IMG/VR virus record: IMGVR_UViG_3300010389_003143
Location: 1 to 64,000 of that record
Reading direction: 5' to 3' (one strand)
DNA from: a virus
Length of the DNA: 64,000 nt
This document shows, piece by piece, positions 1-64,000 of this stretch. The notes under the pieces are model-generated. The model worked only from the letters and a program-made list of their open reading frames with translations. It did not search any database and was not told where the DNA came from. Every line of letters starts with the position of its first letter. The stretch's first letter is position 1. The translations under genes were made by a program, and so were the position numbers.

Positions 1-486
1 TACAGAAGGAGTCCAATCTTCTAAGGTTGGTCCAACGATAAAAGTTTTTATTATTTGATGATGAATATCATGATTAAATGATATTTGATATTTTAAGCGA
101 TCATTAACTGATAGTATTTTATAAAAGCTGATTCCTTCAAGAATCTTCTTTTCTTTTTCAAGCTCAACGCAATCCAAAAGATTAGGTCCAAGAATTATCT
201 TTTTTCCAGTGTTGCTAGCCTCCTTGAGCCTTCTTCCTAACCTCGGAGTTAATCCACTCCAATGATGAACTAAATCTGCTCCCTTTATGCTTTTAAGATA
301 AGCTTCTGAGTTTTTCGAGGAATAAAAAGAAACCCCTGGAATTTTCACTTCATTTTTAAGATCTAAAAATAAATCTATCTTACAATGAGGCGCCATGGCT
401 TTGCAAAAATTATAAAGAGACATACCTGGCCCATTTGTAAAGCTTTTTGTTGGACCAAAGTTAAATGCAAGAACGGTTAGCTTCAT
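1..486 (-). CDS. Glycosyltransferase-like protein (GT-B type N-terminal half), runs off the window edge; absent from the ORF track
   Basis: Hand translation from ATG at 486: MKLTVLAFNFGPTKSFTNGPGMSLYNFCKAM...ADLVHHWSG...KIILGPNL..., open to position 1. Confidence 0.55.
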   Translation of the reverse strand, partial: MKLTVLAFNFGPTKSFTNGPGMSLYNFCKAMAPHCKIDLFLDLKNEVKIPGVSFYSSKNSEAYLKSIKGADLVHHWSGLTPRLGRRLKEASNTGKKIILGPNLLDCVELEKEKKILEGISFYKILSVNDRLKYQISFNHDIHHQIIKTFIVGPTLEDWTPSV

Positions 487-504
487 GCGCTTATTTTACT
501 CTAT

Positions 505-536
505 AAAAAAAGAGGGAGCCACAAAGTGGCTCCCTC
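505..536 (-). terminator. Rho-independent terminator after the 692-aa LamG gene
   Basis: Perfect 11-bp stem GAGGGAGCCAC/GTGGCTCCCTC (512-536), followed on the minus strand by 7 T. Confidence 0.85.
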
Positions 537-578
537 AGGGTAAATTTATTTAGAGGATTATTCTAATAAATTAATCGA

Positions 579-2657
579 CTAGAGTCCGTCACCGTAGATT
601 GCCGCGACCTCGGCGTCTGACAGGCCTCGGCTCCAGATGGCGAACTCTTCGATAGTAGCTTCGAGATTGCCATATGTACCTAGACGGCCCAACTGCATCT
701 GCTGGTTCAAGCCGGTCAGCGTGCCACCACCGGTGCGGGCTTCCTTGAGTACGCCGTTGAGGAATATCTTGAGCGTGCCGGCTGTGTACGTCACCGCGAG
801 GTGATTCCAGGCCTCGCTGTTGTAGAATGATGCGAAGTCGTTATCGGGAGCAACATCTACCCAAAATCCATTGTAGGCGCCGACGAATGCGCGGATCCCT
901 TCGCCAGGCCCCTGGAAGTGCAGCCCGACACCCTCATTCCAGATGAAGTCGTTGCTGAAGCCCCAGATGGCGTCGTACTGGGCCGGCGTCCAGCCTGCAT
1001 CTCCCTTGATCCAGAGCGAGACACTGAAGTCGTCGCTGGCGGACAGGAATGTACTAGCCGTGCCGAGATCGATGTAGTCCGATGTGCCGAACTGGTAGGC
1101 CTGCGACCCGAATAGACCTGTTGTTAGGGTCGCACCGTTCACCGTTCCGTTCCGGCCGTTCCCGGAGGTGTCGTTCGCGTTGCCGTCGAAGTGGTAGAGC
1201 CCCTCATTGCTTGTCATATTGAATGGCGTCGTCGCGCCATTGTCCGGGAATGGTGCTGGCGTACCAGCCGAAGGAGCTGCCATGGAAGTTCCGTCAAACC
1301 AGTTTGTGATATCATCAGTTGAAATGATTGTCTGAGGACCTGGAATTGCACCGTCAGCAGCATACCACAGTCCAGTATCAGGGAAGTAGTTGATGTCCCA
1401 AACATTGCTTAGCGCTGCAAGCGCAGGCTTGATGCTGCTCGTAACAACAATCGTTCCAGCTTCTGCATCAACGTAAGTCGCAGTCGGAGCCCCGGCGTTT
1501 TTGCCGATTGCAATAATTCTGCCGTCCCCATCTGAGGATAGATCAACAACGTCTGCCGGGAAGCCATCGGCCGTTAGATCTCTAACGAGGCTTGCGGAAG
1601 AAATCGTGTCCCAGCTGTCTGCGCTCTGGGCCTTGAATAGTTTGCCAGTGTTATCGAGAATAAAAACCGTTCCTGGGTTGTTCTTCTTCTTTCTGATGAC
1701 CTGGCACTCTGATCCAAACTCAGGAAGTATTGCAGAAAGGTCGTGTGAAGCTGAAAGGGTTGCGTTGCCGGTTCCGACTGCTGCAGTTACAGCGTACATC
1801 ATTGAGCCGATTCCAACCAGGGCTTTATCCGTATTTACGATCTCAACAGTCTCTCTTTCCTTCTTGGGGCCACCCTGAAGGGTGAGCGCAACGCCCGGAG
1901 AATCAGAAGGACTGGAAGCAGCACTGATGCTGTAGGATCCATCATCGTAGCTTAGCCAGAATCTTTTCTTGAACTTTCTTACTCCAGCAACACCGGATGT
2001 CCATTCACCACCCTGGCCTGCACTATAAATAGCTGAAACCTCAGCTGAAGAAAGGGCTACTCCATCCCATACTGCGACATCAGCAATTGAGCCTGGCCAA
2101 TCATATGTGCCACTCCCATTGTAGCCACCAAATCTCCACTGGTTGCTATCAGCGTTGCCCCACGCTGCAGAGGGCCATGCTGAGGTATTTTCAAGAACAC
2201 CATTTACATAAACCTTCATATCGCCAGCTGCAGAATCTTTTACAAGCATGACATGAATAGGGGCTCCGACTGCCCAGCCAACAGTGCTTACCCTCGGGCT
2301 TATATGGCCTGCTGGCGGCTGGTGATAATAAAACCAAAATTCATTGCCAGTATGATTATTGAAAAGCAATGAGCCAGCCGGAGGATAGTTTGTTGCATTT
2401 GCATCGCTAGCAATGTAATCATACCTATCTGTTGCCGCACTAAGTGTGGTCCAGAAAGAAAAGGAGCCATCTCCGGTTTGCCAGTTCATTAGAGCACCGA
2501 AAGAAGCTGGCATATTAAATTCGCCAGTACGACCGGCTGAAGAGAAGTCTCCAGCAGTAACCGCTGTAGCTGAATCGCCAGTTACAGATCCCGCAAAGTC
2601 ACTTGTCAGCAGGAATCTGTCACTTGGCTGTGTTATATTAGACATATTAATCCTCAT
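579..2657 (-). CDS. Virion fibre/adhesin with two LamG (concanavalin-like) domains
   Basis: LamG motifs HVMLV..KVYVNG..GSIADVAVWD..LSSAEV and WNHLAVTY..IFLNG..IEEFAIWSRGLS; likely start near 2645 (MSNIT). Confidence 0.75.
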   Translation of the reverse strand: MRINMSNITQPSDRFLLTSDFAGSVTGDSATAVTAGDFSSAGRTGEFNMPASFGALMNWQTGDGSFSFWTTLSAATDRYDYIASDANATNYPPAGSLLFNNHTGNEFWFYYHQPPAGHISPRVSTVGWAVGAPIHVMLVKDSAAGDMKVYVNGVLENTSAWPSAAWGNADSNQWRFGGYNGSGTYDWPGSIADVAVWDGVALSSAEVSAIYSAGQGGEWTSGVAGVRKFKKRFWLSYDDGSYSISAASSPSDSPGVALTLQGGPKKERETVEIVNTDKALVGIGSMMYAVTAAVGTGNATLSASHDLSAILPEFGSECQVIRKKKNNPGTVFILDNTGKLFKAQSADSWDTISSASLVRDLTADGFPADVVDLSSDGDGRIIAIGKNAGAPTATYVDAEAGTIVVTSSIKPALAALSNVWDINYFPDTGLWYAADGAIPGPQTIISTDDITNWFDGTSMAAPSAGTPAPFPDNGATTPFNMTSNEGLYHFDGNANDTSGNGRNGTVNGATLTTGLFGSQAYQFGTSDYIDLGTASTFLSASDDFSVSLWIKGDAGWTPAQYDAIWGFSNDFIWNEGVGLHFQGPGEGIRAFVGAYNGFWVDVAPDNDFASFYNSEAWNHLAVTYTAGTLKIFLNGVLKEARTGGGTLTGLNQQMQLGRLGTYGNLEATIEEFAIWSRGLSDAEVAAIYGDGL

Positions 2658-2724
2658 TTAAATAAATTATAGTTAAGGAACATAACCTACAAACGAGATA
2701 TTAACTTCTATTTTTTAAATTAAT

Positions 2725-2732
2725 TATTAGTA
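2725..2732 (-). promoter_or_regulatory. Putative phage late-promoter element TACTAATA
   Basis: Same octamer at 4222 (+) and 9432 (-); CTAATA variants upstream of other genes. Confidence 0.4.
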
Positions 2733-2754
2733 AAAGACGTTTATGTTTTAAATA

Positions 2755-3396
2755 TTAAACGATGATATCAGCTATGCCTAACTCTACCGCCTCTTCTGCT
2801 GATAGGTAAATATTTACTTTTTTATTTAGCATTCTTCTTAGCTTTGCTTCTGTCATATTTGTCTCTTCTGCAAGAGCCCTAATATAAGCTGTTTGGGTAT
2901 ATTTTATTTCTGACATTTCATTTTGAAGATTGTGGAATGATCCGGCAGAGCCGCCTATAACGGAATGAATCATCACTCTGCAATTTTTGCCTATTTTTCT
3001 TTGCCCCTTTGTTCCCGCAGCTAGAAGAAGAACTCCTGCCGACATGACCTTGCCTAGACCGTAAGTAATTATATCGCACCTTTCCCTGCAAACTCTCATT
3101 ACATCGTAAATGGCAAACATATCATCTGCGCTACCGCCTGGAGTTGATATCAAAAATTCCATCGGTAATACCGCCTCTACAACATTAGAGTCTGGATCAT
3201 CAGGATTTTCGGCAAATCTAATTGTAGCTGTATCTGCCAAATCAATCATCGAAACAACTACGTGAGCAGCCTTAGCCTCTTCCAACTCTCCATATAACCC
3301 AAAGATTCTAAGATCTTCATTCTTATCTAGAATAATTTGTTGATCTCCCGCTGGATTCTGATTTTCAGAATCTTCGAGCTTTTTGAATTTGAACAT
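2755..3396 (-). CDS. clpP: ClpP-like protease subunit
   Basis: ISTPGGS, GKVMSAGVLLLAAG (Ser), RVMIHS (His), YLSAEEAVELGIAD. Confidence 0.88.
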   Translation of the reverse strand: MFKFKKLEDSENQNPAGDQQIILDKNEDLRIFGLYGELEEAKAAHVVVSMIDLADTATIRFAENPDDPDSNVVEAVLPMEFLISTPGGSADDMFAIYDVMRVCRERCDIITYGLGKVMSAGVLLLAAGTKGQRKIGKNCRVMIHSVIGGSAGSFHNLQNEMSEIKYTQTAYIRALAEETNMTEAKLRRMLNKKVNIYLSAEEAVELGIADIIV

Positions 3397-3477
3397 AAGT
3401 CATTATCTCCTGATTTATATTAATATAACACTTAAATGTAAAGATATTCTACTCTTTTATAGGTATATTTAAAGAAA

Positions 3478-3939
3478 ATGATTGAAGATAAAATTATAGC
3501 TTTATGCAAATGGTTAAACAAAAATGGACATAAAAAGCAATCTTATGAGCTTTTTGACATAGTCAAGAATTCTGGGATAGAAGTTAGTGAGCACCCACTT
3601 GCAGCAGCTGTAGCTCTAGAGATTCTTCCTCCCCATGTATTGGAAGCACTTTGTGACAAAGAAGAGGGAAGAAAAGAAGAAGAAGAAGAAGAAGAAGAAG
3701 AAGAAGAAGAAGAAGAAGATCCTATAGACGAACTGTTAAAAGAGATTAGAAAAAAAGCTGCAAAAAAGAAGAAAAAGAAAAAAGACAGGACCCCAACTAA
3801 GCCTGAGCTGTGGAGCGCCTCTAAAGCTTGGGCTAAAAGAAAGTATGATGTATGGCCAAGTGCTTATGCTGTTGGCGCTGCCCTAAAAAGATACAAGGAA
3901 AAAGGTGGCGGTTGGCGTGGTCCAAAGCCAAAGAAGTAG
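3478..3939 (+). CDS. Tagged small basic phage protein (N-terminal helical tag, poly-Glu linker, PSAY..YKEKGGGW domain)
   Basis: C-terminal WPSAYAVGAALKRYKEKGGGWR motif is typical of large-phage basic proteins. Confidence 0.65.
   Translation: MIEDKIIALCKWLNKNGHKKQSYELFDIVKNSGIEVSEHPLAAAVALEILPPHVLEALCDKEEGRKEEEEEEEEEEEEEEDPIDELLKEIRKKAAKKKKKKKDRTPTKPELWSASKAWAKRKYDVWPSAYAVGAALKRYKEKGGGWRGPKPKK
3676..3717 (+). repeat. Perfect (GAA)14 microsatellite encoding poly-Glu
   Basis: 14 uninterrupted GAA codons. Confidence 0.95.
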
Positions 3940-3947
3940 GGCAAAAA

Positions 3948-4217
3948 ATGATTCAACTCAATAGACTTCCTGATCTTTATACTTATCTTTTAAGTCTAGG
4001 CTTTAAGAAAGAGGCCGATGCTGTTTTAGCATTAACAAAAACTGCTGTTTTAAAAAGACTAAAAAGAACTACAAGAGGTAAAGGCAAAAGAGATCGCATG
4101 GAATGGGCTCTCGTATCAAAGTCTAATCCTAAAAAGATTTTAAAATGGTTTGGGCCAGAAAAGCCTACTAAAAAAGAGGTAGCTAAAGAAGAGCTCAGAG
4201 TTCGTACTTTTGGATGA
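3948..4217 (+). CDS. Tagged small basic protein (89 aa); real start ATG 3948 rather than 3852
   Basis: MIQLNRLPDLYTYLLSLGFKKEADAVLALTKTA followed by WALVSK..KILKWFG; starts 8 nt after the upstream stop. Confidence 0.65.
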   Translation: MIQLNRLPDLYTYLLSLGFKKEADAVLALTKTAVLKRLKRTTRGKGKRDRMEWALVSKSNPKKILKWFGPEKPTKKEVAKEELRVRTFG

Positions 4218-4221
4218 TAGT

Positions 4222-4229
4222 TACTAATA
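4222..4229 (+). promoter_or_regulatory. Putative late-promoter element TACTAATA
   Basis: 25 nt upstream of the ATG at 4254, which has an AAGGAG RBS. Confidence 0.4.
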
Positions 4230-4253
4230 TAAAAATTAAAAAAGGAGTTTAAA

Positions 4254-4706
4254 ATGATTAAAGATTTAATTGCTGTCGCAAATTCATTAGATGAAAAAGG
4301 CTTAAGGAAAGAGGCTAATGCCTTAGACGAAATACTAAGAAAATTAGCTTCTGATACAAAATACGACAAAGAAGGGTTGGAGCTTCCTTTTGATGAAGCT
4401 CTGAGGGAAATAGAGCGGGAGGGCTTGCCTGAGGCCGATGAAGAACTGGAAGCAATGATACGCAAAATAGTTAAGGAAGAAGTAGAGGGGCGACTGATGG
4501 CTATAAACCAAGCTTACTTCCAAGAACCCGGGGGAATTGGAGGCTTTCAAGTAGGACCCGAGGGCGGGCGGTCAAGCCTAATTGCAGAAGCGAAAAAGAA
4601 GCCTACAGATAAGCAGCTGAAAGCACTAGATCTTGATGGGGATAGCGAGATAACTGGAAAAGATTTTAAACTTCTAAGAAAAAGAAATAAAAAGAGCAAA
4701 AAATAA
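4254..4706 (+). CDS. Tagged hypothetical protein with C-terminal EF-hand/dockerin-like motif
   Basis: N-terminal tag LDEKGLRKEANALDEILRKLAS; C-terminal LDLDGDSEITGKDFKLLR. Confidence 0.65.
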   Translation: MIKDLIAVANSLDEKGLRKEANALDEILRKLASDTKYDKEGLELPFDEALREIEREGLPEADEELEAMIRKIVKEEVEGRLMAINQAYFQEPGGIGGFQVGPEGGRSSLIAEAKKKPTDKQLKALDLDGDSEITGKDFKLLRKRNKKSKK

Positions 4707-4708
4707 AA

Positions 4709-5533
4709 ATGAAAAAAAAATCTGATTTAGATCGCTGGTTTAAAGAAAAATGGGTAGATATTTCCAAGAAAGATAAGTCTGGAAAGCATCCACCTTGCGG
4801 AAGAGCTGATGCCGACAAGGGAAAATACCCGAAGTGCAGGCCCTCAAAAAGAGTTACAAAAGAAACTCCCGTAACCTCAAAAGAACTTTCTAAATCAGAA
4901 AAGAAAAAAGCCGTGAAGAAAAAGCGCAAAACAGAAAAGAAAAGATCAAAGCCTGCAGGTGGCGGGTCAAGAAAACCTAAGAGAGCACCCAGCATTAAAA
5001 AGAAAAGCCTTTATAAGCTGCTTGATCTTGCTGCTTTCATCAAAAGCGCTGGACTGTCTGAATCGAAAAGTGTATTTGATTTAATCAAGAAGATTGCGAA
5101 GGAAATCTGTCCTCCGGCCACTCAGGATATAGATTTAAATACAAAAAATAGAAATCTTACCAGAGATAAGCATAATTATGGCCCGCTAAATCCAGCAGAG
5201 CCGAGCGATGACTACTGGAAGGATCTTGCTAAAAAATGGAATGGAACTAAAAAAGAGGCAATGACATCTCGATGCTCAAATTGCGTCGCCTTTGATGTAA
5301 GCCCAAGAATGAAAGAATGTATGCCACTGGTCGATGAGGGTCTTGAGGAAAAGTTTGGAAATGATCTACCAGGATTTGATTTAGATAAGGCTAAACTTGA
5401 ATTCGGATATTGCTGGATGCATCACTTCAAATGCCTGTCAGCAAGAACTTGCGACACTTGGGCTGGCGGCGGACCAATAGATGATGACGAAAAATCATTT
5501 GAATGGCAATCAAAAAATAAATTTGAGGAATGA
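4709..5533 (+). CDS. Two-domain phage protein (basic LDRWFKEKWVD domain, internal tag, Cys/His-rich domain)
   Basis: CGR..YPKCRP; RCSNCVAFD..GYCWMHHFKCLSARTCDTW. Confidence 0.65.
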   Translation: MKKKSDLDRWFKEKWVDISKKDKSGKHPPCGRADADKGKYPKCRPSKRVTKETPVTSKELSKSEKKKAVKKKRKTEKKRSKPAGGGSRKPKRAPSIKKKSLYKLLDLAAFIKSAGLSESKSVFDLIKKIAKEICPPATQDIDLNTKNRNLTRDKHNYGPLNPAEPSDDYWKDLAKKWNGTKKEAMTSRCSNCVAFDVSPRMKECMPLVDEGLEEKFGNDLPGFDLDKAKLEFGYCWMHHFKCLSARTCDTWAGGGPIDDDEKSFEWQSKNKFEE

Positions 5534-5536
5534 TCT

Positions 5537-6214
5537 GTGGCTGGAATTCATGGCAAATATCTTAAAGTTTTGGCCAAACACCTTGACTCAGCAAACTTAA
5601 CAAAAGAGTCAAGGGAGGTCTCCAATTTAATGTCAGATTACATTGGGCACGCAAAAAGCTCAAAAGAGAAAAAAGAAATATCTTCTCCAGAAGATGTCTA
5701 TAACCTCCTAAAAGAAACTCCAAAACCGAACATTTACTTGGACAACCCTATGGGTTCAAAAAAAGGCTTTGGAAATAAAAAGCGTAAACTTCCATTTGAT
5801 TATGGCGAGTTTTCTAATTGGATTAACCCCGCCGATGGAATGGGTTGGGATATAATTATTCCTCCGTCTAACCGTAATCAAACAAACTTGATCCAGGTTG
5901 GTATAGTAAAAGTAAATCCAAATAAAAAAACCTGGAAAGAAAAAGCCAATAAAAAGCCGCCGGTTGGCAACGACAAAATAATCGTTGCCTCTAATGGCGA
6001 GATTACAGAAGAAGACAAAAAGATAATAGAAAGCTTCTTTTCTGATATGTGGCAGTTCAAAGAAGTAATCTGGTTTGAATCAGATAAGGATAGTATTGAT
6101 TTTGCCAAAGATAAAGGAATTACTTTCTTTCGAACAAATTTAGACTATGGAGAAAGAGAGCGTCTTAAACAAAAAAGTAAGAAGAATAAAAATAATATAA
6201 AACTTAATGATTAA
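5537..6214 (+). CDS. Tagged inorganic pyrophosphatase-like protein
   Basis: PFDYGEF..NPADGMGWDII..GNDKII resembles family I PPase NYG..DGDPLD..DDKII. Confidence 0.5.
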   Translation: MAGIHGKYLKVLAKHLDSANLTKESREVSNLMSDYIGHAKSSKEKKEISSPEDVYNLLKETPKPNIYLDNPMGSKKGFGNKKRKLPFDYGEFSNWINPADGMGWDIIIPPSNRNQTNLIQVGIVKVNPNKKTWKEKANKKPPVGNDKIIVASNGEITEEDKKIIESFFSDMWQFKEVIWFESDKDSIDFAKDKGITFFRTNLDYGERERLKQKSKKNKNNIKLND

Positions 6215-6305
6215 TTGAACAAGGTTATAAGCATCCAGGTCTATTGGAAAACTATTAATTAACAAATATTATTATGCATTCACCCGATAAGTTTGGAGTG
6301 TAAAT

Positions 6306-6587
6306 ATGACCTGGACATTATACGATACGCCCTGTTTTGCAAGCGCAGAAGGAACTCTTGCTCCCGGCCACGATAATGGATTGGAGGTGATTAAGGATAT
6401 TACCTGCTTTGTGCCTATGGTTCGAGCGAATCTTGATAAAGAACGTGGTCGATTTATCGTGCTGCTTCCTGATTCGGTAACTTCGGTACCTGAATCATGG
6501 ATTGCTAAAACGCGAGAAGAAATACAGGAACAGTACGGTGTGGGAAGCGAGTTCGATATGCACCCTATGCCGGGATGGGAGGTATAG
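6306..6587 (+). CDS. Hypothetical protein, first gene of a 3-gene fibre cassette
   Basis: GGAG RBS; abuts the next gene (TAG-ATG). Confidence 0.6.
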   Translation: MTWTLYDTPCFASAEGTLAPGHDNGLEVIKDITCFVPMVRANLDKERGRFIVLLPDSVTSVPESWIAKTREEIQEQYGVGSEFDMHPMPGWEV

Positions 6588-7697
6588 ATGGCAATGGTTT
6601 GGAGTTGGGCCTTCGGAAACGAGGCGCAGACCCAGCTGGAAACAGCGGGATTTGTATTTACTACTGGATCAAATGGAGCGAGCGCATCCCTTGCAGCATC
6701 GTCGTCTGACGTTTATACTTACTCGGGTAGCCCAACCAGATACTCGCTTACAGCGGATGTAGATAACACGGGAAATGCTCCGTTCTACCAAATAGCCATG
6801 CCTGGAACGGCGATATCCAAGGTTGGTGATTCAGGCATCTTTACAATGGCATATCGAACGGCGAACAACACTGACTGGGACCAGACGTTCATCAAGCGTT
6901 TGATGTCTATCGAGACTGCGAACAACTCGAATGCAGCCTTCATCGAGACGGATCCAACGGGTACGGTAAGCCTCTATATCGACAACACTTTTAAGGGTAC
7001 TTCTGGAGGCAGAGATACATCTAACTGGGGGTTTTACGCCCTTGTATTTGATGTAAGCACAACTACATTCACTGCATCCATTTATGTTGACGGCGTTTTG
7101 CAGGTATCCGGATCCGATAGCGCTTCAGCCTCATCGCCGGGTAACATTACTTTGGCAGCATCACAAAGTACGCAGACTGGAGTCGGCGTTTTCGGCTCAG
7201 TATGGGGGCAGTTCATCTTATACGATGACCCTGTTGCGGACCTTGCAGATGCGGTCAGTCCCGACAACTTTGTTACGCGAATTGTTCCTAATGCCAACGG
7301 CGGAGGAACAGTTGGCACATGGTCTCCAACTGGAGCCGCGAGTAATTGGCAGGCAGTAAACCCGCCTATAGATACAACAACTTATGCGGGTATTGCCTCT
7401 CCATCTGCTTTGGATCGACTTGAGGTAGATACGGCGAACGGAACAAATCTTCAAACTCTTCTAGGAATCAATCCAAATTCAATAAAGGGAGCGACAGTTC
7501 ATAGTATCAGCAACGCTACATCAGGAACTGCAAAAGTCGGCATTCAAGAGGGTGGATCAGAAACCTTATCTACAGCTCAGCCAGTATCGACCAGCGATAC
7601 ATATTTGGCTGAGTCTGTAGCAAATAACCCGTCAACTGGTACGGCATGGGTCGGAGCTGATCAGCCCATTCTAGTCTACGAAATCGATTCGGTGTAA
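6588..7697 (+). CDS. Virion structural/fibre protein (lectin-like beta-sandwich)
   Basis: S/T/G-rich; LYIDN, SIYVDGVLQ motifs; GGAGG RBS. Confidence 0.6.
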   Translation: MAMVWSWAFGNEAQTQLETAGFVFTTGSNGASASLAASSSDVYTYSGSPTRYSLTADVDNTGNAPFYQIAMPGTAISKVGDSGIFTMAYRTANNTDWDQTFIKRLMSIETANNSNAAFIETDPTGTVSLYIDNTFKGTSGGRDTSNWGFYALVFDVSTTTFTASIYVDGVLQVSGSDSASASSPGNITLAASQSTQTGVGVFGSVWGQFILYDDPVADLADAVSPDNFVTRIVPNANGGGTVGTWSPTGAASNWQAVNPPIDTTTYAGIASPSALDRLEVDTANGTNLQTLLGINPNSIKGATVHSISNATSGTAKVGIQEGGSETLSTAQPVSTSDTYLAESVANNPSTGTAWVGADQPILVYEIDSV

Positions 7698-7700
7698 CTC

Positions 7701-8867
7701 ATGGCCACTGAAGCGTCAGGGCTATGGTCGACATTTGTGCATTCCGTAGAAGGCCCTTCTGAAGTTAGCGAGCTTTGGTCTACATTTGTCCACAGCGCTG
7801 AGGGGCCGGGGGAGCTTGGCGGTCTTTGGTCAACGTTCGTACACACAGTTCCAACGATTACGGCGATCATCAGTAACACGCCTGCCACGGGAACGGTAGG
7901 GTCACCCTTCACCTTTATCGGCTCAAGCAGCATAGGCTTATCATACTCATGGACAGTCACGAGCAAGCCAGGAGGCTCTTTTGTTGGAGAGCCTATACCA
8001 TTCCCTGACAATGGTGCGACCACGCCTGTCAATATGACCGACAATGAAGGGCTTTGGCACTTTGAGGGGAATGCAAACGATACATCCGGTAATGCCCGAA
8101 ACGGTACAGTGACAGGAGCAGCGCTCGTAACAGGTTACGTCGGGTCGCAGGCTTATCAGTTTGGAACCAGTGACTATATCGACTTTGGTGCGGCCAGCAC
8201 TTTTCTTTCTGCTCCAGACGACTTCTCGATCTCTATCTGGATCAAGGGTGATGCGGCATGGACTCCTGCTCTCTACGATGCGGTCTTAGGTTTTTCCAAC
8301 TTTTTCACTTGGAATCAGGGCGTTGGGCTTTATTTCACTAACGCGAACACGCTACGGGTATTTGTGGGGGCTTATAACGGATTCTTCACCGAAGGTACGT
8401 TGGGCACTGTAAGCGACTGGAACCACGTTGCAATCACCTACATTGGCGGTACGCTTCGACTCTACATCAATGGAGTAGAAGCATCGAACAATACAGGCGG
8501 AAGCACTCTCACTGGGCTGACCGATGTATTGCAAGTGGGCCGACTTGGGACCTACGGGAACCTTGAGGCAACTCTGGATGAATTTGCCATCTGGAGTCGC
8601 GGCCTGTCTCCTACAGAAGTTGCCGACATCTACTCCCTCCAAACAGGGCCGGTGACAGATGCCGCCAACTTCACCTTCACGCCAGACCTAAATGGAACGT
8701 ATGACGTTCAGCTTGAGGTGAGCGGATACGACGGAGGCGGATTCTCAACGGACACGGCGACTGGTACGTTAGTCGTATCTGCAGTAACAGCAGACTCAAG
8801 GCTGCAAGGCTTTACCGTGCAGGGCTTTGAGCTTCAGGGAAGCGGCTTTAGTCTTTCGAAAAAATAA
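7701..8867 (+). CDS. Fibre/adhesin: 3x17-aa repeat, then a PKD/Ig-like domain interrupted by a LamG domain
   Basis: LWSTFVH repeats; SYSWTVTSKPGGS...FTFTPDLNGTYDVQLEV flank the LamG motifs. Confidence 0.7.
   Translation: MATEASGLWSTFVHSVEGPSEVSELWSTFVHSAEGPGELGGLWSTFVHTVPTITAIISNTPATGTVGSPFTFIGSSSIGLSYSWTVTSKPGGSFVGEPIPFPDNGATTPVNMTDNEGLWHFEGNANDTSGNARNGTVTGAALVTGYVGSQAYQFGTSDYIDFGAASTFLSAPDDFSISIWIKGDAAWTPALYDAVLGFSNFFTWNQGVGLYFTNANTLRVFVGAYNGFFTEGTLGTVSDWNHVAITYIGGTLRLYINGVEASNNTGGSTLTGLTDVLQVGRLGTYGNLEATLDEFAIWSRGLSPTEVADIYSLQTGPVTDAANFTFTPDLNGTYDVQLEVSGYDGGGFSTDTATGTLVVSAVTADSRLQGFTVQGFELQGSGFSLSKK
7719..7847 (+). repeat. Three 51-nt (17-aa) tandem repeats LWSTFVHxxEGP
   Basis: GLWSTFVHSVEGP / ELWSTFVHSAEGP / GLWSTFVHTVPT, with diverged synonymous sites. 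Confidence 0.85.
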
Positions 8868-8884
8868 ATATAAATATATTTAAA

Positions 8885-9415
8885 CTATCTCTTTAGACTT
8901 CTCTTTAGGAGATATGCGTTTGTTTCGTGAGAATTTGCGGTTGCCATCAAAAAGTCATCTAGGCCAAGAGTCATCTCATTAGACTTGGTGATACTCTCAT
9001 AAGCATCTTCCAGGATCTTTTGCATAAACTCCTCGGACTCTAGCCCTCTCTTTATTGGGCATTCGGTCTCTGCCCATTTTTTGCATAGCATGTGAATCTT
9101 TTCGGTTTGCTCAACCATGTCAACTCCAGCATCATCCTCAAAGCAAACGAGCTTTTCTGCCAGAGTATCTATCTCGTCTTGAACTGACTCGTATAGCCTC
9201 TGGAACATCAGGTGCTCAGAATAAAATGCCATACCACTAGATGTCCAATGGGATGTCTGGTAGCTTATATATTGGGCACGTAGCGATGCAAGAACGTTGC
9301 CAAGATGCTCCTTTAGGCCGCCACCTCTTATTGAGCCTTCTTCTTCCTCTTCTTCTTGAGCCATCTTTAGCATTGATGATTTTCTTGATATTAATTTTTT
9401 CATGTTTTGATCCAC
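8885..9415 (-). CDS. dps: Dps-family mini-ferritin with N-terminal leader
   Basis: YQTSHW..FYSEHLMFQRLY..EIDTLAEK ferroxidase signature. Confidence 0.85.
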   Translation of the reverse strand: MDQNMKKLISRKSSMLKMAQEEEEEEGSIRGGGLKEHLGNVLASLRAQYISYQTSHWTSSGMAFYSEHLMFQRLYESVQDEIDTLAEKLVCFEDDAGVDMVEQTEKIHMLCKKWAETECPIKRGLESEEFMQKILEDAYESITKSNEMTLGLDDFLMATANSHETNAYLLKRSLKR

Positions 9416-9431
9416 CTATTAATAAATAAGA

Positions 9432-9439
9432 TATTAGTA
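9432..9439 (-). promoter_or_regulatory. Putative late-promoter element TACTAATA upstream of dps
   Basis: Third exact copy of the octamer. Confidence 0.4.
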
Positions 9440-9600
9440 TGCGCTTTGGTAAAAAAGACATTTATTTGATGCTGGCCACTCTAAATCTCTGCCTGCTATT
9501 TGTAAGCTTTTCTTTAGAGTCACTAGATATGGCTATATTAAATATGTTATCAATAGCCTGTTTTCTTATAGCGTATGATGCAGAAAATAGAAAGTCTTAA
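9439..9600 (+). CDS. Small two-TM membrane protein (53 aa), not in the ORF track
   Basis: MRFGKKDIYLMLATLNLCLLFVSFSLESLDMAILNMLSIACFLIAYDAENRKS*; fills the intergenic gap exactly. Confidence 0.45.
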   Translation: MRFGKKDIYLMLATLNLCLLFVSFSLESLDMAILNMLSIACFLIAYDAENRKS

Positions 9601-9608
9601 TAAATTTT

Positions 9609-9979
9609 TTATTTACCAAAAAGATTGAGTTGCCCAGATGGTCTTCGGGGCTTTGCCTTATCTATATCATCATAGAGCAAGGACTTCATTCCTTCTGGAC
9701 GACCTGTTGGCTCTTCCGGCTCCGGCACCCTTGCCCCGTCGTCTTTTCTGGCTTTGCTTAACTCAAGCGATCTCTTCCATTTCGCAAATATGGCCTCTTT
9801 GTTTGATTCTTTATTAAACATAGAATTTGCAAGAATGCTTTTAAACCTGATATCGTGTCTATCATCTATTTTGTTTTATAGAAGGAATCTCGAAGCCAAC
9901 TACGAAATTCCCGTGGGTAAGGTTTTCCGGAAGAAGCTGCTTTGAGTAGCTCAGTCAATTTATCCAAACGACTAGACAT
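9609..9979 (-). pseudogene. Frameshifted tagged gene (~123 aa if repaired)
   Basis: ATG 9979 reads MSSRLDKLTELLKAAS...FYKTK* (TAG at 9866-9868); the -1 frame continues NKIDDRHDIRFKSILANSMFNKES... into the 9609..9821 ORF; the break lies in TATAAAACAAAATAG. Confidence 0.65.
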
Positions 9980-9981
9980 GG

Positions 9982-11343
9982 TTAGTTTAATCTTGTCATA
10001 GCAGATAACAAGTGTTCGTAAATGCCTATTTCTTTTTTTATTGCAGATAGAATAACTTCTTTTTTATCTGAATTATTTTCTTTATTTGCTTTTTCAATCA
10101 TCCCTTTTATTTCTTCTTTTTTGTCATTCAACCTTTTTGCAAGACTGCCTTTATCACTATCCTTTCTTTTTTCATCATAATACTCAATTATATCATCTAA
10201 TAAAAAGCTTTCATTTAAAAGAGGAATGTAGCTTAGAAAAAGCTCTGAAAAATACTCTAAATTATCATCTTTTTTATACTGTTTATATTGTTCTTTTAAA
10301 AATTCATTATCATTTTCATAGTCAGCATATATATTTTTTAATAATTCAGAATAATCTAGATCTAACAAAGTTTTTAATTTCTTTAATTTTTCTGCATCTC
10401 CATATTCAGACATTTCAATATAAAGCTCAACAGGTTTAATATAACGATTAAAAGCAATAATCATTGATGACTTTATATCTGCGGAAAGATCCAAAAGTTC
10501 TTCTTCTGACATAAAGGATAGTAAATCAAATAAACTAATGCTTCCTGCTGGTCCCGGGTCATATCCAGGCTCTTCTATTGCTCTTTCTCTATCTAGTTTT
10601 TCAATTATAGACTCTCTTCTGTTTTCTTCCAAAAGCTCATTAAAAGCTTCTTCCATAAGGTCTCTTTGATCGCTAGAATCTAAAACACTTAAGTTATTTT
10701 TGTCAGATTGTCTTTCATCACCTAAGAAGAGAGTATCACCTCCAGATAATCGTTCGTTACGAAGATATTCTCTAACTTTTCTTTTGTAACGTTCTTCTAG
10801 CCGCTCTTGATCTGGAGCATGACTTAGCCTTTCCTTTATAGCCTCATACATAGCTGGCTCTGTATACATAAGCTCTTGACCTTCTTCGGTCTCTCTAACA
10901 AATCTCTCAAGATCGGAGTTGGATCTTAAATTTCTGTCTCTTATAGTATCGAAAACATATTTTTTAAAGAAAGCTTCATTTATACCTTCTGATTCTACTT
11001 TTTTCAAAACCCATTCAACTTTAGATTTAAGATCCTGTGGATAACTCCATAATTCCTCATCATCAAAACTAACTGCATTTGGACCTTTAGGTTCAGGGGG
11101 TTGATTAAAGTTTATTTGAGGATAAGTTTTCTCAAGATTATCCATTGCGTTTTGAGCTGCATTACGCTCACCATCAGTGGTAGCTCCGTCCCTTAGCGCT
11201 TTCACCTTATTATATTTTTCTATTAATTTTTTTCGAGAAATCTTTTCTGAAGATAATTTTATTAAGCCAAAAACATTTATAGCTTCTTTTTCTAAATTAT
11301 TATTAAATAAATAAGAAAATAAATTAAAGATTTTATTATACAT
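9982..11343 (-). CDS. Tagged acidic helical hypothetical protein
   Basis: N-terminal tag LFNNNLEKEAINVFGLIKLS; helical-hairpin motif KVKALRDGATTDGERNAAQNAM. Confidence 0.65.
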   Translation of the reverse strand: MYNKIFNLFSYLFNNNLEKEAINVFGLIKLSSEKISRKKLIEKYNKVKALRDGATTDGERNAAQNAMDNLEKTYPQINFNQPPEPKGPNAVSFDDEELWSYPQDLKSKVEWVLKKVESEGINEAFFKKYVFDTIRDRNLRSNSDLERFVRETEEGQELMYTEPAMYEAIKERLSHAPDQERLEERYKRKVREYLRNERLSGGDTLFLGDERQSDKNNLSVLDSSDQRDLMEEAFNELLEENRRESIIEKLDRERAIEEPGYDPGPAGSISLFDLLSFMSEEELLDLSADIKSSMIIAFNRYIKPVELYIEMSEYGDAEKLKKLKTLLDLDYSELLKNIYADYENDNEFLKEQYKQYKKDDNLEYFSELFLSYIPLLNESFLLDDIIEYYDEKRKDSDKGSLAKRLNDKKEEIKGMIEKANKENNSDKKEVILSAIKKEIGIYEHLLSAMTRLN

Positions 11344-11911
11344 CTTTACTTCCTTCAGATGCTTTCTTTAAAAGTTTACTTAATCGATCTAATCGACTAG
11401 ATTTAGTTAGATTTATTCTATCATTTACTACAGACCAATCAATTATTCGCCATATATTTTTTAGGTACTTTGATTTGTCACTCTGATAATCAAGAGCCCA
11501 GGCGTGTTCCCACCAGTCAACGAGAAGAACAATGTCTCTTTTAATCTGATGATTTTTTATTGTTTTGATTTTTCCATCTTTGGCCAAGTAAACCCAACCG
11601 GACCCTTGGATAGACATGGCAACTTTTGTAAATTCTTCTTTAAAAGAATCAAATGAACCAAAGTTATCTTCTATTAGCTCTAGGCTGGATCCGACTGGTT
11701 TGTTTGCACCCTTCGGCGGCTTTAGCTGAGGAAAAAATAAATTATGCAAGAAGGCTCCGGCTTCGTTAAAGCCAGAGTCTCCCTCTTCTGCGTTGAAGCG
11801 CTTTACATAGCCCGCAGCAAGCTTATCCCTGTGATACTTAAGGGTATCTTCTGACATAACTGGCGCTAAATCAGAATAGTTATAATTTATTTTTTCCAGA
11901 GTTAGTTTCAT
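11336..11911 (-). CDS. sod: Fe/Mn superoxide dismutase with C-terminal tag
   Basis: LKYH, FLHNLFF, QGSGWVYL, DWWEHAW metal-ligand motifs; extra tail SSRLDRLSKLLKKAS. Confidence 0.88.
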   Translation of the reverse strand: MKLTLEKINYNYSDLAPVMSEDTLKYHRDKLAAGYVKRFNAEEGDSGFNEAGAFLHNLFFPQLKPPKGANKPVGSSLELIEDNFGSFDSFKEEFTKVAMSIQGSGWVYLAKDGKIKTIKNHQIKRDIVLLVDWWEHAWALDYQSDKSKYLKNIWRIIDWSVVNDRINLTKSSRLDRLSKLLKKASEGSKDV

Positions 11912-12975
11912 GCTCTCTTCAGCATCCTAGGGTAGGCGTCAACTATGCCGCTTATTTCAAATTCATCGACAGGGTTATATTCTCTAGATATTAAATCATT
12001 ACTATATTTTGCACCAACCGATTTATCATGAGTTATTGTTACATGTGGTTTGCTTTCACCCAAATAGGGTATCTCTGGCGGCAAGGAAACAATTGCAGCT
12101 TGGCCCTTGTCGTCTTCGGCATAACCCACTACAGTTGCAGAAACCTTTTGTCCAATTAAATTAATCCACTCAGGAGATTCCATCATTTCGATGGTTGGCG
12201 CAAATGCCAGCGTAACATGATCATTTTTTATTTCATCATGTTTAAGTGAGAAGTTTTCAATTATCTTTGATTTACTAGATGAGTCCAAAAATATTCCAAT
12301 ATAAGTAGGCTTCTTTTTTGCCTCAACTTTAGAGAACGAATATTCATCACATAAGGGCTTCATAGCACTGGTGTTTACGGTTGTTATCTCAACCTTTTTG
12401 CCCATTTTTTCAAAAATTCTCTTAAAGTGCTGAAGGTGGCTCGGTCTATCATCCCAGATCTTAACCTTTTTGATGGTGGGATATTTGTTTAAATAACCTA
12501 TAGCAGTTTTAAGCTTTCCTGCCATAGTGTTCTTGACGGTGCTAAGGTGAACTTCATCAAAATTAAGGCCGGCTTGCTGCAAAAGATCTGGCACACGATA
12601 ACGAAACGCAGTAGGCTTTTCCTTACCCTTTTTTCCGACTACCTCTTTTCGGCCTGTCATCATAATTGCCCAAACATTTGGGTTAGAAATAGATTTCTTT
12701 GCGGAATCTACAGTTGATGATATCCACCACTCCTGCCCCGGATCAGATGGGACACAGGGTGGCGTTAGGCTTGCCGGATCACTCCACCAATCCCCGTCCC
12801 ATACAGCAGGGCTCTGAGGGCTTCTAAAAAGAGTGCCATCGAAATCATATATATGCAACTCGTCATCCGCAGGCTCAGCCTGAGCGGACTTTAGAATAAA
12901 GCCTATAGCCTTAGACTCTTTTTTAAATCCCATTTTTTCAAGAGATTTCTTTAAAATTTTTAAGGCTATCTTCAT
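11908..12975 (-). CDS. Tagged HAD phosphatase (RNA-repair type) fused to a 2H phosphodiesterase
   Basis: LHIYDFDGTLFRSP, MMTGR, IWDDR (HAD); DHVTL and PHVTI (two HxT motifs); likely start at 12975 after GGAGG. Confidence 0.78.
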   Translation of the reverse strand: MKIALKILKKSLEKMGFKKESKAIGFILKSAQAEPADDELHIYDFDGTLFRSPQSPAVWDGDWWSDPASLTPPCVPSDPGQEWWISSTVDSAKKSISNPNVWAIMMTGRKEVVGKKGKEKPTAFRYRVPDLLQQAGLNFDEVHLSTVKNTMAGKLKTAIGYLNKYPTIKKVKIWDDRPSHLQHFKRIFEKMGKKVEITTVNTSAMKPLCDEYSFSKVEAKKKPTYIGIFLDSSSKSKIIENFSLKHDEIKNDHVTLAFAPTIEMMESPEWINLIGQKVSATVVGYAEDDKGQAAIVSLPPEIPYLGESKPHVTITHDKSVGAKYSNDLISREYNPVDEFEISGIVDAYPRMLKRA

Positions 12976-12997
12976 TATGCCTCCAAAGAAACCTGGA

Positions 12998-13738
12998 TTA
13001 CTCAACTTCGGTGAGGTTAAACTTGTACTTCTTACCGGTGTTGCGGTTAATTAGGAATAGATCTTCTGCGCCCTCCTGAATCGACCAATGGCCACTGGTC
13101 CCATCTACTTCATTCTGACGGCCTGCGTTATTAAGGTTGATGTCGCCAACCAAAAGGTTTGGCGTTTTGATCTGATCGCCCTCTGCTTTAATCCAAGTGT
13201 CTCCAATGTACATTGAATTGCTAGACAGATAGAAGTGACGAACTTTATATTCTGCACTGCCAATATCAAATTGAGCATTAGCGCTAGGAATAATGTGGCC
13301 GCTTGTATCATTCCACTGTGTGAACTGCTTAATTGGAGCAACCTGAACATCTACGGGGCTTGGATTGCCTGCCTGTACAAGCGTATCTCTCTGGTTTGTA
13401 CCGTCGCTTACGTCCCCATCAATCATTACCGCATTAGCCCTTGGGAAAACAAAGAGAGAATCACCTGCGTTAGAAACCTGGAAATAGACGGCCTGATTCG
13501 TATCCCAGGCAAAGCCTGTTCCATCCTCCATTAACGTACCAGAGGTAAAGCTCTGGTGAGATACCCATGTATCATTTTCATCATAAAACCAAATGGTATA
13601 AGGCGCGGTGGAAAAAACATAAAAGCCAACCTGGCTTATCGCAGGCTGAATGCCTATCGCTCCAGTGGGTGCTGCAGTTCCAATAAGGCCAGCGTCTGTG
13701 CCCTCGGTAATTTTTAATTTTGAATTTAAAGTAGTCAA
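12998..13738 (-). CDS. Virion/fibre-associated protein with the conserved NEVDGTxGxWxIQEG C-terminal module
   Basis: C-terminal GDINLNN..NEVDGTSGHWSIQEGAEDLFLINR.TGKKYKFNL typical of myovirus fibre ends; TTG start with AGGAG RBS. Confidence 0.6.
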   Translation of the reverse strand: MTTLNSKLKITEGTDAGLIGTAAPTGAIGIQPAISQVGFYVFSTAPYTIWFYDENDTWVSHQSFTSGTLMEDGTGFAWDTNQAVYFQVSNAGDSLFVFPRANAVMIDGDVSDGTNQRDTLVQAGNPSPVDVQVAPIKQFTQWNDTSGHIIPSANAQFDIGSAEYKVRHFYLSSNSMYIGDTWIKAEGDQIKTPNLLVGDINLNNAGRQNEVDGTSGHWSIQEGAEDLFLINRNTGKKYKFNLTEVE

Positions 13739-13788
13739 GATAATCTCCTAGATTTTTATTATTATATTTTACCTATATGTAGGTTAAA

Positions 13789-14004
13789 GTGACGTTAGAT
13801 TTGCACGGAAAAACGCATTCAGATGCCAAGTTAGCTATAGAATTTTTCTTAAATGATGCAGACTACCCGGTCTACATAATAACCGGAAATAGTAATAGCA
13901 TGAAGAAGATTTTAGAAAAAGAGATTAGAAAGAGAGGCCTTTACGCTTATTATCTGAACCCAAACAATCTGGGGAAAATATTTATTTCGGATAAGCAGCT
14001 CTAG
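13789..14004 (+). CDS. Stand-alone Smr-domain protein
   Basis: LDLHG...IITGNS. Confidence 0.72.
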   Translation: MTLDLHGKTHSDAKLAIEFFLNDADYPVYIITGNSNSMKKILEKEIRKRGLYAYYLNPNNLGKIFISDKQL

Positions 14005-14270
14005 AGCCTATCAAAATAAAACTTTAATATGCATCTTTTTGCCAAATCAGTAGATAGATTGCTTATTTTTATTTCGGGCATCGATCGTTCCGGCGCGATA
14101 TAGAGGACGCCGTTTGGACAATCCATTATTCCTGGACTGAGCTGGGAAAAGAATACTCCCTCTTCTTTTGATGAATTAGATATAAATAAGCACCAATTAA
14201 TTGGCCTCCTGGCCTCTATTGGCTCTGGGATAAATCCTAGATCTTTAAAAAAATATCTAGTCATGCTCAT
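14001..14270 (-). CDS. Hypothetical protein
   Basis: ORF fills the gap between neighbours. Confidence 0.5.
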   Translation of the reverse strand: MSMTRYFFKDLGFIPEPIEARRPINWCLFISNSSKEEGVFFSQLSPGIMDCPNGVLYIAPERSMPEIKISNLSTDLAKRCILKFYFDRL

Positions 14271-14286
14271 ATTTTACTTATGCTAC

Positions 14287-15387
14287 TCATTCTTTTTCGT
14301 TTAATCTGAGATTTAAGCTTTGATATTCTTCAAACTCAGCTATTGCATCTTCTATCGAAGCAGCTTTATTTCCAGGCGGCCTAAACCCAAGCTTCCAAAA
14401 TAGAGCTAGTGAGCCTAGATTGCTTACTTGTGCCGAAATTTCATCTGACCCATAATGTGAAATAACAGCTTCTATTAGCCTAGAGCCTATTCCCTCTCTT
14501 CTTCTGTTTTCACTTACAAAAAAGTTAGAGACAGAATGAGCCCCTTGCGCCCACTCGCTATTTTCGGATATATCTACATAAGCTGATCCATCAGAATTGT
14601 CTAGAGAAAACCTTATGTGGTCGTCATGCTCACTTCTTTTGACATCATCTTCAGAGAGCTTTATTATATTATTTAAGTAAATAGATTCTTTTTCAAAACC
14701 TTTTTCCAGAAAAGCAGCTAATGCCTCTAGCTTTTTTAAAATTTCATCTTCTGAACTTTCGCTTATATCACCAAGTATGTCTTCAGAAGATCTAGGGAAC
14801 AATTCCTGCTGAGGATTCTGCTTTTCTTTTTTTATATATTGCTCTATTAGCCACTTTTTATATCCATGAGTATTTTTTCGCTTTAAGGGATATGCTCCTT
14901 TTCTCTTTATGTATCTTAAAAGCTTTTTTCCGGTTAGAATGATGTCTGCAGGTGCGCCTTCTGTAGAGAACCAATCTTCTGGCTCTACTGCAATTAGAGG
15001 GTTTTTCGTTTCATACTCTATATCTTCTCGCATATAGTGCCATGCATCTTCGTCAGCTGGTCTTTTTTGAAAATACTCTTCGCCATCTTTTATTATAACA
15101 ATCATCCCGTGGTTTACAATGTCGTCCTCAGTTATATCCCATGTAGACTTTCTTATCTTGTAAGAGATATGCTGCATCATAGCGTAAGTAGCCATATCAA
15201 GCCTGGATTTGTCTGCTGCAAAAACAAGGCCATGGTCATCCATGCTCTCCTCTTCCCAGTCAAGACCTGTTCCGTGGAGAATCTCTTCTACCCATCGTCC
15301 GACTTGCGGCTCTAAACCATATCTTTCTATGGAATCTTTATTGTCAACTATAGTGCCGTGATAAAGTGTGTAAGATAGCTTTATCAT
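14287..15387 (-). CDS. ADP-ribosyltransferase/Tpt1-like domain, internal tag, GNAT acetyltransferase
   Basis: LYHGT..DSIERYGLEP..GLVFAA; FFVSENRRREGIGSRLI..SLALFWKLGF. Confidence 0.65.
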   Translation of the reverse strand: MIKLSYTLYHGTIVDNKDSIERYGLEPQVGRWVEEILHGTGLDWEEESMDDHGLVFAADKSRLDMATYAMMQHISYKIRKSTWDITEDDIVNHGMIVIIKDGEEYFQKRPADEDAWHYMREDIEYETKNPLIAVEPEDWFSTEGAPADIILTGKKLLRYIKRKGAYPLKRKNTHGYKKWLIEQYIKKEKQNPQQELFPRSSEDILGDISESSEDEILKKLEALAAFLEKGFEKESIYLNNIIKLSEDDVKRSEHDDHIRFSLDNSDGSAYVDISENSEWAQGAHSVSNFFVSENRRREGIGSRLIEAVISHYGSDEISAQVSNLGSLALFWKLGFRPPGNKAASIEDAIAEFEEYQSLNLRLNEKE

Positions 15388-15390
15388 AGC

Positions 15391-15996
15391 CTACCACCAC
15401 GTATATTTTTTCTTTGCACCGGTAAGATGCGGATATCTGCCGATTCTACAGGACCAATATCTTGGAGTGCAACGATCATTTGCGGTTTTGCACTTATGTC
15501 TTGCCACAAATGACTTTCTTCTATCTGGCTCAGATATTCTTAGAGGCATATCGGGAGAGCCAAAGGAAATCTTTTTAACTTTTCCGCCGCACTTTACATA
15601 AACATAAAACTTTTTAGAGCCACCGCGTTTTGGTTTTCCAAGTGGCGGATCCTTTTTCTTCTTTTTGGCAGCAGTCTTATCTTCAATTGGCTCGTCTAAA
15701 AATGGAACGTCAAGAAGAACTTCTTTCCCGTTATATTCGGCGGTCTTGCCCAGATCAGAAGATAGAATATCAACATCTTCTTCGCAAAACTTCATCATTC
15801 CGGATAGCCAGTGTTCTCTTGCCTCAGTTATAAGCTCGAAATAAGCTGTGGATCCGAAACGGTAGATGCTGTCGGATATTGGGATTTGAGCTTCGACATG
15901 ATGCTTTAACCCGGCATTTTTTATAATTGATGCGGATTTCACCATAGGAGCCTTTGTTATCCTTGTGTAATTCGCTATTTTTTCTAATCTGCTCAT
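15391..15996 (-). CDS. Conserved large-phage basic protein (KKFYVYVK..RRKSF.ARHKC..YWSC)
   Basis: Motif recognition; multiple KxA sites in the leader. Confidence 0.65.
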   Translation of the reverse strand: MSRLEKIANYTRITKAPMVKSASIIKNAGLKHHVEAQIPISDSIYRFGSTAYFELITEAREHWLSGMMKFCEEDVDILSSDLGKTAEYNGKEVLLDVPFLDEPIEDKTAAKKKKKDPPLGKPKRGGSKKFYVYVKCGGKVKKISFGSPDMPLRISEPDRRKSFVARHKCKTANDRCTPRYWSCRIGRYPHLTGAKKKYTWW

Positions 15997-16262
15997 TTTA
16001 ACTTTACAACCTTTATAACTAAATCAGATGTTCCTCTTATTAGTCTATGCCATGTATTTTTTGGAATAAAAATATCTTTATCTTTAGAGATTTTAAATGG
16101 CAGCTCATTGTCTTTTTGAAAAAGCCATTCTTCACCTGATATTAGGTGAACCAATCGATCCTCTTTATCCTTATGCCAGTAAAGGTCATCGGCCATAAGA
16201 TCTTTTGAGAACTTTCTTATAAATAAATTTTTATTTATCTTTTCTTCTTTAAATGGTAGCAT
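15993..16262 (-). CDS. Small cupin-like phage protein
   Basis: LYWHKDKEDR..IFIPKNTWHRLIRG. Confidence 0.6.
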   Translation of the reverse strand: MLPFKEEKINKNLFIRKFSKDLMADDLYWHKDKEDRLVHLISGEEWLFQKDNELPFKISKDKDIFIPKNTWHRLIRGTSDLVIKVVKLK

Positions 16263-16286
16263 GCGAAACTCGCACTATTTAGCTCT

Positions 16287-16460
16287 TCAAGACTTTTGAG
16301 CTACTTCGGGGTCATCAGAGTCACCTTCACCCTCTAAAAGTTTCATAGCGCCCTCTGAGGCTATCTTCTGCAAAAGGTGATCGATAATATCTGCGTCTTT
16401 CTGCAGACCCAAACGATCAAGCTTATCTGATAGTAAAACCAACTCTTTCTTTAAATTCAT
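16287..16460 (-). CDS. 57-aa protein made almost entirely of the shared tag plus an acidic tail; not in the ORF track
   Basis: MNLKKELVLLSDKLDRLGLQKDADIIDHLLQKIASEGAMKLLEGEGDSDDPEVAQKS*; GGAG RBS. Confidence 0.7.
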   Translation of the reverse strand: MNLKKELVLLSDKLDRLGLQKDADIIDHLLQKIASEGAMKLLEGEGDSDDPEVAQKS

Positions 16461-16461
16461 T

Positions 16462-17205
16462 TTATTCTCCAGAATTATTTGAACTTTTTTCTATCGCCGT
16501 ATCTAGCGATTCCCAGTCTATGTAATAATAAGGCGATACCCATATTAAATTATCAATTAATGACATTATACCAAAAGGCGAATCAACACTTATAGCGAAT
16601 AATATGCCTATAAATTCACCCTTTTCAGAAAATACAGAAGCCCCAGACGACCCCTTCCAAGCAACTGAGTTAAGTATAATCAGCCCTTGCTCAAATCCTG
16701 CAATTCTTCCTTCGGATGTTAGTATGCTGTGACCCGCCGGATAGCTTGAGAAAAATACATTTAGATCAACAAGATTATCTTCCTTGTAATTTTTCATTTT
16801 AAAAGGTACAGGCTTTATTCTCATGAAATCCCTTATCTCTAACACTGAGAAATCTAGAGTCTCATCGGAATAAATAACTTTACCCTCTCTGGTTTCTCCA
16901 AATATATTTTCAATAAGATAAAGGTGGCCGTCTTCCATGGTGGTTACGTGAGCTGCAGTAAATACAACAGTTTTATTTTTGTATTTAAATACAGTGCCAG
17001 TGCCATGAGCAATGCTGCCTAGGTGAATTTTTACGGTAGCTTCCCTGATCTTTTTTTCGACGCTGCTGAGCTTTGCCTTTTCGGCTTTATAGCTTACCTT
17101 ATCCTGGCTCGTAGACTGACTATTGTTCGACGAATTGACTACTGCTAGCATTATAGCGCAGACAAACAATATTATCAAAATAATCCTTTCAGTCAGGTGA
17201 GGCAT
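16462..17205 (-). CDS. Membrane-anchored trypsin-like (S1) serine protease
   Basis: N-terminal TM helix; TAAHV, DFSVL, GSSGA catalytic triad. Confidence 0.82.
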   Translation of the reverse strand: MPHLTERIILIILFVCAIMLAVVNSSNNSQSTSQDKVSYKAEKAKLSSVEKKIREATVKIHLGSIAHGTGTVFKYKNKTVVFTAAHVTTMEDGHLYLIENIFGETREGKVIYSDETLDFSVLEIRDFMRIKPVPFKMKNYKEDNLVDLNVFFSSYPAGHSILTSEGRIAGFEQGLIILNSVAWKGSSGASVFSEKGEFIGILFAISVDSPFGIMSLIDNLIWVSPYYYIDWESLDTAIEKSSNNSGE

Positions 17206-17206
17206 G

Positions 17207-17554
17207 TTACTCAGCTACCTTCATGAACCATGCTGCAAGGCCCATTAAGAACTGAACGGAGATGAAGACCCCGATTGCTTTGGTCTTAAATGCTTTTAGA
17301 TCAGATACCGTATCAATAAGCTCTTTTAGCTGAGTGGGTGATGCCACCTCGTCAACTTTGCCCTTCCACTCCCTTAGTTCATTGACCCTATCTTCTTTGG
17401 CCTTAATCTCTGTTATATCAGACTTTAGCCCTTGGATCTGATTGTTTAAATTATCTATACTATCAGACAAAGATTCCAATTCCTTTAGGACAAGCTTGGA
17501 ATATTCATTCCATCCATTTTGATTTATTCCAGCCATTTTTAAACCCTTTTGCAT
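17207..17554 (-). CDS. Coiled-coil protein with C-terminal TM helix (holin/haemolysin-like)
   Basis: NGWNEYSKLVLKELE, coiled coil, hydrophobic C-terminus. Confidence 0.5.
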   Translation of the reverse strand: MQKGLKMAGINQNGWNEYSKLVLKELESLSDSIDNLNNQIQGLKSDITEIKAKEDRVNELREWKGKVDEVASPTQLKELIDTVSDLKAFKTKAIGVFISVQFLMGLAAWFMKVAE

Positions 17555-17784
17555 CCTCTTTCGTTAATAATCCCTGCAACTTCGTTTAAAGATGAGCTTA
17601 TATCTTTCAGCTTATCTCCAAGACTATCTTCAGAAGAAATAAGCTCTTTTAATGCGCTATTGGCCTTTTCCACTTTTTCCAAAACAATCCAAAGCGTTTT
17701 TGCATTAACTTTTAGCTGAAGATCTCTATCATTTAGCTCATCACATAGTGTTTTAATTTTATCTATATTTGATTTAGAACGCAT
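17539..17784 (-). CDS. Hypothetical coiled-coil protein
   Basis: ORF track; heptad pattern. Confidence 0.5.
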   Translation of the reverse strand: MRSKSNIDKIKTLCDELNDRDLQLKVNAKTLWIVLEKVEKANSALKELISSEDSLGDKLKDISSSLNEVAGIINERGCKRV

Positions 17785-17850
17785 TTTAATTCCAATTTTA
17801 TATTTAATATTATTAATGAACTAACATTCTCAATCTTAATTTAAATAAAA

Positions 17851-19401
17851 CTAACATCCCCAGGTAGAATATGAAATCAATATTTCTGATCCAGAATCAG
17901 GAGGGCTGCTAAATATAACAGAATTAGTTGATTCTTCGTAATACCAGTCATTTGAAAGTATACCGTTTACATAGACAAGTATGGACTCCTCAATTGCAAT
18001 TGAGGATACCTCAAATCTCCCAGGCAGCACAGACCGCCTGGCGACACGGTCTAGATCTAGCCCCCAGTTATTTGAGCAGATAGATATAAACGACCCTCCA
18101 AGATTCATAACAACATCGTAATAGCCTTCTCCAAAGTTCGCTCGACCGTTTCCGGAACAGCCGCTAGGATAATCTCCCGCAACCGCGTGTGCGGCGATAA
18201 GATCATTTGAAGTTTTCATGCCAAGCAGGTGGTAGGAAAGCTCAAGGGGAGTAACTAAGGCTGTAAAGTCAGGCTCATCCGATATAAATATCACAACAAA
18301 TCTTGCATCTGTTCTAAGGAAAGAGCTTCCAACGCCAGCATCTGCAAAAGGCTGTGTAGCGTCATAAGCCTGCTGAATGCCCTGCTCTGTAACGCTGCCG
18401 CTTGTTCCGATCGAGCTGATTAGGTTCGTAGCATATCGCGTAGGATTAGGAAAGGAGCTATCAACGTACACCTTTCCGACGAACTCTGGATCATCCGTTG
18501 TTATAAAAGCTATTCTGTAATCTGCTCCAGCGGAGGAGAATACGTTTATAAAAGAAGAAAAGTTATCAATTAGATTGTCTTGGTTAAAGCCCATTGAGCA
18601 TGAGTTGTCTACAACAAATAGCATATCAACATCAAGAATATGATCTTGATAAAACATCTCTGTAATAGGAGGCCCTAGCTCGCCATCCCCCTCCTGTTTG
18701 GCCATTGCAATTGGGGTAATCGGATCATTAGAATGAAAGCTTATGAATCCAGAATCCTCAAGAAGATCGGAAGGTATATATCCAAGACTTAATTCGAAAG
18801 ATTCATTCGGCTCAAGAACGATAGGGAGGCTTCTGATGTGATCCTGAAAATCTTTGATATCAAAGTCGGCAGGAACTGTTGACATAAATTCTATATCTGT
18901 TATTTCGAGATTTATATCACCTATATTCTCAACATTTATTATTAAATCATCTTCGCAACCAAGCTCTACCGGATCAAAGCTAAATTTATCTGGAGTTATT
19001 TTTATTATTGGCGCACTCCCAGCCCCGACCAGATCTACCACAACCTCCGGCTCATCCTGATCGTTTGATTCGATTATTATTGAGGCACTGTTTGATTCAA
19101 AAAATCTTGGCCTGTATCTTGCCAGTATTGTCAGCTCTTCGCCAGGCTCAATGTCGGCGGAGGATGGTGCTTTAATTAAAAATGTGTTAGAAATATCACT
19201 TAAATTTATGCTATTAATATTTAATGTATCATCACCAGTATTCTTTATTAAAATATTAACATCAGAGTGTTCATTTACAATAACTTTTCTGAAGTTGTGA
19301 TCATAAGGATCTACTTCTATCTCCGGATATTTAACATTTCTAATTTCATACTCGCTACACCCTGCAATAACGAGAAACAAAAAATAAATATATTTTAGCA
19401 T
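17851..19401 (-). CDS. Lipoprotein with two Ig-like (choice-of-anchor D/ASH-like) domains and a vWA domain
   Basis: Lipobox IAGC; two repeats of IKNTGDDTLNI..IIESNDQDEP; MLFVVDNSCSM MIDAS; FISDEPD. Confidence 0.75.
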   Translation of the reverse strand: MLKYIYFLFLVIAGCSEYEIRNVKYPEIEVDPYDHNFRKVIVNEHSDVNILIKNTGDDTLNINSINLSDISNTFLIKAPSSADIEPGEELTILARYRPRFFESNSASIIIESNDQDEPEVVVDLVGAGSAPIIKITPDKFSFDPVELGCEDDLIINVENIGDINLEITDIEFMSTVPADFDIKDFQDHIRSLPIVLEPNESFELSLGYIPSDLLEDSGFISFHSNDPITPIAMAKQEGDGELGPPITEMFYQDHILDVDMLFVVDNSCSMGFNQDNLIDNFSSFINVFSSAGADYRIAFITTDDPEFVGKVYVDSSFPNPTRYATNLISSIGTSGSVTEQGIQQAYDATQPFADAGVGSSFLRTDARFVVIFISDEPDFTALVTPLELSYHLLGMKTSNDLIAAHAVAGDYPSGCSGNGRANFGEGYYDVVMNLGGSFISICSNNWGLDLDRVARRSVLPGRFEVSSIAIEESILVYVNGILSNDWYYEESTNSVIFSSPPDSGSEILISYSTWGC

Positions 19402-19513
19402 AAGATAATCCTTTTATTTTATTCAAAATTAAACGGCTATCATATATAGCCAAAATATTAATTGTTTTAAGTTTAAAACTAATAATAAAGAACTATATAA
19501 TGGAGAATCCAAA

Positions 19514-19927
19514 ATGGCAGTTACAATTAACAGACTCTTAGGCGACGGCGCGCAATTTGCGGCAGTTGAGTTTTGCTCAACCGGCGGAGCTGGCGGAGAA
19601 ACCGGTACAATTATCGACATAGGGACTCTTTCTGGAGCAAACGGCTCTGGCGACGAGAGAGTGCGCATCAAAAGCATAGAGGCTTTGGTTACAGCTTATT
19701 CTCCCGCAGCAGGATATTGCCACCTGGCTTGGGGTGGTTCCGGAGATGTCTTCTGCACACTACCCGTTGGCCATTCTCAGGTTCAAATGCACCTTGAGCC
19801 AACCAGCGGGTTCACCGGAAATATAGAGTACGATCTATCCCCAGATGTTTCTGTAACGCTTAGAATAAAGATGGAGAAGCTTCACGGCTTCCCGGATACA
19901 GCCGCTAGATTCTCATCAGGGATTTAA
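19514..19927 (+). CDS. Hypothetical (probably structural) protein
   Basis: GGAG RBS; AACTAATA element at 19477. Confidence 0.6.
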   Translation: MAVTINRLLGDGAQFAAVEFCSTGGAGGETGTIIDIGTLSGANGSGDERVRIKSIEALVTAYSPAAGYCHLAWGGSGDVFCTLPVGHSQVQMHLEPTSGFTGNIEYDLSPDVSVTLRIKMEKLHGFPDTAARFSSGI

Positions 19928-19939
19928 TCAAGCGCTTTA

Positions 19940-21229
19940 CTATTGCCTAATTCCACGAACCGTTATGTGGTAGTGATCCCCTTCCCATAGGCGGCGGAAA
20001 TCAGCGTACTGCTCGGCCCTATCTAGCAGCTTATTGAAGTCAGACTTTGATGCTCTAGATATATCAATAGATACTCCGCCCCTATGCTCAGAAGCAGGCC
20101 AGCTTTCTTCTATTATATACTCTACATCTTTTATCTTTTGATCTCTATCTTTTTCGGCAGAAGAGAATACCGCGACTATTTCATCGATCCTTGGAAATTT
20201 GCGGTAGAGCCTTGAGAGATAGTTGTTTGCCCGGTAACTTCCGATGCCTCTAGACTCGTAGTTATTGTACATAATTCTTGCCTGATTATAACTCGTCCTG
20301 AACGCGCTGCTCAAGAAAAACGCCATTCCAAGCTCTCCTGCAATTTGATCTAAAATAGATACAAATCTTTTTACATCGTCAGTGGTCGAATCCAAATCGA
20401 CGTTCGATCCTATCGTTATGTTGGATAGCTCAGATATATCCCTAGGCCCAATAGGCTTGGAGCCTTCTTCTCCCTTCCTCTTTGAGGGCGCCATCTTCTT
20501 TGCCGGCTTGGTGAAGTCAATTCCGGATAACGCGACATACGTTCTCTTGTCCAGCGTACCGGTTGGAGGCAGAGAATTGCTGGTCTGAAAAGACTTTATT
20601 GCAGCAATAAGCTCTTCATCAGATGCGGATTTGGACTCGATATGATTATTTAAAATCAAATAGCCTACCACCATCTTCTTGCTGCCCTTAGAGAGGTCTC
20701 CTATATTTACAATGGCATTCGGATCATCGCGAAAGATATCATCTGCATCCATTCTCTTGTAGACGCCCCTTTGCATTGAATTGCTTATATTTATCAGAAG
20801 TTCTTGTACCTCAGGATCATCGCCTAGGCCTGGGCTTGCTTTGTTTATTGCCTTTACGGCCCTCTCCACATAGGTGCTTTTTCTAAAAGAGCCAAAAATC
20901 GGAAGAACGATTAGTGCAACTTTTCTCCATACATCTGGGCCAATCTTAGCCTTGAGTTTGTCTAGATCAGGATTCGTCGATGCAAATTTGTTAAAAGTTA
21001 TTATCTTAGATAATCGTCCAAGAGAGCGCTTGTTCGTATCTGAATTAAGGCTGTACCCCATTTCTTTTAGCCTTTTTTTTACGGCATCCTGGGGTTCTGC
21101 GGCTCTCTCCCACCTTCTTCTTTCCTCTGGACTAAGCTCACTGACTGAAGAGAGGCCCATGTCTGCCATTAAAGTTCTTAGATATTTTTTTCTTTCGGAC
21201 ATCTTGTGTTCCTTGTTATTTTTTGGCAT
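19940..21229 (-). CDS. Peptidoglycan-binding domain plus M15-type Zn peptidase (cell-wall hydrolase)
   Basis: AIKSFQTSNSLPPTGTLDKRT (PG-binding); SAFRT..SEHRGGVSIDI..DHYHI. Confidence 0.7.
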   Translation of the reverse strand: MPKNNKEHKMSERKKYLRTLMADMGLSSVSELSPEERRRWERAAEPQDAVKKRLKEMGYSLNSDTNKRSLGRLSKIITFNKFASTNPDLDKLKAKIGPDVWRKVALIVLPIFGSFRKSTYVERAVKAINKASPGLGDDPEVQELLINISNSMQRGVYKRMDADDIFRDDPNAIVNIGDLSKGSKKMVVGYLILNNHIESKSASDEELIAAIKSFQTSNSLPPTGTLDKRTYVALSGIDFTKPAKKMAPSKRKGEEGSKPIGPRDISELSNITIGSNVDLDSTTDDVKRFVSILDQIAGELGMAFFLSSAFRTSYNQARIMYNNYESRGIGSYRANNYLSRLYRKFPRIDEIVAVFSSAEKDRDQKIKDVEYIIEESWPASEHRGGVSIDISRASKSDFNKLLDRAEQYADFRRLWEGDHYHITVRGIRQ

Positions 21230-21470
21230 ATTCTTTTTCCAGACTGAGGATTAGAGCGCCCACCTTTCTTGAGAAATCTTTGAACAAAAAATTATTATCA
21301 AATTTATTTTTGTTATTCTCCTTGAGCAATAATTTTACTTCTGATCTCAATTTTAAAAGCTCTTTATTCTTTTTTCTTTTATCTTTGATTTTGCTTGTTA
21401 TAGTCAGCCTTCTTTCTAATAAAGAAAATTTATTGGATAAATCTTTTTTTGCCCAATAATCGTCGCTCAT
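21216..21470 (-). CDS. Hypothetical basic protein
   Basis: ORF with AGGCGG RBS-like element. Confidence 0.5.
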   Translation of the reverse strand: MSDDYWAKKDLSNKFSLLERRLTITSKIKDKRKKNKELLKLRSEVKLLLKENNKNKFDNNFLFKDFSRKVGALILSLEKEYAKK

Positions 21471-21541
21471 AACGGCCGCCTTTGTTTGCTCTTTAAATTT
21501 ATTTATTAATATATTGTAAAATTATAAAGGGGGTCGCCACT

Positions 21542-22018
21542 GTGCTGCAAGAAAATACAATCAGAGACATGCACCAGAAAGTCATACCTTACGAAGATTT
21601 TATAAATAAGATTAAAGACCTAAAGAAAGAAGGGTTAGACTTATATATAGGAACAGACTCCCAAGTTTTAGGAAAAAAGATATCGGTAGTCACCTGTATT
21701 TGCTTGTATAAAAATGGCGTAGCTAAAAGCAAAATATTTTACATAAAAGAAAAGCTCAGCACTGAAAGATATGCTACACTTAGGTCCAGAATGATCCTTG
21801 AGGCTTATAGAAGCCTGGAAGTTGCCCTAGAGATGGATCAGCTTGTCGGCGGAAAGTTAACAGTGCATCTTGACATCGGATCTGATATAGCTAAAAGTCA
21901 GACTGCAAAATTTCAGAATGAATTACAATTTTTATTTAAATCTCAGGGATTCGGCTGCGAGATTAAGCCGAACAGTTGGGCTAGCAGCTCTATTGCAGAT
22001 AGATTTACAAAGAGCTAA
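21542..22018 (+). CDS. RNase H-fold YkuK-like protein
   Basis: LYIGTDSQ..RMILEAYRSLEVA..VHLDI..IKPNSWASSSIAD. Confidence 0.8.
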   Translation: MLQENTIRDMHQKVIPYEDFINKIKDLKKEGLDLYIGTDSQVLGKKISVVTCICLYKNGVAKSKIFYIKEKLSTERYATLRSRMILEAYRSLEVALEMDQLVGGKLTVHLDIGSDIAKSQTAKFQNELQFLFKSQGFGCEIKPNSWASSSIADRFTKS

Positions 22019-22977
22019 ATGCCCGACACTTCTCCAATGGCATCTTCAACAGAGTTAGCTTCAAGGGCAACTGTAATGCTGTGTATTCTTAGCTTAATGG
22101 GCCCGCTTCCGGCTCCACTTATCTGCCTCATAACAAGTTTTATATAATCCTGATTCCCTGGAGCAAGAGATACGGTATGAGTAGAATCTATATTAAATGT
22201 AAAAATCCTAATAGGAGTCCAAGACGGAGGGTCTGGGGATAAATCTTCTATAGTATTTGTATCTGATCCAATTGAAGAAAAGGATGAAGTTGAGATCCCC
22301 AATATTGTTGTAGCTTTTTGAATATCAATTTCGACATCTCCCTCGTAATTTGAAAAAGAATTAACCTCAACAGCAAGATAGACCTTTGAGATTTTAGAAC
22401 CGCTTTTAAGCCACGGTGTTATATTTATAAAAAACTCCCATGAATCTAGAGAGTAATCGCCAACTTCGACTAGAGGCCATTTAGAAAGAGTGTCTGAGTC
22501 CGACACCCATGTTGCAGATTGATCAGATTCAGTGAGGTTTGCATCTTGATAAATGTTGTAAGTTGGTATGGAGGTTACTATATACTTCTCTTCACTGTAT
22601 ATGTAGCTATCTGCAGTTACTGTTGTTCCCGCTGTTATGCTGCCATCCGCAATTATGTTGCCATCGGCCGTTATGCTTCCAGAGGCAGCTATATCTTCTG
22701 CGCTTAAGTCTCCGAGTATTGATATATCGCCGCTTATATCACCGCCGCTAATACCACCAGATATTGACCCGCTTACCGTTAGGTCTCCGGATACAGTAAC
22801 ATTACCTCCCGTAGAAATCGAAAAGTTTGAAGAATCGATAATAAGTTCGCCGCTTGCGGAAGATAGCTCTATGTTCCCGCTTGCAGATAGCCTTAGCTTC
22901 TTGTCGGACGAGGCAATAAGCTCCGGATTAAGTCCGACAATTATCTGGTGGGATCCATAATATCTATCATGAGACAT
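22015..22977 (-). CDS. Virion structural/fibre-like protein with Gly/Ser beta-repeats
   Basis: GNVTVSGDLTVSGSI, ITADGNIIADGSITAG repeats. Confidence 0.55.
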   Translation of the reverse strand: MSHDRYYGSHQIIVGLNPELIASSDKKLRLSASGNIELSSASGELIIDSSNFSISTGGNVTVSGDLTVSGSISGGISGGDISGDISILGDLSAEDIAASGSITADGNIIADGSITAGTTVTADSYIYSEEKYIVTSIPTYNIYQDANLTESDQSATWVSDSDTLSKWPLVEVGDYSLDSWEFFINITPWLKSGSKISKVYLAVEVNSFSNYEGDVEIDIQKATTILGISTSSFSSIGSDTNTIEDLSPDPPSWTPIRIFTFNIDSTHTVSLAPGNQDYIKLVMRQISGAGSGPIKLRIHSITVALEANSVEDAIGEVSGI

Positions 22978-23487
22978 CTAGAGGCCTCTCTTCCTTCTTT
23001 CCTTCTTTAAAAACTTATTAATCTTTCTTGTGTATATATTTCTCTTAAGCCTAGAAACGGTATCTAGAATGGTAACCCCATTAAGGTGGTCGATTTCATG
23101 CTGAATTATTCTTGCCGCCAAGCCCTCAAAGCTTTCCTCTCTAGAGGCACCGCTTGCATCTCTAAATTCGACAACTAGTGACTCAGGGCGCTTTACTTTA
23201 AAGATATTTAGAGGGAAAGACAGACAGCCCTCCTCCATATCAACTTCATCGGAAGAAAGCTCTTTTATTACGGGGTTAATCATTACAATTTCCTCCCCGT
23301 TTGCATCGCCTACAAGAATTCTTTTGTGGAATCCTATCTGAACAGCGGATAGCCCGACACCGCCAAGGTTCCTCATAACTCTGAGCATCAGAGTGCAAAA
23401 AGCCTCCATCTCTTCGCCGAATTCGTCTTCCTCGACTATATCAGATACTTTTTTCAGTGATTTATTTGGTCCTAGAATTAAATTCAT
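22978..23487 (-). CDS. def: Peptide deformylase
   Basis: GVGLSAVQIG, EGCLS, QHEIDHLNG. Confidence 0.95.
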   Translation of the reverse strand: MNLILGPNKSLKKVSDIVEEDEFGEEMEAFCTLMLRVMRNLGGVGLSAVQIGFHKRILVGDANGEEIVMINPVIKELSSDEVDMEEGCLSFPLNIFKVKRPESLVVEFRDASGASREESFEGLAARIIQHEIDHLNGVTILDTVSRLKRNIYTRKINKFLKKERRKRGL

Positions 23488-23711
23488 TAGTTTTCTCCGC
23501 GTTGTTCTCTAGATTTTACGATTTTTTTGCACGTACTGGAAGCAGTTGTTTGAAATAAAAATGGAAAAAAAGCATGAACAAAGCATGCTGCGGTTGCCAG
23601 CGCTAACGAGCAGGAATAAGCGATAGCCTGCCTCATATGGCCTATATAAGTTTCTCCATTTTTACTTGGATGTTCCAAAAATTTTAAAATAATTTTTTTA
23701 TAAAGCTTCAT
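23487..23711 (-). CDS. Small conserved membrane protein (HP...ETY..H..VHAFFPFLF family)
   Basis: Motif recognition. Confidence 0.6.
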   Translation of the reverse strand: MKLYKKIILKFLEHPSKNGETYIGHMRQAIAYSCSLALATAACFVHAFFPFLFQTTASSTCKKIVKSREQRGEN

Positions 23712-24256
23712 TCTGATAAACCAGTCATGTTAAAAGAAAAACCAAGAGCGATCAGCCTTCTTTTTGAGAAGTTACTCTTTGTATTTTTCCAATCTTCATA
23801 AAGAGATATAATATTATTAGTTATCGAACAATTTTTTACGCCATATAACACATCTGAATAATCAGACATATTATTGGCCAACTCCCTATAGGTCGGATTC
23901 TGGCTCATCTGGTAGCATAGATCAAATGCTGAGGATCCCACCTCTAGATAGTAATCCCTGCTCATGACCTTTGACTGAGTTCCAATAAATAGACCCGTCT
24001 TTACAAGGCAGGCATCTCCCGCTTTTTTTAACTCTGAAAGCCTGCCGCTATTTGACATAAGAAAAGAATTTAGATACACTTCTGCTATATAAAGATTTTT
24101 ATCGACTATATTCCTGTTTCCATAAAGGGTATCTGAAACTAATTCTGCAAGATACTCTTCTATGCTGTGCGGTAAGGTAAAGCCTTGGGCGGAAGCTGAT
24201 CTAACAACTTCTTCTTTTAGTAGCTGCATTAGATTATCTTCTTTAACTTCCTTCAT
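23708..24256 (-). CDS. Conserved helical hypothetical protein (LKxxGDxxL..TGLF..DYY..G family)
   Basis: ELKKAGDACLVKTGLF..RDYYLEVGSSAF. Confidence 0.55.
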   Translation of the reverse strand: MKEVKEDNLMQLLKEEVVRSASAQGFTLPHSIEEYLAELVSDTLYGNRNIVDKNLYIAEVYLNSFLMSNSGRLSELKKAGDACLVKTGLFIGTQSKVMSRDYYLEVGSSAFDLCYQMSQNPTYRELANNMSDYSDVLYGVKNCSITNNIISLYEDWKNTKSNFSKRRLIALGFSFNMTGLSE

Positions 24257-24289
24257 TTCTCATTATAGGAAATAATTAATATTTGTCAT

Positions 24290-26371
24290 TTATTTTTGCT
24301 CTAACGTTTTTAGAATATTCTTGCACTTTGGATAAGCAGAGCATCCGAAAAACTTTCCGTACCTTCCTTTTCTCTCAAGCATTGTTCCCTTTTTGCACTT
24401 TGGACATTTATGCCCAGTATCCTTTGCGGGAGGCTTTTTGCTTTCTACCGGAATGCCGTCCTCACCTATGGCTGCGCTAAATTTGCAAACAGGATAAGCT
24501 TTGCATCCATAAAACTCTCCATTTCTGCCCTTTCTTTTAACTAAGATGTTCGAACACTTCGGACATTTATGGCCAGTTTCAACGCTTACTTTTGTAGATG
24601 ACTTTCCATCTATAGACAGGGTTCCGTCGCAATTAGGCCAATCAGAGCAGCCGAGGAAGGCTCCATGCTTTGATATTTTCTTGACCATCTTTGATGAGCA
24701 TTTGGGGCACTTATGATCGACGATAAAGGTGTCTGGCAAAGAAGACTGATTTGCAGTATTTATTTGAGAATCTAAGTCGACGTTAAATGATGATAATGTT
24801 TTTTTATAATCCTTATTGCCTGCGGCAATGTCATCAAGATTTGATTCCATTTCCGATGTAAACTTCTTATCTACAATACGGGGAAAATAAGCCGAAAGAT
24901 AATCAGAAACCATTATCCCAATATCTGTAGCAGATAAGGACTTTTTGACTCTAGATATGTACTTACGATTAATTAGAGTATCCAGAATTGAAGCGTAAGT
25001 GCTCGGTCTGCCAACCCCCTCTTTTTCCAGCAGCTTGATAATTGATGCGTCAGAGAATCGGTTGGGCGGTTTTGTGAAATTCTGCTGCCCAACAACGTCC
25101 TCCCACGGAACAGCATCTCCAACGCTCAAGGCAGGAAGGATTACGTCATCTTTTATTTCGCCATAAACCTTTAAGAATCCGTCAAAGACGAGTGTGCTAC
25201 CGTTCTTCTTGAACCCATAGTCGGCTTTTCCGTTATACTCAAGCTTTAGAGAAACTTGATCAAACTGAGCTGATGCCATCTGGCTTGCAGTAAATCTTGC
25301 ATCAATTAACTTTAATAGCTTCTTTTCATCACTTGATACCGGATCAACGGGGGAATCGTAAGTTGGCCGAATGGCTTCGTGAGCGTCCTGCGCACCTCCA
25401 CTTGGGCCATAGCTGATGGTTGATGGCGATAGATAATTTTTACCATACTTCTTTTCTATCTTTTTCCTTAAGTCAGCGACCTTGGCTGGATCAGTTCTCG
25501 TACTATCAGTACGATGATAGGTAATCATACCCTGGCTGAATAGATTTTGCGCAACTGACATCGTCTTTTTTGCGCCCCAGCCAAATGCATTCGACGCGGC
25601 TTGCTGCAGCGTAGAGGTGATGAAGGGAGGGTAGGGTTTTCTGGTCCTGCTCTTTGTTTGGTATTCGGAAACAATAAGATCTTTCTTTCCGGAAGTCATA
25701 TCCTTTAGGATTTTATCTGCATCTGCCTTCGTCTTTGGAACATAGGAGTTTCCGTTTAGCGCAAAAAAGTCTGCGCAAAAGTCCTTCTTTGTTTTTACCT
25801 CGATTGTCCAATACTCTTCCGGCTTAAATGCACTTATTTCCTTTTCGCGATCTGATATAATCTTAAGAGCTACTGACTGAACCCTTCCGGCGCTAGTGCC
25901 GCGAAGTCCTTTTGTCCACATTATTGGACTTACCTTAAAGCCAACGAGGCGATCCGTTATTCTGCGGGCCTGCTGCGCATTATAAAGGTTGTCATCTAGC
26001 TTTCCAGGGTTTTTTAAGGCCTTCTTGACAGCGTCTTTGGTAATTGCATTGAACTTAATGCGATGAATGTTTGTGCAAGTTTTTGGCAGGATGCTCGCAA
26101 TGTGAAAAGCAATTGCCTCGCCCTCTCTATCTGGGTCAGTCGCAATATATATGGTGTCGTGCTTTTTCGCCTCTTCCTTGATCGAGCGGACAACATCTTT
26201 TTTATCAGAGTTAACCTTATAGGTGGCCTCAAATGACTCTACATTAATCCCAAGATTCTTTTTTGACAGATCCATTATATGGCCGACCGATGCCATAATA
26301 GTGTAGTTGGACCCCAGGATCTTACGCAGTTTTGATATCTTGTTTGGCGATTCGATTAGAACCAGCGGCAT
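24290..26371 (-). CDS. topA: DNA topoisomerase I (type IA) with three C-terminal Zn ribbons
   Basis: LVLIESPNK, ATDPDREGE, SAGRVQS, ITYHRTDS (catalytic Tyr), AHEAIRPT, GRPSTY; start 26371 after GGAG. Confidence 0.95.
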   Translation of the reverse strand: MPLVLIESPNKISKLRKILGSNYTIMASVGHIMDLSKKNLGINVESFEATYKVNSDKKDVVRSIKEEAKKHDTIYIATDPDREGEAIAFHIASILPKTCTNIHRIKFNAITKDAVKKALKNPGKLDDNLYNAQQARRITDRLVGFKVSPIMWTKGLRGTSAGRVQSVALKIISDREKEISAFKPEEYWTIEVKTKKDFCADFFALNGNSYVPKTKADADKILKDMTSGKKDLIVSEYQTKSRTRKPYPPFITSTLQQAASNAFGWGAKKTMSVAQNLFSQGMITYHRTDSTRTDPAKVADLRKKIEKKYGKNYLSPSTISYGPSGGAQDAHEAIRPTYDSPVDPVSSDEKKLLKLIDARFTASQMASAQFDQVSLKLEYNGKADYGFKKNGSTLVFDGFLKVYGEIKDDVILPALSVGDAVPWEDVVGQQNFTKPPNRFSDASIIKLLEKEGVGRPSTYASILDTLINRKYISRVKKSLSATDIGIMVSDYLSAYFPRIVDKKFTSEMESNLDDIAAGNKDYKKTLSSFNVDLDSQINTANQSSLPDTFIVDHKCPKCSSKMVKKISKHGAFLGCSDWPNCDGTLSIDGKSSTKVSVETGHKCPKCSNILVKRKGRNGEFYGCKAYPVCKFSAAIGEDGIPVESKKPPAKDTGHKCPKCKKGTMLERKGRYGKFFGCSAYPKCKNILKTLEQK

Positions 26372-26465
26372 GTTGTCTCCTATCGAAAAAAATAATAGCC
26401 ATGGCCCTTGGCTTTGACAACCTTTTTTGACCATGGCTAAATTTTATTGCGCTTAAATAAGCCCG

Positions 26466-26660
26466 TTAATCATCATCCTCTATGATCGATAAGAGTGTAT
26501 CTCGATCCTTTGGATCGACAAATGGAATGGCCTCCCTCATCGTCATAAAGAAATTGCTATTATTAAAATATTTTAACAAGATATATTCGACGAACATTTT
26601 TGACTCTATATCTTGTTGCTTTTGGCATTGTGCTATAACATCTATAAAAGTAAGGTTCAT
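26466..26660 (-). CDS. Hypothetical protein
   Basis: AGGAGG RBS. Confidence 0.55.
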   Translation of the reverse strand: MNLTFIDVIAQCQKQQDIESKMFVEYILLKYFNNSNFFMTMREAIPFVDPKDRDTLLSIIEDDD

Positions 26661-26730
26661 ATAGCCCTCCTATGAGGTTTACCCCTCAATGTAATGCACA
26701 AATATTAGCCGCACTCTTTAATGTGCCGTT

Positions 26731-27243
26731 TTAATCAGTGCTTCCAAAGCCGCCATCTCCCCGATCTGTGTCGGAAGTTTCTTCTAGTACAAAGTCGCAA
26801 TTATTTCTTTTTCTCAAGATAGCCTGGAACATCTTTGGTTTTTCTCTGAGAATGAGATTGGCAACGGCCGTCATTGTTTGGGGTCGAGAACCAAAAATGC
26901 TGACCAAGCCTCCAGCATAGCTGTCTGAAGGAGAGCCAAAGCCTTCATGCTTGTGATGAACTCTTACAGGAACCAAGATTTCTCCTCGGTAATGCTCATC
27001 GATTACCCCGATTGAATTAGCCATAGATAAGGGGAGCTTTGATATAGAGCTTCTTGGAACTACTTCAAAATAATAACCCTTAGGCGGCTCAAGGGATAGC
27101 CCGGTTCTAAAGAATATTACATCGCCACTCATCTTGTGGACATCGATGAATGTTAAGTCGTAGCCCGTATCTGACTCATGAGCCCTGGCGGGCACTTGGG
27201 CTCTTTCATCTAGCAGCTCTACCTTAGTCTTTAGTTTTGGCAT
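26731..27243 (-). CDS. dut: Trimeric dUTPase with an internal insertion
   Basis: GYDL, PRSSIS, GVIDEHYRGEI, RGDGGFGSTD. Confidence 0.9.
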   Translation of the reverse strand: MPKLKTKVELLDERAQVPARAHESDTGYDLTFIDVHKMSGDVIFFRTGLSLEPPKGYYFEVVPRSSISKLPLSMANSIGVIDEHYRGEILVPVRVHHKHEGFGSPSDSYAGGLVSIFGSRPQTMTAVANLILREKPKMFQAILRKRNNCDFVLEETSDTDRGDGGFGSTD

Positions 27244-27291
27244 TTATTTTCCTTTCTACGAATAATTATGGTTTAAACAGAGGTTGGCAAA

Positions 27292-27510
27292 TTGAGTAAT
27301 CAAAAACATTTTATAGACCTATCACTAAATATAATCTTTGAAAGCTCGGGCGCAAGAAAAGATGCACTAATCGCTAAAATTAACGAGTGTATCGAAATGA
27401 TGCTAGAAGAAGAAGTTTCGATATCTTTCAGCTCATCTGTTAGCTCATTCTCAGAAGATCAAGTTTATTCGATGTACTCTTCTGCCGTACCAGAAGAAGG
27501 CTATAATTAA
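27292..27510 (+). CDS. Hypothetical protein
   Basis: TTG start with GAGG RBS. Confidence 0.5.
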   Translation: MSNQKHFIDLSLNIIFESSGARKDALIAKINECIEMMLEEEVSISFSSSVSSFSEDQVYSMYSSAVPEEGYN

Positions 27511-27914
27511 CCTTCCGTAGCCCATACCATATACTTGTGGATAGCTCTGGCAACATCTTTGTTCCATTTCTCTTTGTTAATTTCTATCCCGAGTCTTTTG
27601 GCAAGACTTAGTCCGCGCTTCCAGGCTTCGACTTCCTCTATTACAGTAAAAGTCTTATGTATTTTTGATTTCTCGGAATAACGGTCAAGAACTTCGTCTA
27701 CATTCACGACAGAATCTGATTCGCCAATCAACAGGTGCCCCGCCTCATGAAGCATGATGTGTACTTGCGTTTCTTTTGTTCTAGTTGAATTTATTGAAAC
27801 AAATTTTGAAACTCTATCTATTGCATCTAATCCTTGGCGATCAATTTCTACGCAATAGCCTCTTTTTTGAAACCAATAAGCCAAAGAATTTATTGAGTCT
27901 TCGTGGCTTGACAA
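27507..27914 (-). CDS. HExxH Zn-metallopeptidase-like protein (IrrE/ImmA-like)
   Basis: MLHEAGH..EEVEAW. Confidence 0.65.
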   Translation of the reverse strand: MSSHEDSINSLAYWFQKRGYCVEIDRQGLDAIDRVSKFVSINSTRTKETQVHIMLHEAGHLLIGESDSVVNVDEVLDRYSEKSKIHKTFTVIEEVEAWKRGLSLAKRLGIEINKEKWNKDVARAIHKYMVWATEG

Positions 27915-27962
27915 AGTGACCCCGCATAATATAAGTACTAAATTTAAAATATTTTTAAATTT

Positions 27963-30900
27963 TTATTCTATGGGCCTGCCGTCAGAGAAGGCTGTACCCT
28001 CAATATCAACGCCAAGAATAATAACGGCCTGAGATGGAGCCCCCTGATTTGTTATGATTCCCCTAAAGTAAACTACATCACCTTCGTAGTAATTATCAAT
28101 AGGAATCGGCCCGAATGTAAGCTTTCTCGTTCGGTTATCATTGCCGCCACCCTGGGCTATTATATCCCCGATATTGCTTGCATTTTGAGTTTGCGAAAAT
28201 GGAGTTCCCGTATTTATAAGCTCCGTACTTGCGTAGGTACGCGCAATAGGCGCTATTCCTCCTGCTGGGTCTGCGACCAAAATACCGGTAACTTCCTTTG
28301 CGATGGCGTCGACCATAAATTCGCATGGTGCCGTCACCGCAGATGTTCCGCCGCCACCTCCTGATGCTTCTTTTGTGTAATAATATATGCTAACAAATAG
28401 GGGATATGCCGTACAGATTCCATTAGGGATAATGATCTGTGTATCGACGAATTTGGTTGTATTATCTAGGTCTGAGTTTTGAATTACATGCGTCCACGAG
28501 CCTGCGCCGGTACCAACTAAGGTTGTTGAGTTTGTTACAGATCCGCTCTCACTGAAAACATTCCCAACGGCTGATACGCTTCTCGTCCACTGTGCAAGCC
28601 CAAAAACGCTCCGGTACCCATTATCATTTAGGTTGGTCGAGGTACTTATAAGTTTTATCTGCTCAAACGTGGGCAAAGTAGTAACTGCAGTTACAATCCT
28701 TACTCTAGCCCATCTTCCGACGACGCCGTTAATCGTTGTTGAGGGCCATGCGGTGCCGTCGATCCCCATGATTATATTTTCTTCGCTCGATCCTCTTATA
28801 AAAACAGAGCTACTGTATCTGTAATTTTCCATCTTACTCAAAGCTTCAACAGAAACTTCAGTCCAGGTATTTGCTGCCGTCTGTATTTCAAATACATATT
28901 CTCCGCCCACCCCCGCAACATCTTGAGCTATTTCATATCCAAAGTACTTTAGATAATTGCCGGAAACATCCTGCCTTGACACGGTCCAAAGAATTGAGTG
29001 TCCTGCCGTGGACCCCTGGAATGTTGCGGTACTGCCCGATGTGCTAGATAGGGCTATGGTTTCGTCCACGAAATTCGCACCATTGCTAACAGGGCTTGCT
29101 GTATTATCCGTAGTAAGGAAGGTGGCCCCAAGGTTATACGGTCTTCCCGTACCGCTCCAGAAGTTTGATCCAAGCTCCGGGAAGCCTGCAACCAAATCTC
29201 CGCCGAGCAGGATAGACGCAGCTCTATTTGTTGCGGTTTCTTCTTGAAGATAATTTAAAGCAAAGTCAGAGGCAAGCGCTGCAAATGGAAAGTTGAATTT
29301 AGATTGCAAAGCAGCAGTAGACTGGACCGCAGTTCTTGTGCCAGCTGCGTTGAATCCGTCACAGCCTGGATTAATTACGAAATCAAAGAATTGGTCCTGC
29401 ACCTTTCCTGCGTACAGCCCAATAAAAGCGCCATCGCAATTTATTCTTACTGCGTTTTCTAAGTTGAAAAAGTTGACTCCATACACAAGTATCGTTGGAG
29501 CCAAAGTATTGAGGGTCGGAGAGTTCGTTGCATCCGCGTCTAAACCGTAAACAACGTTTGAATTTCCAACGTTCATGTCGGCAAGCTGAAGTCTTCCCGA
29601 GTCGAAACCTCTCGCCGCCGCATTAATAGAGCCGGCCGATGGTGGAAAATGCAAGCTTTCCAAAGCTATGGTTCCACCGTCTGATTGCATCCCCGCATCA
29701 AAGCCGCCCAAGTCCCATCGTATTTCTGCTCCGATTATCTTTCCTGGACCGTCCTTGTAAATGCCTCTTGCAGCCCCTGATACGCCATCTCCAAGGAATC
29801 TTAGATTGTAAATTCCTCCGGTATCTGTTGCGGCAACTCCAGTAAAGCTTATTCCATCATGGGCGGCAGTTGCAAGCTGAATAGTTAAATCTGTTATTGT
29901 AACATCAGTGGCGATAGTAAATACATCAGATGTTGCCGCAGTGCTTCCGACCGTAACCGTCTGCCAAGAGCCCTCCCCTCTAACGGTACGGTTTGCCGGA
30001 ACTGTAATTCCCCATTCTGCATAAGTTCCGGGGCGGATCATGATTGTATCGCCAGCTGCTGAGGCAGAAATTGCAGCCGCAATGGTTAAGAACGGCTTGT
30101 CAGTTCTGTAGGCAGCGCCTGTTCCGTCATCTCCTTCAACTGCGTCGACATAAACCACTCCGTTAACTTGGTTAATAGCAACGAAGCCATCGTCAACAAA
30201 CCTTTTTGTGACTAGAGACTCGTCTATAAAAGTTGAGCTGTAGTCTGCCGCATATTTCAGACCCTCTCCGACGGCGGAGTCTGTTATTATGGCGCTAGTT
30301 GTAAAATCTAGTCCAAAAGTATCTGATGATACACTTATGCCGTCAGCTGATATGGCTATATTTCCGGAGCCAGCGCCAGCATTTGATGCAGAGATTGTCA
30401 AAGTTTTGTTTGCAGCGTCATTAGCCTGCATATCGATAAGGAAGGTATCTCTTCCTTGTGCCGTAACTGTGCCTGAGCTGAAGACGGAAAAAGAGCTTAC
30501 TTCTGTTGTGCTCCCTATTGTTACAAAATCACTTCCCTGAATATTTAGTCCGCCACTGTTTAGTGCAAAGCCGATATTTGTAGAGCCTGCAGTTACAATT
30601 ATATTTCCAAGGTCATAGGCGGTCTGAAGACTTCTGGCTACGGTGGTAGCGTTTGCCAATGAAGCTGGAACTACGGCCAGGCTGGTGCTAACTCCCGCAT
30701 TAACCTCAGCCTGAGTAGCTATCTCAATAAGCCCCTGACCAGATGTGCTTGCAGAATTTATATCTAGCCTTAAATCTTCATCAGCTCCATCATTAATCTC
30801 GGTAAATGCAACTCCGGCTGTGGCCGTAATAATCTTGTCGAATAAATATCCTGCCGTAGTATCATTTGCAGATACTTTTACTTGCTCACCAGATGAGGCA

Positions 30901-31313
30901 GCCCACTGCGGGTCAGCTCCTGCGCCCTGCGTTTGGAGAAATTGTCCAGAAGTTCCGGCAGGAAGGCGATTCCAATTAGAACCATCGAAATAAATGACAT
31001 CGCCCTGTACACCTGTTATTTCTGCTGCAGCACCAAGGTTGTCGAATATAGCAATGCTGCCAGCTGTGCCAGTATGAGCGCTAACCGTCCAGCCCAAATT
31101 GGTCAGAGAGGCGTGATTTAGAGTGCCTCCAGCAGCAGCAAGAGCCCATACGGTCCCTCCTTGACCTATATAAAGGTTGCCAAGTGCATCTAAAAACAAG
31201 CTTCCAGCATTTGCGGAGATGATCCCATTCGGATTGCCGCTGCCAGTTAATATTTCGGTTGAATTGCTATTGTTATCTAGCGTTACTTTGTTTATGCTGA
31301 AGTTTGTTGCCAT
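27963..31313 (-). CDS. Long fibre/spike with parallel beta-helix (pectin-lyase-like) region
   Basis: VYVDAVEGDD..PFLTIAAAI..GDTIMIRPGTY; fibre motifs GLIEIATQAEV, AGTSGQFLQTQG. Confidence 0.72.
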   Translation of the reverse strand: MATNFSINKVTLDNNSNSTEILTGSGNPNGIISANAGSLFLDALGNLYIGQGGTVWALAAAGGTLNHASLTNLGWTVSAHTGTAGSIAIFDNLGAAAEITGVQGDVIYFDGSNWNRLPAGTSGQFLQTQGAGADPQWAASSGEQVKVSANDTTAGYLFDKIITATAGVAFTEINDGADEDLRLDINSASTSGQGLIEIATQAEVNAGVSTSLAVVPASLANATTVARSLQTAYDLGNIIVTAGSTNIGFALNSGGLNIQGSDFVTIGSTTEVSSFSVFSSGTVTAQGRDTFLIDMQANDAANKTLTISASNAGAGSGNIAISADGISVSSDTFGLDFTTSAIITDSAVGEGLKYAADYSSTFIDESLVTKRFVDDGFVAINQVNGVVYVDAVEGDDGTGAAYRTDKPFLTIAAAISASAAGDTIMIRPGTYAEWGITVPANRTVRGEGSWQTVTVGSTAATSDVFTIATDVTITDLTIQLATAAHDGISFTGVAATDTGGIYNLRFLGDGVSGAARGIYKDGPGKIIGAEIRWDLGGFDAGMQSDGGTIALESLHFPPSAGSINAAARGFDSGRLQLADMNVGNSNVVYGLDADATNSPTLNTLAPTILVYGVNFFNLENAVRINCDGAFIGLYAGKVQDQFFDFVINPGCDGFNAAGTRTAVQSTAALQSKFNFPFAALASDFALNYLQEETATNRAASILLGGDLVAGFPELGSNFWSGTGRPYNLGATFLTTDNTASPVSNGANFVDETIALSSTSGSTATFQGSTAGHSILWTVSRQDVSGNYLKYFGYEIAQDVAGVGGEYVFEIQTAANTWTEVSVEALSKMENYRYSSSVFIRGSSEENIIMGIDGTAWPSTTINGVVGRWARVRIVTAVTTLPTFEQIKLISTSTNLNDNGYRSVFGLAQWTRSVSAVGNVFSESGSVTNSTTLVGTGAGSWTHVIQNSDLDNTTKFVDTQIIIPNGICTAYPLFVSIYYYTKEASGGGGGTSAVTAPCEFMVDAIAKEVTGILVADPAGGIAPIARTYASTELINTGTPFSQTQNASNIGDIIAQGGGNDNRTRKLTFGPIPIDNYYEGDVVYFRGIITNQGAPSQAVIILGVDIEGTAFSDGRPIE

Positions 31314-31402
31314 AATCTAAACTTAAAAAATAATAGTTTTATTTTTCTCCAAAAAGATGATTGGGCAAAAAACAAATTGCTTTTTGCATCATGCAAATAA
31401 AC

Positions 31403-32272
31403 CTAAATTCTTCTTAGAGCACGACCGGCAAATACAGAGCTTGTAGGAGTACCGGTCTCAGCCCAAATCAAAACAAGCATGTGCTGGCCAGAAACCGGAG
31501 CCCTTATCGCAAAGGAAGCTGGAAGCGATGCGAGATAAGTTGATGCATCCAAACTTACGGTATAATTATCGACCGTAGCAACCCCGCCAGTTATGCTTTC
31601 TGCAAGAAGAAAATTCCAGTCCTGTGGGCTGGCCGCATAAGTTCCGGGGCTGGCTAACAGGGAATAAAGAACTTGGGCCCTAATCTCCGTTATCGGTCCT
31701 GTCCCAAGGTTTGATACAGTAAAAGAAAAATCTATCTCTCTAAAATCTGAAACGGATATAGAGTCTGTCTCCACCTTTGACCCGCTAGTGCCAAAAGCTG
31801 TTGGCGTTTGAATGGTGGTCGGAGATGTATCTGAAGTCATTGGTGTTAGCTCCTCTAAATTAAGTGGAAAAGTTAAAACTAATAATGATGTGGCCGAAAG
31901 AGCGACCCCAACAAAGTAAGCATCCGTGCTAGGCTGGGTTGAGGCCAGTGTGTTCCCGGTTGTTCCAACATCTGATAGCCAGTACTTTGCGCCACGAGTC
32001 AAGCCGGATAGTCCGGTTACGATACCTCCAGAATGACATACAATGCAGTTTGTGGTATCTACAACTTCGGATACCACACCAATCGGGGGATTAGAGGATG
32101 CGGTGCTCGACGCCGAAATAACAACCTTATCATCTACTGAGCCGTCCTGATAAACAACATCCCCAACCCCAACTGCGCTAGCATCATTGGTGTAAGAGTG
32201 GAGGTTATCCTCTAATGATTTTACGGTTGTTACCCCAGCGGTTAAGCCAAGTACTTTATCCTCTCCTGACAT
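31403..32272 (-). CDS. Virion decoration/fibre protein with N-terminal capsid-cement-like domain
   Basis: GDVVY..PPIGVV..LSGLTRGAKYWLS..VGVALSATSLL. Confidence 0.6.
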   Translation of the reverse strand: MSGEDKVLGLTAGVTTVKSLEDNLHSYTNDASAVGVGDVVYQDGSVDDKVVISASSTASSNPPIGVVSEVVDTTNCIVCHSGGIVTGLSGLTRGAKYWLSDVGTTGNTLASTQPSTDAYFVGVALSATSLLVLTFPLNLEELTPMTSDTSPTTIQTPTAFGTSGSKVETDSISVSDFREIDFSFTVSNLGTGPITEIRAQVLYSLLASPGTYAASPQDWNFLLAESITGGVATVDNYTVSLDASTYLASLPASFAIRAPVSGQHMLVLIWAETGTPTSSVFAGRALRRI

Positions 32273-32291
32273 TTTTAGGACTCCTAAATAA

Positions 32292-33872
32292 TTACGGGTT
32301 CAGAGCAATAAACTGTGGCTGGAAAAGAATCGTTGTGGAAGTTATTGCATAACCAACTCTAAAGATTGTTGTTCCAGTTCCGCTTGGGGCAGTGGTAGTT
32401 AGCTCGCCGGCCGTCTCCGAAAGATAAACGACATCTCCTGCGGCGCTAAAGCCAGTGATAGTCGCCGTTGTTATTGTTGCGCCAGGGGTAGCATTCATAT
32501 TGACCGTATTGGTTGCAGCTGCAGTATTTGCGGCGAATCCAACAACAAAATCTTTGCCGTCAGCAGTCGTTGCATCTGCCAGGCCGACCTCTGTTCCGGA
32601 AGCTAGATATAGTGCGTCACCTGCGGTTACGCCGCCTGTCTCCGCGACGAACTGGCTGTTGACCACCTCGCCGTGGGTGTGAAGTGAGTCTGCATTACTT
32701 CCGTCCAGAAGAGTGTCTACATTTGCAGCAGTAAAGTTAGCCGTAGTTAGCGCCGTTGTACCAATCTTAAAGCTAGTGCCAGCAGGAACATCGAGCGTTC
32801 CTGATGAAGCCACTATATCGACGGTCGCTGAGCCGACGGTGACCGTTCTGGTTCCGCCGGTACCTATGTTTATGGCTCCGTTACTAGCGAGATTGCCTAT
32901 ATTGATATCACCGTTAGAGCTGTTAATAGACACATTGCCGCTGGCTCCGGTTGCTCCAATGAGCAGGTTGCTTGCAGAGCCTAAGCTTAAGTTTCCAGAG
33001 GAAGTTGAAAAGTTTGAGGCACCTGCCGCATCAAGGCTGATGCCAGCACCAGTGCTGTCTATTGTGACAGCGCCCGTTGCATCAACATTGAATGTACCGG
33101 TACCAACTCCGAAGGCGGTTAAATCGGTGCCGCTTATTCCAAAGTCAGCTTGTCCGCCGCCATTTACAACAAAATTTCCAGAAGATAGCGTAAAAGCTAT
33201 ATCCGTAGTACTCGCCGTGGTTATGGTGGCGCCGACATCATATGCAGACTGTAGGGTTGAGCCGGCAGAGGTGGCCAAATCAGTGAAAGAAATTGTTCCA
33301 GTGTTATCCCCAGTTGCTGTCTCCAGACCTCCAGTTGACTTTGCCCTAAGATAAGTAACTGATACTTTAACGACAGTACCCTGTACAGTGCTATCGACAA
33401 CAAATGTGTTTTGAAGTCCGAGGTCGGTGTCGCTAAGGATAGCCCTGGTTGTAATCGTATAGACAGTAGGACCGCCACCAGTTCCATTAACCTCAAATAG
33501 CCCATTGTTCGCCGGATCCGCAGCGCCCTGAACCAAGATTATATCTCCGGCAGACAGCGAGCTGGGATCGACACTTACTCCAACTATATTTGCGTTAGAA
33601 AAAGCTCCAGTTGTTACTGGAAAGGTCGTTGCACCAGGGTCAATATTCCAGATTATGCCGCCGACCTTCGCCGTATCAGCAGTATACTCGGAGTTTAAGA
33701 ATATAAAGTCATCAGCAGTCTGAATTTCTGAGTTTATAGTTGTGGTGGTTCCATTTACAGTTAAGTTTCCGCCTACCGTAAAATCACCACCTATTTCGAT
33801 TATATCGCTAGCAGCTATTTTCGTGACGACGCCACTATTTAGAACTACCAGCTGATCTGTATAGGTTGCCAT
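32292..33872 (-). CDS. Head/tail fibre protein with C-terminal capsid-cement-like domain
   Basis: GNLTVNGTTTTINS; AGDALYL..VVGFA..GDVVYLS.TAGELTTTAPS..RVGYA. Confidence 0.65.
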   Translation of the reverse strand: MATYTDQLVVLNSGVVTKIAASDIIEIGGDFTVGGNLTVNGTTTTINSEIQTADDFIFLNSEYTADTAKVGGIIWNIDPGATTFPVTTGAFSNANIVGVSVDPSSLSAGDIILVQGAADPANNGLFEVNGTGGGPTVYTITTRAILSDTDLGLQNTFVVDSTVQGTVVKVSVTYLRAKSTGGLETATGDNTGTISFTDLATSAGSTLQSAYDVGATITTASTTDIAFTLSSGNFVVNGGGQADFGISGTDLTAFGVGTGTFNVDATGAVTIDSTGAGISLDAAGASNFSTSSGNLSLGSASNLLIGATGASGNVSINSSNGDINIGNLASNGAINIGTGGTRTVTVGSATVDIVASSGTLDVPAGTSFKIGTTALTTANFTAANVDTLLDGSNADSLHTHGEVVNSQFVAETGGVTAGDALYLASGTEVGLADATTADGKDFVVGFAANTAAATNTVNMNATPGATITTATITGFSAAGDVVYLSETAGELTTTAPSGTGTTIFRVGYAITSTTILFQPQFIALNP

Positions 33873-33882
33873 TTAATTATTC

Positions 33883-34908
33883 CTAAGAGTTGTAGCCAAC
33901 TAGATTCGGCTGAAATATAACTTCAGGTACAGACGTAACTCCATCAGCTCCCTGCAGTATTCCTACCACAAATATTGCTGTTCCTGAAGCGCCAGGTGGA
34001 GTCAGGGTGCCGAGCCCAGGGCTTGTAGATAGATATACCGCGCCACCGTTACTTGAAGCTAGAGGTGGTGAGGAAAACTTAACTGGAATTAACCTTCCGG
34101 GTATAGAGTTTATATCGGAAGTGTTACCAACTGAATAACTGGAAAAAGAAGAACCGATTATTCTTGGTTCATTACCTGGAGTCGAAGTAGCAGATCCAAG
34201 CTCAACATTGCCAGAAGAATTTATAATCAGAAGGTCCCCTTCTGAAAGATTATCATCAGTAGTTAAGGATAGAGAGCTTAAGGACCCAGACCCCTTTGCT
34301 ACCACATCCCATGACGTACCGCCCTGTCCAATATAAAGATCTCCGCCAGAGTCAAGATAGAGACTGCCAGAAACAGCAGAAACAACGCCATTTGGATCGC
34401 CGGAATCTACGGTTATATCAGCATTAATTGACCCAGTATTTAAGTTTACTTTGGAGGCAATAACATTTAAACTTCCTGATTCAGATATCAGCTCTATACT
34501 TGAAGATACCGCCGATCTAATGGTTGCGCTAGATTCGGCTAGAATTTCGTCTCCAGAGGAAATAAAAATGTTGCTTCCACCAGTCTCATTCCCAGCAACC
34601 AGTACCGTTTGGAGGTCTGAAGGGAAGTCTGCAAGAATTGCCTCGATAGCCGCAACATCCGACTCGACCACCTCTAATCTTTCTGTTATTTCTTTTAGGC
34701 CGTTTGATGATATATTTATATTATCTAATCTTTCGGCAACCGTATCAAAATCTCCCTGCGGAAAAATCCCCAGAGCTGTTTCGATATTTATTATAGCACT
34801 ACGTATCCTGTTCAGCCCCTCTGCGCTGACGGGAGTTATATTGTCCACAAACAGCGGGAGCTGGGCAAAGCCATCAATTGCCTTGGGGTATATGCTATAA
34901 TCTGACAT
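33883..34908 (-). CDS. Fibre protein with coiled coil and C-terminal cement-like domain
   Basis: AIINIETALG attachment motif; GGAVYLSTSPGLGTLTPP..VVGIL. Confidence 0.62.
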   Translation of the reverse strand: MSDYSIYPKAIDGFAQLPLFVDNITPVSAEGLNRIRSAIINIETALGIFPQGDFDTVAERLDNINISSNGLKEITERLEVVESDVAAIEAILADFPSDLQTVLVAGNETGGSNIFISSGDEILAESSATIRSAVSSSIELISESGSLNVIASKVNLNTGSINADITVDSGDPNGVVSAVSGSLYLDSGGDLYIGQGGTSWDVVAKGSGSLSSLSLTTDDNLSEGDLLIINSSGNVELGSATSTPGNEPRIIGSSFSSYSVGNTSDINSIPGRLIPVKFSSPPLASSNGGAVYLSTSPGLGTLTPPGASGTAIFVVGILQGADGVTSVPEVIFQPNLVGYNS

Positions 34909-34911
34909 TTA

Positions 34912-35070
34912 TTAACCTTTCGTTTTTTTGCTAATTCTATTAGATCTAGTCTTTCCCGGGATAGATATTAGCTTTGACACTCGGTTCTTTCTTACAACCT
35001 TCCCTTTAGTCGCAGAGTTAGTTCTTCTAGACGCAGTTCTTGTTCTTTTTTTATTACAGCCGCAACCCAT
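34912..35070 (-). CDS. 52-aa very basic MGCGC-type protein; not in the ORF track
   Basis: MGCGCNKKRTRTASRRTNSATKGKVVRKNRVSKLISIPGKTRSNRISKKTKG*; AGGAG RBS; TGCTAATA at 35094. Confidence 0.7.
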   Translation of the reverse strand: MGCGCNKKRTRTASRRTNSATKGKVVRKNRVSKLISIPGKTRSNRISKKTKG

Positions 35071-35232
35071 AACATCTCCTATTTGCCTGCAAATATTAGC
35101 AGATTAAATTATTCCATAATAATCAAAAATTTGAACTACTTTCCGCCGCAGACGCTTTTATTGAAAAAATAAGTTTAGTAATATATTTTATATTATATTA
35201 ATTTAACCCAATAAAATAGGGGCATTGTAAAT

Positions 35233-36006
35233 ATGAGAAAATTAATAAATTATTTATTTTATCTAGCAACGGTCATAGCGGTTGTCTTTATTGTAAAGAA
35301 TATTATTAATTTCTCTAAAAAAATAATCACTTTAAATGAAAGCCAGTACACTGCCGAGTTCAGAAAAGAGATAATGCTAGAGCCAGTTGTTAAGCTTACT
35401 CAAATATCATATGAAACAATCGAAGAAGATGGAGAAGCTCAGTCTGCTGAAAGTGTTACTTTTGCAACCGGATTTTCAGTAAAGTATGATCCAGAAGAGC
35501 ACAAAACAGTCATACTTACAAACGATCATTTTTGTAACACGATGCATGACGAAACACTGCTGATGGTTGAGCAGTATGATTTGCAAATTATTTTCTTATC
35601 TGACTCAGAGTCTAACAAGCTCATCCTATCATCAGAAGAAGGCCTCGATTTGTGCGCTATCGAGATATCTGCATACGTTAAGCCAGCAGAGCTTGCCGGA
35701 AGAGATTATTATACTGTGCCATTTCAGGAAATATTTATAATCGGCGGACCATCTGGATACTTCCCTATAATTGTTGATACTTATGCTTCCAGGATGATTG
35801 AAAGAAGCATAATCGCTATGGACGGAATGTATGATTTCGGTAATCCATTCCTGCTGATATCAGAGCAGGTTTTCCCGGGTCATAGCGGTAGCCCAATTTA
35901 CACAAAAGACGGAAAAGTAATTGGAATACTCTTTGGGGCCCTAAGAACTTACGGCGGACTAGCTGCAAGCAATAAAGATATTTATCTTTTCTTAGATTCT
36001 TTATGA
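35233..36006 (+). CDS. Membrane-anchored trypsin-like serine protease
   Basis: N-terminal TM helix; LTNDHFC, DLCAI, PGHSGSP. Confidence 0.82.
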   Translation: MRKLINYLFYLATVIAVVFIVKNIINFSKKIITLNESQYTAEFRKEIMLEPVVKLTQISYETIEEDGEAQSAESVTFATGFSVKYDPEEHKTVILTNDHFCNTMHDETLLMVEQYDLQIIFLSDSESNKLILSSEEGLDLCAIEISAYVKPAELAGRDYYTVPFQEIFIIGGPSGYFPIIVDTYASRMIERSIIAMDGMYDFGNPFLLISEQVFPGHSGSPIYTKDGKVIGILFGALRTYGGLAASNKDIYLFLDSL

Positions 36007-36542
36007 TTTCTTAGCTTATTTCTTAACTTCTTTATTTTCCCGGACTTTTTCCGTGCGTATAAAGAAAAGAATGCAACGTCTATCATTTTTCCGCTAAGAG
36101 CAGCCTTTAGTGTGTCATTTGCAAAGTTTGCGGCCTCTATAGCCTCAACCCCCATCTGATTTCTCTTTCCATCGGCGTTCTTTTGTGTGTATTTCTTGCT
36201 TATCTGCTCTACCTGCTCTGAGGAGACTCCGTACAAGATCATATTTGGCCTCAGCTTCTCAATAACATCGTCTAACTTTTTCTTTTCGTTCAAGGCATCT
36301 TGTATTTGAGAATTTTGATTGTTTGTGCAATCAAGCAGGCAGGTTTGACAGCTTTCCTTTAGCCCCAAGTTCCATAAATCACAAAGAAGAAATTGCCTCA
36401 CCTCTTTCGGCTCGCCCTTAAGCTCTTCTTTGCAGGAATAAAAAATATTATTATCAACGACAGTTGCAAATCCCTTGCAGTAACGGCTTTCTCGCAACTC
36501 TTTCGTCATTTTGCATGTTTTGGTGCAATCTATTTTTTTCAT
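35982..36542 (-). CDS. Cys-rich hypothetical protein
   Basis: CTKTC, CQTCLLDC clusters. Confidence 0.55.
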   Translation of the reverse strand: MKKIDCTKTCKMTKELRESRYCKGFATVVDNNIFYSCKEELKGEPKEVRQFLLCDLWNLGLKESCQTCLLDCTNNQNSQIQDALNEKKKLDDVIEKLRPNMILYGVSSEQVEQISKKYTQKNADGKRNQMGVEAIEAANFANDTLKAALSGKMIDVAFFSLYARKKSGKIKKLRNKLRNHKESKKR

Positions 36543-36573
36543 GAAAATTACCAGATATTAAATCTATCTTTTT

Positions 36574-36762
36574 TTAATCATCAGAGTTGCCCTTGTCTAT
36601 ATTATGATCAATTATAGCGACCCCTCTTTTCGGCCCCTCATCTTTCTCCGGTCGCTCATCAGCCTGTGAAGGCAAAGGAGGCTCTCTATAAAGAGGAAGG
36701 CGAATTCTTTCGGATTCGCGCCTTATTTTTCTTATTATTGGAATGATATATTTCTTCATCAA
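36574..36762 (-). CDS. Small hypothetical protein
   Basis: Overlaps the phoH stop. Confidence 0.5.
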   Translation of the reverse strand: MMKKYIIPIIRKIRRESERIRLPLYREPPLPSQADERPEKDEGPKRGVAIIDHNIDKGNSDD

Positions 36763-38054
36763 AGGATCCTGGCCGCATAATCTGCTAGAGGACTTCTCTC
36801 TCCCTTTAGAAGGGTTATATGTGAAGAAAGATCAAAATCCTTAAACTTTTCAACAATTGCTCCGAGCCCAGAGGTCGTTGAGTCAAGATGGGGCGCATCA
36901 ATTTGCTCAAGATCGCCCAGCATTATGAGCTTTGAATCTTCGCCCATTCTAGTTATAACGGCCTTCGCTTCGTTATAAGTAATATTCTGAGCCTCATCCA
37001 GTATCATGACGATATTTGGCAAGCTTCTTCCTCTAATATAAGATAGGGCCTCTATTTCTATGATTCCCTTTTCCATCATTATATCGAAATAATGAGAGCC
37101 ATTTTTAAATAAAAGCTTGAAATTATCAACCATTGGCTGAATCCACGGAGCCATCTTTTCATTCTTATCTCCCGGCAAGAAGCCAATGTCTGCGCTTAGA
37201 CTCTGGACGGGTCTCGATATAATAATTTTGTCATACCAGCCTTCATTTAGCATGTGGATTGCTGCGCATGTAGCCATAAGGGTCTTTCCGGACCCAGCCT
37301 TCCCGCTGATTGTTGTCATATGAACATCGCGATCTAGCAGAGTTTCTAGGGCAAACATTTGCTCCTTATTTCTTGGAACAATGCCCTGAACCTCAAAGCC
37401 TCTCTTGCTAGCATGGTTTAGCTTTTTTGCAAAACCATCCTTAAAACATGCAAGAGCACTTTTTTGACCGCCCTTTAGAACTAGGAATTCATTTGGCTGA
37501 TATAGGCCTTCGAGGGCAACCTTGCCATCGCAATAAAATTCATCAACCTTGTCTGGAGGCAGGTCAATAACGGAAACTCCAGTATAAGCACCCTTCCTAT
37601 TTACTACGGCCTTATTTTTGCTGTAGTTCTCTGCCGGTATGCCTAGCGAATCACATTTAACCCTTACATTAATATCTCTTGATATTAGAACTACTTCTTC
37701 TTCTGAAAATTCAGGTAATCTTGATAACTTTAGGGCTGTGGCAATAATTCTATTGTCAGCGTTATCATCAAGCATTGGGTCTAGGTCGCTTTTTTGCAGT
37801 TGAGTGTAAACTTGAATTTCTTGACCATTATCAAGAGTTACTCCGTCTGCAAGCGACCCTCTTTCCCTTAATTCATCCAAGAATCTATTGACATACCGAG
37901 CAGAGTTGCCGACAGAATCCGATCTTGTTTTCAGGTTATCTATTTCTTCCAGAACGACCATCGGTATAATGACCTTTTGATCAGCAAAAGCGTGTATTGA
38001 ATCTTCATGATGCACTAACACTGATGTATCTAAAACAAATGTTTTCTTTTTCAC
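36759..38054 (-). CDS. phoH: PIN-domain + PhoH ATPase (PhoH2/YlaK type)
   Basis: FVLDTSVL..DNRII..SRDINVRVK (PIN); GKAGSGKT, GFLPG, YIRGRSL, LDEAQN. Confidence 0.92.
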   Translation of the reverse strand: MKKKTFVLDTSVLVHHEDSIHAFADQKVIIPMVVLEEIDNLKTRSDSVGNSARYVNRFLDELRERGSLADGVTLDNGQEIQVYTQLQKSDLDPMLDDNADNRIIATALKLSRLPEFSEEEVVLISRDINVRVKCDSLGIPAENYSKNKAVVNRKGAYTGVSVIDLPPDKVDEFYCDGKVALEGLYQPNEFLVLKGGQKSALACFKDGFAKKLNHASKRGFEVQGIVPRNKEQMFALETLLDRDVHMTTISGKAGSGKTLMATCAAIHMLNEGWYDKIIISRPVQSLSADIGFLPGDKNEKMAPWIQPMVDNFKLLFKNGSHYFDIMMEKGIIEIEALSYIRGRSLPNIVMILDEAQNITYNEAKAVITRMGEDSKLIMLGDLEQIDAPHLDSTTSGLGAIVEKFKDFDLSSHITLLKGERSPLADYAARIL

Positions 38055-38066
38055 TTTCTCTCCGAT

Positions 38067-38399
38067 TTATTCGATCTGGTCTTCTTCAATTGTCCAATGC
38101 TCTATTTCGACCTCATAATAGAGCGAGCCGTCCTTATCTTTTTTGAGCGTAAGAATGGGCCCTGCCCATTCTCCAATTAGCTCGCCGTTAAACTTAACCT
38201 CTAGAGCCTCAATGCTCTTATGCTCTATAACTTCAATGTCGTTATCTAACATATAATCCAAGATTTCATCTCTCTCCATTTCATCCATAGCCTCGACATC
38301 CAGGCCAATAAACCAAAACAGATCGCGCAGCCATTCTTGTCGTATTTCTTTTACGTCCCTTGAGTAGCCTACGCGATCTGTTAAAATTTTTGTTATCAT
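38067..38399 (-). CDS. Hypothetical acidic protein
   Basis: ORF; GACTAATA element at 38417. Confidence 0.55.
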   Translation of the reverse strand: MITKILTDRVGYSRDVKEIRQEWLRDLFWFIGLDVEAMDEMERDEILDYMLDNDIEVIEHKSIEALEVKFNGELIGEWAGPILTLKKDKDGSLYYEVEIEHWTIEEDQIE

Positions 38400-38461
38400 T
38401 CTATATGATACCTAAATATTAGTCTCTATTTGCTTTTGTTTGCAATTTAAAAGATAAATTA

Positions 38462-41116
38462 TTAATCCTCACTATATTCAACTACCTCGCCTGCTGTCTC
38501 TAGCTCTTCTGTGGGCTCATTTGGCTTTTCGCTCGGTGTTTTGTTAATCTGAATATCTTTCATTGATATTCCGCTCCAGTCACTTCTCTTGGGAGCCCAG
38601 GACTCCCACCACTTTGGAAAATCAAATCTTTCATCATGAATATAGTCACCGTCTCTTTCCGTGGGAATTAAATATTGATTATAAGCAACCGCCTTCTCTT
38701 CTTCTGTAAAATTATTCCAATTTGCCTCAATCCATAGGGCCAACCGCCTAACATCTTCCTTATATCCCTTGAGCTTTTCAATTATTGGTCTGGCCAGATT
38801 GCCGTTATAAAAATCTTTTGTTTTATTATCTATAACTTCATTTAACTTTGCAATTTTAGCTTCTAAGCTGTCCCCTATAATATTTTTAATACGTTCAAAC
38901 TGTCTGTCTACTTCTTTTATAAAGCTTTCTGCTAAATCTAATTTAGCATCAGATTCATTTGAATAAACATAAATAGAAAGCTTTAAATCTACGGTTCCAA
39001 ATAATGAGCTATATGAATTAAGATTTACTTTTGCACTAAGATTTATATTGTTGAACATTTTTCTATAATCAATGAGATCATCTGGCTTATAGAATGGAAA
39101 ATTAAGTTGTTTTTTTGCATCTTCAAATTTTTGCTTTTCAATGCTATTCAGCAAGCTAAATATCTTCTTTTTTTCCTCATCTAAGTTTATTTTAAATAAA
39201 GTATCTTTTATTTCGCCATCAAGAGGGTTTATATAAGCAACATCTGTTAGGTTTATCCCAGCTTTTTCTAATTTGTCAACATTTAATTTTTCTAAATTAT
39301 ACTCTAGTACACCTGGCTTTGGAGAAATTAAGATTTCTCCGTCATAATCATCTTTGTCCCCAAACACATCAAGATTTGAAAGCAAAGCAGAATCCATCCT
39401 TTCTTCAAATAAATCAAAAGCTTTTGGCTTTATATATCCACCATCTACAAGTCCGCGTCTGATTTTTTCAATATACTGATCATATTTTGAATCTATGTCT
39501 CTTTCTGCCCATTCAAAAAAGTTAGATATATCATCCGGATTCATGCAGTCATCGCATCTAAAATCCAGATCAATAATTAGAGAGCCCGAAACAATATCTA
39601 TGTTGTTAATTTCACCATACTCGTCATGCTCAAGAATATTTGTAAAGCCACGATCCTTTTGCTGAGCCCTATATGTTGTTGGAATACTTTTTAGCCCTCC
39701 CGGGTGTACAAATGCCCCCTCCTCCCATTTTGAACCCGAATCTTCCCAGCCATCAAGGTAGACTTCTGCTCTTAAGCTTACGCTTGCAGTAACCATTACT
39801 TCGTCGCCCCAATCAGCATGAACTTCTGCATCGGGGTATATATTTTCAAAGCTTGTTCTGTATTGATCCAGTATATCCTCAACCTCTTCGGCCCAAAGGT
39901 CGGCTACATCCTGTTCCCCCTCCTCAAGGTCTGTTTCAACGTTCCCGTAATACTCTGGTTCAACTCCTCCTTTTGAAAAAAAGCTATTAAGAATCTCTCC
40001 ATCGGATGTGTCCCTATAACTTCCTCCATACATCTTTATTTCATCTTCTGGAGGGGGAATCACCTCCCCCTCATTTTCAAATAGATGCTTTTGAGACTTC
40101 CATGCCCAATCCCTAACAACGTCTATAAAGCCAGGCGGAGTTCTTCCATAAGTTCTATCTTCTGGAACGGCAAACTCGTATCCATCGTATTCATTTACAT
40201 ACTTTCTAAGCCTAACTCTAGAAGCAGGGGCGATTCCTTCTATATTTCTATTTATATCTCTAAATATCTCTTGCCCGTCTAGATCACCTATATTAATTCC
40301 ATCAGCGTCTTCTGCGGTTGATCCGGGCGGCCTAAGGAGGTCGTTTAAATCAGAGTTTTCAACAAGATATGCAATAGGCCCATGCCCTCTTGATTCCTTT
40401 ATTGCACAGTGAAAATAAGAATTACCCTCAGAATGGCAGGACCTTATATTTTCATGATCGCTCATTCTCAGCACATCAATTGGATCTCTTGATATAAGAA
40501 CTGAATATTTTTCTTCAAGATTACCATGGACAAATAATGATTCTATTTGCTTCCAGTTATAATCCTTTGCATATTCGGCTTGCTTTTCCTGCCACCATTT
40601 AGACATCCACTCTGGAGCGCCCTCGTGGGGATTGGCCAAAACCTTTGATATAGAGGTTATTTTATTTCGAGTTATTACTTCACCCGCCCTTGGACCGGAT
40701 GGAATCTCCCTCTCTTCTTTTCTAAAAACCTTTAGATCTGGAACTTGCACTTTTACTGTATAAACTGAGCCCATAGCATTTTGCATCTTTTGATCTACTG
40801 TCTTTAGCTCAAAACGATTGCTTCCACCAGCTGGGGACCACCCTTTATCTCTTAAAAAATCTACAACCTCGCTTAATTTTCCTGCATCTTCTGTTTCATA
40901 GGGAATTATAACTCTAAGTTTACCATCAAATAATTCGTCAAAGCTCAGCTTAGAATAATCTTCATTTAGCCAATCTTTTAGCCTTTTTATTTCAACTTTA
41001 GAGACAGCATATTTATGTAACCTATTTATCTTTGAGGTTGATAAGGCTTCTTTTTTTAAATTATTTTCATAAAGCCATTTTTTTAATAAAGATAGTTTTT
41101 TCATCAATAAACCCAC
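38462..41116 (-). CDS. Large tagged acidic protein of unknown function
   Basis: Tag KKWLYENNLKKEALSTSKINRLHKYA; conserved-looking ISRDPIDVLRMSDH..SCH core. Confidence 0.65.
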   Translation of the reverse strand: MGLLMKKLSLLKKWLYENNLKKEALSTSKINRLHKYAVSKVEIKRLKDWLNEDYSKLSFDELFDGKLRVIIPYETEDAGKLSEVVDFLRDKGWSPAGGSNRFELKTVDQKMQNAMGSVYTVKVQVPDLKVFRKEEREIPSGPRAGEVITRNKITSISKVLANPHEGAPEWMSKWWQEKQAEYAKDYNWKQIESLFVHGNLEEKYSVLISRDPIDVLRMSDHENIRSCHSEGNSYFHCAIKESRGHGPIAYLVENSDLNDLLRPPGSTAEDADGINIGDLDGQEIFRDINRNIEGIAPASRVRLRKYVNEYDGYEFAVPEDRTYGRTPPGFIDVVRDWAWKSQKHLFENEGEVIPPPEDEIKMYGGSYRDTSDGEILNSFFSKGGVEPEYYGNVETDLEEGEQDVADLWAEEVEDILDQYRTSFENIYPDAEVHADWGDEVMVTASVSLRAEVYLDGWEDSGSKWEEGAFVHPGGLKSIPTTYRAQQKDRGFTNILEHDEYGEINNIDIVSGSLIIDLDFRCDDCMNPDDISNFFEWAERDIDSKYDQYIEKIRRGLVDGGYIKPKAFDLFEERMDSALLSNLDVFGDKDDYDGEILISPKPGVLEYNLEKLNVDKLEKAGINLTDVAYINPLDGEIKDTLFKINLDEEKKKIFSLLNSIEKQKFEDAKKQLNFPFYKPDDLIDYRKMFNNINLSAKVNLNSYSSLFGTVDLKLSIYVYSNESDAKLDLAESFIKEVDRQFERIKNIIGDSLEAKIAKLNEVIDNKTKDFYNGNLARPIIEKLKGYKEDVRRLALWIEANWNNFTEEEKAVAYNQYLIPTERDGDYIHDERFDFPKWWESWAPKRSDWSGISMKDIQINKTPSEKPNEPTEELETAGEVVEYSED

Positions 41117-41132
41117 AATATGCTATTAAATA

Positions 41133-42641
41133 TTAGCTGAAAATCCAAAGCCTTTGACCAGCATCATAAATCTTTGACCAACCCCATTCTTTAGCCTGCT
41201 CAGCTTGACTTAAGCCTCTCTTGTCCATATTGGCTCGACATCTAAGTCTATTATAGGTTTTTCTCTTATCGGTCCATCTAAAGCCAAGTGTTTCTCTTTC
41301 CATCTGAAAGCCTAGCTGCTGCAAATAATTACCCGTGCCATACCTTAGATCCGCCCAATAATGAATCGGAAGCTTTTTTGAGTTATCTCTTATCTTAGAT
41401 ATAAGCCTTGAGGCTCCTCCGACAACAACCGTTTCAACTTTTGAGCATAGCCTTTCTATCTTTAGATATTCTGAGTAAACCTTATAAGAAGCAGCCATAA
41501 TAATTTCATCATTATGGATAAGACCAAAAGCAGGGGCGTTAAAGCTGCCCATTAGGTGATTCTTTGAGAAAAACTCTCTTGCCTCTTCTGCGGTTAGTTT
41601 TCTAATCTTTGTTTTTCTGGCATAAAAAATCCTGCTTCTTCCTTCTGCATTATTTATCATTGATTTTATTATTTCAATCTTATCGTAGACCTCATCTTCT
41701 CTAAACTGAAATATTCTCAAGCCAGAATCTTCAAAATCCTTCCTAAGGTTAAAGTGATAATTTTTATCGACCCCATTAAAGTCGGAGTGCCAATAAAGTC
41801 CATCAACATTGATGGCAGTCAAGCTATTTAATTTAAAGTCCGGCTTATATCTTAATCCAGGGTATCTTTCAAGGTCAAAAGTCTTGTTATAAAATTCTAG
41901 CCCAAGCTCTCTTGATAAAAGTGTTTCTAAATGATTGTTTTTGTCACCATGACCACTTATATATTCGGCCACATCCCCTGTAGTTATAATTCCCTCTCTT
42001 ATTAGCCTGTAGGCATTCACAGGAGGTACAGAAGCTTCCAAGCAGGCCTGATTGACGGTTCTCCCGTCCTCTAGCGTGCTAATCAGACCCCTATCAATCT
42101 TTGTGGATATTATCTTTCTTACAACATCTTCGGATTGAGCCGGGTGTCTTACTCCAAGTTTTTTTAAGTTTGTTTCCTCCGCCTTATTCCTTACTTCAGA
42201 GTTCTGCATCGGATTTTCTACGCCATATTTTTCTTTTACAGATTTTTTTATCTTTTTCTTTATAACATCCGACTGAAATGAGTGCTCTACACCATATCTT
42301 TCCCTATTTGTCTGAACAACTTTTCTCATTCTAGCTTTCTGCTTTAAATTATTATCTTTTTTAATATTATTCTTTCTAAGAGCAGAAGCAATAGTCGGAT
42401 CTGTGACGCCGGCCATTTTTGCCATGTCCACGGTTGACATATTTTTAACAATATAATTATCGTAAAGCCACTCCTTATCTAGATGGTATTTTGGCCTAGA
42501 TAAAGAGTACTTTCGAATTCGATCTTTAACATATTTGTATGATCGATTAATTTTCTTGGCTATTTGATTAATTGATAGCCCTTGATTTATGTAAAGATTT
42601 GTAAGCAGATCTTTAGTTAAATCTTCTTTTACCACCCCCAC
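41133..42641 (-). mobile_element. Free-standing homing-endonuclease-like gene (HTH repeats, ERYGVE repeats, PD-(D/E)XK/Vsr-like nuclease, C-terminal YARK..YDAG domain)
   Basis: QTNRERYGVEHSFQS repeats; YKPDF..INVDGLYWHS..FQFREDE; overlaps the nrdB stop. Confidence 0.72.
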
Positions 42642-43606
42642 TCTCCGTCCATTCCTGAGGCATTATAGTCGGTTACACGTTTCTCGAAGAAGTTGCTCAT
42701 AGTGTCTCCATTGAGAACCCAGTCTAGCCAAGGTAGGGGATTTTCTTTAACACCATAATTTGGCTTTAGACCAAGCTGAATAAGCCTACGATCAGCAATA
42801 TATCTGATGTACTGCTTCATTTCATCCGCAGTTAGGCCTTCGACCGGCCCTACAGCGTAAGCTAAATCGATAACTTTGTCCTCAAGCTTAACGGCAGTCT
42901 TGTACATCTCATAAATAGACTTTTTAAACTCATCATTAACAACTCTTGGGTGTTCTTCACAGAATGTGCGGAAAAGCTTTGACATATATTGGACGTGAAT
43001 GGTCTCGTCTCTTACTGACCACTCAACGATAGTACACATGCCCTTCATTTTTCCAAATCTTTGGTAATTTAGAAGCATAACAAAAGCAGAAAAAAGAGAC
43101 ATACCCTCATTGCAAACAGATTGAGCCAGAGATAGCCCGATTCCTCTTTTTGAGGAAACATTTGTGCTCTGCATGAACTCAAGCTTTTCAGCCATCTGCT
43201 CATATTCGAGAAAAGCCCAATATTCTTTTTCCTCAAGGCCCAGGGTATCATTCAAAAGAGCATAAGCACGCTGGTGAGTGCCCTCTCTATTTGCAAAGCT
43301 AAGCAGCATATTTCTTATTTCGTTATTTTTGAAAACAGGAATAAATAAGTCACAATAATTTCCTCCGACCTGTACGTCAGTCTGAGTAAATAACCTTAAG
43401 ATTTGGGTAATATGCTCTTTTTCGTGATGAGTAAGGGCCTTGCTCTTCCATTGGTTTACATCCTCCTGTAATTCGGCCTCCCAGGTGCCCCAGTGAACCT
43501 TTTCATGGGCCTCCGCAGCCTCCATAGCCCATGGGTACTGAAATGGCTTGTAGGCCTCAGATGAATTTAGTAATCCGCCCCTATTTATCCCTGACATGAT
43601 AGACAT
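42629..43606 (-). CDS. nrdB: Ribonucleotide reductase class Ia beta subunit
   Basis: YKPFQYPWA, REGTHQRAY, RDETIH, NFFEKRVTDY. Confidence 0.95.
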   Translation of the reverse strand: MSIMSGINRGGLLNSSEAYKPFQYPWAMEAAEAHEKVHWGTWEAELQEDVNQWKSKALTHHEKEHITQILRLFTQTDVQVGGNYCDLFIPVFKNNEIRNMLLSFANREGTHQRAYALLNDTLGLEEKEYWAFLEYEQMAEKLEFMQSTNVSSKRGIGLSLAQSVCNEGMSLFSAFVMLLNYQRFGKMKGMCTIVEWSVRDETIHVQYMSKLFRTFCEEHPRVVNDEFKKSIYEMYKTAVKLEDKVIDLAYAVGPVEGLTADEMKQYIRYIADRRLIQLGLKPNYGVKENPLPWLDWVLNGDTMSNFFEKRVTDYNASGMDGEWGW

Positions 43607-46302
43607 TCTCCTTCTTCTTCTGCATAATCCGCTAACGCAACTCTCTCTACTTTTGCCGAAACCTTCTCTGGATCAACTCCGGCATTTGTTCTTAGATAAT
43701 AAAGCGCTTTCAGACCCATTTTCCAAGCTTTAATATGGGTCATTAGAACGTAGTTCTTATTGGACCCAGCTGGGAAGAATAGATTTACGCTCTGCCCCTG
43801 GCATATAAATTCCTGTCTTCCACCAGCATGCTCAACAACCCATCTCTGGTCTAGCTCAAAAGCCGTCTTGAAAACAGATCTTTCCCAGTCGCTAAGAAAG
43901 TCAAGATGTTGAACAGACCCTTGATTGAGGATTACGGAATTCCAAGCTTCTTCCTTTTCTTTTTCGTCTAGATAGTTATCAAAGACCTTATCTAGCTCGG
44001 GGTTCTTTACCAAAAATGATCCAGCCCTTGTTCTGTGAGTATAGGCGTTTGACTTCCAAGGCTCAATTGACGGACTTGTGGCTAATATAATAGAGCTATT
44101 TGCATTAGGGGCTATAGCAAGAAGATGTGCGTTTCTTACTCCGCTTTCGGGGCCGTCTGGATAAGCTCCCTTTTCATCGGCAAGCCTTCTGGTCTCTTCT
44201 GTCGCTCTTTCTTTAATATCGCTAAATATAGAAGAATTCATAGCTGTAGCCATAGCGCTTTCCCACGGTATTCCGTTTCTCTGAAGAAGATCGTGGAAGC
44301 CCATTGCTCCAAGGCCGATGCTCCTCTCTCCTCTGGCTCCATTTACAGCCCTCCAAAGCTCCTTTGGAGCATTCTCGATAAATACGTCCAAAACGTTATC
44401 GAGCATTCTTACTAGGTCCTGAACAATCTTGGTGTCTTTCCACTCATCCCATTTTGCAAGATTTAGACTGCTCAGGCAGCATACGGCAGTCCTATCAGCC
44501 GCCGTAGGCAAAAATATTTCAGAGCACAAGTTTGAGCCATTTATTCTTAGATCCAAATCTTTAAGCTCTTTTGGAAGATGCTTATTTGAGGTGTCTATAA
44601 AATGAAGATAAGGTTCGCCGGTTCGGTATCTTGTTTCGATAATCCTCTGAAGAAGCTCTCTTGCACCTAGGGTATCTCTAACTGTTCCATCCGCAGGGTC
44701 TACGAGGTTCCAGTCTTCATTTGCTATAGCTGCCTTCATGAAATCGTCAGTTATATTTACAGCATTATGCAAATTAAAACACTTTCTATTTGGATCACCG
44801 CCAGTTGGAATTCTCATTTGTAAAAATTCAACAATATCAGGGTGTGAGATATCTAGGTAAGCAGCATATGAGCCCTTCCTGGTATTTCCACAGACTAGAG
44901 ATCTACCGTTACTTCTTACTAGCAGTTTGCCTTCTGGAACTAATGCACAGTAAACATATCCATCATAAGGGACCTCTTCCTTCCTAACCCTTTGAGTTGT
45001 GAAATGGTTTTTGTTTGAGACTACAACATAAAAAGAATTTTTTCTTGGATATTCTCTCTGCTGCTCTTTAATTCTAGCTCTTTTGCCAGCTAAAGTAGCT
45101 GCAGTAAAGACAGTATCAGCGCATGCTTTGCTTACTGATGAATATGTAAAGTTTGTTGCCCTCTTACTTGAGTCCCAATTAGATACTTCATCCAAGAAGC
45201 TCGTAAGCCATTCATAACTTCTTGTTTCTGGCCTTACCCAAGAGAGGTCTTTTGACTCCCAAGCATAGTTGGGGACATCGGGGATATTTCTTACATCGCT
45301 GACTTTCACCCTGATTGTGCAAGTTCCATCATTTCTATAAATAAGATTATAGCTATAGTTAGACTCTCTAACTATTCTGAGCAACCTATCGATCTTTCTC
45401 TGCTTCTTAAAATGAAACTCAATAGACTTACCGTTATAATTAGTTCCATCAGCCTGAAAGGCGACAAGAAGTCTGTCTGAATTTGAAAAACTTTCTTTAT
45501 TATTATTTTTAATTTTTCCAGAAAAAGCCATTCTCACTTCAGAGTGTGATGGAAGCATATCAGCCCTTACTTTTTGAAGATCGTCATTCCAGCCACCCTT
45601 GGTCTTTCTGTCTATAACCATTGAGTGATTTGGAGTTACCATAATATCAACATTTTTTTCATCCACTACACGGATAAGGTTGCCATTATGATATTCTCTT
45701 ACAAGCTCTATCGGCTTGACAAACGACACTTCGCCCCTGGAGGTTACCTGCGCGACCTTATCATGGTCGGTTAGTTCGGAAAACTTAATGTAGCCTTTGT
45801 CCGTCAATACCTCAACATCAGGGTGGTAACACTTGCCCTGGCGATAAGCATTCATATCTGCGTCAACTGTTTTTAGGAATGGAATTGGTCCGGGTGACTT
45901 TTCCGAAACAGAGCGAACTGATGACCAGTGGCCACCGACCCCGCCTCCCTTGACAGATAGCCATCTAAGCTCTGAGGAATGCTCTATAAGGCCCTCAAGG
46001 GTGTCGTCGACCCAGGTAAGGAAGCAGCTTATCGGAAGCGCCCTCCAGGCCTCTCCGGGCTTTGGAGCATTGCTCAGAACGGGGGAGGCAAACATGAACC
46101 AGCCCTTGCTTGCGTAATCATAAATTCTTTGGGCAAAACGAAGGTCGCCGTCGCAATAAGCGAGAGCTGCTCTACCAAACGCCTCCTGGGGCGAGGTTTC
46201 TTCGTTCAGCATGTAGTACTGTTTTAACAGGGTTTTTGAAAAATCATTTAAATTATCATCTCTGTCGAAATCCAGCAGGATTCCGCCGTACTCAGTGCTC
46301 AT
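43585..46302 (-). CDS. nrdA: Ribonucleotide reductase class Ia alpha subunit with intein
   Basis: PISCFL, SNLCSEI, AVCCLSS, AIAPNANSS, C-terminal CLSCQG. Confidence 0.95.
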   Translation of the reverse strand: MSTEYGGILLDFDRDDNLNDFSKTLLKQYYMLNEETSPQEAFGRAALAYCDGDLRFAQRIYDYASKGWFMFASPVLSNAPKPGEAWRALPISCFLTWVDDTLEGLIEHSSELRWLSVKGGGVGGHWSSVRSVSEKSPGPIPFLKTVDADMNAYRQGKCYHPDVEVLTDKGYIKFSELTDHDKVAQVTSRGEVSFVKPIELVREYHNGNLIRVVDEKNVDIMVTPNHSMVIDRKTKGGWNDDLQKVRADMLPSHSEVRMAFSGKIKNNNKESFSNSDRLLVAFQADGTNYNGKSIEFHFKKQRKIDRLLRIVRESNYSYNLIYRNDGTCTIRVKVSDVRNIPDVPNYAWESKDLSWVRPETRSYEWLTSFLDEVSNWDSSKRATNFTYSSVSKACADTVFTAATLAGKRARIKEQQREYPRKNSFYVVVSNKNHFTTQRVRKEEVPYDGYVYCALVPEGKLLVRSNGRSLVCGNTRKGSYAAYLDISHPDIVEFLQMRIPTGGDPNRKCFNLHNAVNITDDFMKAAIANEDWNLVDPADGTVRDTLGARELLQRIIETRYRTGEPYLHFIDTSNKHLPKELKDLDLRINGSNLCSEIFLPTAADRTAVCCLSSLNLAKWDEWKDTKIVQDLVRMLDNVLDVFIENAPKELWRAVNGARGERSIGLGAMGFHDLLQRNGIPWESAMATAMNSSIFSDIKERATEETRRLADEKGAYPDGPESGVRNAHLLAIAPNANSSIILATSPSIEPWKSNAYTHRTRAGSFLVKNPELDKVFDNYLDEKEKEEAWNSVILNQGSVQHLDFLSDWERSVFKTAFELDQRWVVEHAGGRQEFICQGQSVNLFFPAGSNKNYVLMTHIKAWKMGLKALYYLRTNAGVDPEKVSAKVERVALADYAEEEGECLSCQG
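44884..45831 (-). mobile_element. Intein (316 aa) in NrdA with a degenerate-looking LAGLIDADG domain
   Basis: YRQGK|CYHPDVEVLT...VTPNH...GRSLVCGN|TRKGS. Confidence 0.9.
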
Positions 46303-46669
46303 TTATTTCCCCAATTTTCATCTTTAAATTTTTCGTTTTAGCTGAAGCGATCGTGGCTAAAGATTTATGCATGAAAATTGTTTCGACAATAATTTTTAAG
46401 TCTCTTCTACACAACTTCTTACTTACCTTTAACCACTTAAACTTGCAAAAAAATTGTTACGAATTTATTCGTTCCAAAGAAATCTGCGTACTTAAGCCTT
46501 CCATTTTAATAGATTTTCAGACCTTACATTAGAGGGCTTGCTTTAGAATCTTATTGTTTTTCTTTTGTTTTATATATTCTTTTGAGCATCTAAAAAAAAA
46601 ATAATTTTTTATTAAATTTACAAAATCTCATAGATCCATTCGATGCTTAAAAGCCTGATTTGAACTGAC

Positions 46670-46703
46670 AAAAACGGCCCGAGCATTTTGTAGCCCGAGC
46701 CAT
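46670..46703 (-). terminator. Rho-independent terminator closing the prkA-yhbH-spoVR-dac operon
   Basis: Minus-strand RNA AUGGCUCGGGC-8nt-GCUCGGGCCGU stem (with G-U pairs) followed by a U-tract. Confidence 0.65.
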
Positions 46704-46730
46704 CTCAAATTATGAAAGTTAGCTGATCAG

Positions 46731-47297
46731 CTATTCATCTGACGGATCAAACTGCTCTACGAATGTGCCATTCTTCCAGGTTCTCACTACTGCAGTTTCT
46801 TCAGATAGCGTGAATACCGCTATAATATCTTCTCGCGTAGAAAAAGATGCAGCACTAATATGCCTTGTGCCGCAGCCATCGGGTACATCAAGAGATGAGT
46901 CATCAACTACCAGGTAAATCTTTGATCCAATTATTTGACCGTTTCTATTAACGATTATAGCGCCGTCAGCACCTTCGTTCAACATAGAGAAGACATCTTT
47001 CGTAAAAGCATCCTCACATATGTTTATGTACTTCTGTATAGGATTTACCCCTATCTGCCTCATGCCAGGAACCATGTGATCGTCAGATTTGTCGAAAACT
47101 CCAAGAACAATTATAAGTCCAATATTTCTATTTTCATTAAAGTTATTTCTAGATATTTGGGACAATAGCGTGAATATACTTTTTTCTACTTTTTGGAAAT
47201 CTCTTGCAGCATTAAACTGATATGAGAAATCTATGCTAGAGATTTTTCTAGAAAATTCTGGCTTGCTGACTTTTGCGGTCTCCAAGTCATTACTCAT
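46731..47297 (-). CDS. Stand-alone diadenylate cyclase (DisA_N/DAC domain)
   Basis: Catalytic DGA (GADGAIIV) and GTRH (GCGTRHISAA) motifs, then LSEET. Confidence 0.82.
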   Translation of the reverse strand: MSNDLETAKVSKPEFSRKISSIDFSYQFNAARDFQKVEKSIFTLLSQISRNNFNENRNIGLIIVLGVFDKSDDHMVPGMRQIGVNPIQKYINICEDAFTKDVFSMLNEGADGAIIVNRNGQIIGSKIYLVVDDSSLDVPDGCGTRHISAASFSTREDIIAVFTLSEETAVVRTWKNGTFVEQFDPSDE

Positions 47298-47316
47298 GAC
47301 CTTCCCCTGGTTTATT

Positions 47317-49803
47317 TTAGTTGCTAAAACCTAATTCATCATAGGTGTAATTTATAATAAAACCAGAATCATCTATTGTCTCTAGATTTAGCGGAGATCT
47401 CCAGGCCTCATATATGTATTCCATAACTTTCTCTGCATGGGTTACATCTAAGGTTCCTATATTTTTTGAAACATGGTCAAGTTGCAAAAAGCCATCTTCA
47501 ATACCCGTTATAGCTATAAGCGGTGCCCTATAATTATAAAGATCCTTCGTAAGCGATTCAACAACGCTATTTAGGTCTGTTCCGGTTATGTGAATGCCCC
47601 GATCTCCGCCAGGAGTCTGGATATCCTTATAACTAAACAGCTTAAGCTCTTGTGCCAACTCTTTTGTTAAATAATTTCTAATAAAGGATATATCGTCTTC
47701 CGTTTCTACAACTTTATAGACTTTCTCTAGCCCAGTCAGGCTTGAGGTGCCCTCCTCATGGAATCGGTCCCACCTTTCCTTTATATCTGTAAATATCTTA
47801 AAGCCTAAGAAATACGGGTTTATATTTAAGCTATTTCTTCCTGGCTGCACGACCTTTTCGTGAAGTCCACAGAAATCTAGATGCTCTCCATGATTTATAC
47901 ATTCCAAATCAGACATTAAGTAAGCGTGAACAAAGCTTGCAAATCCTTCGTTCATTATCTTTGTCATGTACTGCGGATAGAAGTAATAAGTTTCTTCCCT
48001 TATGATTTCAAGAATGTCTACCTGCCATGACTCAAGGCTATTTGAATAATTAATCAAGAACCATAGTATATCCTTTTCCGGATTGGGAGGAAATCTATTC
48101 TTTGGCACAACCATTTTTTTCGACATGGACTTTTCGTCCAGCAGGTCCGAGAACTCATCTTTTGCCACAGTCTTAAAGTACTTTTTCTTTCTTGGGTATT
48201 TGCTGCGCCTTAGACCTTTGTGCCAGTCTATATGCTTATCCAGAGCAAAGCCAATATCCATAATTCTTTCGACAGCGTCTATTCCGTATTTCTGAATATA
48301 TTCCTCTATTCTTTGCGCTCTTTCTGCGGCATGGTAGACCATCTTATTATCAGTTTTCTTAAATAAATAATTATTTTTAAAGAAATGACAGTTGTGAGCT
48401 ATCATTCCATTGTCAATAACAAAACTGTGATCTTCTTCAACTTCTATATCATAGACTGGGACCTCTTCGAGTAACTCGACTCTTCTTGCCATAGTCACTT
48501 TTGAAAATAGATGCTCATCGGTCTGCTCTGAAAAAGACCAAGTGCGATTTATCTCTTTCTCAAAATTGATATCGCAAATTTCAAGAAGCTTTCTGTGAGC
48601 CTTCCCATGTACACTTAAATCATAACAGGTTTTTCTGCCCTTCCGACTCCTGGACTTTATGCTTGCTTTAATTCCAAAATCTTTAAGAATGGACTTTGTC
48701 TTATAAGCCAGCTCACTACTTGTTGTGGTAAAGCTTGACTGGTATTTATCGCCCTTAATATGGCCATCACCCTCGAATAGGCCTCTAATCATGCCTATCA
48801 TAAAATCTCTTGGAGTATCCGGGTCTGCTGCAAAATTTGGAATAAATTTATTATTGGAGTGCCGACCACACTCTTTCTCAAGGAACATTCCAAATGACTT
48901 GTCATACACCATAACTCTCCTTGAAGAGTCAGACTCTCTTATGGTGACTCCGGTGTTTATGCCCAACTTTTCAAACCAGTTCTGAATAAAGTCCGAATAT
49001 GAGGCTTCATCTTTATGTAGCGAAAATGCAAAAGATGTATTGTTACGACTTCCTTCTGCTATATATAATCCAATTATTCTGCCAAAATCGCAGTCTAAAT
49101 CAACCTGATATCCGCCAAACTTATTGGCCAACTCCTTCTTCCATCTAGGTGTTGGTCTTGATACTTCTATGGGAATAAGTATGCTCTTTTTATTTTTGCT
49201 ATATGATATCTTTGGAGTTATCACCAAATCGTTTTCGGTAACGTCTTTTGCTTCGCACCAGAACATCATATTGTCACGCTTAATCAAAAGTCTATGCTCG
49301 GGGGTGCATCGCGATGGGCTTTCCTCTCCCTTTACTCGAATCTCAACCAGATCCTTTGTTTTTTTGGTTTCCCTTGACTCGATAACTTGGCGGTATCGAC
49401 CTTTGTGAGTTAAAACCATATCTCCTGGAACTATACTCTTTATGTCTACGAACCCCCTCGTTGTCTCGACCCTTGTGTCTCCGACAAAGCAGTGCCCAAT
49501 TACGTGAGCTATGACCATAGTATTTGCTATATCAGAGTTTGTATCCAGCAAGAATGCATAGGACGGGTTGTTATTCAAAACAACCTCATAAACCTTGGAA
49601 AAGCCCATTTCTCCTTGCATCTTCTGATAATCATAGGATTGGCCGTAACTCCAGTGCCTAGCCCTTGTTGGTAGTCCATAGCTGATAACCTCAAGCATTG
49701 TATCTTGAGATACAACCTCGTAATTTATCGGATAAGGGTCGAGATTCATATCTTCGGCCATCTTTTCCAAGATTTTTATTCTTTCAGTTAGGACCTTGTT
49801 CAT
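47317..49803 (-). CDS. spoVR: SpoVR/YcgB-family protein with intein (461-aa extein)
   Basis: GLPTRARHWSYG, YEVVLNNNP, AHVIGH..HFFKNN, TKIMNEGFAS, NPYFLG. Confidence 0.92.
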   Translation of the reverse strand: MNKVLTERIKILEKMAEDMNLDPYPINYEVVSQDTMLEVISYGLPTRARHWSYGQSYDYQKMQGEMGFSKVYEVVLNNNPSYAFLLDTNSDIANTMVIAHVIGHCFVGDTRVETTRGFVDIKSIVPGDMVLTHKGRYRQVIESRETKKTKDLVEIRVKGEESPSRCTPEHRLLIKRDNMMFWCEAKDVTENDLVITPKISYSKNKKSILIPIEVSRPTPRWKKELANKFGGYQVDLDCDFGRIIGLYIAEGSRNNTSFAFSLHKDEASYSDFIQNWFEKLGINTGVTIRESDSSRRVMVYDKSFGMFLEKECGRHSNNKFIPNFAADPDTPRDFMIGMIRGLFEGDGHIKGDKYQSSFTTTSSELAYKTKSILKDFGIKASIKSRSRKGRKTCYDLSVHGKAHRKLLEICDINFEKEINRTWSFSEQTDEHLFSKVTMARRVELLEEVPVYDIEVEEDHSFVIDNGMIAHNCHFFKNNYLFKKTDNKMVYHAAERAQRIEEYIQKYGIDAVERIMDIGFALDKHIDWHKGLRRSKYPRKKKYFKTVAKDEFSDLLDEKSMSKKMVVPKNRFPPNPEKDILWFLINYSNSLESWQVDILEIIREETYYFYPQYMTKIMNEGFASFVHAYLMSDLECINHGEHLDFCGLHEKVVQPGRNSLNINPYFLGFKIFTDIKERWDRFHEEGTSSLTGLEKVYKVVETEDDISFIRNYLTKELAQELKLFSYKDIQTPGGDRGIHITGTDLNSVVESLTKDLYNYRAPLIAITGIEDGFLQLDHVSKNIGTLDVTHAEKVMEYIYEAWRSPLNLETIDDSGFIINYTYDELGFSN
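48391..49491 (-). mobile_element. Intein (367 aa) in SpoVR with LAGLIDADG endonuclease
   Basis: AHVIGH|CFVGDT...CTPEH...IIGLYIAEG...IRGLFEGDG...VYDIEV..MIAHN|CHFF. Confidence 0.93.
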
Positions 49804-50990
49804 TTTTTAACCTCTTTGTATGCTCTTCCATCTATGTTAAAGAATAACTTTAACGCATCAAAAACTTCATCCTTAGATGATATCCTCATTGAAACGAATC
49901 TTGTTCTCTTTATTTCACCCTCTAGCATATAAGAGAGTTTCTTATCATCCGTCCCCCAAGAATATGAATCGCCAAGGTCTATTTCTCCATACCCTATTGC
50001 TCTGACCATCGGCAGCATTTTTTTAACGTAATCAATGACGAGCATGTTGTCATTAAACCAGTTGTCGCCGTCGCTGAACTCAAAAACATAATTATTCCAC
50101 TGATCAGCAGGGTGATGCTCACTCATATGCTCGTAGGCAAGCTTAAAGGCCGAAGAACACTTTGTGCCCCCAGAGCCGCTCATACTAAAGAATTCTTTTT
50201 CAGTTGTAGTAAATGCACTTACATCATGGGCGATAAAAACAAGTGATATATTTTTATATCGCCTCTTAAGAAACTGAACCATCCAGAAATAAAAGCTCTT
50301 TGCAATAAAGACTTTATCTTGTGTCATGGAGCCACTGATGTCCATCATAAGATAAACCGCAGCGTTTGATAAATACTCTTTATTTACCTCATAATGGCGA
50401 TACCTTAAATCGTCTTCATTGATTCCGCCGATTTTCGCCTCACCTTTTGCAGCGTTTCTCTTTAGGTTTTGAATTAAAGTCTTTTTTAGATCTAGATTTG
50501 GATAAATACCCTTTTTATTTATAGAGGAAAGCTCCTCTGTCTCTATCTCTATAAAAGAAGACTTCTCCGGCTCCATCCATGGGAGATTTAGCTCATCCAT
50601 AAGGATCTCAACAAGCTCATCTATGGTGACTTCTGCATCATAGAAGACCTCGCCCTCTTTGTCGCCTGCCTTATCTCCTTTTCCCTTTCCTTTCTTCTTT
50701 TTATTTATCCTAAATTTATCACCGCCCTTGACATCGAGGCCTTGGCCTGTGCCTGAGCTGTTATTTAGCTTTCCGTACTTAAACTTATACCTATCGAGAA
50801 ATCTAATCGGCACCTTTATCTTTTTATCGCCATCGGACGTAATGATATTGTGCTCAGTGATTAAGTCCTTTCCGTTTTTGCGTATAGCATCGTTTACAAG
50901 CTTTTTGTGCCTCTCAGAGTCTCTCTTGCCCCTTTGCTTTAGCTTCCAAATATCGGAAAGATTTTCACGCGATTTCGGAGAGCCAGACAT
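49800..50990 (-). CDS. yhbH: YeaH/YhbH-family vWA protein
   Basis: RDSERH, DDLRYR, MMDISGSM, GGTKCSSA, FEFSDGDNW. Confidence 0.9.
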   Translation of the reverse strand: MSGSPKSRENLSDIWKLKQRGKRDSERHKKLVNDAIRKNGKDLITEHNIITSDGDKKIKVPIRFLDRYKFKYGKLNNSSGTGQGLDVKGGDKFRINKKKKGKGKGDKAGDKEGEVFYDAEVTIDELVEILMDELNLPWMEPEKSSFIEIETEELSSINKKGIYPNLDLKKTLIQNLKRNAAKGEAKIGGINEDDLRYRHYEVNKEYLSNAAVYLMMDISGSMTQDKVFIAKSFYFWMVQFLKRRYKNISLVFIAHDVSAFTTTEKEFFSMSGSGGTKCSSAFKLAYEHMSEHHPADQWNNYVFEFSDGDNWFNDNMLVIDYVKKMLPMVRAIGYGEIDLGDSYSWGTDDKKLSYMLEGEIKRTRFVSMRISSKDEVFDALKLFFNIDGRAYKEVKK

Positions 50991-50992
50991 TA

Positions 50993-53900
50993 TTAATTCC
51001 TTGCCATTAAGGAGCTTACGTATCTGAGAAGCTTGTTTGCGCTTTCTGCGTTGTATCCATGCTTATCGCATAGAGTCTGCACAACTACGTTTACTCTCTT
51101 TAGCTCTTCTTCGTCGGGGTTTCTGGCAGATACGGTTAGTCGAATGACATCCTGCCTCTCATCGAATAGCTGCTTCTGAAGGGCCTCTCTGAGCTTTGCG
51201 TGCTCTCTGTAGTCATAAGCGCCACCATTTGTTCTGGCGGACTTAAGCATCTTTCTGTAGATCTCCTGGCGGAATGAGTTTTTGCCAGACTCAGTAATCC
51301 CAACCTTCTCTTCGATTGAGCGCATCAGCCTCTCATTCGGAGGAGAATACTCGCCCCATTCGTCCTCAATCTTTGCTCCATCGAGGTAAGCGCCGACATG
51401 ATCCATGTAGTTGGACAGAAGGTTCTGAATCTCAGACTCGAAGTTTACGAAGAATGCCTTCTGGACCTCATTTCTGGCAATCTTAGAATACTCCTCGATA
51501 ACTGTCGTAAGGATATTGTCCAGGCGGTCAATCTCCTCCTTATCGAGCTTCGGATTTGAACTAAAGCCATCTCTAATTGCTCTGATTGCATCGATAGGAG
51601 TGAGGCAGCTGGTTCCGTCTTGAGCTAGAGCTGATGAAAGCCTATTTATAATGTATCTCGGAGAAACACCGCCCATGCCCTCTGCCTCAAATTCTTTCTT
51701 GAGAGTTGGTACATCGGATTGAGAGAATCCGTCGACCTCCTCTCCATCATAAAGCTTCATCTTGTTTAGCTGAGTTAGGCCATTATTCTTAGAATCCTTA
51801 AGTCTAGATAGAATTGCGAACATTGCTGCGCAATGCAGCGTGTAAGGCGCTATATGTACGTTCTTGAACATAGCCTGGCCGATAAGCTTCTCGTAGATCC
51901 TTACTTCCTCTGATACCTCAAGGTTATAGGGAACCTTTACGACAATAATTCTGTCATGAAGGGCTTCCATTTCGTCCTTTGCTAGGAAACGCTTATACTC
52001 GGTCTCGTTAGTGTTATGGCAAAGAACCTGCCCTATACCTGCGACGAATGAGTGATTTCCTTCACATGCAATGTCGAATACTTCTAGTGACTCTACATAT
52101 AGAGATTCTATTTTATTTACACCAGCATTTGTATTCTTTAGCCTAAAACGGATACCGTAGGCATCTTTTCCAGTTGTCGTGTAACCATGATAAATCGAGT
52201 AATCCTTACCCAGAATAGAGGATATAAATCCAACTTGGGAGGCAAGCATCTTTGAAGTAGTTTTGTATCTAAAGAAGTTTTCCTCATACTCTTCACTTGC
52301 ATTATCAAAGTAGAAGTTTGTGGAGCCATCACCTTTTACTAATTCGTCTAAGAAAAATGTTAGCATCTCATTGCTTAGATTGAATACAAAGTTCGGAACC
52401 TTCTTGCCATCGGAGTATTTGCCGCAGTTTAGCTCCAAGAGGTCTTTCCATATCTTGGTTGACAAATGAAGTCTGCTTGTTCTATCTTTTTTATCGCTTC
52501 TGTCCTGAAGAGAAGATGTGGAGGTGCTAATTCTTTCGGACGCAGACTTTATGAGGCTAAGCTCGTTTAATGACTGCTGACTAATAATGGCATGAGCGCT
52601 ATTTACATGTCCCTCAGTAATATACCATGCCATAGTTTTTAGCAAATCTTTTACATCTTGAGTGTCCTTAAGATTGTATCTAACTTTAACTTTATTTTTT
52701 CTAAATTGGCCATTACCCTTATATCCTTCGATATCCTTTATTCTGGCATAGCCATCATCATCAACTTCCATATCTTCTGATAGCTCCAAGGTAAAGCTCT
52801 CTGCAACTTCAATTAGCGGAGCTTCTCTTAGGGCGCAAACATCTAGTTTATCCTCGGGATAGAATGGCTCAAGATCATCAGAGTAAATAGAGTGATTATA
52901 CGTAGTTTCTACAACTCCATTTTTTTGAATAGTTTTAATTAGATTTCCAGTAAATGGATGGCTATAAAAATTCTTTACCTTTGTCCATTCAAATTCTTTT
53001 GTATTTAAATTCATGGCAATAACTTCAATGTTAGTATCGCCCGCCCTAGCTAGATCTGCGATTGTATCAAACTTTACTAGTCCATCTTTTCTATAGGGAA
53101 CAGGCTCATCGCCAACAATACTATGAGCTAGCAAAAACTCGTCAGCATAAATGAACGGAAATCTGCCAGTTTTAATATTTTTCTCTTGAGCAAGGGTCAG
53201 GAGAACATAAAGGAACTTCTGATCGACTTTGAGCATCTCAACGAACTCCATGATGCCTCTATTCGCTACGTTCAGCTCTCCATCAAAGCGGTAGGCTCTG
53301 GGGTCTGACTCAGAACCGAATTCGCCAATCTTGCTCAAGTCCATTGAGCCTACAAGCTCGGATACATCCTGACTCTTCTTGTCTGATGGAACAAACGTTC
53401 CCACTCCTATTCTGGACTGCTCTGAGAAGAACATTCTTTCTACAGGCAGCTTAAGAAAGTCTCCATCATACTTTTCCTTTAGGATAAGGTCCATGTAAGG
53501 AGAAAGCTTTCCATCAATCTTTATGCCATAATCGTCAAAGAACTTCTGCCTTAGTGATTCGGGGATAGCAGTAAGCGGATCCTCATACATTGGAGACTCT
53601 GATAAGCAGTAGGTCTGGCCCTCATCCGTCTTGGCGAACTTCTCAAGACCTCTCTTCAGGGAGACGGCTAGCTGGGACTTTCCGGAAGAAGTGGGTCCGT
53701 ATAGCAGAAGGATTCTTCTGGAAACCTCAGACCCGGCGGAAGCAGCCTTTAGGTAGGACATAATCTCTGTAAGCGATTCATCTATTCCGAAAAGATCCTG
53801 GTCAAAGAAGTTGTATTTCGTGATATTGCCATCCTCATCGCGCTCGATGCCTTGGGACTCAATCATTCTCAGAACTCTGGTGTGAGAACTCATATGAATT

Positions 53901-54022
53901 TCTGGATTTTCCGTAACCATGCCAATATAGTCAGCAAGAGTCCCGCTCCAGTTTAGTGAACTTTCTTCGTCAACATGATTTTCTAATAGCTTTAGAAGAT
54001 TTGTTTTCTTAGATTGAGGCAT
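50993..54022 (-). CDS. prkA: PrkA/YeaG AAA+ ATPase/kinase with intein (639-aa extein)
   Basis: LYGPTSSGKS, GSESDPRAYRFDGELNVANRGIMEFVEMLK, AH|TNETEY, VPYNL. Confidence 0.93.
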   Translation of the reverse strand: MPQSKKTNLLKLLENHVDEESSLNWSGTLADYIGMVTENPEIHMSSHTRVLRMIESQGIERDEDGNITKYNFFDQDLFGIDESLTEIMSYLKAASAGSEVSRRILLLYGPTSSGKSQLAVSLKRGLEKFAKTDEGQTYCLSESPMYEDPLTAIPESLRQKFFDDYGIKIDGKLSPYMDLILKEKYDGDFLKLPVERMFFSEQSRIGVGTFVPSDKKSQDVSELVGSMDLSKIGEFGSESDPRAYRFDGELNVANRGIMEFVEMLKVDQKFLYVLLTLAQEKNIKTGRFPFIYADEFLLAHSIVGDEPVPYRKDGLVKFDTIADLARAGDTNIEVIAMNLNTKEFEWTKVKNFYSHPFTGNLIKTIQKNGVVETTYNHSIYSDDLEPFYPEDKLDVCALREAPLIEVAESFTLELSEDMEVDDDGYARIKDIEGYKGNGQFRKNKVKVRYNLKDTQDVKDLLKTMAWYITEGHVNSAHAIISQQSLNELSLIKSASERISTSTSSLQDRSDKKDRTSRLHLSTKIWKDLLELNCGKYSDGKKVPNFVFNLSNEMLTFFLDELVKGDGSTNFYFDNASEEYEENFFRYKTTSKMLASQVGFISSILGKDYSIYHGYTTTGKDAYGIRFRLKNTNAGVNKIESLYVESLEVFDIACEGNHSFVAGIGQVLCHNTNETEYKRFLAKDEMEALHDRIIVVKVPYNLEVSEEVRIYEKLIGQAMFKNVHIAPYTLHCAAMFAILSRLKDSKNNGLTQLNKMKLYDGEEVDGFSQSDVPTLKKEFEAEGMGGVSPRYIINRLSSALAQDGTSCLTPIDAIRAIRDGFSSNPKLDKEEIDRLDNILTTVIEEYSKIARNEVQKAFFVNFESEIQNLLSNYMDHVGAYLDGAKIEDEWGEYSPPNERLMRSIEEKVGITESGKNSFRQEIYRKMLKSARTNGGAYDYREHAKLREALQKQLFDERQDVIRLTVSARNPDEEELKRVNVVVQTLCDKHGYNAESANKLLRYVSSLMARN
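52013..53122 (-). mobile_element. Intein (370 aa, Ser1) in PrkA with LAGLIDADG-type domain
   Basis: FLLAH|SIVGDE...TTYNHSI...AWYITEG...ELVKGDG...VLCHN|TNETEY. Confidence 0.92.
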
Positions 54023-54025
54023 GAT

Positions 54026-54313
54026 TTAGTTTTCTCCATATATATTTCTAATTGTTCTCGAATCACCGGACCTAACTTTATTAGCAATTTTTTTGGCTTC
54101 TTCTTTTATCTCGCTAATAATTGTTTCTTTATCCTTTTTTATCTTACTAGATAAAGTGCCAAATGTTTGAGTGAATTCGCAAATATCGTTGCATTTATTA
54201 CACTCTATTTTTTTAAAATGACCAGAATTTTTCAGCTCTAAATAGAGGGCTATAGAAAAGCTGTATTCCACCTCTTCTGAGCAATTAGTGCAAGAATATC
54301 TGTATTTAGCCAC
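54026..54313 (-). CDS. FmdB-like Zn-ribbon protein
   Basis: KYRYSCTNC...ECNKC. Confidence 0.65.
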   Translation of the reverse strand: MAKYRYSCTNCSEEVEYSFSIALYLELKNSGHFKKIECNKCNDICEFTQTFGTLSSKIKKDKETIISEIKEEAKKIANKVRSGDSRTIRNIYGEN

Positions 54314-54499
54314 CTACTCTTCCTCTTCTGAATTATATATTACGATATCTTTTTCTACTTTTAGCTTGCCAGCTAAAGAAAAATCTCTTAATATTTTCTT
54401 TTTAAATTTCGCGTCGGTAACCCTAATTGTTATCTCTAGGTCATTAGACTTTGGGTTGTATAGAAAGTTTTTTATCTTACCTATTTCTTTTTCCGTCAT
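54314..54499 (-). CDS. Hypothetical protein
   Basis: Abuts neighbours. Confidence 0.5.
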   Translation of the reverse strand: MTEKEIGKIKNFLYNPKSNDLEITIRVTDAKFKKKILRDFSLAGKLKVEKDIVIYNSEEEE

Positions 54500-54824
54500 A
54501 AAGCGACTCTATTGCTGTTTTGATATGAGGGTTGTCTATTTCATTCAAAAGAAATAGCAGATCTGTTTGAGGCAGTTTTTCTATTTTAGCAATTGATGAC
54601 AGTGGCACATGCAATATAAAGCTAGGCTTTTCACCTGCAGATAATCCTTCAAAATCATCGCTAATCGGCACAACTGCAAGTGAGTCATCTTTCATGCTAA
54701 TGCTATTTACTATATATTTTTTAGAAATATCTGCATATATTGTTTTTAAAATAATTAAGTCATTTTTGCGAATAGATTCGATGTTATATTTCATTTTCAT
54801 CACCAAAATCTTCCGCCCAGTCAT
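54477..54824 (-). CDS. Hypothetical protein (start probably ~54797)
   Basis: ORF track. Confidence 0.5.
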   Translation of the reverse strand: MTGRKILVMKMKYNIESIRKNDLIILKTIYADISKKYIVNSISMKDDSLAVVPISDDFEGLSAGEKPSFILHVPLSSIAKIEKLPQTDLLFLLNEIDNPHIKTAIESLYDGKRNR

Positions 54825-56151
54825 CCGGCATATCTTCTATTCTAGAGTTTGGAAATACCTTTCTTAGCGATACTTTGCCCTTCGCACCGTCTCGGTTTTT
54901 AACTATATGGATCTCCATATCTTCGCGAAGGCGCTCGTCTTCCCTGTTGGCTATTATAAACACGACCGCAGCGTTATCTCCAATCATTTTTGAGCGTCCA
55001 AGATCTTCGAGAGAGACATCGTCAAGCTTTTTGCCGCCGGTCTTTTTCTGCTGAGCCTTTCTTTGCGCCGCAGTTACAACTGGAATATTCTTTTTCCTGC
55101 AAAACTCATGAAGCTCCTCTGACACTCGGCCTACATCTAGCCAATCTGATCCAACCTGACCTATCGTGGGCTTCATTAGCTGCAGGTAATCCACGAATAC
55201 AGCATCTGGCTTGAAAACTCCAAGAAGATTTTCATACTTAGCCTCGATCTCCCCCATTGTTGTTCCGCGAGGCATGTCCAGAACGTAAAATACTTTATCA
55301 TAATCTTTTTGAAAATCTAAATTAGCAAGCCATCTCTTTTCTTCTACGTCGGTAAGCTGCGCTCTTGCGATGCCTCTGTGTCTTACATTTGCCACATTTG
55401 CATCCACCCTTTGCTCTAGCTGCTTTTTGCTCATCTCAAGAGATATATAAAGAACATTTTTTCCATCGTTGAATCCGGTAACGCCCTCAGACGGGACGTT
55501 GCTTCCAAGCCATGCATTAATTGCCATGTTCATCATCAACATTGACTTACCAGAAGAGCTTGCGCCGCCAATTACAAGCATCTCAGAGTTTTTAATGCCC
55601 CAGGTGTAATCATCCAGCTCTTTGTAACCAGATAGAAAACCTCTAATTTCATCCGGGTTCTCCATCGTATATTTATAGTCGTCCACTCTTGAGTCAACGG
55701 ACTGAGTTACGTTGCCCTCGGTAAAAACGTCAGATTTATAGAGCCTTTCTGTTTTGGATATTATCCTTTTTAGCTCATCGTTGTAGTCGACCAACGATTC
55801 ATAATCCGAATCCAGCTCTTCTGCTTTTTCTGCAAGACGATCGATTAGATATTTGTTATATCTTTCTTTTATTCGATCAATATAGAAGCCTATTTCATTA
55901 GCGCTACAACTTTCACCTCTGATAAAGTCTATTATTTCGGTCTCTTCCTCTTCTGCATCAAGAAGCTTTTCCAGAACCTCATACGATGGAGGACTCTTGT
56001 GTCTGGAGTAATAAGAGTGAATTTGAAGTGTAGCAGGCTTAAAGCTTGGGAGGACAACCAGCTTCAAGAGATCAAACTCTATCTGCATATAAACATCATT
56101 TACATTGGATGATCCCTTGAGCATCCAATTTAAAATTTTGGCATCATGCAT
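54784..56151 (-). CDS. dnaB: DnaB-like SF4 replicative helicase
   Basis: GGASSSGKS, ISLEM, FVDYLQLM, VTAAQ, KNRDG. Confidence 0.9.
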   Translation of the reverse strand: MHDAKILNWMLKGSSNVNDVYMQIEFDLLKLVVLPSFKPATLQIHSYYSRHKSPPSYEVLEKLLDAEEEETEIIDFIRGESCSANEIGFYIDRIKERYNKYLIDRLAEKAEELDSDYESLVDYNDELKRIISKTERLYKSDVFTEGNVTQSVDSRVDDYKYTMENPDEIRGFLSGYKELDDYTWGIKNSEMLVIGGASSSGKSMLMMNMAINAWLGSNVPSEGVTGFNDGKNVLYISLEMSKKQLEQRVDANVANVRHRGIARAQLTDVEEKRWLANLDFQKDYDKVFYVLDMPRGTTMGEIEAKYENLLGVFKPDAVFVDYLQLMKPTIGQVGSDWLDVGRVSEELHEFCRKKNIPVVTAAQRKAQQKKTGGKKLDDVSLEDLGRSKMIGDNAAVVFIIANREDERLREDMEIHIVKNRDGAKGKVSLRKVFPNSRIEDMPDDWAEDFGDENEI

Positions 56152-56822
56152 TATTTTCTCCGATAATCTTTGCCGCCAACGATAAACACGTCGACATGTC
56201 GTGACCTAAGTGATTTGAAAGATTTTGCGAAGAACCCCCCAAATATAGAATCTAAGTCATTATCATTTGAGCATAATATGGTCGGCAATTGGTTCTGGAA
56301 CCTTGTTCGCAAAACATACTCAAGAGAAGTACCAAATAGCTGCTCGGCCTTCTCGGATGGAAAAATCCAATGAGATGAAAATTCATCTATAACGAGAAAG
56401 TCCTTGCCGATGAGTTCCTCATAGTATTTCGAGGTATCCATCTGGCTGGATAGCATGTTTGCAACAACATCCGCCATAGTTGTGTATAGTGCCGAATACC
56501 TATTTGCTATCGCAAGTTTTAATATGCAACATGCGGTATAGGTCTTCCCGGTACCAAGATTTCCTGCAAAGATTAGCGACTTACCTGCATCATATAGGGC
56601 GTCTATATCTTCTATTCTTTGCTTTATCGTTCTCTTAAAGTTTGGGTCACCCTCAAAGTCCTTGAAAGACTTCGACCAATACTCTACCGGAATATTCGCG
56701 GAACAATATTTGTCTAGTCTTGCGGATTTTGCCTCGCACCTTATGCAACCATCTCCTGAACAGGCGGTACAAGACTCCTTAACCTGCTCTTTTTTTCTCT
56801 CAATCTTTTTCCTCGGAATCAC
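56151..56822 (-). CDS. dnaC: DnaC/IstB-like helicase loader
   Basis: N-terminal CxxC..CxxC; GNLGTGKT; LVIDEF; R..NQLPTILCSN; adjacent to the helicase. Confidence 0.85.
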   Translation of the reverse strand: MIPRKKIERKKEQVKESCTACSGDGCIRCEAKSARLDKYCSANIPVEYWSKSFKDFEGDPNFKRTIKQRIEDIDALYDAGKSLIFAGNLGTGKTYTACCILKLAIANRYSALYTTMADVVANMLSSQMDTSKYYEELIGKDFLVIDEFSSHWIFPSEKAEQLFGTSLEYVLRTRFQNQLPTILCSNDNDLDSIFGGFFAKSFKSLRSRHVDVFIVGGKDYRRK

Positions 56823-57201
56823 TCTCTACCTCGAATAATAGATTTGATTTTATATCCTTATCTCCAAAGAATACAGAAAATTCATCCTCATCTTTTGAGC
56901 CAACTAAAGATGATGGAATCGAAAGGGTAGAATCTGCATACGATATTCCGTTCATTGGGAAGTCATTGGCAGGCCCACTTGGGCGACCCTCCGGAACAGG
57001 ATAGTCGTAGCCTGCTTTTTCGTCAACAGGTTTTTGCAAAACAGACATACAAGCTACCTTATCCCTCATTATAATCGATAGAATATCATTATTTTCTATA
57101 ATAATTTTTTGATCTTTAAAAATCTTTACCCGACCTGATATTTGCCAGCCACCGTCTAAATAGAATACGACGTTCTTTCCTATTATAACTGAATTATCCA
57201 T
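56800..57201 (-). CDS. Sm/Hfq-like domain protein with acidic tail (start probably 57201)
   Basis: VVFYLDGGWQISGRVKIFKDQKIIIEN..SIIMRDKVACM resembles Hfq Sm1/Sm2 spacing. Confidence 0.45.
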   Translation of the reverse strand: MDNSVIIGKNVVFYLDGGWQISGRVKIFKDQKIIIENNDILSIIMRDKVACMSVLQKPVDEKAGYDYPVPEGRPSGPANDFPMNGISYADSTLSIPSSLVGSKDEDEFSVFFGDKDIKSNLLFEVESDSEEKD

Positions 57202-57418
57202 CTTTTGAATTATCTTCCTTTTTATCACAGCCCATATTGCGAGCCACCTTTGCTGCTCTGGCTCTTCCGGCAGATTTGTGAACGTAGCTGCCATCTATTG
57301 AGTCTATTTCCAGCTGACAGTAAACGGAGCAAAACGGGCTTGGCGATGTGTCGTAGTAATTATATCTTTTTCCACAGACTGAGCAGCTTACGTTATCTCT
57401 CAACAATTCATCCTCCAA
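57194..57418 (-). CDS. YacG-like FCS zinc-finger protein
   Basis: CSVCGK...PFCSVYCQLEID. Confidence 0.5.
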   Translation of the reverse strand: MEDELLRDNVSCSVCGKRYNYYDTSPSPFCSVYCQLEIDSIDGSYVHKSAGRARAAKVARNMGCDKKEDNSKDG

Positions 57419-57620
57419 GGATGTACATAGTTGTGTACTCTCGCTTTATCCACAGCCCTTTATTGTACTCAAATTTATTTGAATAAGGCATGCACAGTCC
57501 TCTCATGGCATTTCTAATGCCCTGAGGCGTTACTGATAGTTTTTTAGCTAATTCTTCCGCAGAATAACTTACTTCATATCTTGTTCTTTTTATTATCTTT
57601 TTTTGTAGATCTGTAAACAT
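57408..57620 (-). CDS. Small winged-HTH DNA-binding protein (start probably 57620)
   Basis: YSAEELAKKLSVTPQGIRNAMRGL. Confidence 0.55.
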   Translation of the reverse strand: MFTDLQKKIIKRTRYEVSYSAEELAKKLSVTPQGIRNAMRGLCMPYSNKFEYNKGLWIKREYTTMYILGG

Positions 57621-57622
57621 AT

Positions 57623-58525
57623 TTAAAATCCAATAAATTTTTTGGCCGTGCCAACGTAAGATTGCCCAAACCACGCCATATCCAAGTAGCTTTCAAGAAA
57701 TTTCTCCATCGCCTCCACGATTGGTAGATTCCAGTCTAATTCATTAGACATTTCTAAAGCAGCTTCTTTTTGCCTTTTTTCCGCAGACCTAAGCACAGCA
57801 AGCGGATTAACTCCCAGTGAATTAAAGCTATAAGCAATTTCTCTTAGTCCGTCAATCTCATATTTTAACATTTTGCACTGCCAAGCGAACAAGCTTATAA
57901 TCTGGAATGTTGAGAATTCGCCCAGAACCTTCGGGAGATGCTTTACTCCTAGCGCAATGTGCCTTGCCTCATCTTTCTCATAATATATAAGCAAATCTGA
58001 AAGAATTGGCTCTACGTTATTTTTTCTTAATTGAGAAAATATAGATATTGCTACAGGCTCAACCATAAGCTGCATCCCAAGTAATCTTCTAGCCATATCT
58101 GACGCTGCTAAAACTTCATTCAATCCAACTTCTGAGTGCTCTGTCAAAAAGCCTCTTCCATCTGGCTCATAATCTAAAACTTTTCTCATGTAATCAAGCA
58201 TAACATAAAAATGTCTTGCTTCATCGTGTGCCTGTGAAGTCGCGGCTAATTTAGCACCCATATCGTCTATTTCTGCCGCCAAAAAAGCTGAGGCTTTCCA
58301 CGCTACTAGCTCTCCCCAAAGGATAAGAGTTAATATCCTTATTAAAGACCCTCTTTTTTCCTCACTCAGCGTTGGTTTTCCGTGCTTTTCGATAAGTTCT
58401 GAAAGAATCTTCCTTCCATCCCAAATATTATTTTGTCCCTTGTGATAAATATTGCTAAGAACCTTAGTCGAAGAGGCGAGGTGATCGTTATTTTCTTTTG
58501 CAATTTCAAAATTTATTCCAGACAT
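57623..58525 (-). CDS. Ferritin-like di-iron protein (start probably 58525)
   Basis: WGELVAW, AHDEARHF, MVEPVA, KDEARHI (two ExxH motifs). Confidence 0.75.
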   Translation of the reverse strand: MSGINFEIAKENNDHLASSTKVLSNIYHKGQNNIWDGRKILSELIEKHGKPTLSEEKRGSLIRILTLILWGELVAWKASAFLAAEIDDMGAKLAATSQAHDEARHFYVMLDYMRKVLDYEPDGRGFLTEHSEVGLNEVLAASDMARRLLGMQLMVEPVAISIFSQLRKNNVEPILSDLLIYYEKDEARHIALGVKHLPKVLGEFSTFQIISLFAWQCKMLKYEIDGLREIAYSFNSLGVNPLAVLRSAEKRQKEAALEMSNELDWNLPIVEAMEKFLESYLDMAWFGQSYVGTAKKFIGF

Positions 58526-58533
58526 TATTTCAC

Positions 58534-58737
58534 CTAAAGAATGAGCCCTCTTCTCCTCTGCTTTTCGTAATGGGGAGACGTAACCTCGCCTTCCCATTCG
58601 TGCTTGCAATCTTCATTACAGCAGCGCAAAGTTGCCTTCATATTCATATCCAAGGTTTTTGGATTGTGTGCCATCACTATAATATCAGTATATTGATAGT
58701 TTCCGCATTTTGGACATTTATTCAGTCTTTCGGCCAT
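58534..58737 (-). CDS. Small Zn-ribbon protein
   Basis: CPKCG...CCNEDCKHEW. Confidence 0.55.
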   Translation of the reverse strand: MAERLNKCPKCGNYQYTDIIVMAHNPKTLDMNMKATLRCCNEDCKHEWEGEVTSPHYEKQRRRGLIL

Positions 58738-58955
58738 AGTTGCTTATCCTCTAAGCTCTTAGGGTTTAATGAGTTTTTGTCGCAATAACATTGTCCAACC
58801 TGCATAACTGGAGCATAGTTTTTGCATAGCCTAGCGCACTGCTCGTACTTATTGGACTTCAAGGCCATTCCGAAGCAATAAAGCGTTATGCATATTAAGG
58901 CAAAAGTACTCCAGTTTAAAGAAGTCCATCTTTCAATTCGGTGAAATATGCTCAT
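58722..58955 (-). CDS. Small membrane protein with Cys-rich C-terminus
   Basis: One TM helix, then CxxxC..CYC. Confidence 0.5.
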   Translation of the reverse strand: MSIFHRIERWTSLNWSTFALICITLYCFGMALKSNKYEQCARLCKNYAPVMQVGQCYCDKNSLNPKSLEDKQLWPKD

Positions 58956-59344
58956 GGCGCCACCTCCCGCCCTTCGGCGTCGAGTAGGACGAGGGTGCAG
59001 CTACACAGGTCAGCCAGTGCAGGCCCGACCCATTTTGCGATCTCGTGTCTAGGCCAACTACGGTCGCTCAGGGCAGGGTAGTCCACCCACCACTGTGGGG
59101 TCGTTGTCGCCGCCGCAGTCGCACGATCCAGCCCCTCCGCCACCGGCTTCCCATCCCACGCGAGGACGAGGGCATCGTGCTCCTCGATGCCCGCCGCTTT
59201 GCATCCTGCACGCCACCACGAGTTGCCTTTGCCGTCGTGGTCTAACCAAGCTGTCGGAGGACGGGCACCGCACGGCCCCTCCTTCAGCAGCCCGTGAGGG
59301 TCGCCCTTCTCGGGCACTAGCAAGACGGCGTGTACTTTACTCAT
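58952..59344 (-). CDS. Hypothetical protein (GC-rich island)
   Basis: GGAGG RBS, ATGA overlap. Confidence 0.65.
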   Translation of the reverse strand: MSKVHAVLLVPEKGDPHGLLKEGPCGARPPTAWLDHDGKGNSWWRAGCKAAGIEEHDALVLAWDGKPVAEGLDRATAAATTTPQWWVDYPALSDRSWPRHEIAKWVGPALADLCSCTLVLLDAEGREVAP

Positions 59345-59613
59345 GGCGCATCCTCCAGCGCGCGAAGCCTCACCGGACCATCCCAGCGGTCACACCTCTG
59401 GCATCCGGTCCTCGCGAGAAACACACCATCAGCGGCCGAGACGATCTCCTGTCGGTCTGGCCCGCATTGACAGGCGTCACCGACCAGCACCACTACACAC
59501 ACGTCAGCGTGCGAGTTGTATCCATCAGCCCAGCCCCGGCAGTAGTCCTCGGACCCCTCCCTATAAGCAACGAACCCGGTATTCGTGAAGTGTCCGACTT
59601 TGGCTCTGCTCAT
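59341..59613 (-). CDS. Hypothetical Cys-containing protein (GC-rich island)
   Basis: GGAGG RBS, ATGA overlap. Confidence 0.6.
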   Translation of the reverse strand: MSRAKVGHFTNTGFVAYREGSEDYCRGWADGYNSHADVCVVVLVGDACQCGPDRQEIVSAADGVFLARTGCQRCDRWDGPVRLRALEDAP

Positions 59614-59999
59614 GGCGCAGCCTCCAGTGCGGCCACAAGGGCCTCGGCAGTGGGGAGCCAGCCGTCCGTGATGTTGCCAGCCTCACCGCCAGAGCGGATC
59701 ACGCGGGCCATGTCGAGGCACAGGTCAATGCGGCACTCGGGGTGTGCCTCCTGCACCAACGTGATCAAGCCCAGCCGGGTCAGGTCGTCGGTGAGGTCTG
59801 GGACCATCGTAGGGTGAATGGTGTGCGGCACTCGACAAGCACGTACCGCTCCCCATGCCATAGGTAGGTCTTCTGGTACAAATGCCCGCATCCCCGGCAG
59901 CCAGCGAAAATGCCTACAGTTCACCAGCCTTTTCGCAAGGCTCGGCGGTGTTGTCTCGGTGCCACTCGTCGTGGTGTTTTCTACAGAAGCATCGGACAT
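59610..59999 (-). CDS. Conserved phage protein of the LAxRxVxC..RWxPGM..PDLTD..EALVAALEAAP family
   Basis: Motifs present; GAGGTG RBS 5 nt before ATG 59999, inside the HNH gene. Confidence 0.65.
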   Translation of the reverse strand: MSDASVENTTTSGTETTPPSLAKRLVNCRHFRWLPGMRAFVPEDLPMAWGAVRACRVPHTIHPTMVPDLTDDLTRLGLITLVQEAHPECRIDLCLDMARVIRSGGEAGNITDGWLPTAEALVAALEAAP

Positions 60000-60423
60000 C
60001 TAGCCACCTCTCTGTGTGGTACGAGTCGTGGTGCCACGCGTGCGGGCCGGAACACTCGCCGCCGTTGCCGCCGCAACACTCCACGTCCTGTGCTCGCGGC
60101 AGCCTGCCCGACTGCACGGCGTTGTTGACTGCTGCCTTGCACAGCATGTACCAACGTCGCTTTTGGTAGTAGGCACGATCTGTGGCTCGGCCTTTCTCAC
60201 TCGCCCGGTACTTCTTCTTAGCCCTAGCCTGTGCTTCGCGACCCTTACGGCTCTGCCTGTACCGCTTGTAGGTTGCGGCACGCTCGGGCGATCCCTCTTT
60301 TGCTCGGCGGCGCTTCGCTTCGCACTCCTTGCACTTAGAGTAGCGCCCGTGCTTCCCCATAGGGTTGCTCCGAAAGGCGTCAAGAGAGAGGTTCCGCTGG
60401 CATCCTGTGCATGTTTTGTCCAT
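59914..60423 (-). CDS. HNH-type endonuclease with N-terminal Zn finger
   Basis: KTCTGC..SKCKEC; AVNNAVQSGRL..HAWHHDSY..LDVRCFCRKHHDEWH. Confidence 0.7.
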   Translation of the reverse strand: MDKTCTGCQRNLSLDAFRSNPMGKHGRYSKCKECEAKRRRAKEGSPERAATYKRYRQSRKGREAQARAKKKYRASEKGRATDRAYYQKRRWYMLCKAAVNNAVQSGRLPRAQDVECCGGNGGECSGPHAWHHDSYHTERWLDVRCFCRKHHDEWHRDNTAEPCEKAGEL

Positions 60424-60445
60424 ACACCGCCACTAACCAGCTTCG

Positions 60446-60497
60446 GCATCCACCGCCAGCCGGGACAGGCGACGGCGCGTTGTGCTAAGTCATTCAT
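60446..60497 (-). pseudogene. Orphaned 5' end (MNDLAQRAVACPGWRWMP) of the gene family represented at 59610
   Basis: Homologous to LAKRLVNCRHFRWLP of the downstream gene; similarity ends just before the HNH start. Confidence 0.55.
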
Positions 60498-60499
60498 CG

Positions 60500-60970
60500 T
60501 TAAACCCCGATTCCATCAAGTGTTTTTTGTAGTCTAGCGATCTCTGCCTCTAGGGTCTTTTTCTTTTTCTCTAAAGATTTCTTTATCTTTGGCTCTTGCG
60601 CTTTCTTCCACAAAGAAAAGTTAGCCTCATAGGCTGCAAGCTTTTTAGAATAATCTTGCATTCTTTTTTCGTAAGTCTTTAATTTCTTTTTATAAGAGGC
60701 CATCTCTTGATTATATCTAAGATTTTTGCATGGCACAAGAGCTTTGAACTCCATCGATTCATAACGCCATTCATGCTTAATCTCTATATCAGACCAATCT
60801 TTTACTACAGGTTTATGATAATCAAATTTTTCGCAATATTCTTTGACAATATCTCCGATAGCCGATATCTTAAATATGCCCTCGGGAAAGTCTATTGAAA
60901 TTTTCTCAATCTTTATTTTTTCCGGAGGAGTCGGCTTTGTCGGCGCTCTTGGTTTCGTCGGCTTTCTCAT
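60500..60970 (-). CDS. Hypothetical Lys-rich coiled-coil protein
   Basis: ORF track. Confidence 0.6.
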   Translation of the reverse strand: MRKPTKPRAPTKPTPPEKIKIEKISIDFPEGIFKISAIGDIVKEYCEKFDYHKPVVKDWSDIEIKHEWRYESMEFKALVPCKNLRYNQEMASYKKKLKTYEKRMQDYSKKLAAYEANFSLWKKAQEPKIKKSLEKKKKTLEAEIARLQKTLDGIGV

Positions 60971-61167
60971 TTTGAATCCATTTATTATAAAAGTAAAGTG
61001 CGGCTGTAGATACTCCGCTACCCCGATAGGGTGTGCTTGAAATTATAATCAGCCTTTTATCGCCTGTCAATAGTTTTCGCTGCTCTTCGGTAATTTCCTC
61101 AAAGCCCCTCGACCACTCTTTAAACTCCGGATCATCTGGAGAGTACAAAGGCAGGGGCAAATCCCAC

Positions 61168-61368
61168 TTAATCCCCCTCAACTACTTTCTCCTCTGGAAC
61201 AATGCCGTAATCACGACTGTAGCGATAGGCAATCATCTTTGCTTTATTCATTTTAAGCAAAATTTCCAAAATCTCACCAAGACAATCTTCTACATCATCT
61301 TTATCTAGGTTATCTGATTCTCTTATTCTATCTATAGACCAGGAGAGCCTTCTCAATTCACTAATCAT
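61168..61368 (-). CDS. Hypothetical protein
   Basis: GGAGG RBS, overlaps neighbours. Confidence 0.5.
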   Translation of the reverse strand: MISELRRLSWSIDRIRESDNLDKDDVEDCLGEILEILLKMNKAKMIAYRYSRDYGIVPEEKVVEGD

Positions 61369-61669
61369 CTTTATCCTCCAGTGAGTATAGCCAATAAAAA
61401 GCGGTTAACTCTTCTTCGGGCTTTATATCCTTTATTGTTTTGAACATAATAAAGTCGCCCTGGATATAGGCCTCGCAGTTTGGATCTTCCGAATGATTAA
61501 AGAAAGCTCCAAGCGGAGTTCTTATATATCCATTTTCAAATCTATCATCTTTAACGTGAGCAATACCTAACTCTGTGTCTTTGGCTATGTGACTTTTGGA
61601 AAACAAACCATTGCCATCTATATCTGAAAATCCAATATATAAAAATTCTGGAAGAGGTCTGTAAGTCAT
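61361..61669 (-). CDS. Minimal SET-domain methyltransferase
   Basis: GNGLFS, FFNHSEDPNC, DIKPEEELTAFY. Confidence 0.85.
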   Translation of the reverse strand: MTYRPLPEFLYIGFSDIDGNGLFSKSHIAKDTELGIAHVKDDRFENGYIRTPLGAFFNHSEDPNCEAYIQGDFIMFKTIKDIKPEEELTAFYWLYSLEDKDD

Positions 61670-62124
61670 TTTGTATCCTTTTTAGATTCTTTTAATAATC
61701 TAATGGCTTCTTTTTCTTTTTCAATAAGATTGTAATTTTCAGGATTTAGAGTAATTAAAGCACATACAATACACTCTTTCATGGGTGCGCCGTGTCCACA
61801 TAAGTTACATGTACATTCTTGCTCTAAAGGTCCGGAATCATAACCTGCATCACAACGAGCACAATCGTACCATTTTGAAGTATCTCTTGATAAAGATTTG
61901 CTCCAGTAGTTGGGGTCTGGAAAATCTGGATCTCTCAAAATCAAACCAACCGCTTCACTTGTTGATCCGCACTCAATCCCAACGATTCTTTTTTGAACCA
62001 ACTTTCCATCGAATTCTACCCATATTATTTCGTGAATCTTTGGTTCATCGCCCTTCTTTACAGTTAAAATTCTGCCTCTACCCGGTATGAAAGGGGTAAT
62101 GTCAGGATTTCTATAGCACCTCAT
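61666..62124 (-). CDS. Hypothetical protein with Cys-rich C-terminal half
   Basis: CARC..CTCNLC..CIVC; ATGA overlaps at both ends. Confidence 0.55.
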   Translation of the reverse strand: MRCYRNPDITPFIPGRGRILTVKKGDEPKIHEIIWVEFDGKLVQKRIVGIECGSTSEAVGLILRDPDFPDPNYWSKSLSRDTSKWYDCARCDAGYDSGPLEQECTCNLCGHGAPMKECIVCALITLNPENYNLIEKEKEAIRLLKESKKDTK

Positions 62125-62546
62125 TCCTCACCCCCGGTCACCACATCAGCGATGTCGATGCCACTGTCGTAGATTTCGATGCCCGAAGGCATGGGCAGCG
62201 GATCAACCACAACCAGCTTACGGGCGATCTCCGCGTAGTTGACCCTCCGTGAAGCGAGCAAGCGACCCATCTGCATGAAGCCCCACTGCATCCGAAGGAC
62301 ACGCTTCGCCTTCTTCTTGCGGAGTCGCTTCTTGCCCCGATGCTTCCGCATTTCGTCAGCGAGGTTCGCCTTGATGTACTCATCGCGGGCCACCTGTCCC
62401 GTGATCATCTTGGACGCCTCGACCATCCTCGCGCTGATGCTCGACGTGGCGTAGGTCGTTGGGCCGCTCATCATCTCCTCACTGACTCCGAGCCCTGTCA
62501 TGATCTTCTGCCGGAACAGATCCACCTCTGCCTTCGTGTCCATCAC
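62121..62546 (-). CDS. Small chimeric protein with portal-like and major-capsid-like fragments (GC-rich insert)
   Basis: RQKIMTGLGVSEEMMSGPTTYATSSIS and RRVNYAEIARKLVVVDPLPMPSG.IYD. Confidence 0.55.
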   Translation of the reverse strand: MMDTKAEVDLFRQKIMTGLGVSEEMMSGPTTYATSSISARMVEASKMITGQVARDEYIKANLADEMRKHRGKKRLRKKKAKRVLRMQWGFMQMGRLLASRRVNYAEIARKLVVVDPLPMPSGIEIYDSGIDIADVVTGGEE

Positions 62547-62851
62547 GGCTTCTCAGTCTGCCACAGGGCATCCGTCACCGCAGACTGGATCGCCTGCTTC
62601 ACCGTGGGCGACTCGCGGGTCCACGACGAGATCGCGTGCTTCACGGCGTCACTGATAGCCGCGTCGAGGTGGCGGCGTACCGACTCCTTGATTCTGTGCT
62701 CCAGATGGCCGTTGGTCACGAGGTCCGTGATTTCTGCCTCGACCTGCTTTTGAATATCGCCCTGACGGGCAACAATAGAGTTGACGACCGAGTGTCGCAT
62801 CGACTCAACGTCGAGCTGTAGTCGAATCATATGCAGAGGTTGACTGCTCAT
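62543..62851 (-). CDS. Hypothetical helical protein (GC-rich insert; start 62851)
   Basis: AAGGAG RBS before MSSQPLH. Confidence 0.6.
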   Translation of the reverse strand: MSSQPLHMIRLQLDVESMRHSVVNSIVARQGDIQKQVEAEITDLVTNGHLEHRIKESVRRHLDAAISDAVKHAISSWTRESPTVKQAIQSAVTDALWQTEKP

Positions 62852-62873
62852 TTTCACTCCTTTGGAATAAAAG

Positions 62874-63401
62874 CTATATAACAAAATAAAACAATAAAAA
62901 CAAGATACCAAATGATAGCTGCCAACTTACAGTGTGTATTAAGAGTGCTGTATGGCTAAAGCCTGAAGCTTCCCAAAACTTCCAGCCATCCGTTGACATT
63001 TTTGGTACCCCTCTGTAAAAAGTAGACAGGTTATAAGCTCCGTCAACATAATTATTTATTGCCCATGCAGCCAAAAAAGAATTCAAAACTACAGAGCTGG
63101 CTAGAAGCGGAGATAAGAACGCTAGGTAGGTAAAGTAAAAAATTAGGGATACAGTATTGGTCATTACAGGTGCAGCAGAAACAAGGGCTTCTTGCACGCT
63201 CGTAAATCTAACAACTTGAACGTATTGGACATAAGCCCAAACCCACCTACCGCTTATCATGCCTGGGAATGGCCATATTTTTGTAATTGTAGCTCCAAAA
63301 TACTGCGCGGTAAGGGCATGTGCCCCTTCGTGTTGCAGATTTTGCGGAATCCACCAAAAAGCGCAAAACAAAAGCATTAATGGCAAAGAAACTGCGTCCA
63401 T
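62874..63401 (-). CDS. Membrane Zn metalloprotease (M50/site-2-protease-like)
   Basis: QHEGAH in a TM segment, VSAAP, STDG. Confidence 0.65.
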   Translation of the reverse strand: MDAVSLPLMLLFCAFWWIPQNLQHEGAHALTAQYFGATITKIWPFPGMISGRWVWAYVQYVQVVRFTSVQEALVSAAPVMTNTVSLIFYFTYLAFLSPLLASSVVLNSFLAAWAINNYVDGAYNLSTFYRGVPKMSTDGWKFWEASGFSHTALLIHTVSWQLSFGILFLLFYFVI

Positions 63402-63402
63402 T

Positions 63403-63651
63403 TTATTCCCTCAAAATTTTGGCCTCAAGTATTTCGTATGGCCCCTTTTTATGGTACCCAATTTGATCATATCCACCAACGTGTATAAAGTCCTCTCCAT
63501 CTATAAGACCTATAACGGAGCATAAATGACCTTTTGCAATATCTGCGGCATCGTGATTATTTGTAGCTATCTCATAGCCAATTATTCTATGCCTTGTCTC
63601 AAGCTGAACTTGATATATTGGCATTTTTTCTGGATTATTCCAACTCATCAC
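63403..63651 (-). CDS. Hypothetical protein
   Basis: ORF track; GAGGAG RBS. Confidence 0.5.
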   Translation of the reverse strand: MMSWNNPEKMPIYQVQLETRHRIIGYEIATNNHDAADIAKGHLCSVIGLIDGEDFIHVGGYDQIGYHKKGPYEILEAKILRE

Positions 63652-63991
63652 TCATCTCCTCAACCGCTCTTTGTATTGCGGCTATGAACTCGGGGTCGTC
63701 AATCTCCTTGATCTGGGACAACGACTGACAGTGGAACAGACCCGTGTAGATCGCCCCGCAGTGCTCACAGACCTCCTCTTTTGGCCCCCGACGTGGAAGG
63801 TCTGCCAAGGATACCCCGACGTGCTTCTTGCCGGTAGGCTTCCCATCAGGGTCGATGCACTTGGGACACGGCGGCAGAGCGGGATGCCCGTGCGCTTTCC
63901 CTCCGGTGTAGGTGACACCGGGCACCATCTTGTCGAGGTCAACGAGCTTACCAAAGCAGTTGTCGCACTCATCGACTACACCGGTTGGCAT
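63635..63991 (-). CDS. Cys-rich hypothetical protein (GC-rich); may begin beyond the window
   Basis: CDNC, CPKC, CEHC motifs. Confidence 0.5.
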   Translation of the reverse strand: MPTGVVDECDNCFGKLVDLDKMVPGVTYTGGKAHGHPALPPCPKCIDPDGKPTGKKHVGVSLADLPRRGPKEEVCEHCGAIYTGLFHCQSLSQIKEIDDPEFIAAIQRAVEEMSDELE

Positions 63992-64000
63992 GAGAACAGT

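Follow-up and report, generated by a model that had tools for sequence, protein, structure and literature searches.

The stretch of viral DNA analysed here (hereafter the window) comprises 64,000 nucleotides, positions 1 to 64,000 of the IMG/VR virus record IMGVR_UViG_3300010389_003143 (80 kb, 24% complete), and carries genes for PrkA, YhbH and SpoVR directly followed by a gene for a minimal, stand-alone diadenylate cyclase (DAC)-domain protein. We consider it most plausible, with a probability of roughly 45%, that these genes belong to a vertically inherited block: the trio would drive protein turnover, and the DAC, produced during the same stage of infection, would be a separable accessory. 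The PrkA–YhbH–SpoVR trio has already been annotated in phages and is not new, while the DAC located 3' of it is confined to one phage clade; no account of minimal DACs in phages was found in the literature. The phage represented by the window is an uncultured aquatic jumbo phage. Near-complete relatives of the record are jumbo phages of 316–395 kb, one of them with terminal repeats, and cassette-bearing relatives come from metagenomes of pelagic marine, estuarine and fresh waters, Tara among them. The cassette carriers appear to form a clade of uncultured aquatic jumbo phages with a cosmopolitan distribution and genomes of about 220–395 kb.

All features described below lie on the minus strand. 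The cassette encodes, in this order, an FmdB-like Zn-ribbon protein (95 aa; 54026–54313), a PrkA/YeaG(SpdA)-family AAA+ protein (1009 aa; 50993–54022), a vWA-type YhbH/YeaH protein of the DUF444 family (396 aa; 49800–50990), a SpoVR/YcgB-family protein (828 aa; 47317–49803) and the DAC (188 aa; 46731–47297). The gaps of 3, 2, -4 and 19 nt reported in an earlier note on this DNA match the ORF coordinates exactly, and the gene identities proposed there are borne out by Pfam scores well above the respective cut-offs. The DAC start, 19 nt from the spoVR stop codon, is associated with the SD-like GGGGAAGG. Tight packing, with overlaps or zero gaps, extends upstream of the Zn-ribbon gene to those for p61 (54314–54499), p115 (54477–54824), a DnaB-type replicative helicase (54784–56151; Pfam DnaB_C) and a DnaC/IstB-like helicase loader (56151–56822; Pfam IstB_IS21). 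The latter two genes overlap one another as well as the gene that follows, which makes it likely that they are part of the same transcription unit. The same note had placed a terminator after the DAC gene, and a hairpin of 13 bp followed by U5, resembling an intrinsic terminator, is indeed present 3' of the DAC stop codon (at about 46667–46705; dG -26.3, z -3.99, 0/200 shuffles as stable). The hairpin is missing from the output of a simple terminator scan. It is separated by an AT-rich spacer of 428 nt from the downstream neighbour of the DAC gene, which encodes the large subunit of a class I/II-type ribonucleotide reductase (RNR; 43585–46302; Pfam Ribonuc_red_lgC and Ribonuc_red_lgN) containing an intein with alignment-derived boundaries (aa 158–473; 44884–45831). 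Judging solely from how the genes are spaced and from the lack of predicted terminators, the cassette is probably co-transcribed.

The three core proteins belong to the same Pfam families as those of the cellular prkA(yeaG/spdA)–yhbH(yeaH)–spoVR(ycgB) module and are encoded in the same order as in the usual bacterial operon; they also have similar extein sizes (639, 396 and 461 aa). PrkA matches AAA_PrkA (376 bits) and the PrkA C-terminal domain (240.8 bits) in Pfam, as well as phrog_22605, and the alignment shows an intact Walker A motif, GPTSSGKS, in its extein of about 639 aa. YhbH matches Pfam DUF444 (274.1 bits) and TIGR02877 (361.7 bits, below the cut-off of 467.95), and its MIDAS-like D-x-S-x-S ... 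T ... D residues (D217, S219, S221, T276 and D307) are invariant. SpoVR scores 356 bits against Pfam SpoVR and has an extein of about 461 aa. Each of the three is represented by a PHROG family. Unlike its cellular counterpart, the phage trio is virus-encoded, has two of its three genes in the window split by inteins, and is flanked by the clade-specific p61, Zn-ribbon and DAC genes within a helicase/RNR block, not a stress regulon; furthermore, all three proteins score below the NCBIfam equivalog cut-offs. Among cultured phages, trios are found in Thermus phages phiYS40, TMA, MN1, phiLo and Lalka, Ralstonia jumbo phage RsoM2USA and Enterobacter phage LAU1, where PrkA, DUF444 and SpoVR genes likewise lie near nucleotide-metabolism genes. 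However, their identity to the trio of the window is just 28–36%, and the order in Thermus phages is yhbH–spoVR–prkA, not prkA–yhbH–spoVR. A tblastn search of the INPHARED phage collection detected no DAC, and no homologue of the Zn-ribbon protein or p61 was found in stretches L001, L002 and L036–L058, to which that result applies.

The unusual length of PrkA and SpoVR is due to one intact-looking intein in each, whereas the orthologues from locus L004 are intein-less (639 and 461 aa, respectively). Global alignment to the L004 protein places the PrkA intein at aa 301–670 (52013–53122). It begins with Ser1, ends in HN, is followed by Thr+1 and interrupts the conserved AH/TN motif of the AAA+ domain (slash, insertion site); matches to Intein_splicing and homing-endonuclease families are weak. 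The SpoVR intein (aa 105–471; 48391–49491), delimited by alignment to the L004 orthologue and by Pfam matches, has Cys1, terminal HN and Cys+1, is inserted into the conserved HVIGH/xHFF motif and carries a LAGLIDADG endonuclease (Pfam LAGLIDADG_3, Intein_splicing and Hint_2). Insertions within the cassettes are inteins or DUF7487/HTH homing-type genes, and as such selfish elements they give no sign of functional break-up.

The small proteins preceding PrkA are less readily classified. The Zn-ribbon protein possesses four invariant cysteines (CxxC...CxxC) and, at its C-terminus, a helical hairpin that closes with a conserved IRxIYGE motif, and it matches the FmdB-like family phrog_1076 (E 3e-4). 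Its AlphaFold2 (AF2) model (pLDDT 76.8) consists of the ribbon, a linker and two helices, with no significant fold match in the PDB. The clade-specific p61 (61 aa), whose gene ends directly before the Zn-ribbon start codon, has a conserved basic core (KFKKK..RD.SL.G) and an alignment-based dN/dS of 0.16–0.49; it is kept in nearly all DAC-bearing loci. For p115, tblastn matches were obtained in many loci, the protein being kept in most, albeit not all, relatives. Neither p61 nor p115 has a significant family match in Pfam, PHROG or NCBIfam.

The DAC scores 48.6 bits against Pfam DAC (cut-off 27), and its fold is confirmed at the level of the AF2 model (pLDDT 80.8): the Foldseek matches listed from the PDB (TM 0.45–0.67) are all DACs, namely CdaA, DacA, DacM, CdaM and DisA, and include a Bacillus cereus structural-genomics entry titled hypothetical membrane-spanning protein. 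An N-terminal stretch of roughly 20 residues is disordered and precedes a conserved DFSxQF motif. Both the DGA and GTRH motifs read from the sequence earlier are present, the latter followed by Ile (D111-G112-A113, T144-R145-H146-I147 and S165-E166-E167), so that the canonical RHR reads RHI, which makes the activity and product of the protein uncertain. DGA, R-H, S-E-E and RHI are invariant in 120 DAC homologues, and the dN/dS values of 0.19–0.26 indicate purifying selection. The best NCBIfam match, and the closest relative in sequence, is the DAC domain of DacZ (NF041371; 50.6 bits, cut-off 430). The phage protein shares the fold and the DGA, R-H and S-E-E positions with DacZ, CdaA, DisA, CdaS and CdaM, but has RHI in place of RHR and is devoid of sensor, transmembrane and HhH domains.

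The order DnaB–p115–p61–Zn-ribbon–PrkA–YhbH–SpoVR–DAC recurs in 16 viral contigs of IMG/VR, and spoVR immediately precedes the DAC gene in 68/69 testable metagenome loci, with gaps ranging from an overlap to about 200 nt; the arrangement is therefore not due to chance. The linkage of DAC to SpoVR is kept even in locus L139, where identity is down to 42% for DAC and 33% for DnaB, although two extra ORFs, one of them SLOG-like, lie between the two genes. The earlier note would have been refuted by loss of this adjacency in relatives, yet the adjacency is kept. Pairwise identities of DAC and YhbH are correlated (rho 0.86), which fits co-inheritance. Members of the DAC family were found only in metagenomic DNA that is viral or unassigned, with one exception: a pattern scan covering 185,579 species genomes picked out a single 8-kb contig, binned into an archaeal MAG, which is probably viral and mis-binned. 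DnaB is syntenic in all relatives and RNR in many, and since the whole DnaB-to-RNR block is syntenic in one clade, the adjacency of DAC and spoVR amounts to a single inherited event. True coupling and plain inheritance fit the near-absolute adjacency equally well.

The note had viewed the genes as a four-part system sensing or rewiring host dormancy through c-di-AMP, or as a cyclic-dinucleotide-gated conflict system. The identities, packing, terminator and adjacency stood, so that this view is supported in part; a single functional system is conjectural. A true four-part or six-part machine, in which the DAC product would be a dedicated allosteric switch for the PrkA/YhbH/SpoVR complex, possibly via the Zn-ribbon protein or p61, and which would amount to a cyclic-dinucleotide-gated proteolysis/ATPase system (the core idea of that note), seems to us unlikely. 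The strict and deep linkage and the near-confinement of this DAC family to trio-bearing phages speak for it, as does the lack of known c-di-AMP receptor domains and riboswitches in five large relatives, which would leave the cassette proteins as candidate receptors; the same result also points to a host or unrecognised target. However, all cases go back to one clade and a single ancestral arrangement, whose DnaB and RNR genes show the same degree of synteny, and the trio occurs without a DAC in cells and also in 23 other viral records (IMG/VR, the phiYS40 genome included), in which a PF02457 search revealed none anywhere, in agreement with the earlier remark that DAC is not a standard member of this module. 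Conversely, locus L126 has Zn-ribbon and DAC genes without the trio, on a single 1.7-kb contig that could be an assembly chimera, and L143 encodes a distant family member with SpoVR absent from a phage record that is 44% complete. Together with the 23 records, these loci argue that the DAC is separable. PADLOC matched no family.

Separability would also suit a role in counter-defence, whereby the DAC would flood the cell with c-di-AMP or cUA, either keeping guard-type systems silent, in which a signal produced by a DAC restrains the effector (e.g. Panoptoo PanS/PanE), or jamming other nucleotide-based immunity, the trio neighbourhood being incidental. Minimal stand-alone DACs synthesise 3'3'-c-di-AMP or 3'3'-cUA, which regulate defence effectors negatively, and defence-associated DACs retain only some of the DGA/RHR residues (bioRxiv 10.64898/2026.08.10.743927). 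The phage DAC, too, is minimal and belongs to a wider family in which the third RHR position can be I, R, K, L, M or T; it also resembles PanS, by description rather than by sequence, as a stand-alone DAC of about 150–190 aa with partly divergent motifs (same source). In contrast to PanS, it is phage-encoded outside a defence island and has no S2TM-beta effector partner; no effector-like or sponge-like gene neighbours it, its nearest relative is the DacZ-type domain rather than a named defence DAC, and a fixed place in a replication/metabolism block is unusual for anti-defence genes. We thus regard this role as rather improbable. Still less probable is a dead, nucleotide-binding pseudo-enzyme serving as a regulatory or scaffolding subunit. 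Changing RHR to AAA abolishes ATP binding and activity in Mycobacterium tuberculosis DacA (PMC3328451), and the phage protein reads RHI in 120/120 homologues while falling far below the cut-offs of all named DAC equivalogs. Yet its other motifs, including the equivalent of the metal-binding Glu, are invariant, the third RHR position alone varies in the wider family, active defence DACs also keep just part of the motifs, and the pocket residues are under strong purifying selection. Control of sporulation or dormancy in a spore-forming host, by sporulation-gene homologues and a CdaS-like cyclase, is very improbable. The best match of YhbH is the Firmicute spore_yhbH model (361.7 bits), and CdaS, the small sporulation-specific DAC of Bacillus subtilis, is matched weakly (E 1.3e-3). 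However, this match is much weaker than that to DacZ, every equivalog cut-off is missed, endospore formers are rare in the waters from which the relatives come, and the trio is common in non-sporulating bacteria, with a role in starvation responses (10.1101/072470, PMC13684143). Gene names are the source of the dormancy/sporulation label, whereas published work indicates ATP-dependent proteolysis and protein degradation induced by starvation (PMC9512850, PMC13684143).

We therefore favour the inherited block, which would be expressed together with replication and nucleotide-supply genes, probably as one transcript. Its core would be a bacterial-type set of a PrkA/YeaG(SpdA) AAA+ Lon-like ATPase, a YhbH/YeaH vWA protein and SpoVR/YcgB, around which the clade appears to have gained three small genes, encoding p61, the FmdB-like Zn ribbon and the minimal DacZ-like diadenylate cyclase. 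The last of these is most likely catalytically active, synthesising c-di-AMP or a closely related cyclic dinucleotide, and this product may act chiefly on the physiology of the host or on some other receptor instead of being an obligatory ligand of the trio. By analogy with the Escherichia coli and B. subtilis proteins, the trio would use ATP to turn over or remodel proteins in the cytoplasm of the infected cell, and such turnover may release amino acids and energy, to the benefit of a very large virus whose surrounding water is poor in nutrients.

The window comprises the first 64 kb of a record of 80,058 bp, for which CheckV estimates a completeness of 24%. On its minus strand, ORF calling placed the genes for a DnaC/IstB-like loader (56151–56822), DnaB (54784–56151), the small proteins p115 (54477–54824) and p61 (54314–54499), and a Zn-ribbon protein of 95 aa (54026–54313), each overlapping or abutting the next. 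These are followed on the same strand by genes whose products were recognised with Pfam models, namely PrkA (1009 aa; 50993–54022), YhbH/DUF444 (49800–50990), SpoVR (828 aa; 47317–49803) and a protein of 188 aa with a diadenylate cyclase (DAC) domain (46731–47297). The ORF coordinates reproduce the spacings of 3, 2, −4 and 19 nt that the earlier note had given for the junctions from the Zn-ribbon gene to the DAC gene. The terminator that it had placed after the DAC gene was likewise recovered, as a 13-bp hairpin followed by U5 (∼46667–46705; dG −26.3, z −3.99). Beyond the hairpin lies an AT-rich spacer of 428 nt and then an intein-carrying gene for ribonucleotide reductase (RNR). Promoter predictions in the window did not exceed the shuffled expectation and are neutral with respect to an internal promoter, no tRNA was found in the window, and the model of the Zn-ribbon protein had no significant fold match in the PDB.

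Judged by profile scores, the phage PrkA/YhbH/SpoVR trio is made up of members of known Pfam families and not of NCBIfam equivalogs. PrkA matched both AAA_PrkA (PF08298; 376 bits) and the PrkA C-terminal domain (PF06798; 240.8 bits), the cut-off being 25 for either model, YhbH matched DUF444 (PF04285; 274.1 bits, cut-off 27), and SpoVR matched PF04293 with 356 bits, the three genes lying on one strand in the order prkA-yhbH-spoVR. The equivalog cut-offs were missed by the trio (PRK15455, 295.5 versus 576; TIGR02877, 361.7 versus 467.95; PRK11767, 214.7 versus 679). The Walker A motif of PrkA, GPTSSGKS, is intact and conserved in an alignment of the window with seven relatives, and the vWA/MIDAS-type motif of YhbH (D-x-S-x-S ... 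T ... D; residues D217, S219, S221, T276 and D307) is invariant among 11 sequences.

PrkA and SpoVR are oversized because each of them contains one intein, the borders of which were placed by alignment with the intein-less orthologues (639 and 461 aa, respectively) of a close relative, L004. The PrkA intein (aa 301–670; 52013–53122) splits the AAA domain inside a conserved AH/TN motif and has the borders Ser1 ... HN/Thr+1, and that of SpoVR (aa 105–471; 48391–49491) has the borders Cys1 ... HN/Cys+1 and a LAGLIDADG domain. Together with the RNR intein (aa 158–473; 44884–45831), three such elements are found within 10 kb, every one inside a conserved motif and missing from L004, the closest relative. 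A free-standing DUF7487/HTH gene is located nearby (41133–42641), and three relatives (L005, L012 and L016) have homologues of it, DUF7487/HTH(/Vsr-like) genes, as insertions between their trio genes. Like the inteins, these insertions have the look of selfish homing-type elements, for which the PrkA-SpoVR-RNR block is apparently a hotspot.

The DAC-domain protein scored 48.6 bits with the Pfam model (PF02457; cut-off 27). Its AlphaFold2 model (pLDDT 80.8) matched PDB structures in Foldseek with a probability of 1.00 and TM scores of 0.45–0.67, the matches listed being chains of CdaA, DacA, DacM, CdaM and DisA, together with one structural-genomics entry from Bacillus cereus whose title is uninformative. 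It carries a DGA motif that aligns with DGA of CdaA, GTRH followed by Ile, so that the canonical RHR reads RHI, and LSEET aligned with VSEET of CdaA. Residues D111, G112, T144, H146, I147, S165, E166 and E167 are invariant in 120 homologues of 51–89% identity, in which A113 and R145 are at least 90% conserved. A wider set of 25 sequences, reaching down to ∼30% identity, retains G112, A113, R145, H146 and S165 among its invariant positions, with D111 and E166 conserved in at least 90%. All named-class cut-offs were missed, and the protein is therefore assigned to no named class: the best NCBIfam match was to the DacZ DAC domain (50.6 against a cut-off of 430), and CdaA, CdaS, CdaM and DisA gave 21 bits or less. 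The class-specific extra domains (sensor, transmembrane segment, YojJ helices, HhH) are absent, the only extra part being ∼30 N-terminal residues, partly disordered. The cyclase is thus minimal and soluble, and probably active.

Beyond the window, IMG/VR was scanned with a pattern derived from the DAC alignment. Sixteen contigs of 35–395 kb were retrieved, and the order DnaB-(p115)-p61-Zn-ribbon-PrkA-YhbH-SpoVR-DAC runs through all of them, three being covered in part (one truncated contig showing SpoVR-DAC and two stretches that start at the end of PrkA). A metagenome scan yielded 80 loci, 69 of which include 200 nt or more of sequence before the DAC gene; SpoVR lies directly upstream in 68 of the 69. 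A divergent 206-kb contig, L139 (DAC 42% and DnaB 33% identical), retains PrkA-YhbH-x-SpoVR-x-SLOG-DAC-x-RNR. The linkage of DAC and spoVR claimed for the window thus holds in viral contigs, metagenome loci and L139 alike. The ORF just upstream of DAC in L139, the most divergent relative with both trio and DAC, encodes a YpsA-like SLOG protein (L139:9496–9999; 35.5 bits). Pairwise identities of DAC track those of YhbH (Spearman 0.86), which indicates co-inheritance.

The carriers of the cassette are a large, cosmopolitan, uncultured clade of jumbo phages. Near-complete relatives measure 316–395 kb (CheckV 94–100%), with direct terminal repeats in one, and the identity of DnaB to its counterparts in cultured phages does not exceed 28%. 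A search with YhbH gave matches of 60% identity or more that fall into at least 120 distinct 90%-identity clusters; their contigs reach 422 kb and derive from marine (Tara), estuarine and freshwater metagenomes. The homologues found were all from phages of the same clade, with no pointer to a cellular donor or a host. A DNA-level search of a phage collection with the 7.6-kb region returned no match.

Outside this clade the trio was found without the cyclase. Annotated trio genes are already present in the Thermus phages phiYS40, TMA and MN1, in Ralstonia phage RsoM2USA and in others, and PHROGs holds families for all three proteins. A YhbH-profile scan added 23 further trio-bearing IMG/VR records of 28–36% identity, in none of which a DAC gene was found anywhere; this agrees with the earlier note, in which a DAC was not known to be a standard member of the module. 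The DAC sequence likewise had no tblastn match among 50,697 phage records. DAC, along with p61 and the Zn ribbon, is accordingly peculiar to this clade, as an extension of a module that works without DAC in other phages and in cells. What appears to be new is the occurrence of DAC in phages and its pairing with the trio: the literature searched, from which subscription journals were mostly absent, yielded no paper on a DAC of phages or jumbo phages, or on a DAC linked to the trio.

In a pattern scan of 185,579 species, one genome each, the DAC family occurred only on one 8-kb contig of a 'Candidatus Pacearchaeota' MAG (L020:1–8231), which carries DnaB-p115-p61-Zn-ribbon-PrkA-YhbH-SpoVR and the start of DAC at 70–81% identity to the window proteins. 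This contig is almost certainly a piece of a jumbo phage that was placed in the wrong bin. In the ESM Atlas nothing but DAC clusters came up, and these carry mixed 'Archaea/Uroviricota' labels, of which the archaeal ones may stem from similar mis-binning. We do not take the labels as pointing to an archaeal host, given that the window encodes DnaB with a DnaC-like loader, a type IA topoisomerase (TopA) with Zn-ribbon repeats (24290–26434) and a PG_binding_1/VanY peptidoglycan enzyme (19940–21229), the last of which argues for a bacterial host.

Two further contigs bear on the separability of the cyclase. L126, a 1.7-kb salt-marsh contig (L126:1–1740), reads from the end of DnaB through a small ORF, the Zn-ribbon gene and DAC to the start of RNR, whereas p61 and the three trio genes are missing from it. 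The contig arose either by a natural deletion or by chimeric assembly; in the former case, the Zn ribbon and DAC persist without the trio. The other, a 124.7-kb viral record estimated to be 44% complete, contains a DAC-family member of 35% identity (L143:9953–10582) among DeoC-like, HIRAN, Smr, PIN-PhoH, Rad52 and ClpB-like genes, and no SpoVR was found in it. Altogether ∼195 DAC homologues were collected, and ∼20 distant 50%-identity clusters, the members of which have almost no taxonomy attached; scans with the distant sub-alignment and with one single distant DAC as queries returned no viral loci.

All four near-complete relatives (G024–G027) encode a short PurA-family protein of 322–363 aa, a PurZ-like length, and in three of the four its gene directly adjoins that of a DHH-DHHA1 phosphoesterase of 276–296 aa. 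The PurA-family and DHH-DHHA1 genes are at L140:2324–3343 and L140:1454–2323 (minus strand) in G024 and at L141:965–2005 and L141:2006–2836 (plus strand) in G025. The pair could represent a 2-aminoadenine (Z-base) or purine-salvage pathway; alternatively, the DHH-DHHA1 protein could be a pApA/c-di-AMP phosphodiesterase. The 80-kb record to which the window belongs has neither gene.

What the trio might do during infection is best approached from its cellular counterparts. The genes yeaG, yeaH and ycgB show conserved cofitness (10.1101/072470), and PrkA of B. subtilis has ATP-dependent, Lon-like protease activity (PMC9512850). Starving E. coli cells need YeaG, now called SpdA, to break down their cytoplasmic proteins broadly and for the most part unspecifically, a process that yields amino acids and ATP (PMC13684143). 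Roles of this kind in proteolysis are documented only for these two proteins. In the window the trio is found near helicase, RNR and PIN-PhoH genes (the last a fusion, 36759–38054), whereas in Thermus phages it is near genes for dCTP deaminase or dNMP kinase. Because of this published work and the helicase, RNR and nucleotide-gene neighbourhood, we favour a role of the trio in mobilising resources and remodelling the proteome during infection, to which we assign a probability of about 0.45. The cyclase would then be a co-expressed but separable maker of a signal, directed at the host or at an unrecognised receptor. It seems doubtful that its product is instead the dedicated on- or off-switch of the phage PrkA/YhbH/SpoVR machine. 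An extended version, in which virus-encoded bulk proteolysis gated by this second messenger breaks down the host proteome to provide a genome of more than 300 kb with building blocks, with the Zn ribbon and p61 as adaptor or receptor, is equally unlikely. Several findings speak against obligatory coupling. Synteny extends over the whole DnaB-to-RNR block, and the adjacency therefore counts as one ancestral event and not as many independent ones; L126, unless it is a chimera, and the L143 record carry DAC without the trio and without SpoVR, respectively. Moreover, CdAMP_rec, TrkA_C and CBS domains and the c-di-AMP riboswitch were all absent from five large relatives; any phage-encoded receptor would therefore be of an unrecognised type.

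The remaining alternatives concern the cyclase or the purpose of the whole. That it serves as an anti-defence decoy is improbable. Minimal DACs of the PanS type are reported to produce cUA or c-di-AMP (10.64898/2026.08.10.743927), but unlike Panoptoo, in which PanS is paired with the S2TM-beta effector PanE, the phage DAC has no membrane-effector partner in its operon and is flanked by spoVR upstream and by the terminator, the 428-nt spacer and RNR downstream. A PADLOC scan of seven cassette proteins, with a library of 2023 that predates Panoptoo, gave only homing-endonuclease hits and weak AbiEi noise from the inteins. We give still less credence to a catalytically dead DAC that merely binds nucleotides. 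The third RHR position is Ile throughout the close family and I, R, K, L, M or T in the wider one; inactivity of RHR mutants is documented only for the triple AAA mutant (PMC3328451), and defence-associated DACs conserve only select DGA/RHR residues (2026 preprint, 10.64898/2026.08.10.743927). The dN/dS of DAC was 0.19–0.26 in 9 of 78 pairs, dS being saturated in most pairs. Control of sporulation or dormancy by the trio and DAC, finally, we regard as very improbable.

The PrkA/YeaH/SpoVR trio is among the most widespread of the poorly understood bacterial modules, and only lately has it been connected with ATP-dependent proteolysis and the bulk degradation of proteins under starvation. Aquatic jumbo phages of a large and abundant clade have preserved it intact over deep divergence, which suggests that viruses exploit its activity, and the intein-free phage orthologues offer compact material for biochemistry. 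If the trio and DAC were merely unrelated neighbours, the cassette would be a useful catalogue entry and no new system. With a DAC family nearly confined to viral DNA, c-di-AMP-type signalling would join the nucleotide messengers that phages make, beyond those they degrade or sequester, and binding of its product to the trio, if true, could show what the long-sought input of the PrkA module is.

Follow-up and report, generated by a model that had tools for sequence, protein, structure and literature searches.

Bacterial immunity is now known to sense conserved phage head proteins, either by fold, as several Avs families do, or through a short motif, as Lit and CapRel do. Capsid proteins are detected by Lit (with EF-Tu) and by CapRel, several Avs families sense capsid protein and portal, and Avs4 and Avs11 are the known portal sensors. 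One such short motif is the Gol peptide of the T4 capsid protein gp23 (residues about 93–122), which binds EF-Tu domains II–III and licenses cleavage by the Lit protease (PMC3014915). Phage countermeasures to this kind of sensing are hardly known. The nearest published analogue in concept is T4 vs.8, a lineage-restricted paralogue of the terminase ATPase, which engages Avs2, is toxic together with EcAvs2 and may be an anti-defence protein, as its authors suggest. A different kind of small accessory head-associated protein is represented by the T4 internal proteins IPI–IPIII, which are small, basic and encoded in hypervariable loci. They carry an N-terminal capsid-targeting sequence that the prohead protease removes, and they are not derived from portal or capsid protein.

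Here we analyzed a window of 64,000 nucleotides, the first 64 kb of an 80,058-bp IMG/VR virus record (IMGVR_UViG_3300010389_003143). CheckV rates the record as 24% complete, so it is a fragment of a genome of roughly 330 kb. Its core genes are syntenic with those of G006, a complete 335-kb relative with terminal repeats, at 45–65% protein identity. The capsid protein of this clade is 53% identical to gp27 of Bacillus phage G and matches the solved chain (PDB 6WKK) with an E-value of 7.5e-92. Hence, the DNA belongs to a marine, phage-G-like jumbo phage. The head module is not on the 80-kb fragment.

A first-pass annotation, made from the sequence alone, had proposed that a small ORF in this window is a chimera of a portal-like fragment (residues about 11–38) and a major-capsid fragment resembling the Gol region (residues about 93–127), joined by a basic linker in a GC-rich insert, and that it might be an immune decoy or an interferer with assembly. 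The observation itself holds and is far more than chance, and the evidence for it is stronger than the letters alone could show. Its interpretation is only partly supported: the anatomy is borne out by our searches, with homology to the portal and capsid protein of the phage's own wider lineage (phage-G-like jumbo phages), whereas the proposed function remains an inference. The features are as follows.

62121 to 62546, minus strand: the whole gene, encoding a basic mini-protein of 141 aa (pI 9.8, net charge +7); GTG at 62546 is followed at once by ATG at 62543, and the stop codon is at 62121–62123.
62334 to 62546, minus strand: the portal-derived part, residues 1–71, corresponding by alignment to the end of the stem helix, the tunnel loop and the bent wing helix of a portal protein (T4 gp20 about 360–428).
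62271 to 62333, minus strand: the junction, residues 72–92, with the polybasic motif KKRLRKKKAK followed by RVLRMQWGFMQ, predicted to lie in a long alpha-helix (residues 73–99).
62124 to 62270, minus strand: the capsid-derived part, residues 93–141, a copy of the region from the N-arm to the first E-loop strand of the phage-G-type major capsid protein (residues about 70–120 of the 336-aa protein of relatives), the positional counterpart of the T4 gp23 Gol region.
62543 to 62851, minus strand: the upstream partner gene A, 102 aa, matching phrog_2600 (unknown function, E-value 5.5e-5); its TGA stop overlaps the ATG of the chimera (TGATG).
62120 to 62851: a 732-bp GC-rich two-gene cassette (gene A plus the chimera), whose ends fall at the gene borders.
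61666 to 62124, minus strand: the downstream gene, 152 aa, without an assigned function; its ATG overlaps the stop of the chimera (ATGA), and its Shine-Dalgarno-like GGTGAGGA lies in the last codons of the chimera (TGGEE).

The gene belongs to a real family. A word-indexed search returned 42 proteins with E-values below 0.01 and identities from 100% to 43%, and an exhaustive search returned 62 representative clusters, all from metagenomes, so that the family comprises at least 62 sequence clusters. All are small (49–172 aa), and none is a full-length portal or capsid protein. A separate search for longer relatives found none, although E-values for short matches cannot reach significance in a database of 5.8 billion proteins. 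Pairwise dN/dS against the three relatives with available DNA (the GC-rich contig L002, the related contig L003 and the sibling contig L004) is 0.25–0.45, and below 1 in each of the three segments for nearly all pairs. Hence, the gene is under purifying selection. Failure of the segments to hit portal or capsid profiles, or an unconserved ORF, would have counted against the first-pass annotation; instead both segments hit such profiles and the ORF is conserved.

The capsid homology is clear. A profile of the family hits phage G gp27 (6wkk_A residues 30–71) with an E-value of 5.7e-4. In related IMG/VR records the same profile hits, besides the small gene, one ORF of 290–340 aa each, which sits in a head module next to decoration, scaffold-like and protease-like genes and matches phrog_2522 (“major head protein”). 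BLASTP of the window protein against that capsid protein gives an E-value of 3e-10 (39% identity over 64 residues). An HMM built from 63 capsid proteins of the lineage hits all 26 members tested at HMM positions of about 50–120 (E-values down to 5e-13), and hhalign gives a probability of 97% (E-value 1.8e-11). The solved phage G chain starts near residue 43 of the 336-aa precursor. The copied piece is therefore the first 70 or so residues of the mature protein, that is, the N-arm up to the start of the E-loop in the topology of HK97-fold proteins.

Pfam returns nothing for the window protein. For the portal part the evidence was weak at first: the portal family phrog_16240 matches residues 6–40 only with an E-value of 0.033. 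However, phrog_16240 is the portal family of this clade (ORFs of 560–575 aa next to the large terminase), and it hits the small ORF at the same profile positions, 350–390, in four related records. A broader family profile picked out a 564-aa ORF, 9 kb from the capsid-protein gene, in the uncultured megaphage LR745208. This ORF is a portal (phrog_16240, E-value 1e-33; 25% identical to the portal of the relative G001, E-value 1e-44). BLASTP of the window protein against it aligns residues 1–94 with portal residues 377–469 with a single gap (E-value 7e-8), with residues 1–71 corresponding to 377–447. Seven other members align collinearly, including a short member of 103 aa that keeps only portal 429–470. 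The divergent members P0036 and P0037 instead score on the T4-type portal model (Pfam PF07230), P0036 above the gathering cut-off (26.2 against 22.9 bits), and P0036 aligns to T4 gp20 residues 360–412. In gp20, residues 359–377 are assigned to stem helix alpha7, 374–398 to the tunnel loop and 399–428 to the bent helix alpha8 (PMC4493910). In hhalign the portal part matches lineage portals with P 1e-4, whereas the cross-controls (portal part against capsid proteins, capsid part against portals) give P of only about 0.1. We also considered that the motif LRQRW after the basic block continues the portal homology, but this was not significant (P 0.09). The neighbors in a protein-language-model search are clusters of other small proteins carrying portal domains, which we regard as a lead only. 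An AlphaFold2 model of the relatives’ portal was poor (pLDDT 44), and only its secondary-structure order was used, loosely.

The protein is neither a portal nor a shell-forming protein, because homology to both parents is local only. About 70 of about 560 portal residues are present; there is no clip, no crown and most of the wing is missing, so it cannot form a portal ring by itself. The capsid piece ends where the E-loop begins, at residue about 120 of 336, without P-domain core, A-domain or complete E-loop. Correspondence to the Gol peptide is positional only. Like Gol, the piece is a short stretch of capsid protein, from the N-arm to the first strands, that could act apart from the shell, but Gol is defined inside full-length gp23, whereas here we see a natural stand-alone gene. 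The spacing RR-x5-IA-x5-V-x-P-x3-P-x-G matches T4 gp23 by eye, while an hhalign profile comparison with gp23 gave no significant match and the Pfam Gp23 model gave no hit. The T4-type portal and Gp23 Pfam models also find nothing in the 80-kb record or in five relatives; the portal of this lineage is of the phrog_16240 type, and the record lacks the head module.

The whole protein is thus accounted for by two borrowed pieces and the junction between them, and it is the junction, G-K/R-K-R-L-R-K-K-K-A, that is the most conserved part of the family. Across 44 members G71, R74, K77 and K78 are invariant, and K73, R76, A80, L84 and W88 nearly so. The codons of the motif vary synonymously between copies of 32% to 60% GC, so the constraint is on the protein. 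AlphaFold2 (mean pLDDT 78) predicts helices at residues 4–18, 23–27, 32–49, 54–68 and 73–99. The blocks covering residues 61–90 reach pLDDT 96–97, the capsid-derived tail is mostly extended, and there is no HK97 core. A Foldseek search of the model against the PDB found nothing meaningful. Because even the short members keep a portal remnant, the basic motif and the capsid motif, the fusion is ancestral to the family. A tree of the capsid-like segments separates all capsid proteins from all small proteins by one branch (support 95/75), so a single origin is not rejected. We considered repeated recopying of the capsid part from resident capsid proteins, but the tree does not require it. The simplest origin would be an in-frame deletion between a portal gene and a capsid-protein gene, followed by trimming.

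The gene is accessory and mobile. In three relatives that are 94–100% complete, and in two partial ones, the family profile finds only the capsid protein, which HMMER on every ORF of G006 confirms. In phage G, Tunturi_5, Rctr197k and LR745208 it finds only the capsid protein or portal. No member was found in GTDB species genomes by pattern scan, and tblastn against GenBank phages gave no match. In the window the gene sits in a 12-kb stretch (about 56.8–69.0 kb of the record) that has no counterpart in G006, where the two flanking core genes are about 400 bp apart. The GC-rich block (about 60% GC within flanks of about 38%) is exactly two genes. Its DNA is 86% identical to L002 and 80% to L003 by blastn, with homology ending at 62120 and 62851, and gene A lies directly upstream of the chimera in both. 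L004 has the chimera at the same locus without gene A and with other GC-rich genes beside it, and it contains an orthologue of the downstream gene. L002 and L003 are nearly identical at both ends of the gene but differ in the middle, a sign of recombination inside the gene. The portal part is closest to the LR745208-type portal, and the closest DNA relatives are GC-rich contigs whose capsid protein is LR745208-type, which fits an origin in that GC-rich lineage. Genomic contexts were read from IMG/VR loci and do not cover the ENA, Logan and NCBI homologues (for example those on contigs of 218 kb and 251 kb).

What the gene is can be stated with high confidence from the analysis: a selected accessory gene of phage-G-like marine jumbo phages, encoding a basic mini-protein in which about 70 residues of the portal protein and about 50 residues of the major capsid protein are fused in frame at a conserved polybasic helix. 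In this account the fusion arose once, which the tree does not reject, and then spread and diversified, and the copy in the window arrived as a two-gene GC-rich cassette from a GC-rich relative. What the protein does, including what it binds and when it is expressed, is inferred. Full-text literature searches found no paper describing such portal–capsid chimeras or the motif, and none of the family libraries searched describes such a protein. That head proteins are sensed by host immunity is known; a natural gene that copies such motifs from two head proteins appears to be new. It is a concrete candidate for a countermeasure, whether it acts as a decoy, an assembly poison or a capsid-targeted cargo, and with its three separable modules it is amenable to experiments. 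It also shows that structural genes can be raw material for new accessory genes in giant phages.

Our best, but tentative, explanation is that the protein acts as a molecular mimic. It sits in a tightly coupled operon next to replication and nucleotide-metabolism genes and so would probably be made before the late head proteins, although early expression is inferred from context only. It would then display the most conserved, least mutable motifs of portal and capsid protein and occupy whatever recognizes them, most likely host factors or sensors that detect head proteins through short motifs; Lit with EF-Tu and CapRel are the known examples for capsid proteins, and Avs4 and Avs11 are the known portal sensors. 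As a result the real head proteins would go unreported, and the basic helix would supply extra affinity or block the activating step of the sensor. In line with this view, the residues conserved in the small family (N/D-Y, I/V-G/A-R-K, V-E/D-P-L-P, Y; and G-L-G-V ... T-Y-A-x-S-S) are the consensus residues of the parent proteins, and the gene is selected, accessory and mobile. The precedent of vs.8 also fits, but vs.8 is a whole folded domain from one parent, whereas this protein joins sub-domain pieces of two parents, and any interaction with a sensor is hypothetical. There are good reasons for doubt. No binding partner, host or defence system is known for this phage, and a protein that displays trigger motifs could activate sensors rather than block them. 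Fold-recognizing Avs sensors wrap whole domains, which a piece of 50–70 residues may not satisfy. The most conserved feature is the polybasic helix rather than the borrowed motifs, which points at least as much to binding of nucleic acid or acidic proteins. Neither the protein nor any neighboring gene has a recognizable anti-defence domain in Pfam or PHROGs, and a profile comparison gave no significant support for the equivalence to Gol. One could go further and argue, although this is doubtful, that jumbo phages carry an undescribed class of “epitope-display” mini-proteins, natural fusions of the least mutable motifs of head proteins (here the portal tunnel-loop region and the capsid counterpart of Gol, joined by a polybasic helix) that are made early in infection and blind or divert host pattern-recognition immunity aimed at those motifs. 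This family would then be one member of a wider repertoire of virion-fragment genes.

Interference with assembly is somewhat less likely. In this view the protein inserts into, or caps, nascent portal rings and capsomers because it carries their self-association elements, and it would poison head assembly of coinfecting related phages or satellites, or delay the phage’s own head assembly. In T4 the portal piece covers the tunnel loop, which contacts neighboring subunits and whose deletion gives 11-mers and 13-mers (PMC4493910). The N-arm and first strand of the capsid protein make inter-subunit contacts in HK97-fold shells. The patchy distribution in a variable island would also fit, as would the relative G003, which carries a copy whose capsid part does not look especially like its own capsid protein. 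However, the N-arm region of the capsid protein is almost invariant across this clade (410 relatives, of which the 80 listed are at least 76% identical), so a dominant-negative would hit the carrier too. No immunity partner has been identified, and the basic helix is not explained.

It is unlikely, though possible, that the protein is packaged as an internal head protein analogous to IPI–IPIII. The borrowed pieces face the procapsid interior in their parent proteins, and together with the basic helix they would target the protein to the acidic scaffold or core, where it would bind the packaged DNA and perhaps be ejected with it. The family is strongly basic (median pI 10.2, net charge +11), the scaffold-like proteins next to the capsid-protein gene are very acidic (pI 4.2–4.4, net charge −15 to −48), and T4 internal-protein loci are likewise accessory and hypervariable. 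Yet the gene lies in a replication-side operon, far from the head module in every genome examined, no N-terminal targeting or cleavage signal is recognizable, and complete relatives and phage G have no homologue.

Slightly less likely still is a nucleic-acid-binding regulator, in which the R-G-K-K-R-L-R-K-K-K-A-K-x-x-L-x-x-x-W helix is the working part, like the RNA-binding peptides of lambda N or HIV Rev, and the portal and capsid pieces are only the evolutionary raw material that frames it. The basic motif is the only invariant block, is constrained at the protein level and is predicted with the highest confidence as a long helix. The shortest members keep little beyond that helix and a short stretch on each side of it, but they still retain a reduced portal piece and a capsid-type motif. 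The parent-type residues in the capsid part remain conserved across the family, even in the short members, which a mere frame would not need. No nucleic-acid-binding domain is detected by Pfam or by the Foldseek search, and the likeness to arginine-rich motifs is an analogy.

Finally, it is very unlikely that the gene is a non-functional relic of a collapsed head-gene module kept only by translational coupling, because, even though an in-frame deletion is the simplest origin and the last codons double as the ribosome-binding site and start of the next gene, the low dN/dS, the invariant residues across a family that spans identities down to about 35% and GC contents from 32% to 60%, and the synonymous variation in the motif already largely refute this reading.

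The genes following the chimera also overlap, and all lie on the same strand as the replication and nucleotide-metabolism genes. No minus-strand terminator-like site lies between 63401 and 61167, although promoter and terminator scans were not above chance. A reading of the neighboring small ORFs as terminase and EF-Tu fragments is not supported, since they have no such Pfam or PHROG hits and match no G006 protein, and one of them is a SET-domain protein (Pfam, E-value 3.7e-10). Some members of the family add an N-terminal zinc ribbon, and one, P0079, joins the portal piece to a different, acidic zinc-ribbon tail. The pieces therefore behave as modules.

The chimera sits in a 12-kb accessory island, which covers 56800-64000 of the window and continues in the same record (G000) at 64001-69000 (L202:1-5000). 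The island lies between two core genes (56151-56822 and G000 68994-69593). In the complete relative G006 those two genes are only about 400 bp apart. The island mixes AT-rich and GC-rich genes, and the following features lie in it (G000 and L202 positions where marked, window positions otherwise).

58900-60500, a second GC-rich block (about 60-66% GC)
59914-60423, HNH-type endonuclease within that block
60906-62124 (-), small ORFs neighbouring the chimera
61070-61042 (-), sigma-70 consensus inside ORF 60906-61181
61361-61669 (-), 102-aa protein with a SET domain
62124-62140, last codons of the chimera and start of the next gene
L202:1793-3559 (G000 65793-67559, -), 588-aa ORF with ends like those of a ThyX-like protein

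The HNH-type endonuclease in the second GC-rich block matches phrog_2340 (E 4e-23). The same block holds small genes whose relatives lie near the chimera in other contigs; the motif ...CRHFRWLPGM... also occurs in contigs L008 and L005. The SET-domain protein (Pfam PF00856, E 3.7e-10; phrog_28741, E 5.5e-20) lies two genes downstream of the chimera in the same overlapping gene array. One could also read the small ORFs neighbouring the chimera at 60906-62124 as terminase and EF-Tu fragments. This reading is not supported, since the ORFs show no Pfam or PHROG support for it and match no protein of the complete relative G006.

The conserved last codons of the chimera (T-G-G-E-E: ACC GGG GGT GAG GAA TGA) contain the Shine-Dalgarno-like GGTGAGGA and the overlapping ATG of the next gene. 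Hence, part of the C-terminal conservation may be a constraint at the DNA level. The sigma-70 consensus at 61070-61042 is perfect (TTGACA, 17 nt, TATAAT; 12 of 12 positions) and points leftward, upstream of gene 60500-60970, although the overall number of promoter-like sites is not above chance.

The portal piece of the family behaves as a movable module. In the family member P0079 it occurs with an N-terminal zinc ribbon and a different, acidic zinc-ribbon C-terminus in place of the basic-capsid part, and the members P0002, P0007, P0012 and P0015 also carry the N-terminal zinc ribbon. Three further members from metagenome contigs, P0036, P0037 and P0047, have a portal part of T4 gp20 type rather than phage-G type (for P0036 the score on Pfam PF07230 is above cut-off), while their capsid part stays phage-G type. 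This is either deep divergence or a swap of the portal module.

This phage clade also carries a high load of selfish elements. The 588-aa ORF at L202:1793-3559 begins and ends like the 224-aa ThyX-like protein of the sibling contig L004 (6036-6710), but between those ends it carries a long insert with Cys/His and HNH-like motifs, which by eye is an intein with a homing endonuclease inside a thymidylate-synthase gene. In the related record G002 (L005:12352-15900) a 1182-aa AAA-type ATPase appears, by eye, to be interrupted by an intein-like insert, which adds to this load.

In the GC-rich relative G003 (L013:4303-6297) a 664-aa ORF with, by eye, helix-turn-helix, LAGLIDADG-like and methyltransferase-like segments lies directly after the capsid-protein gene.
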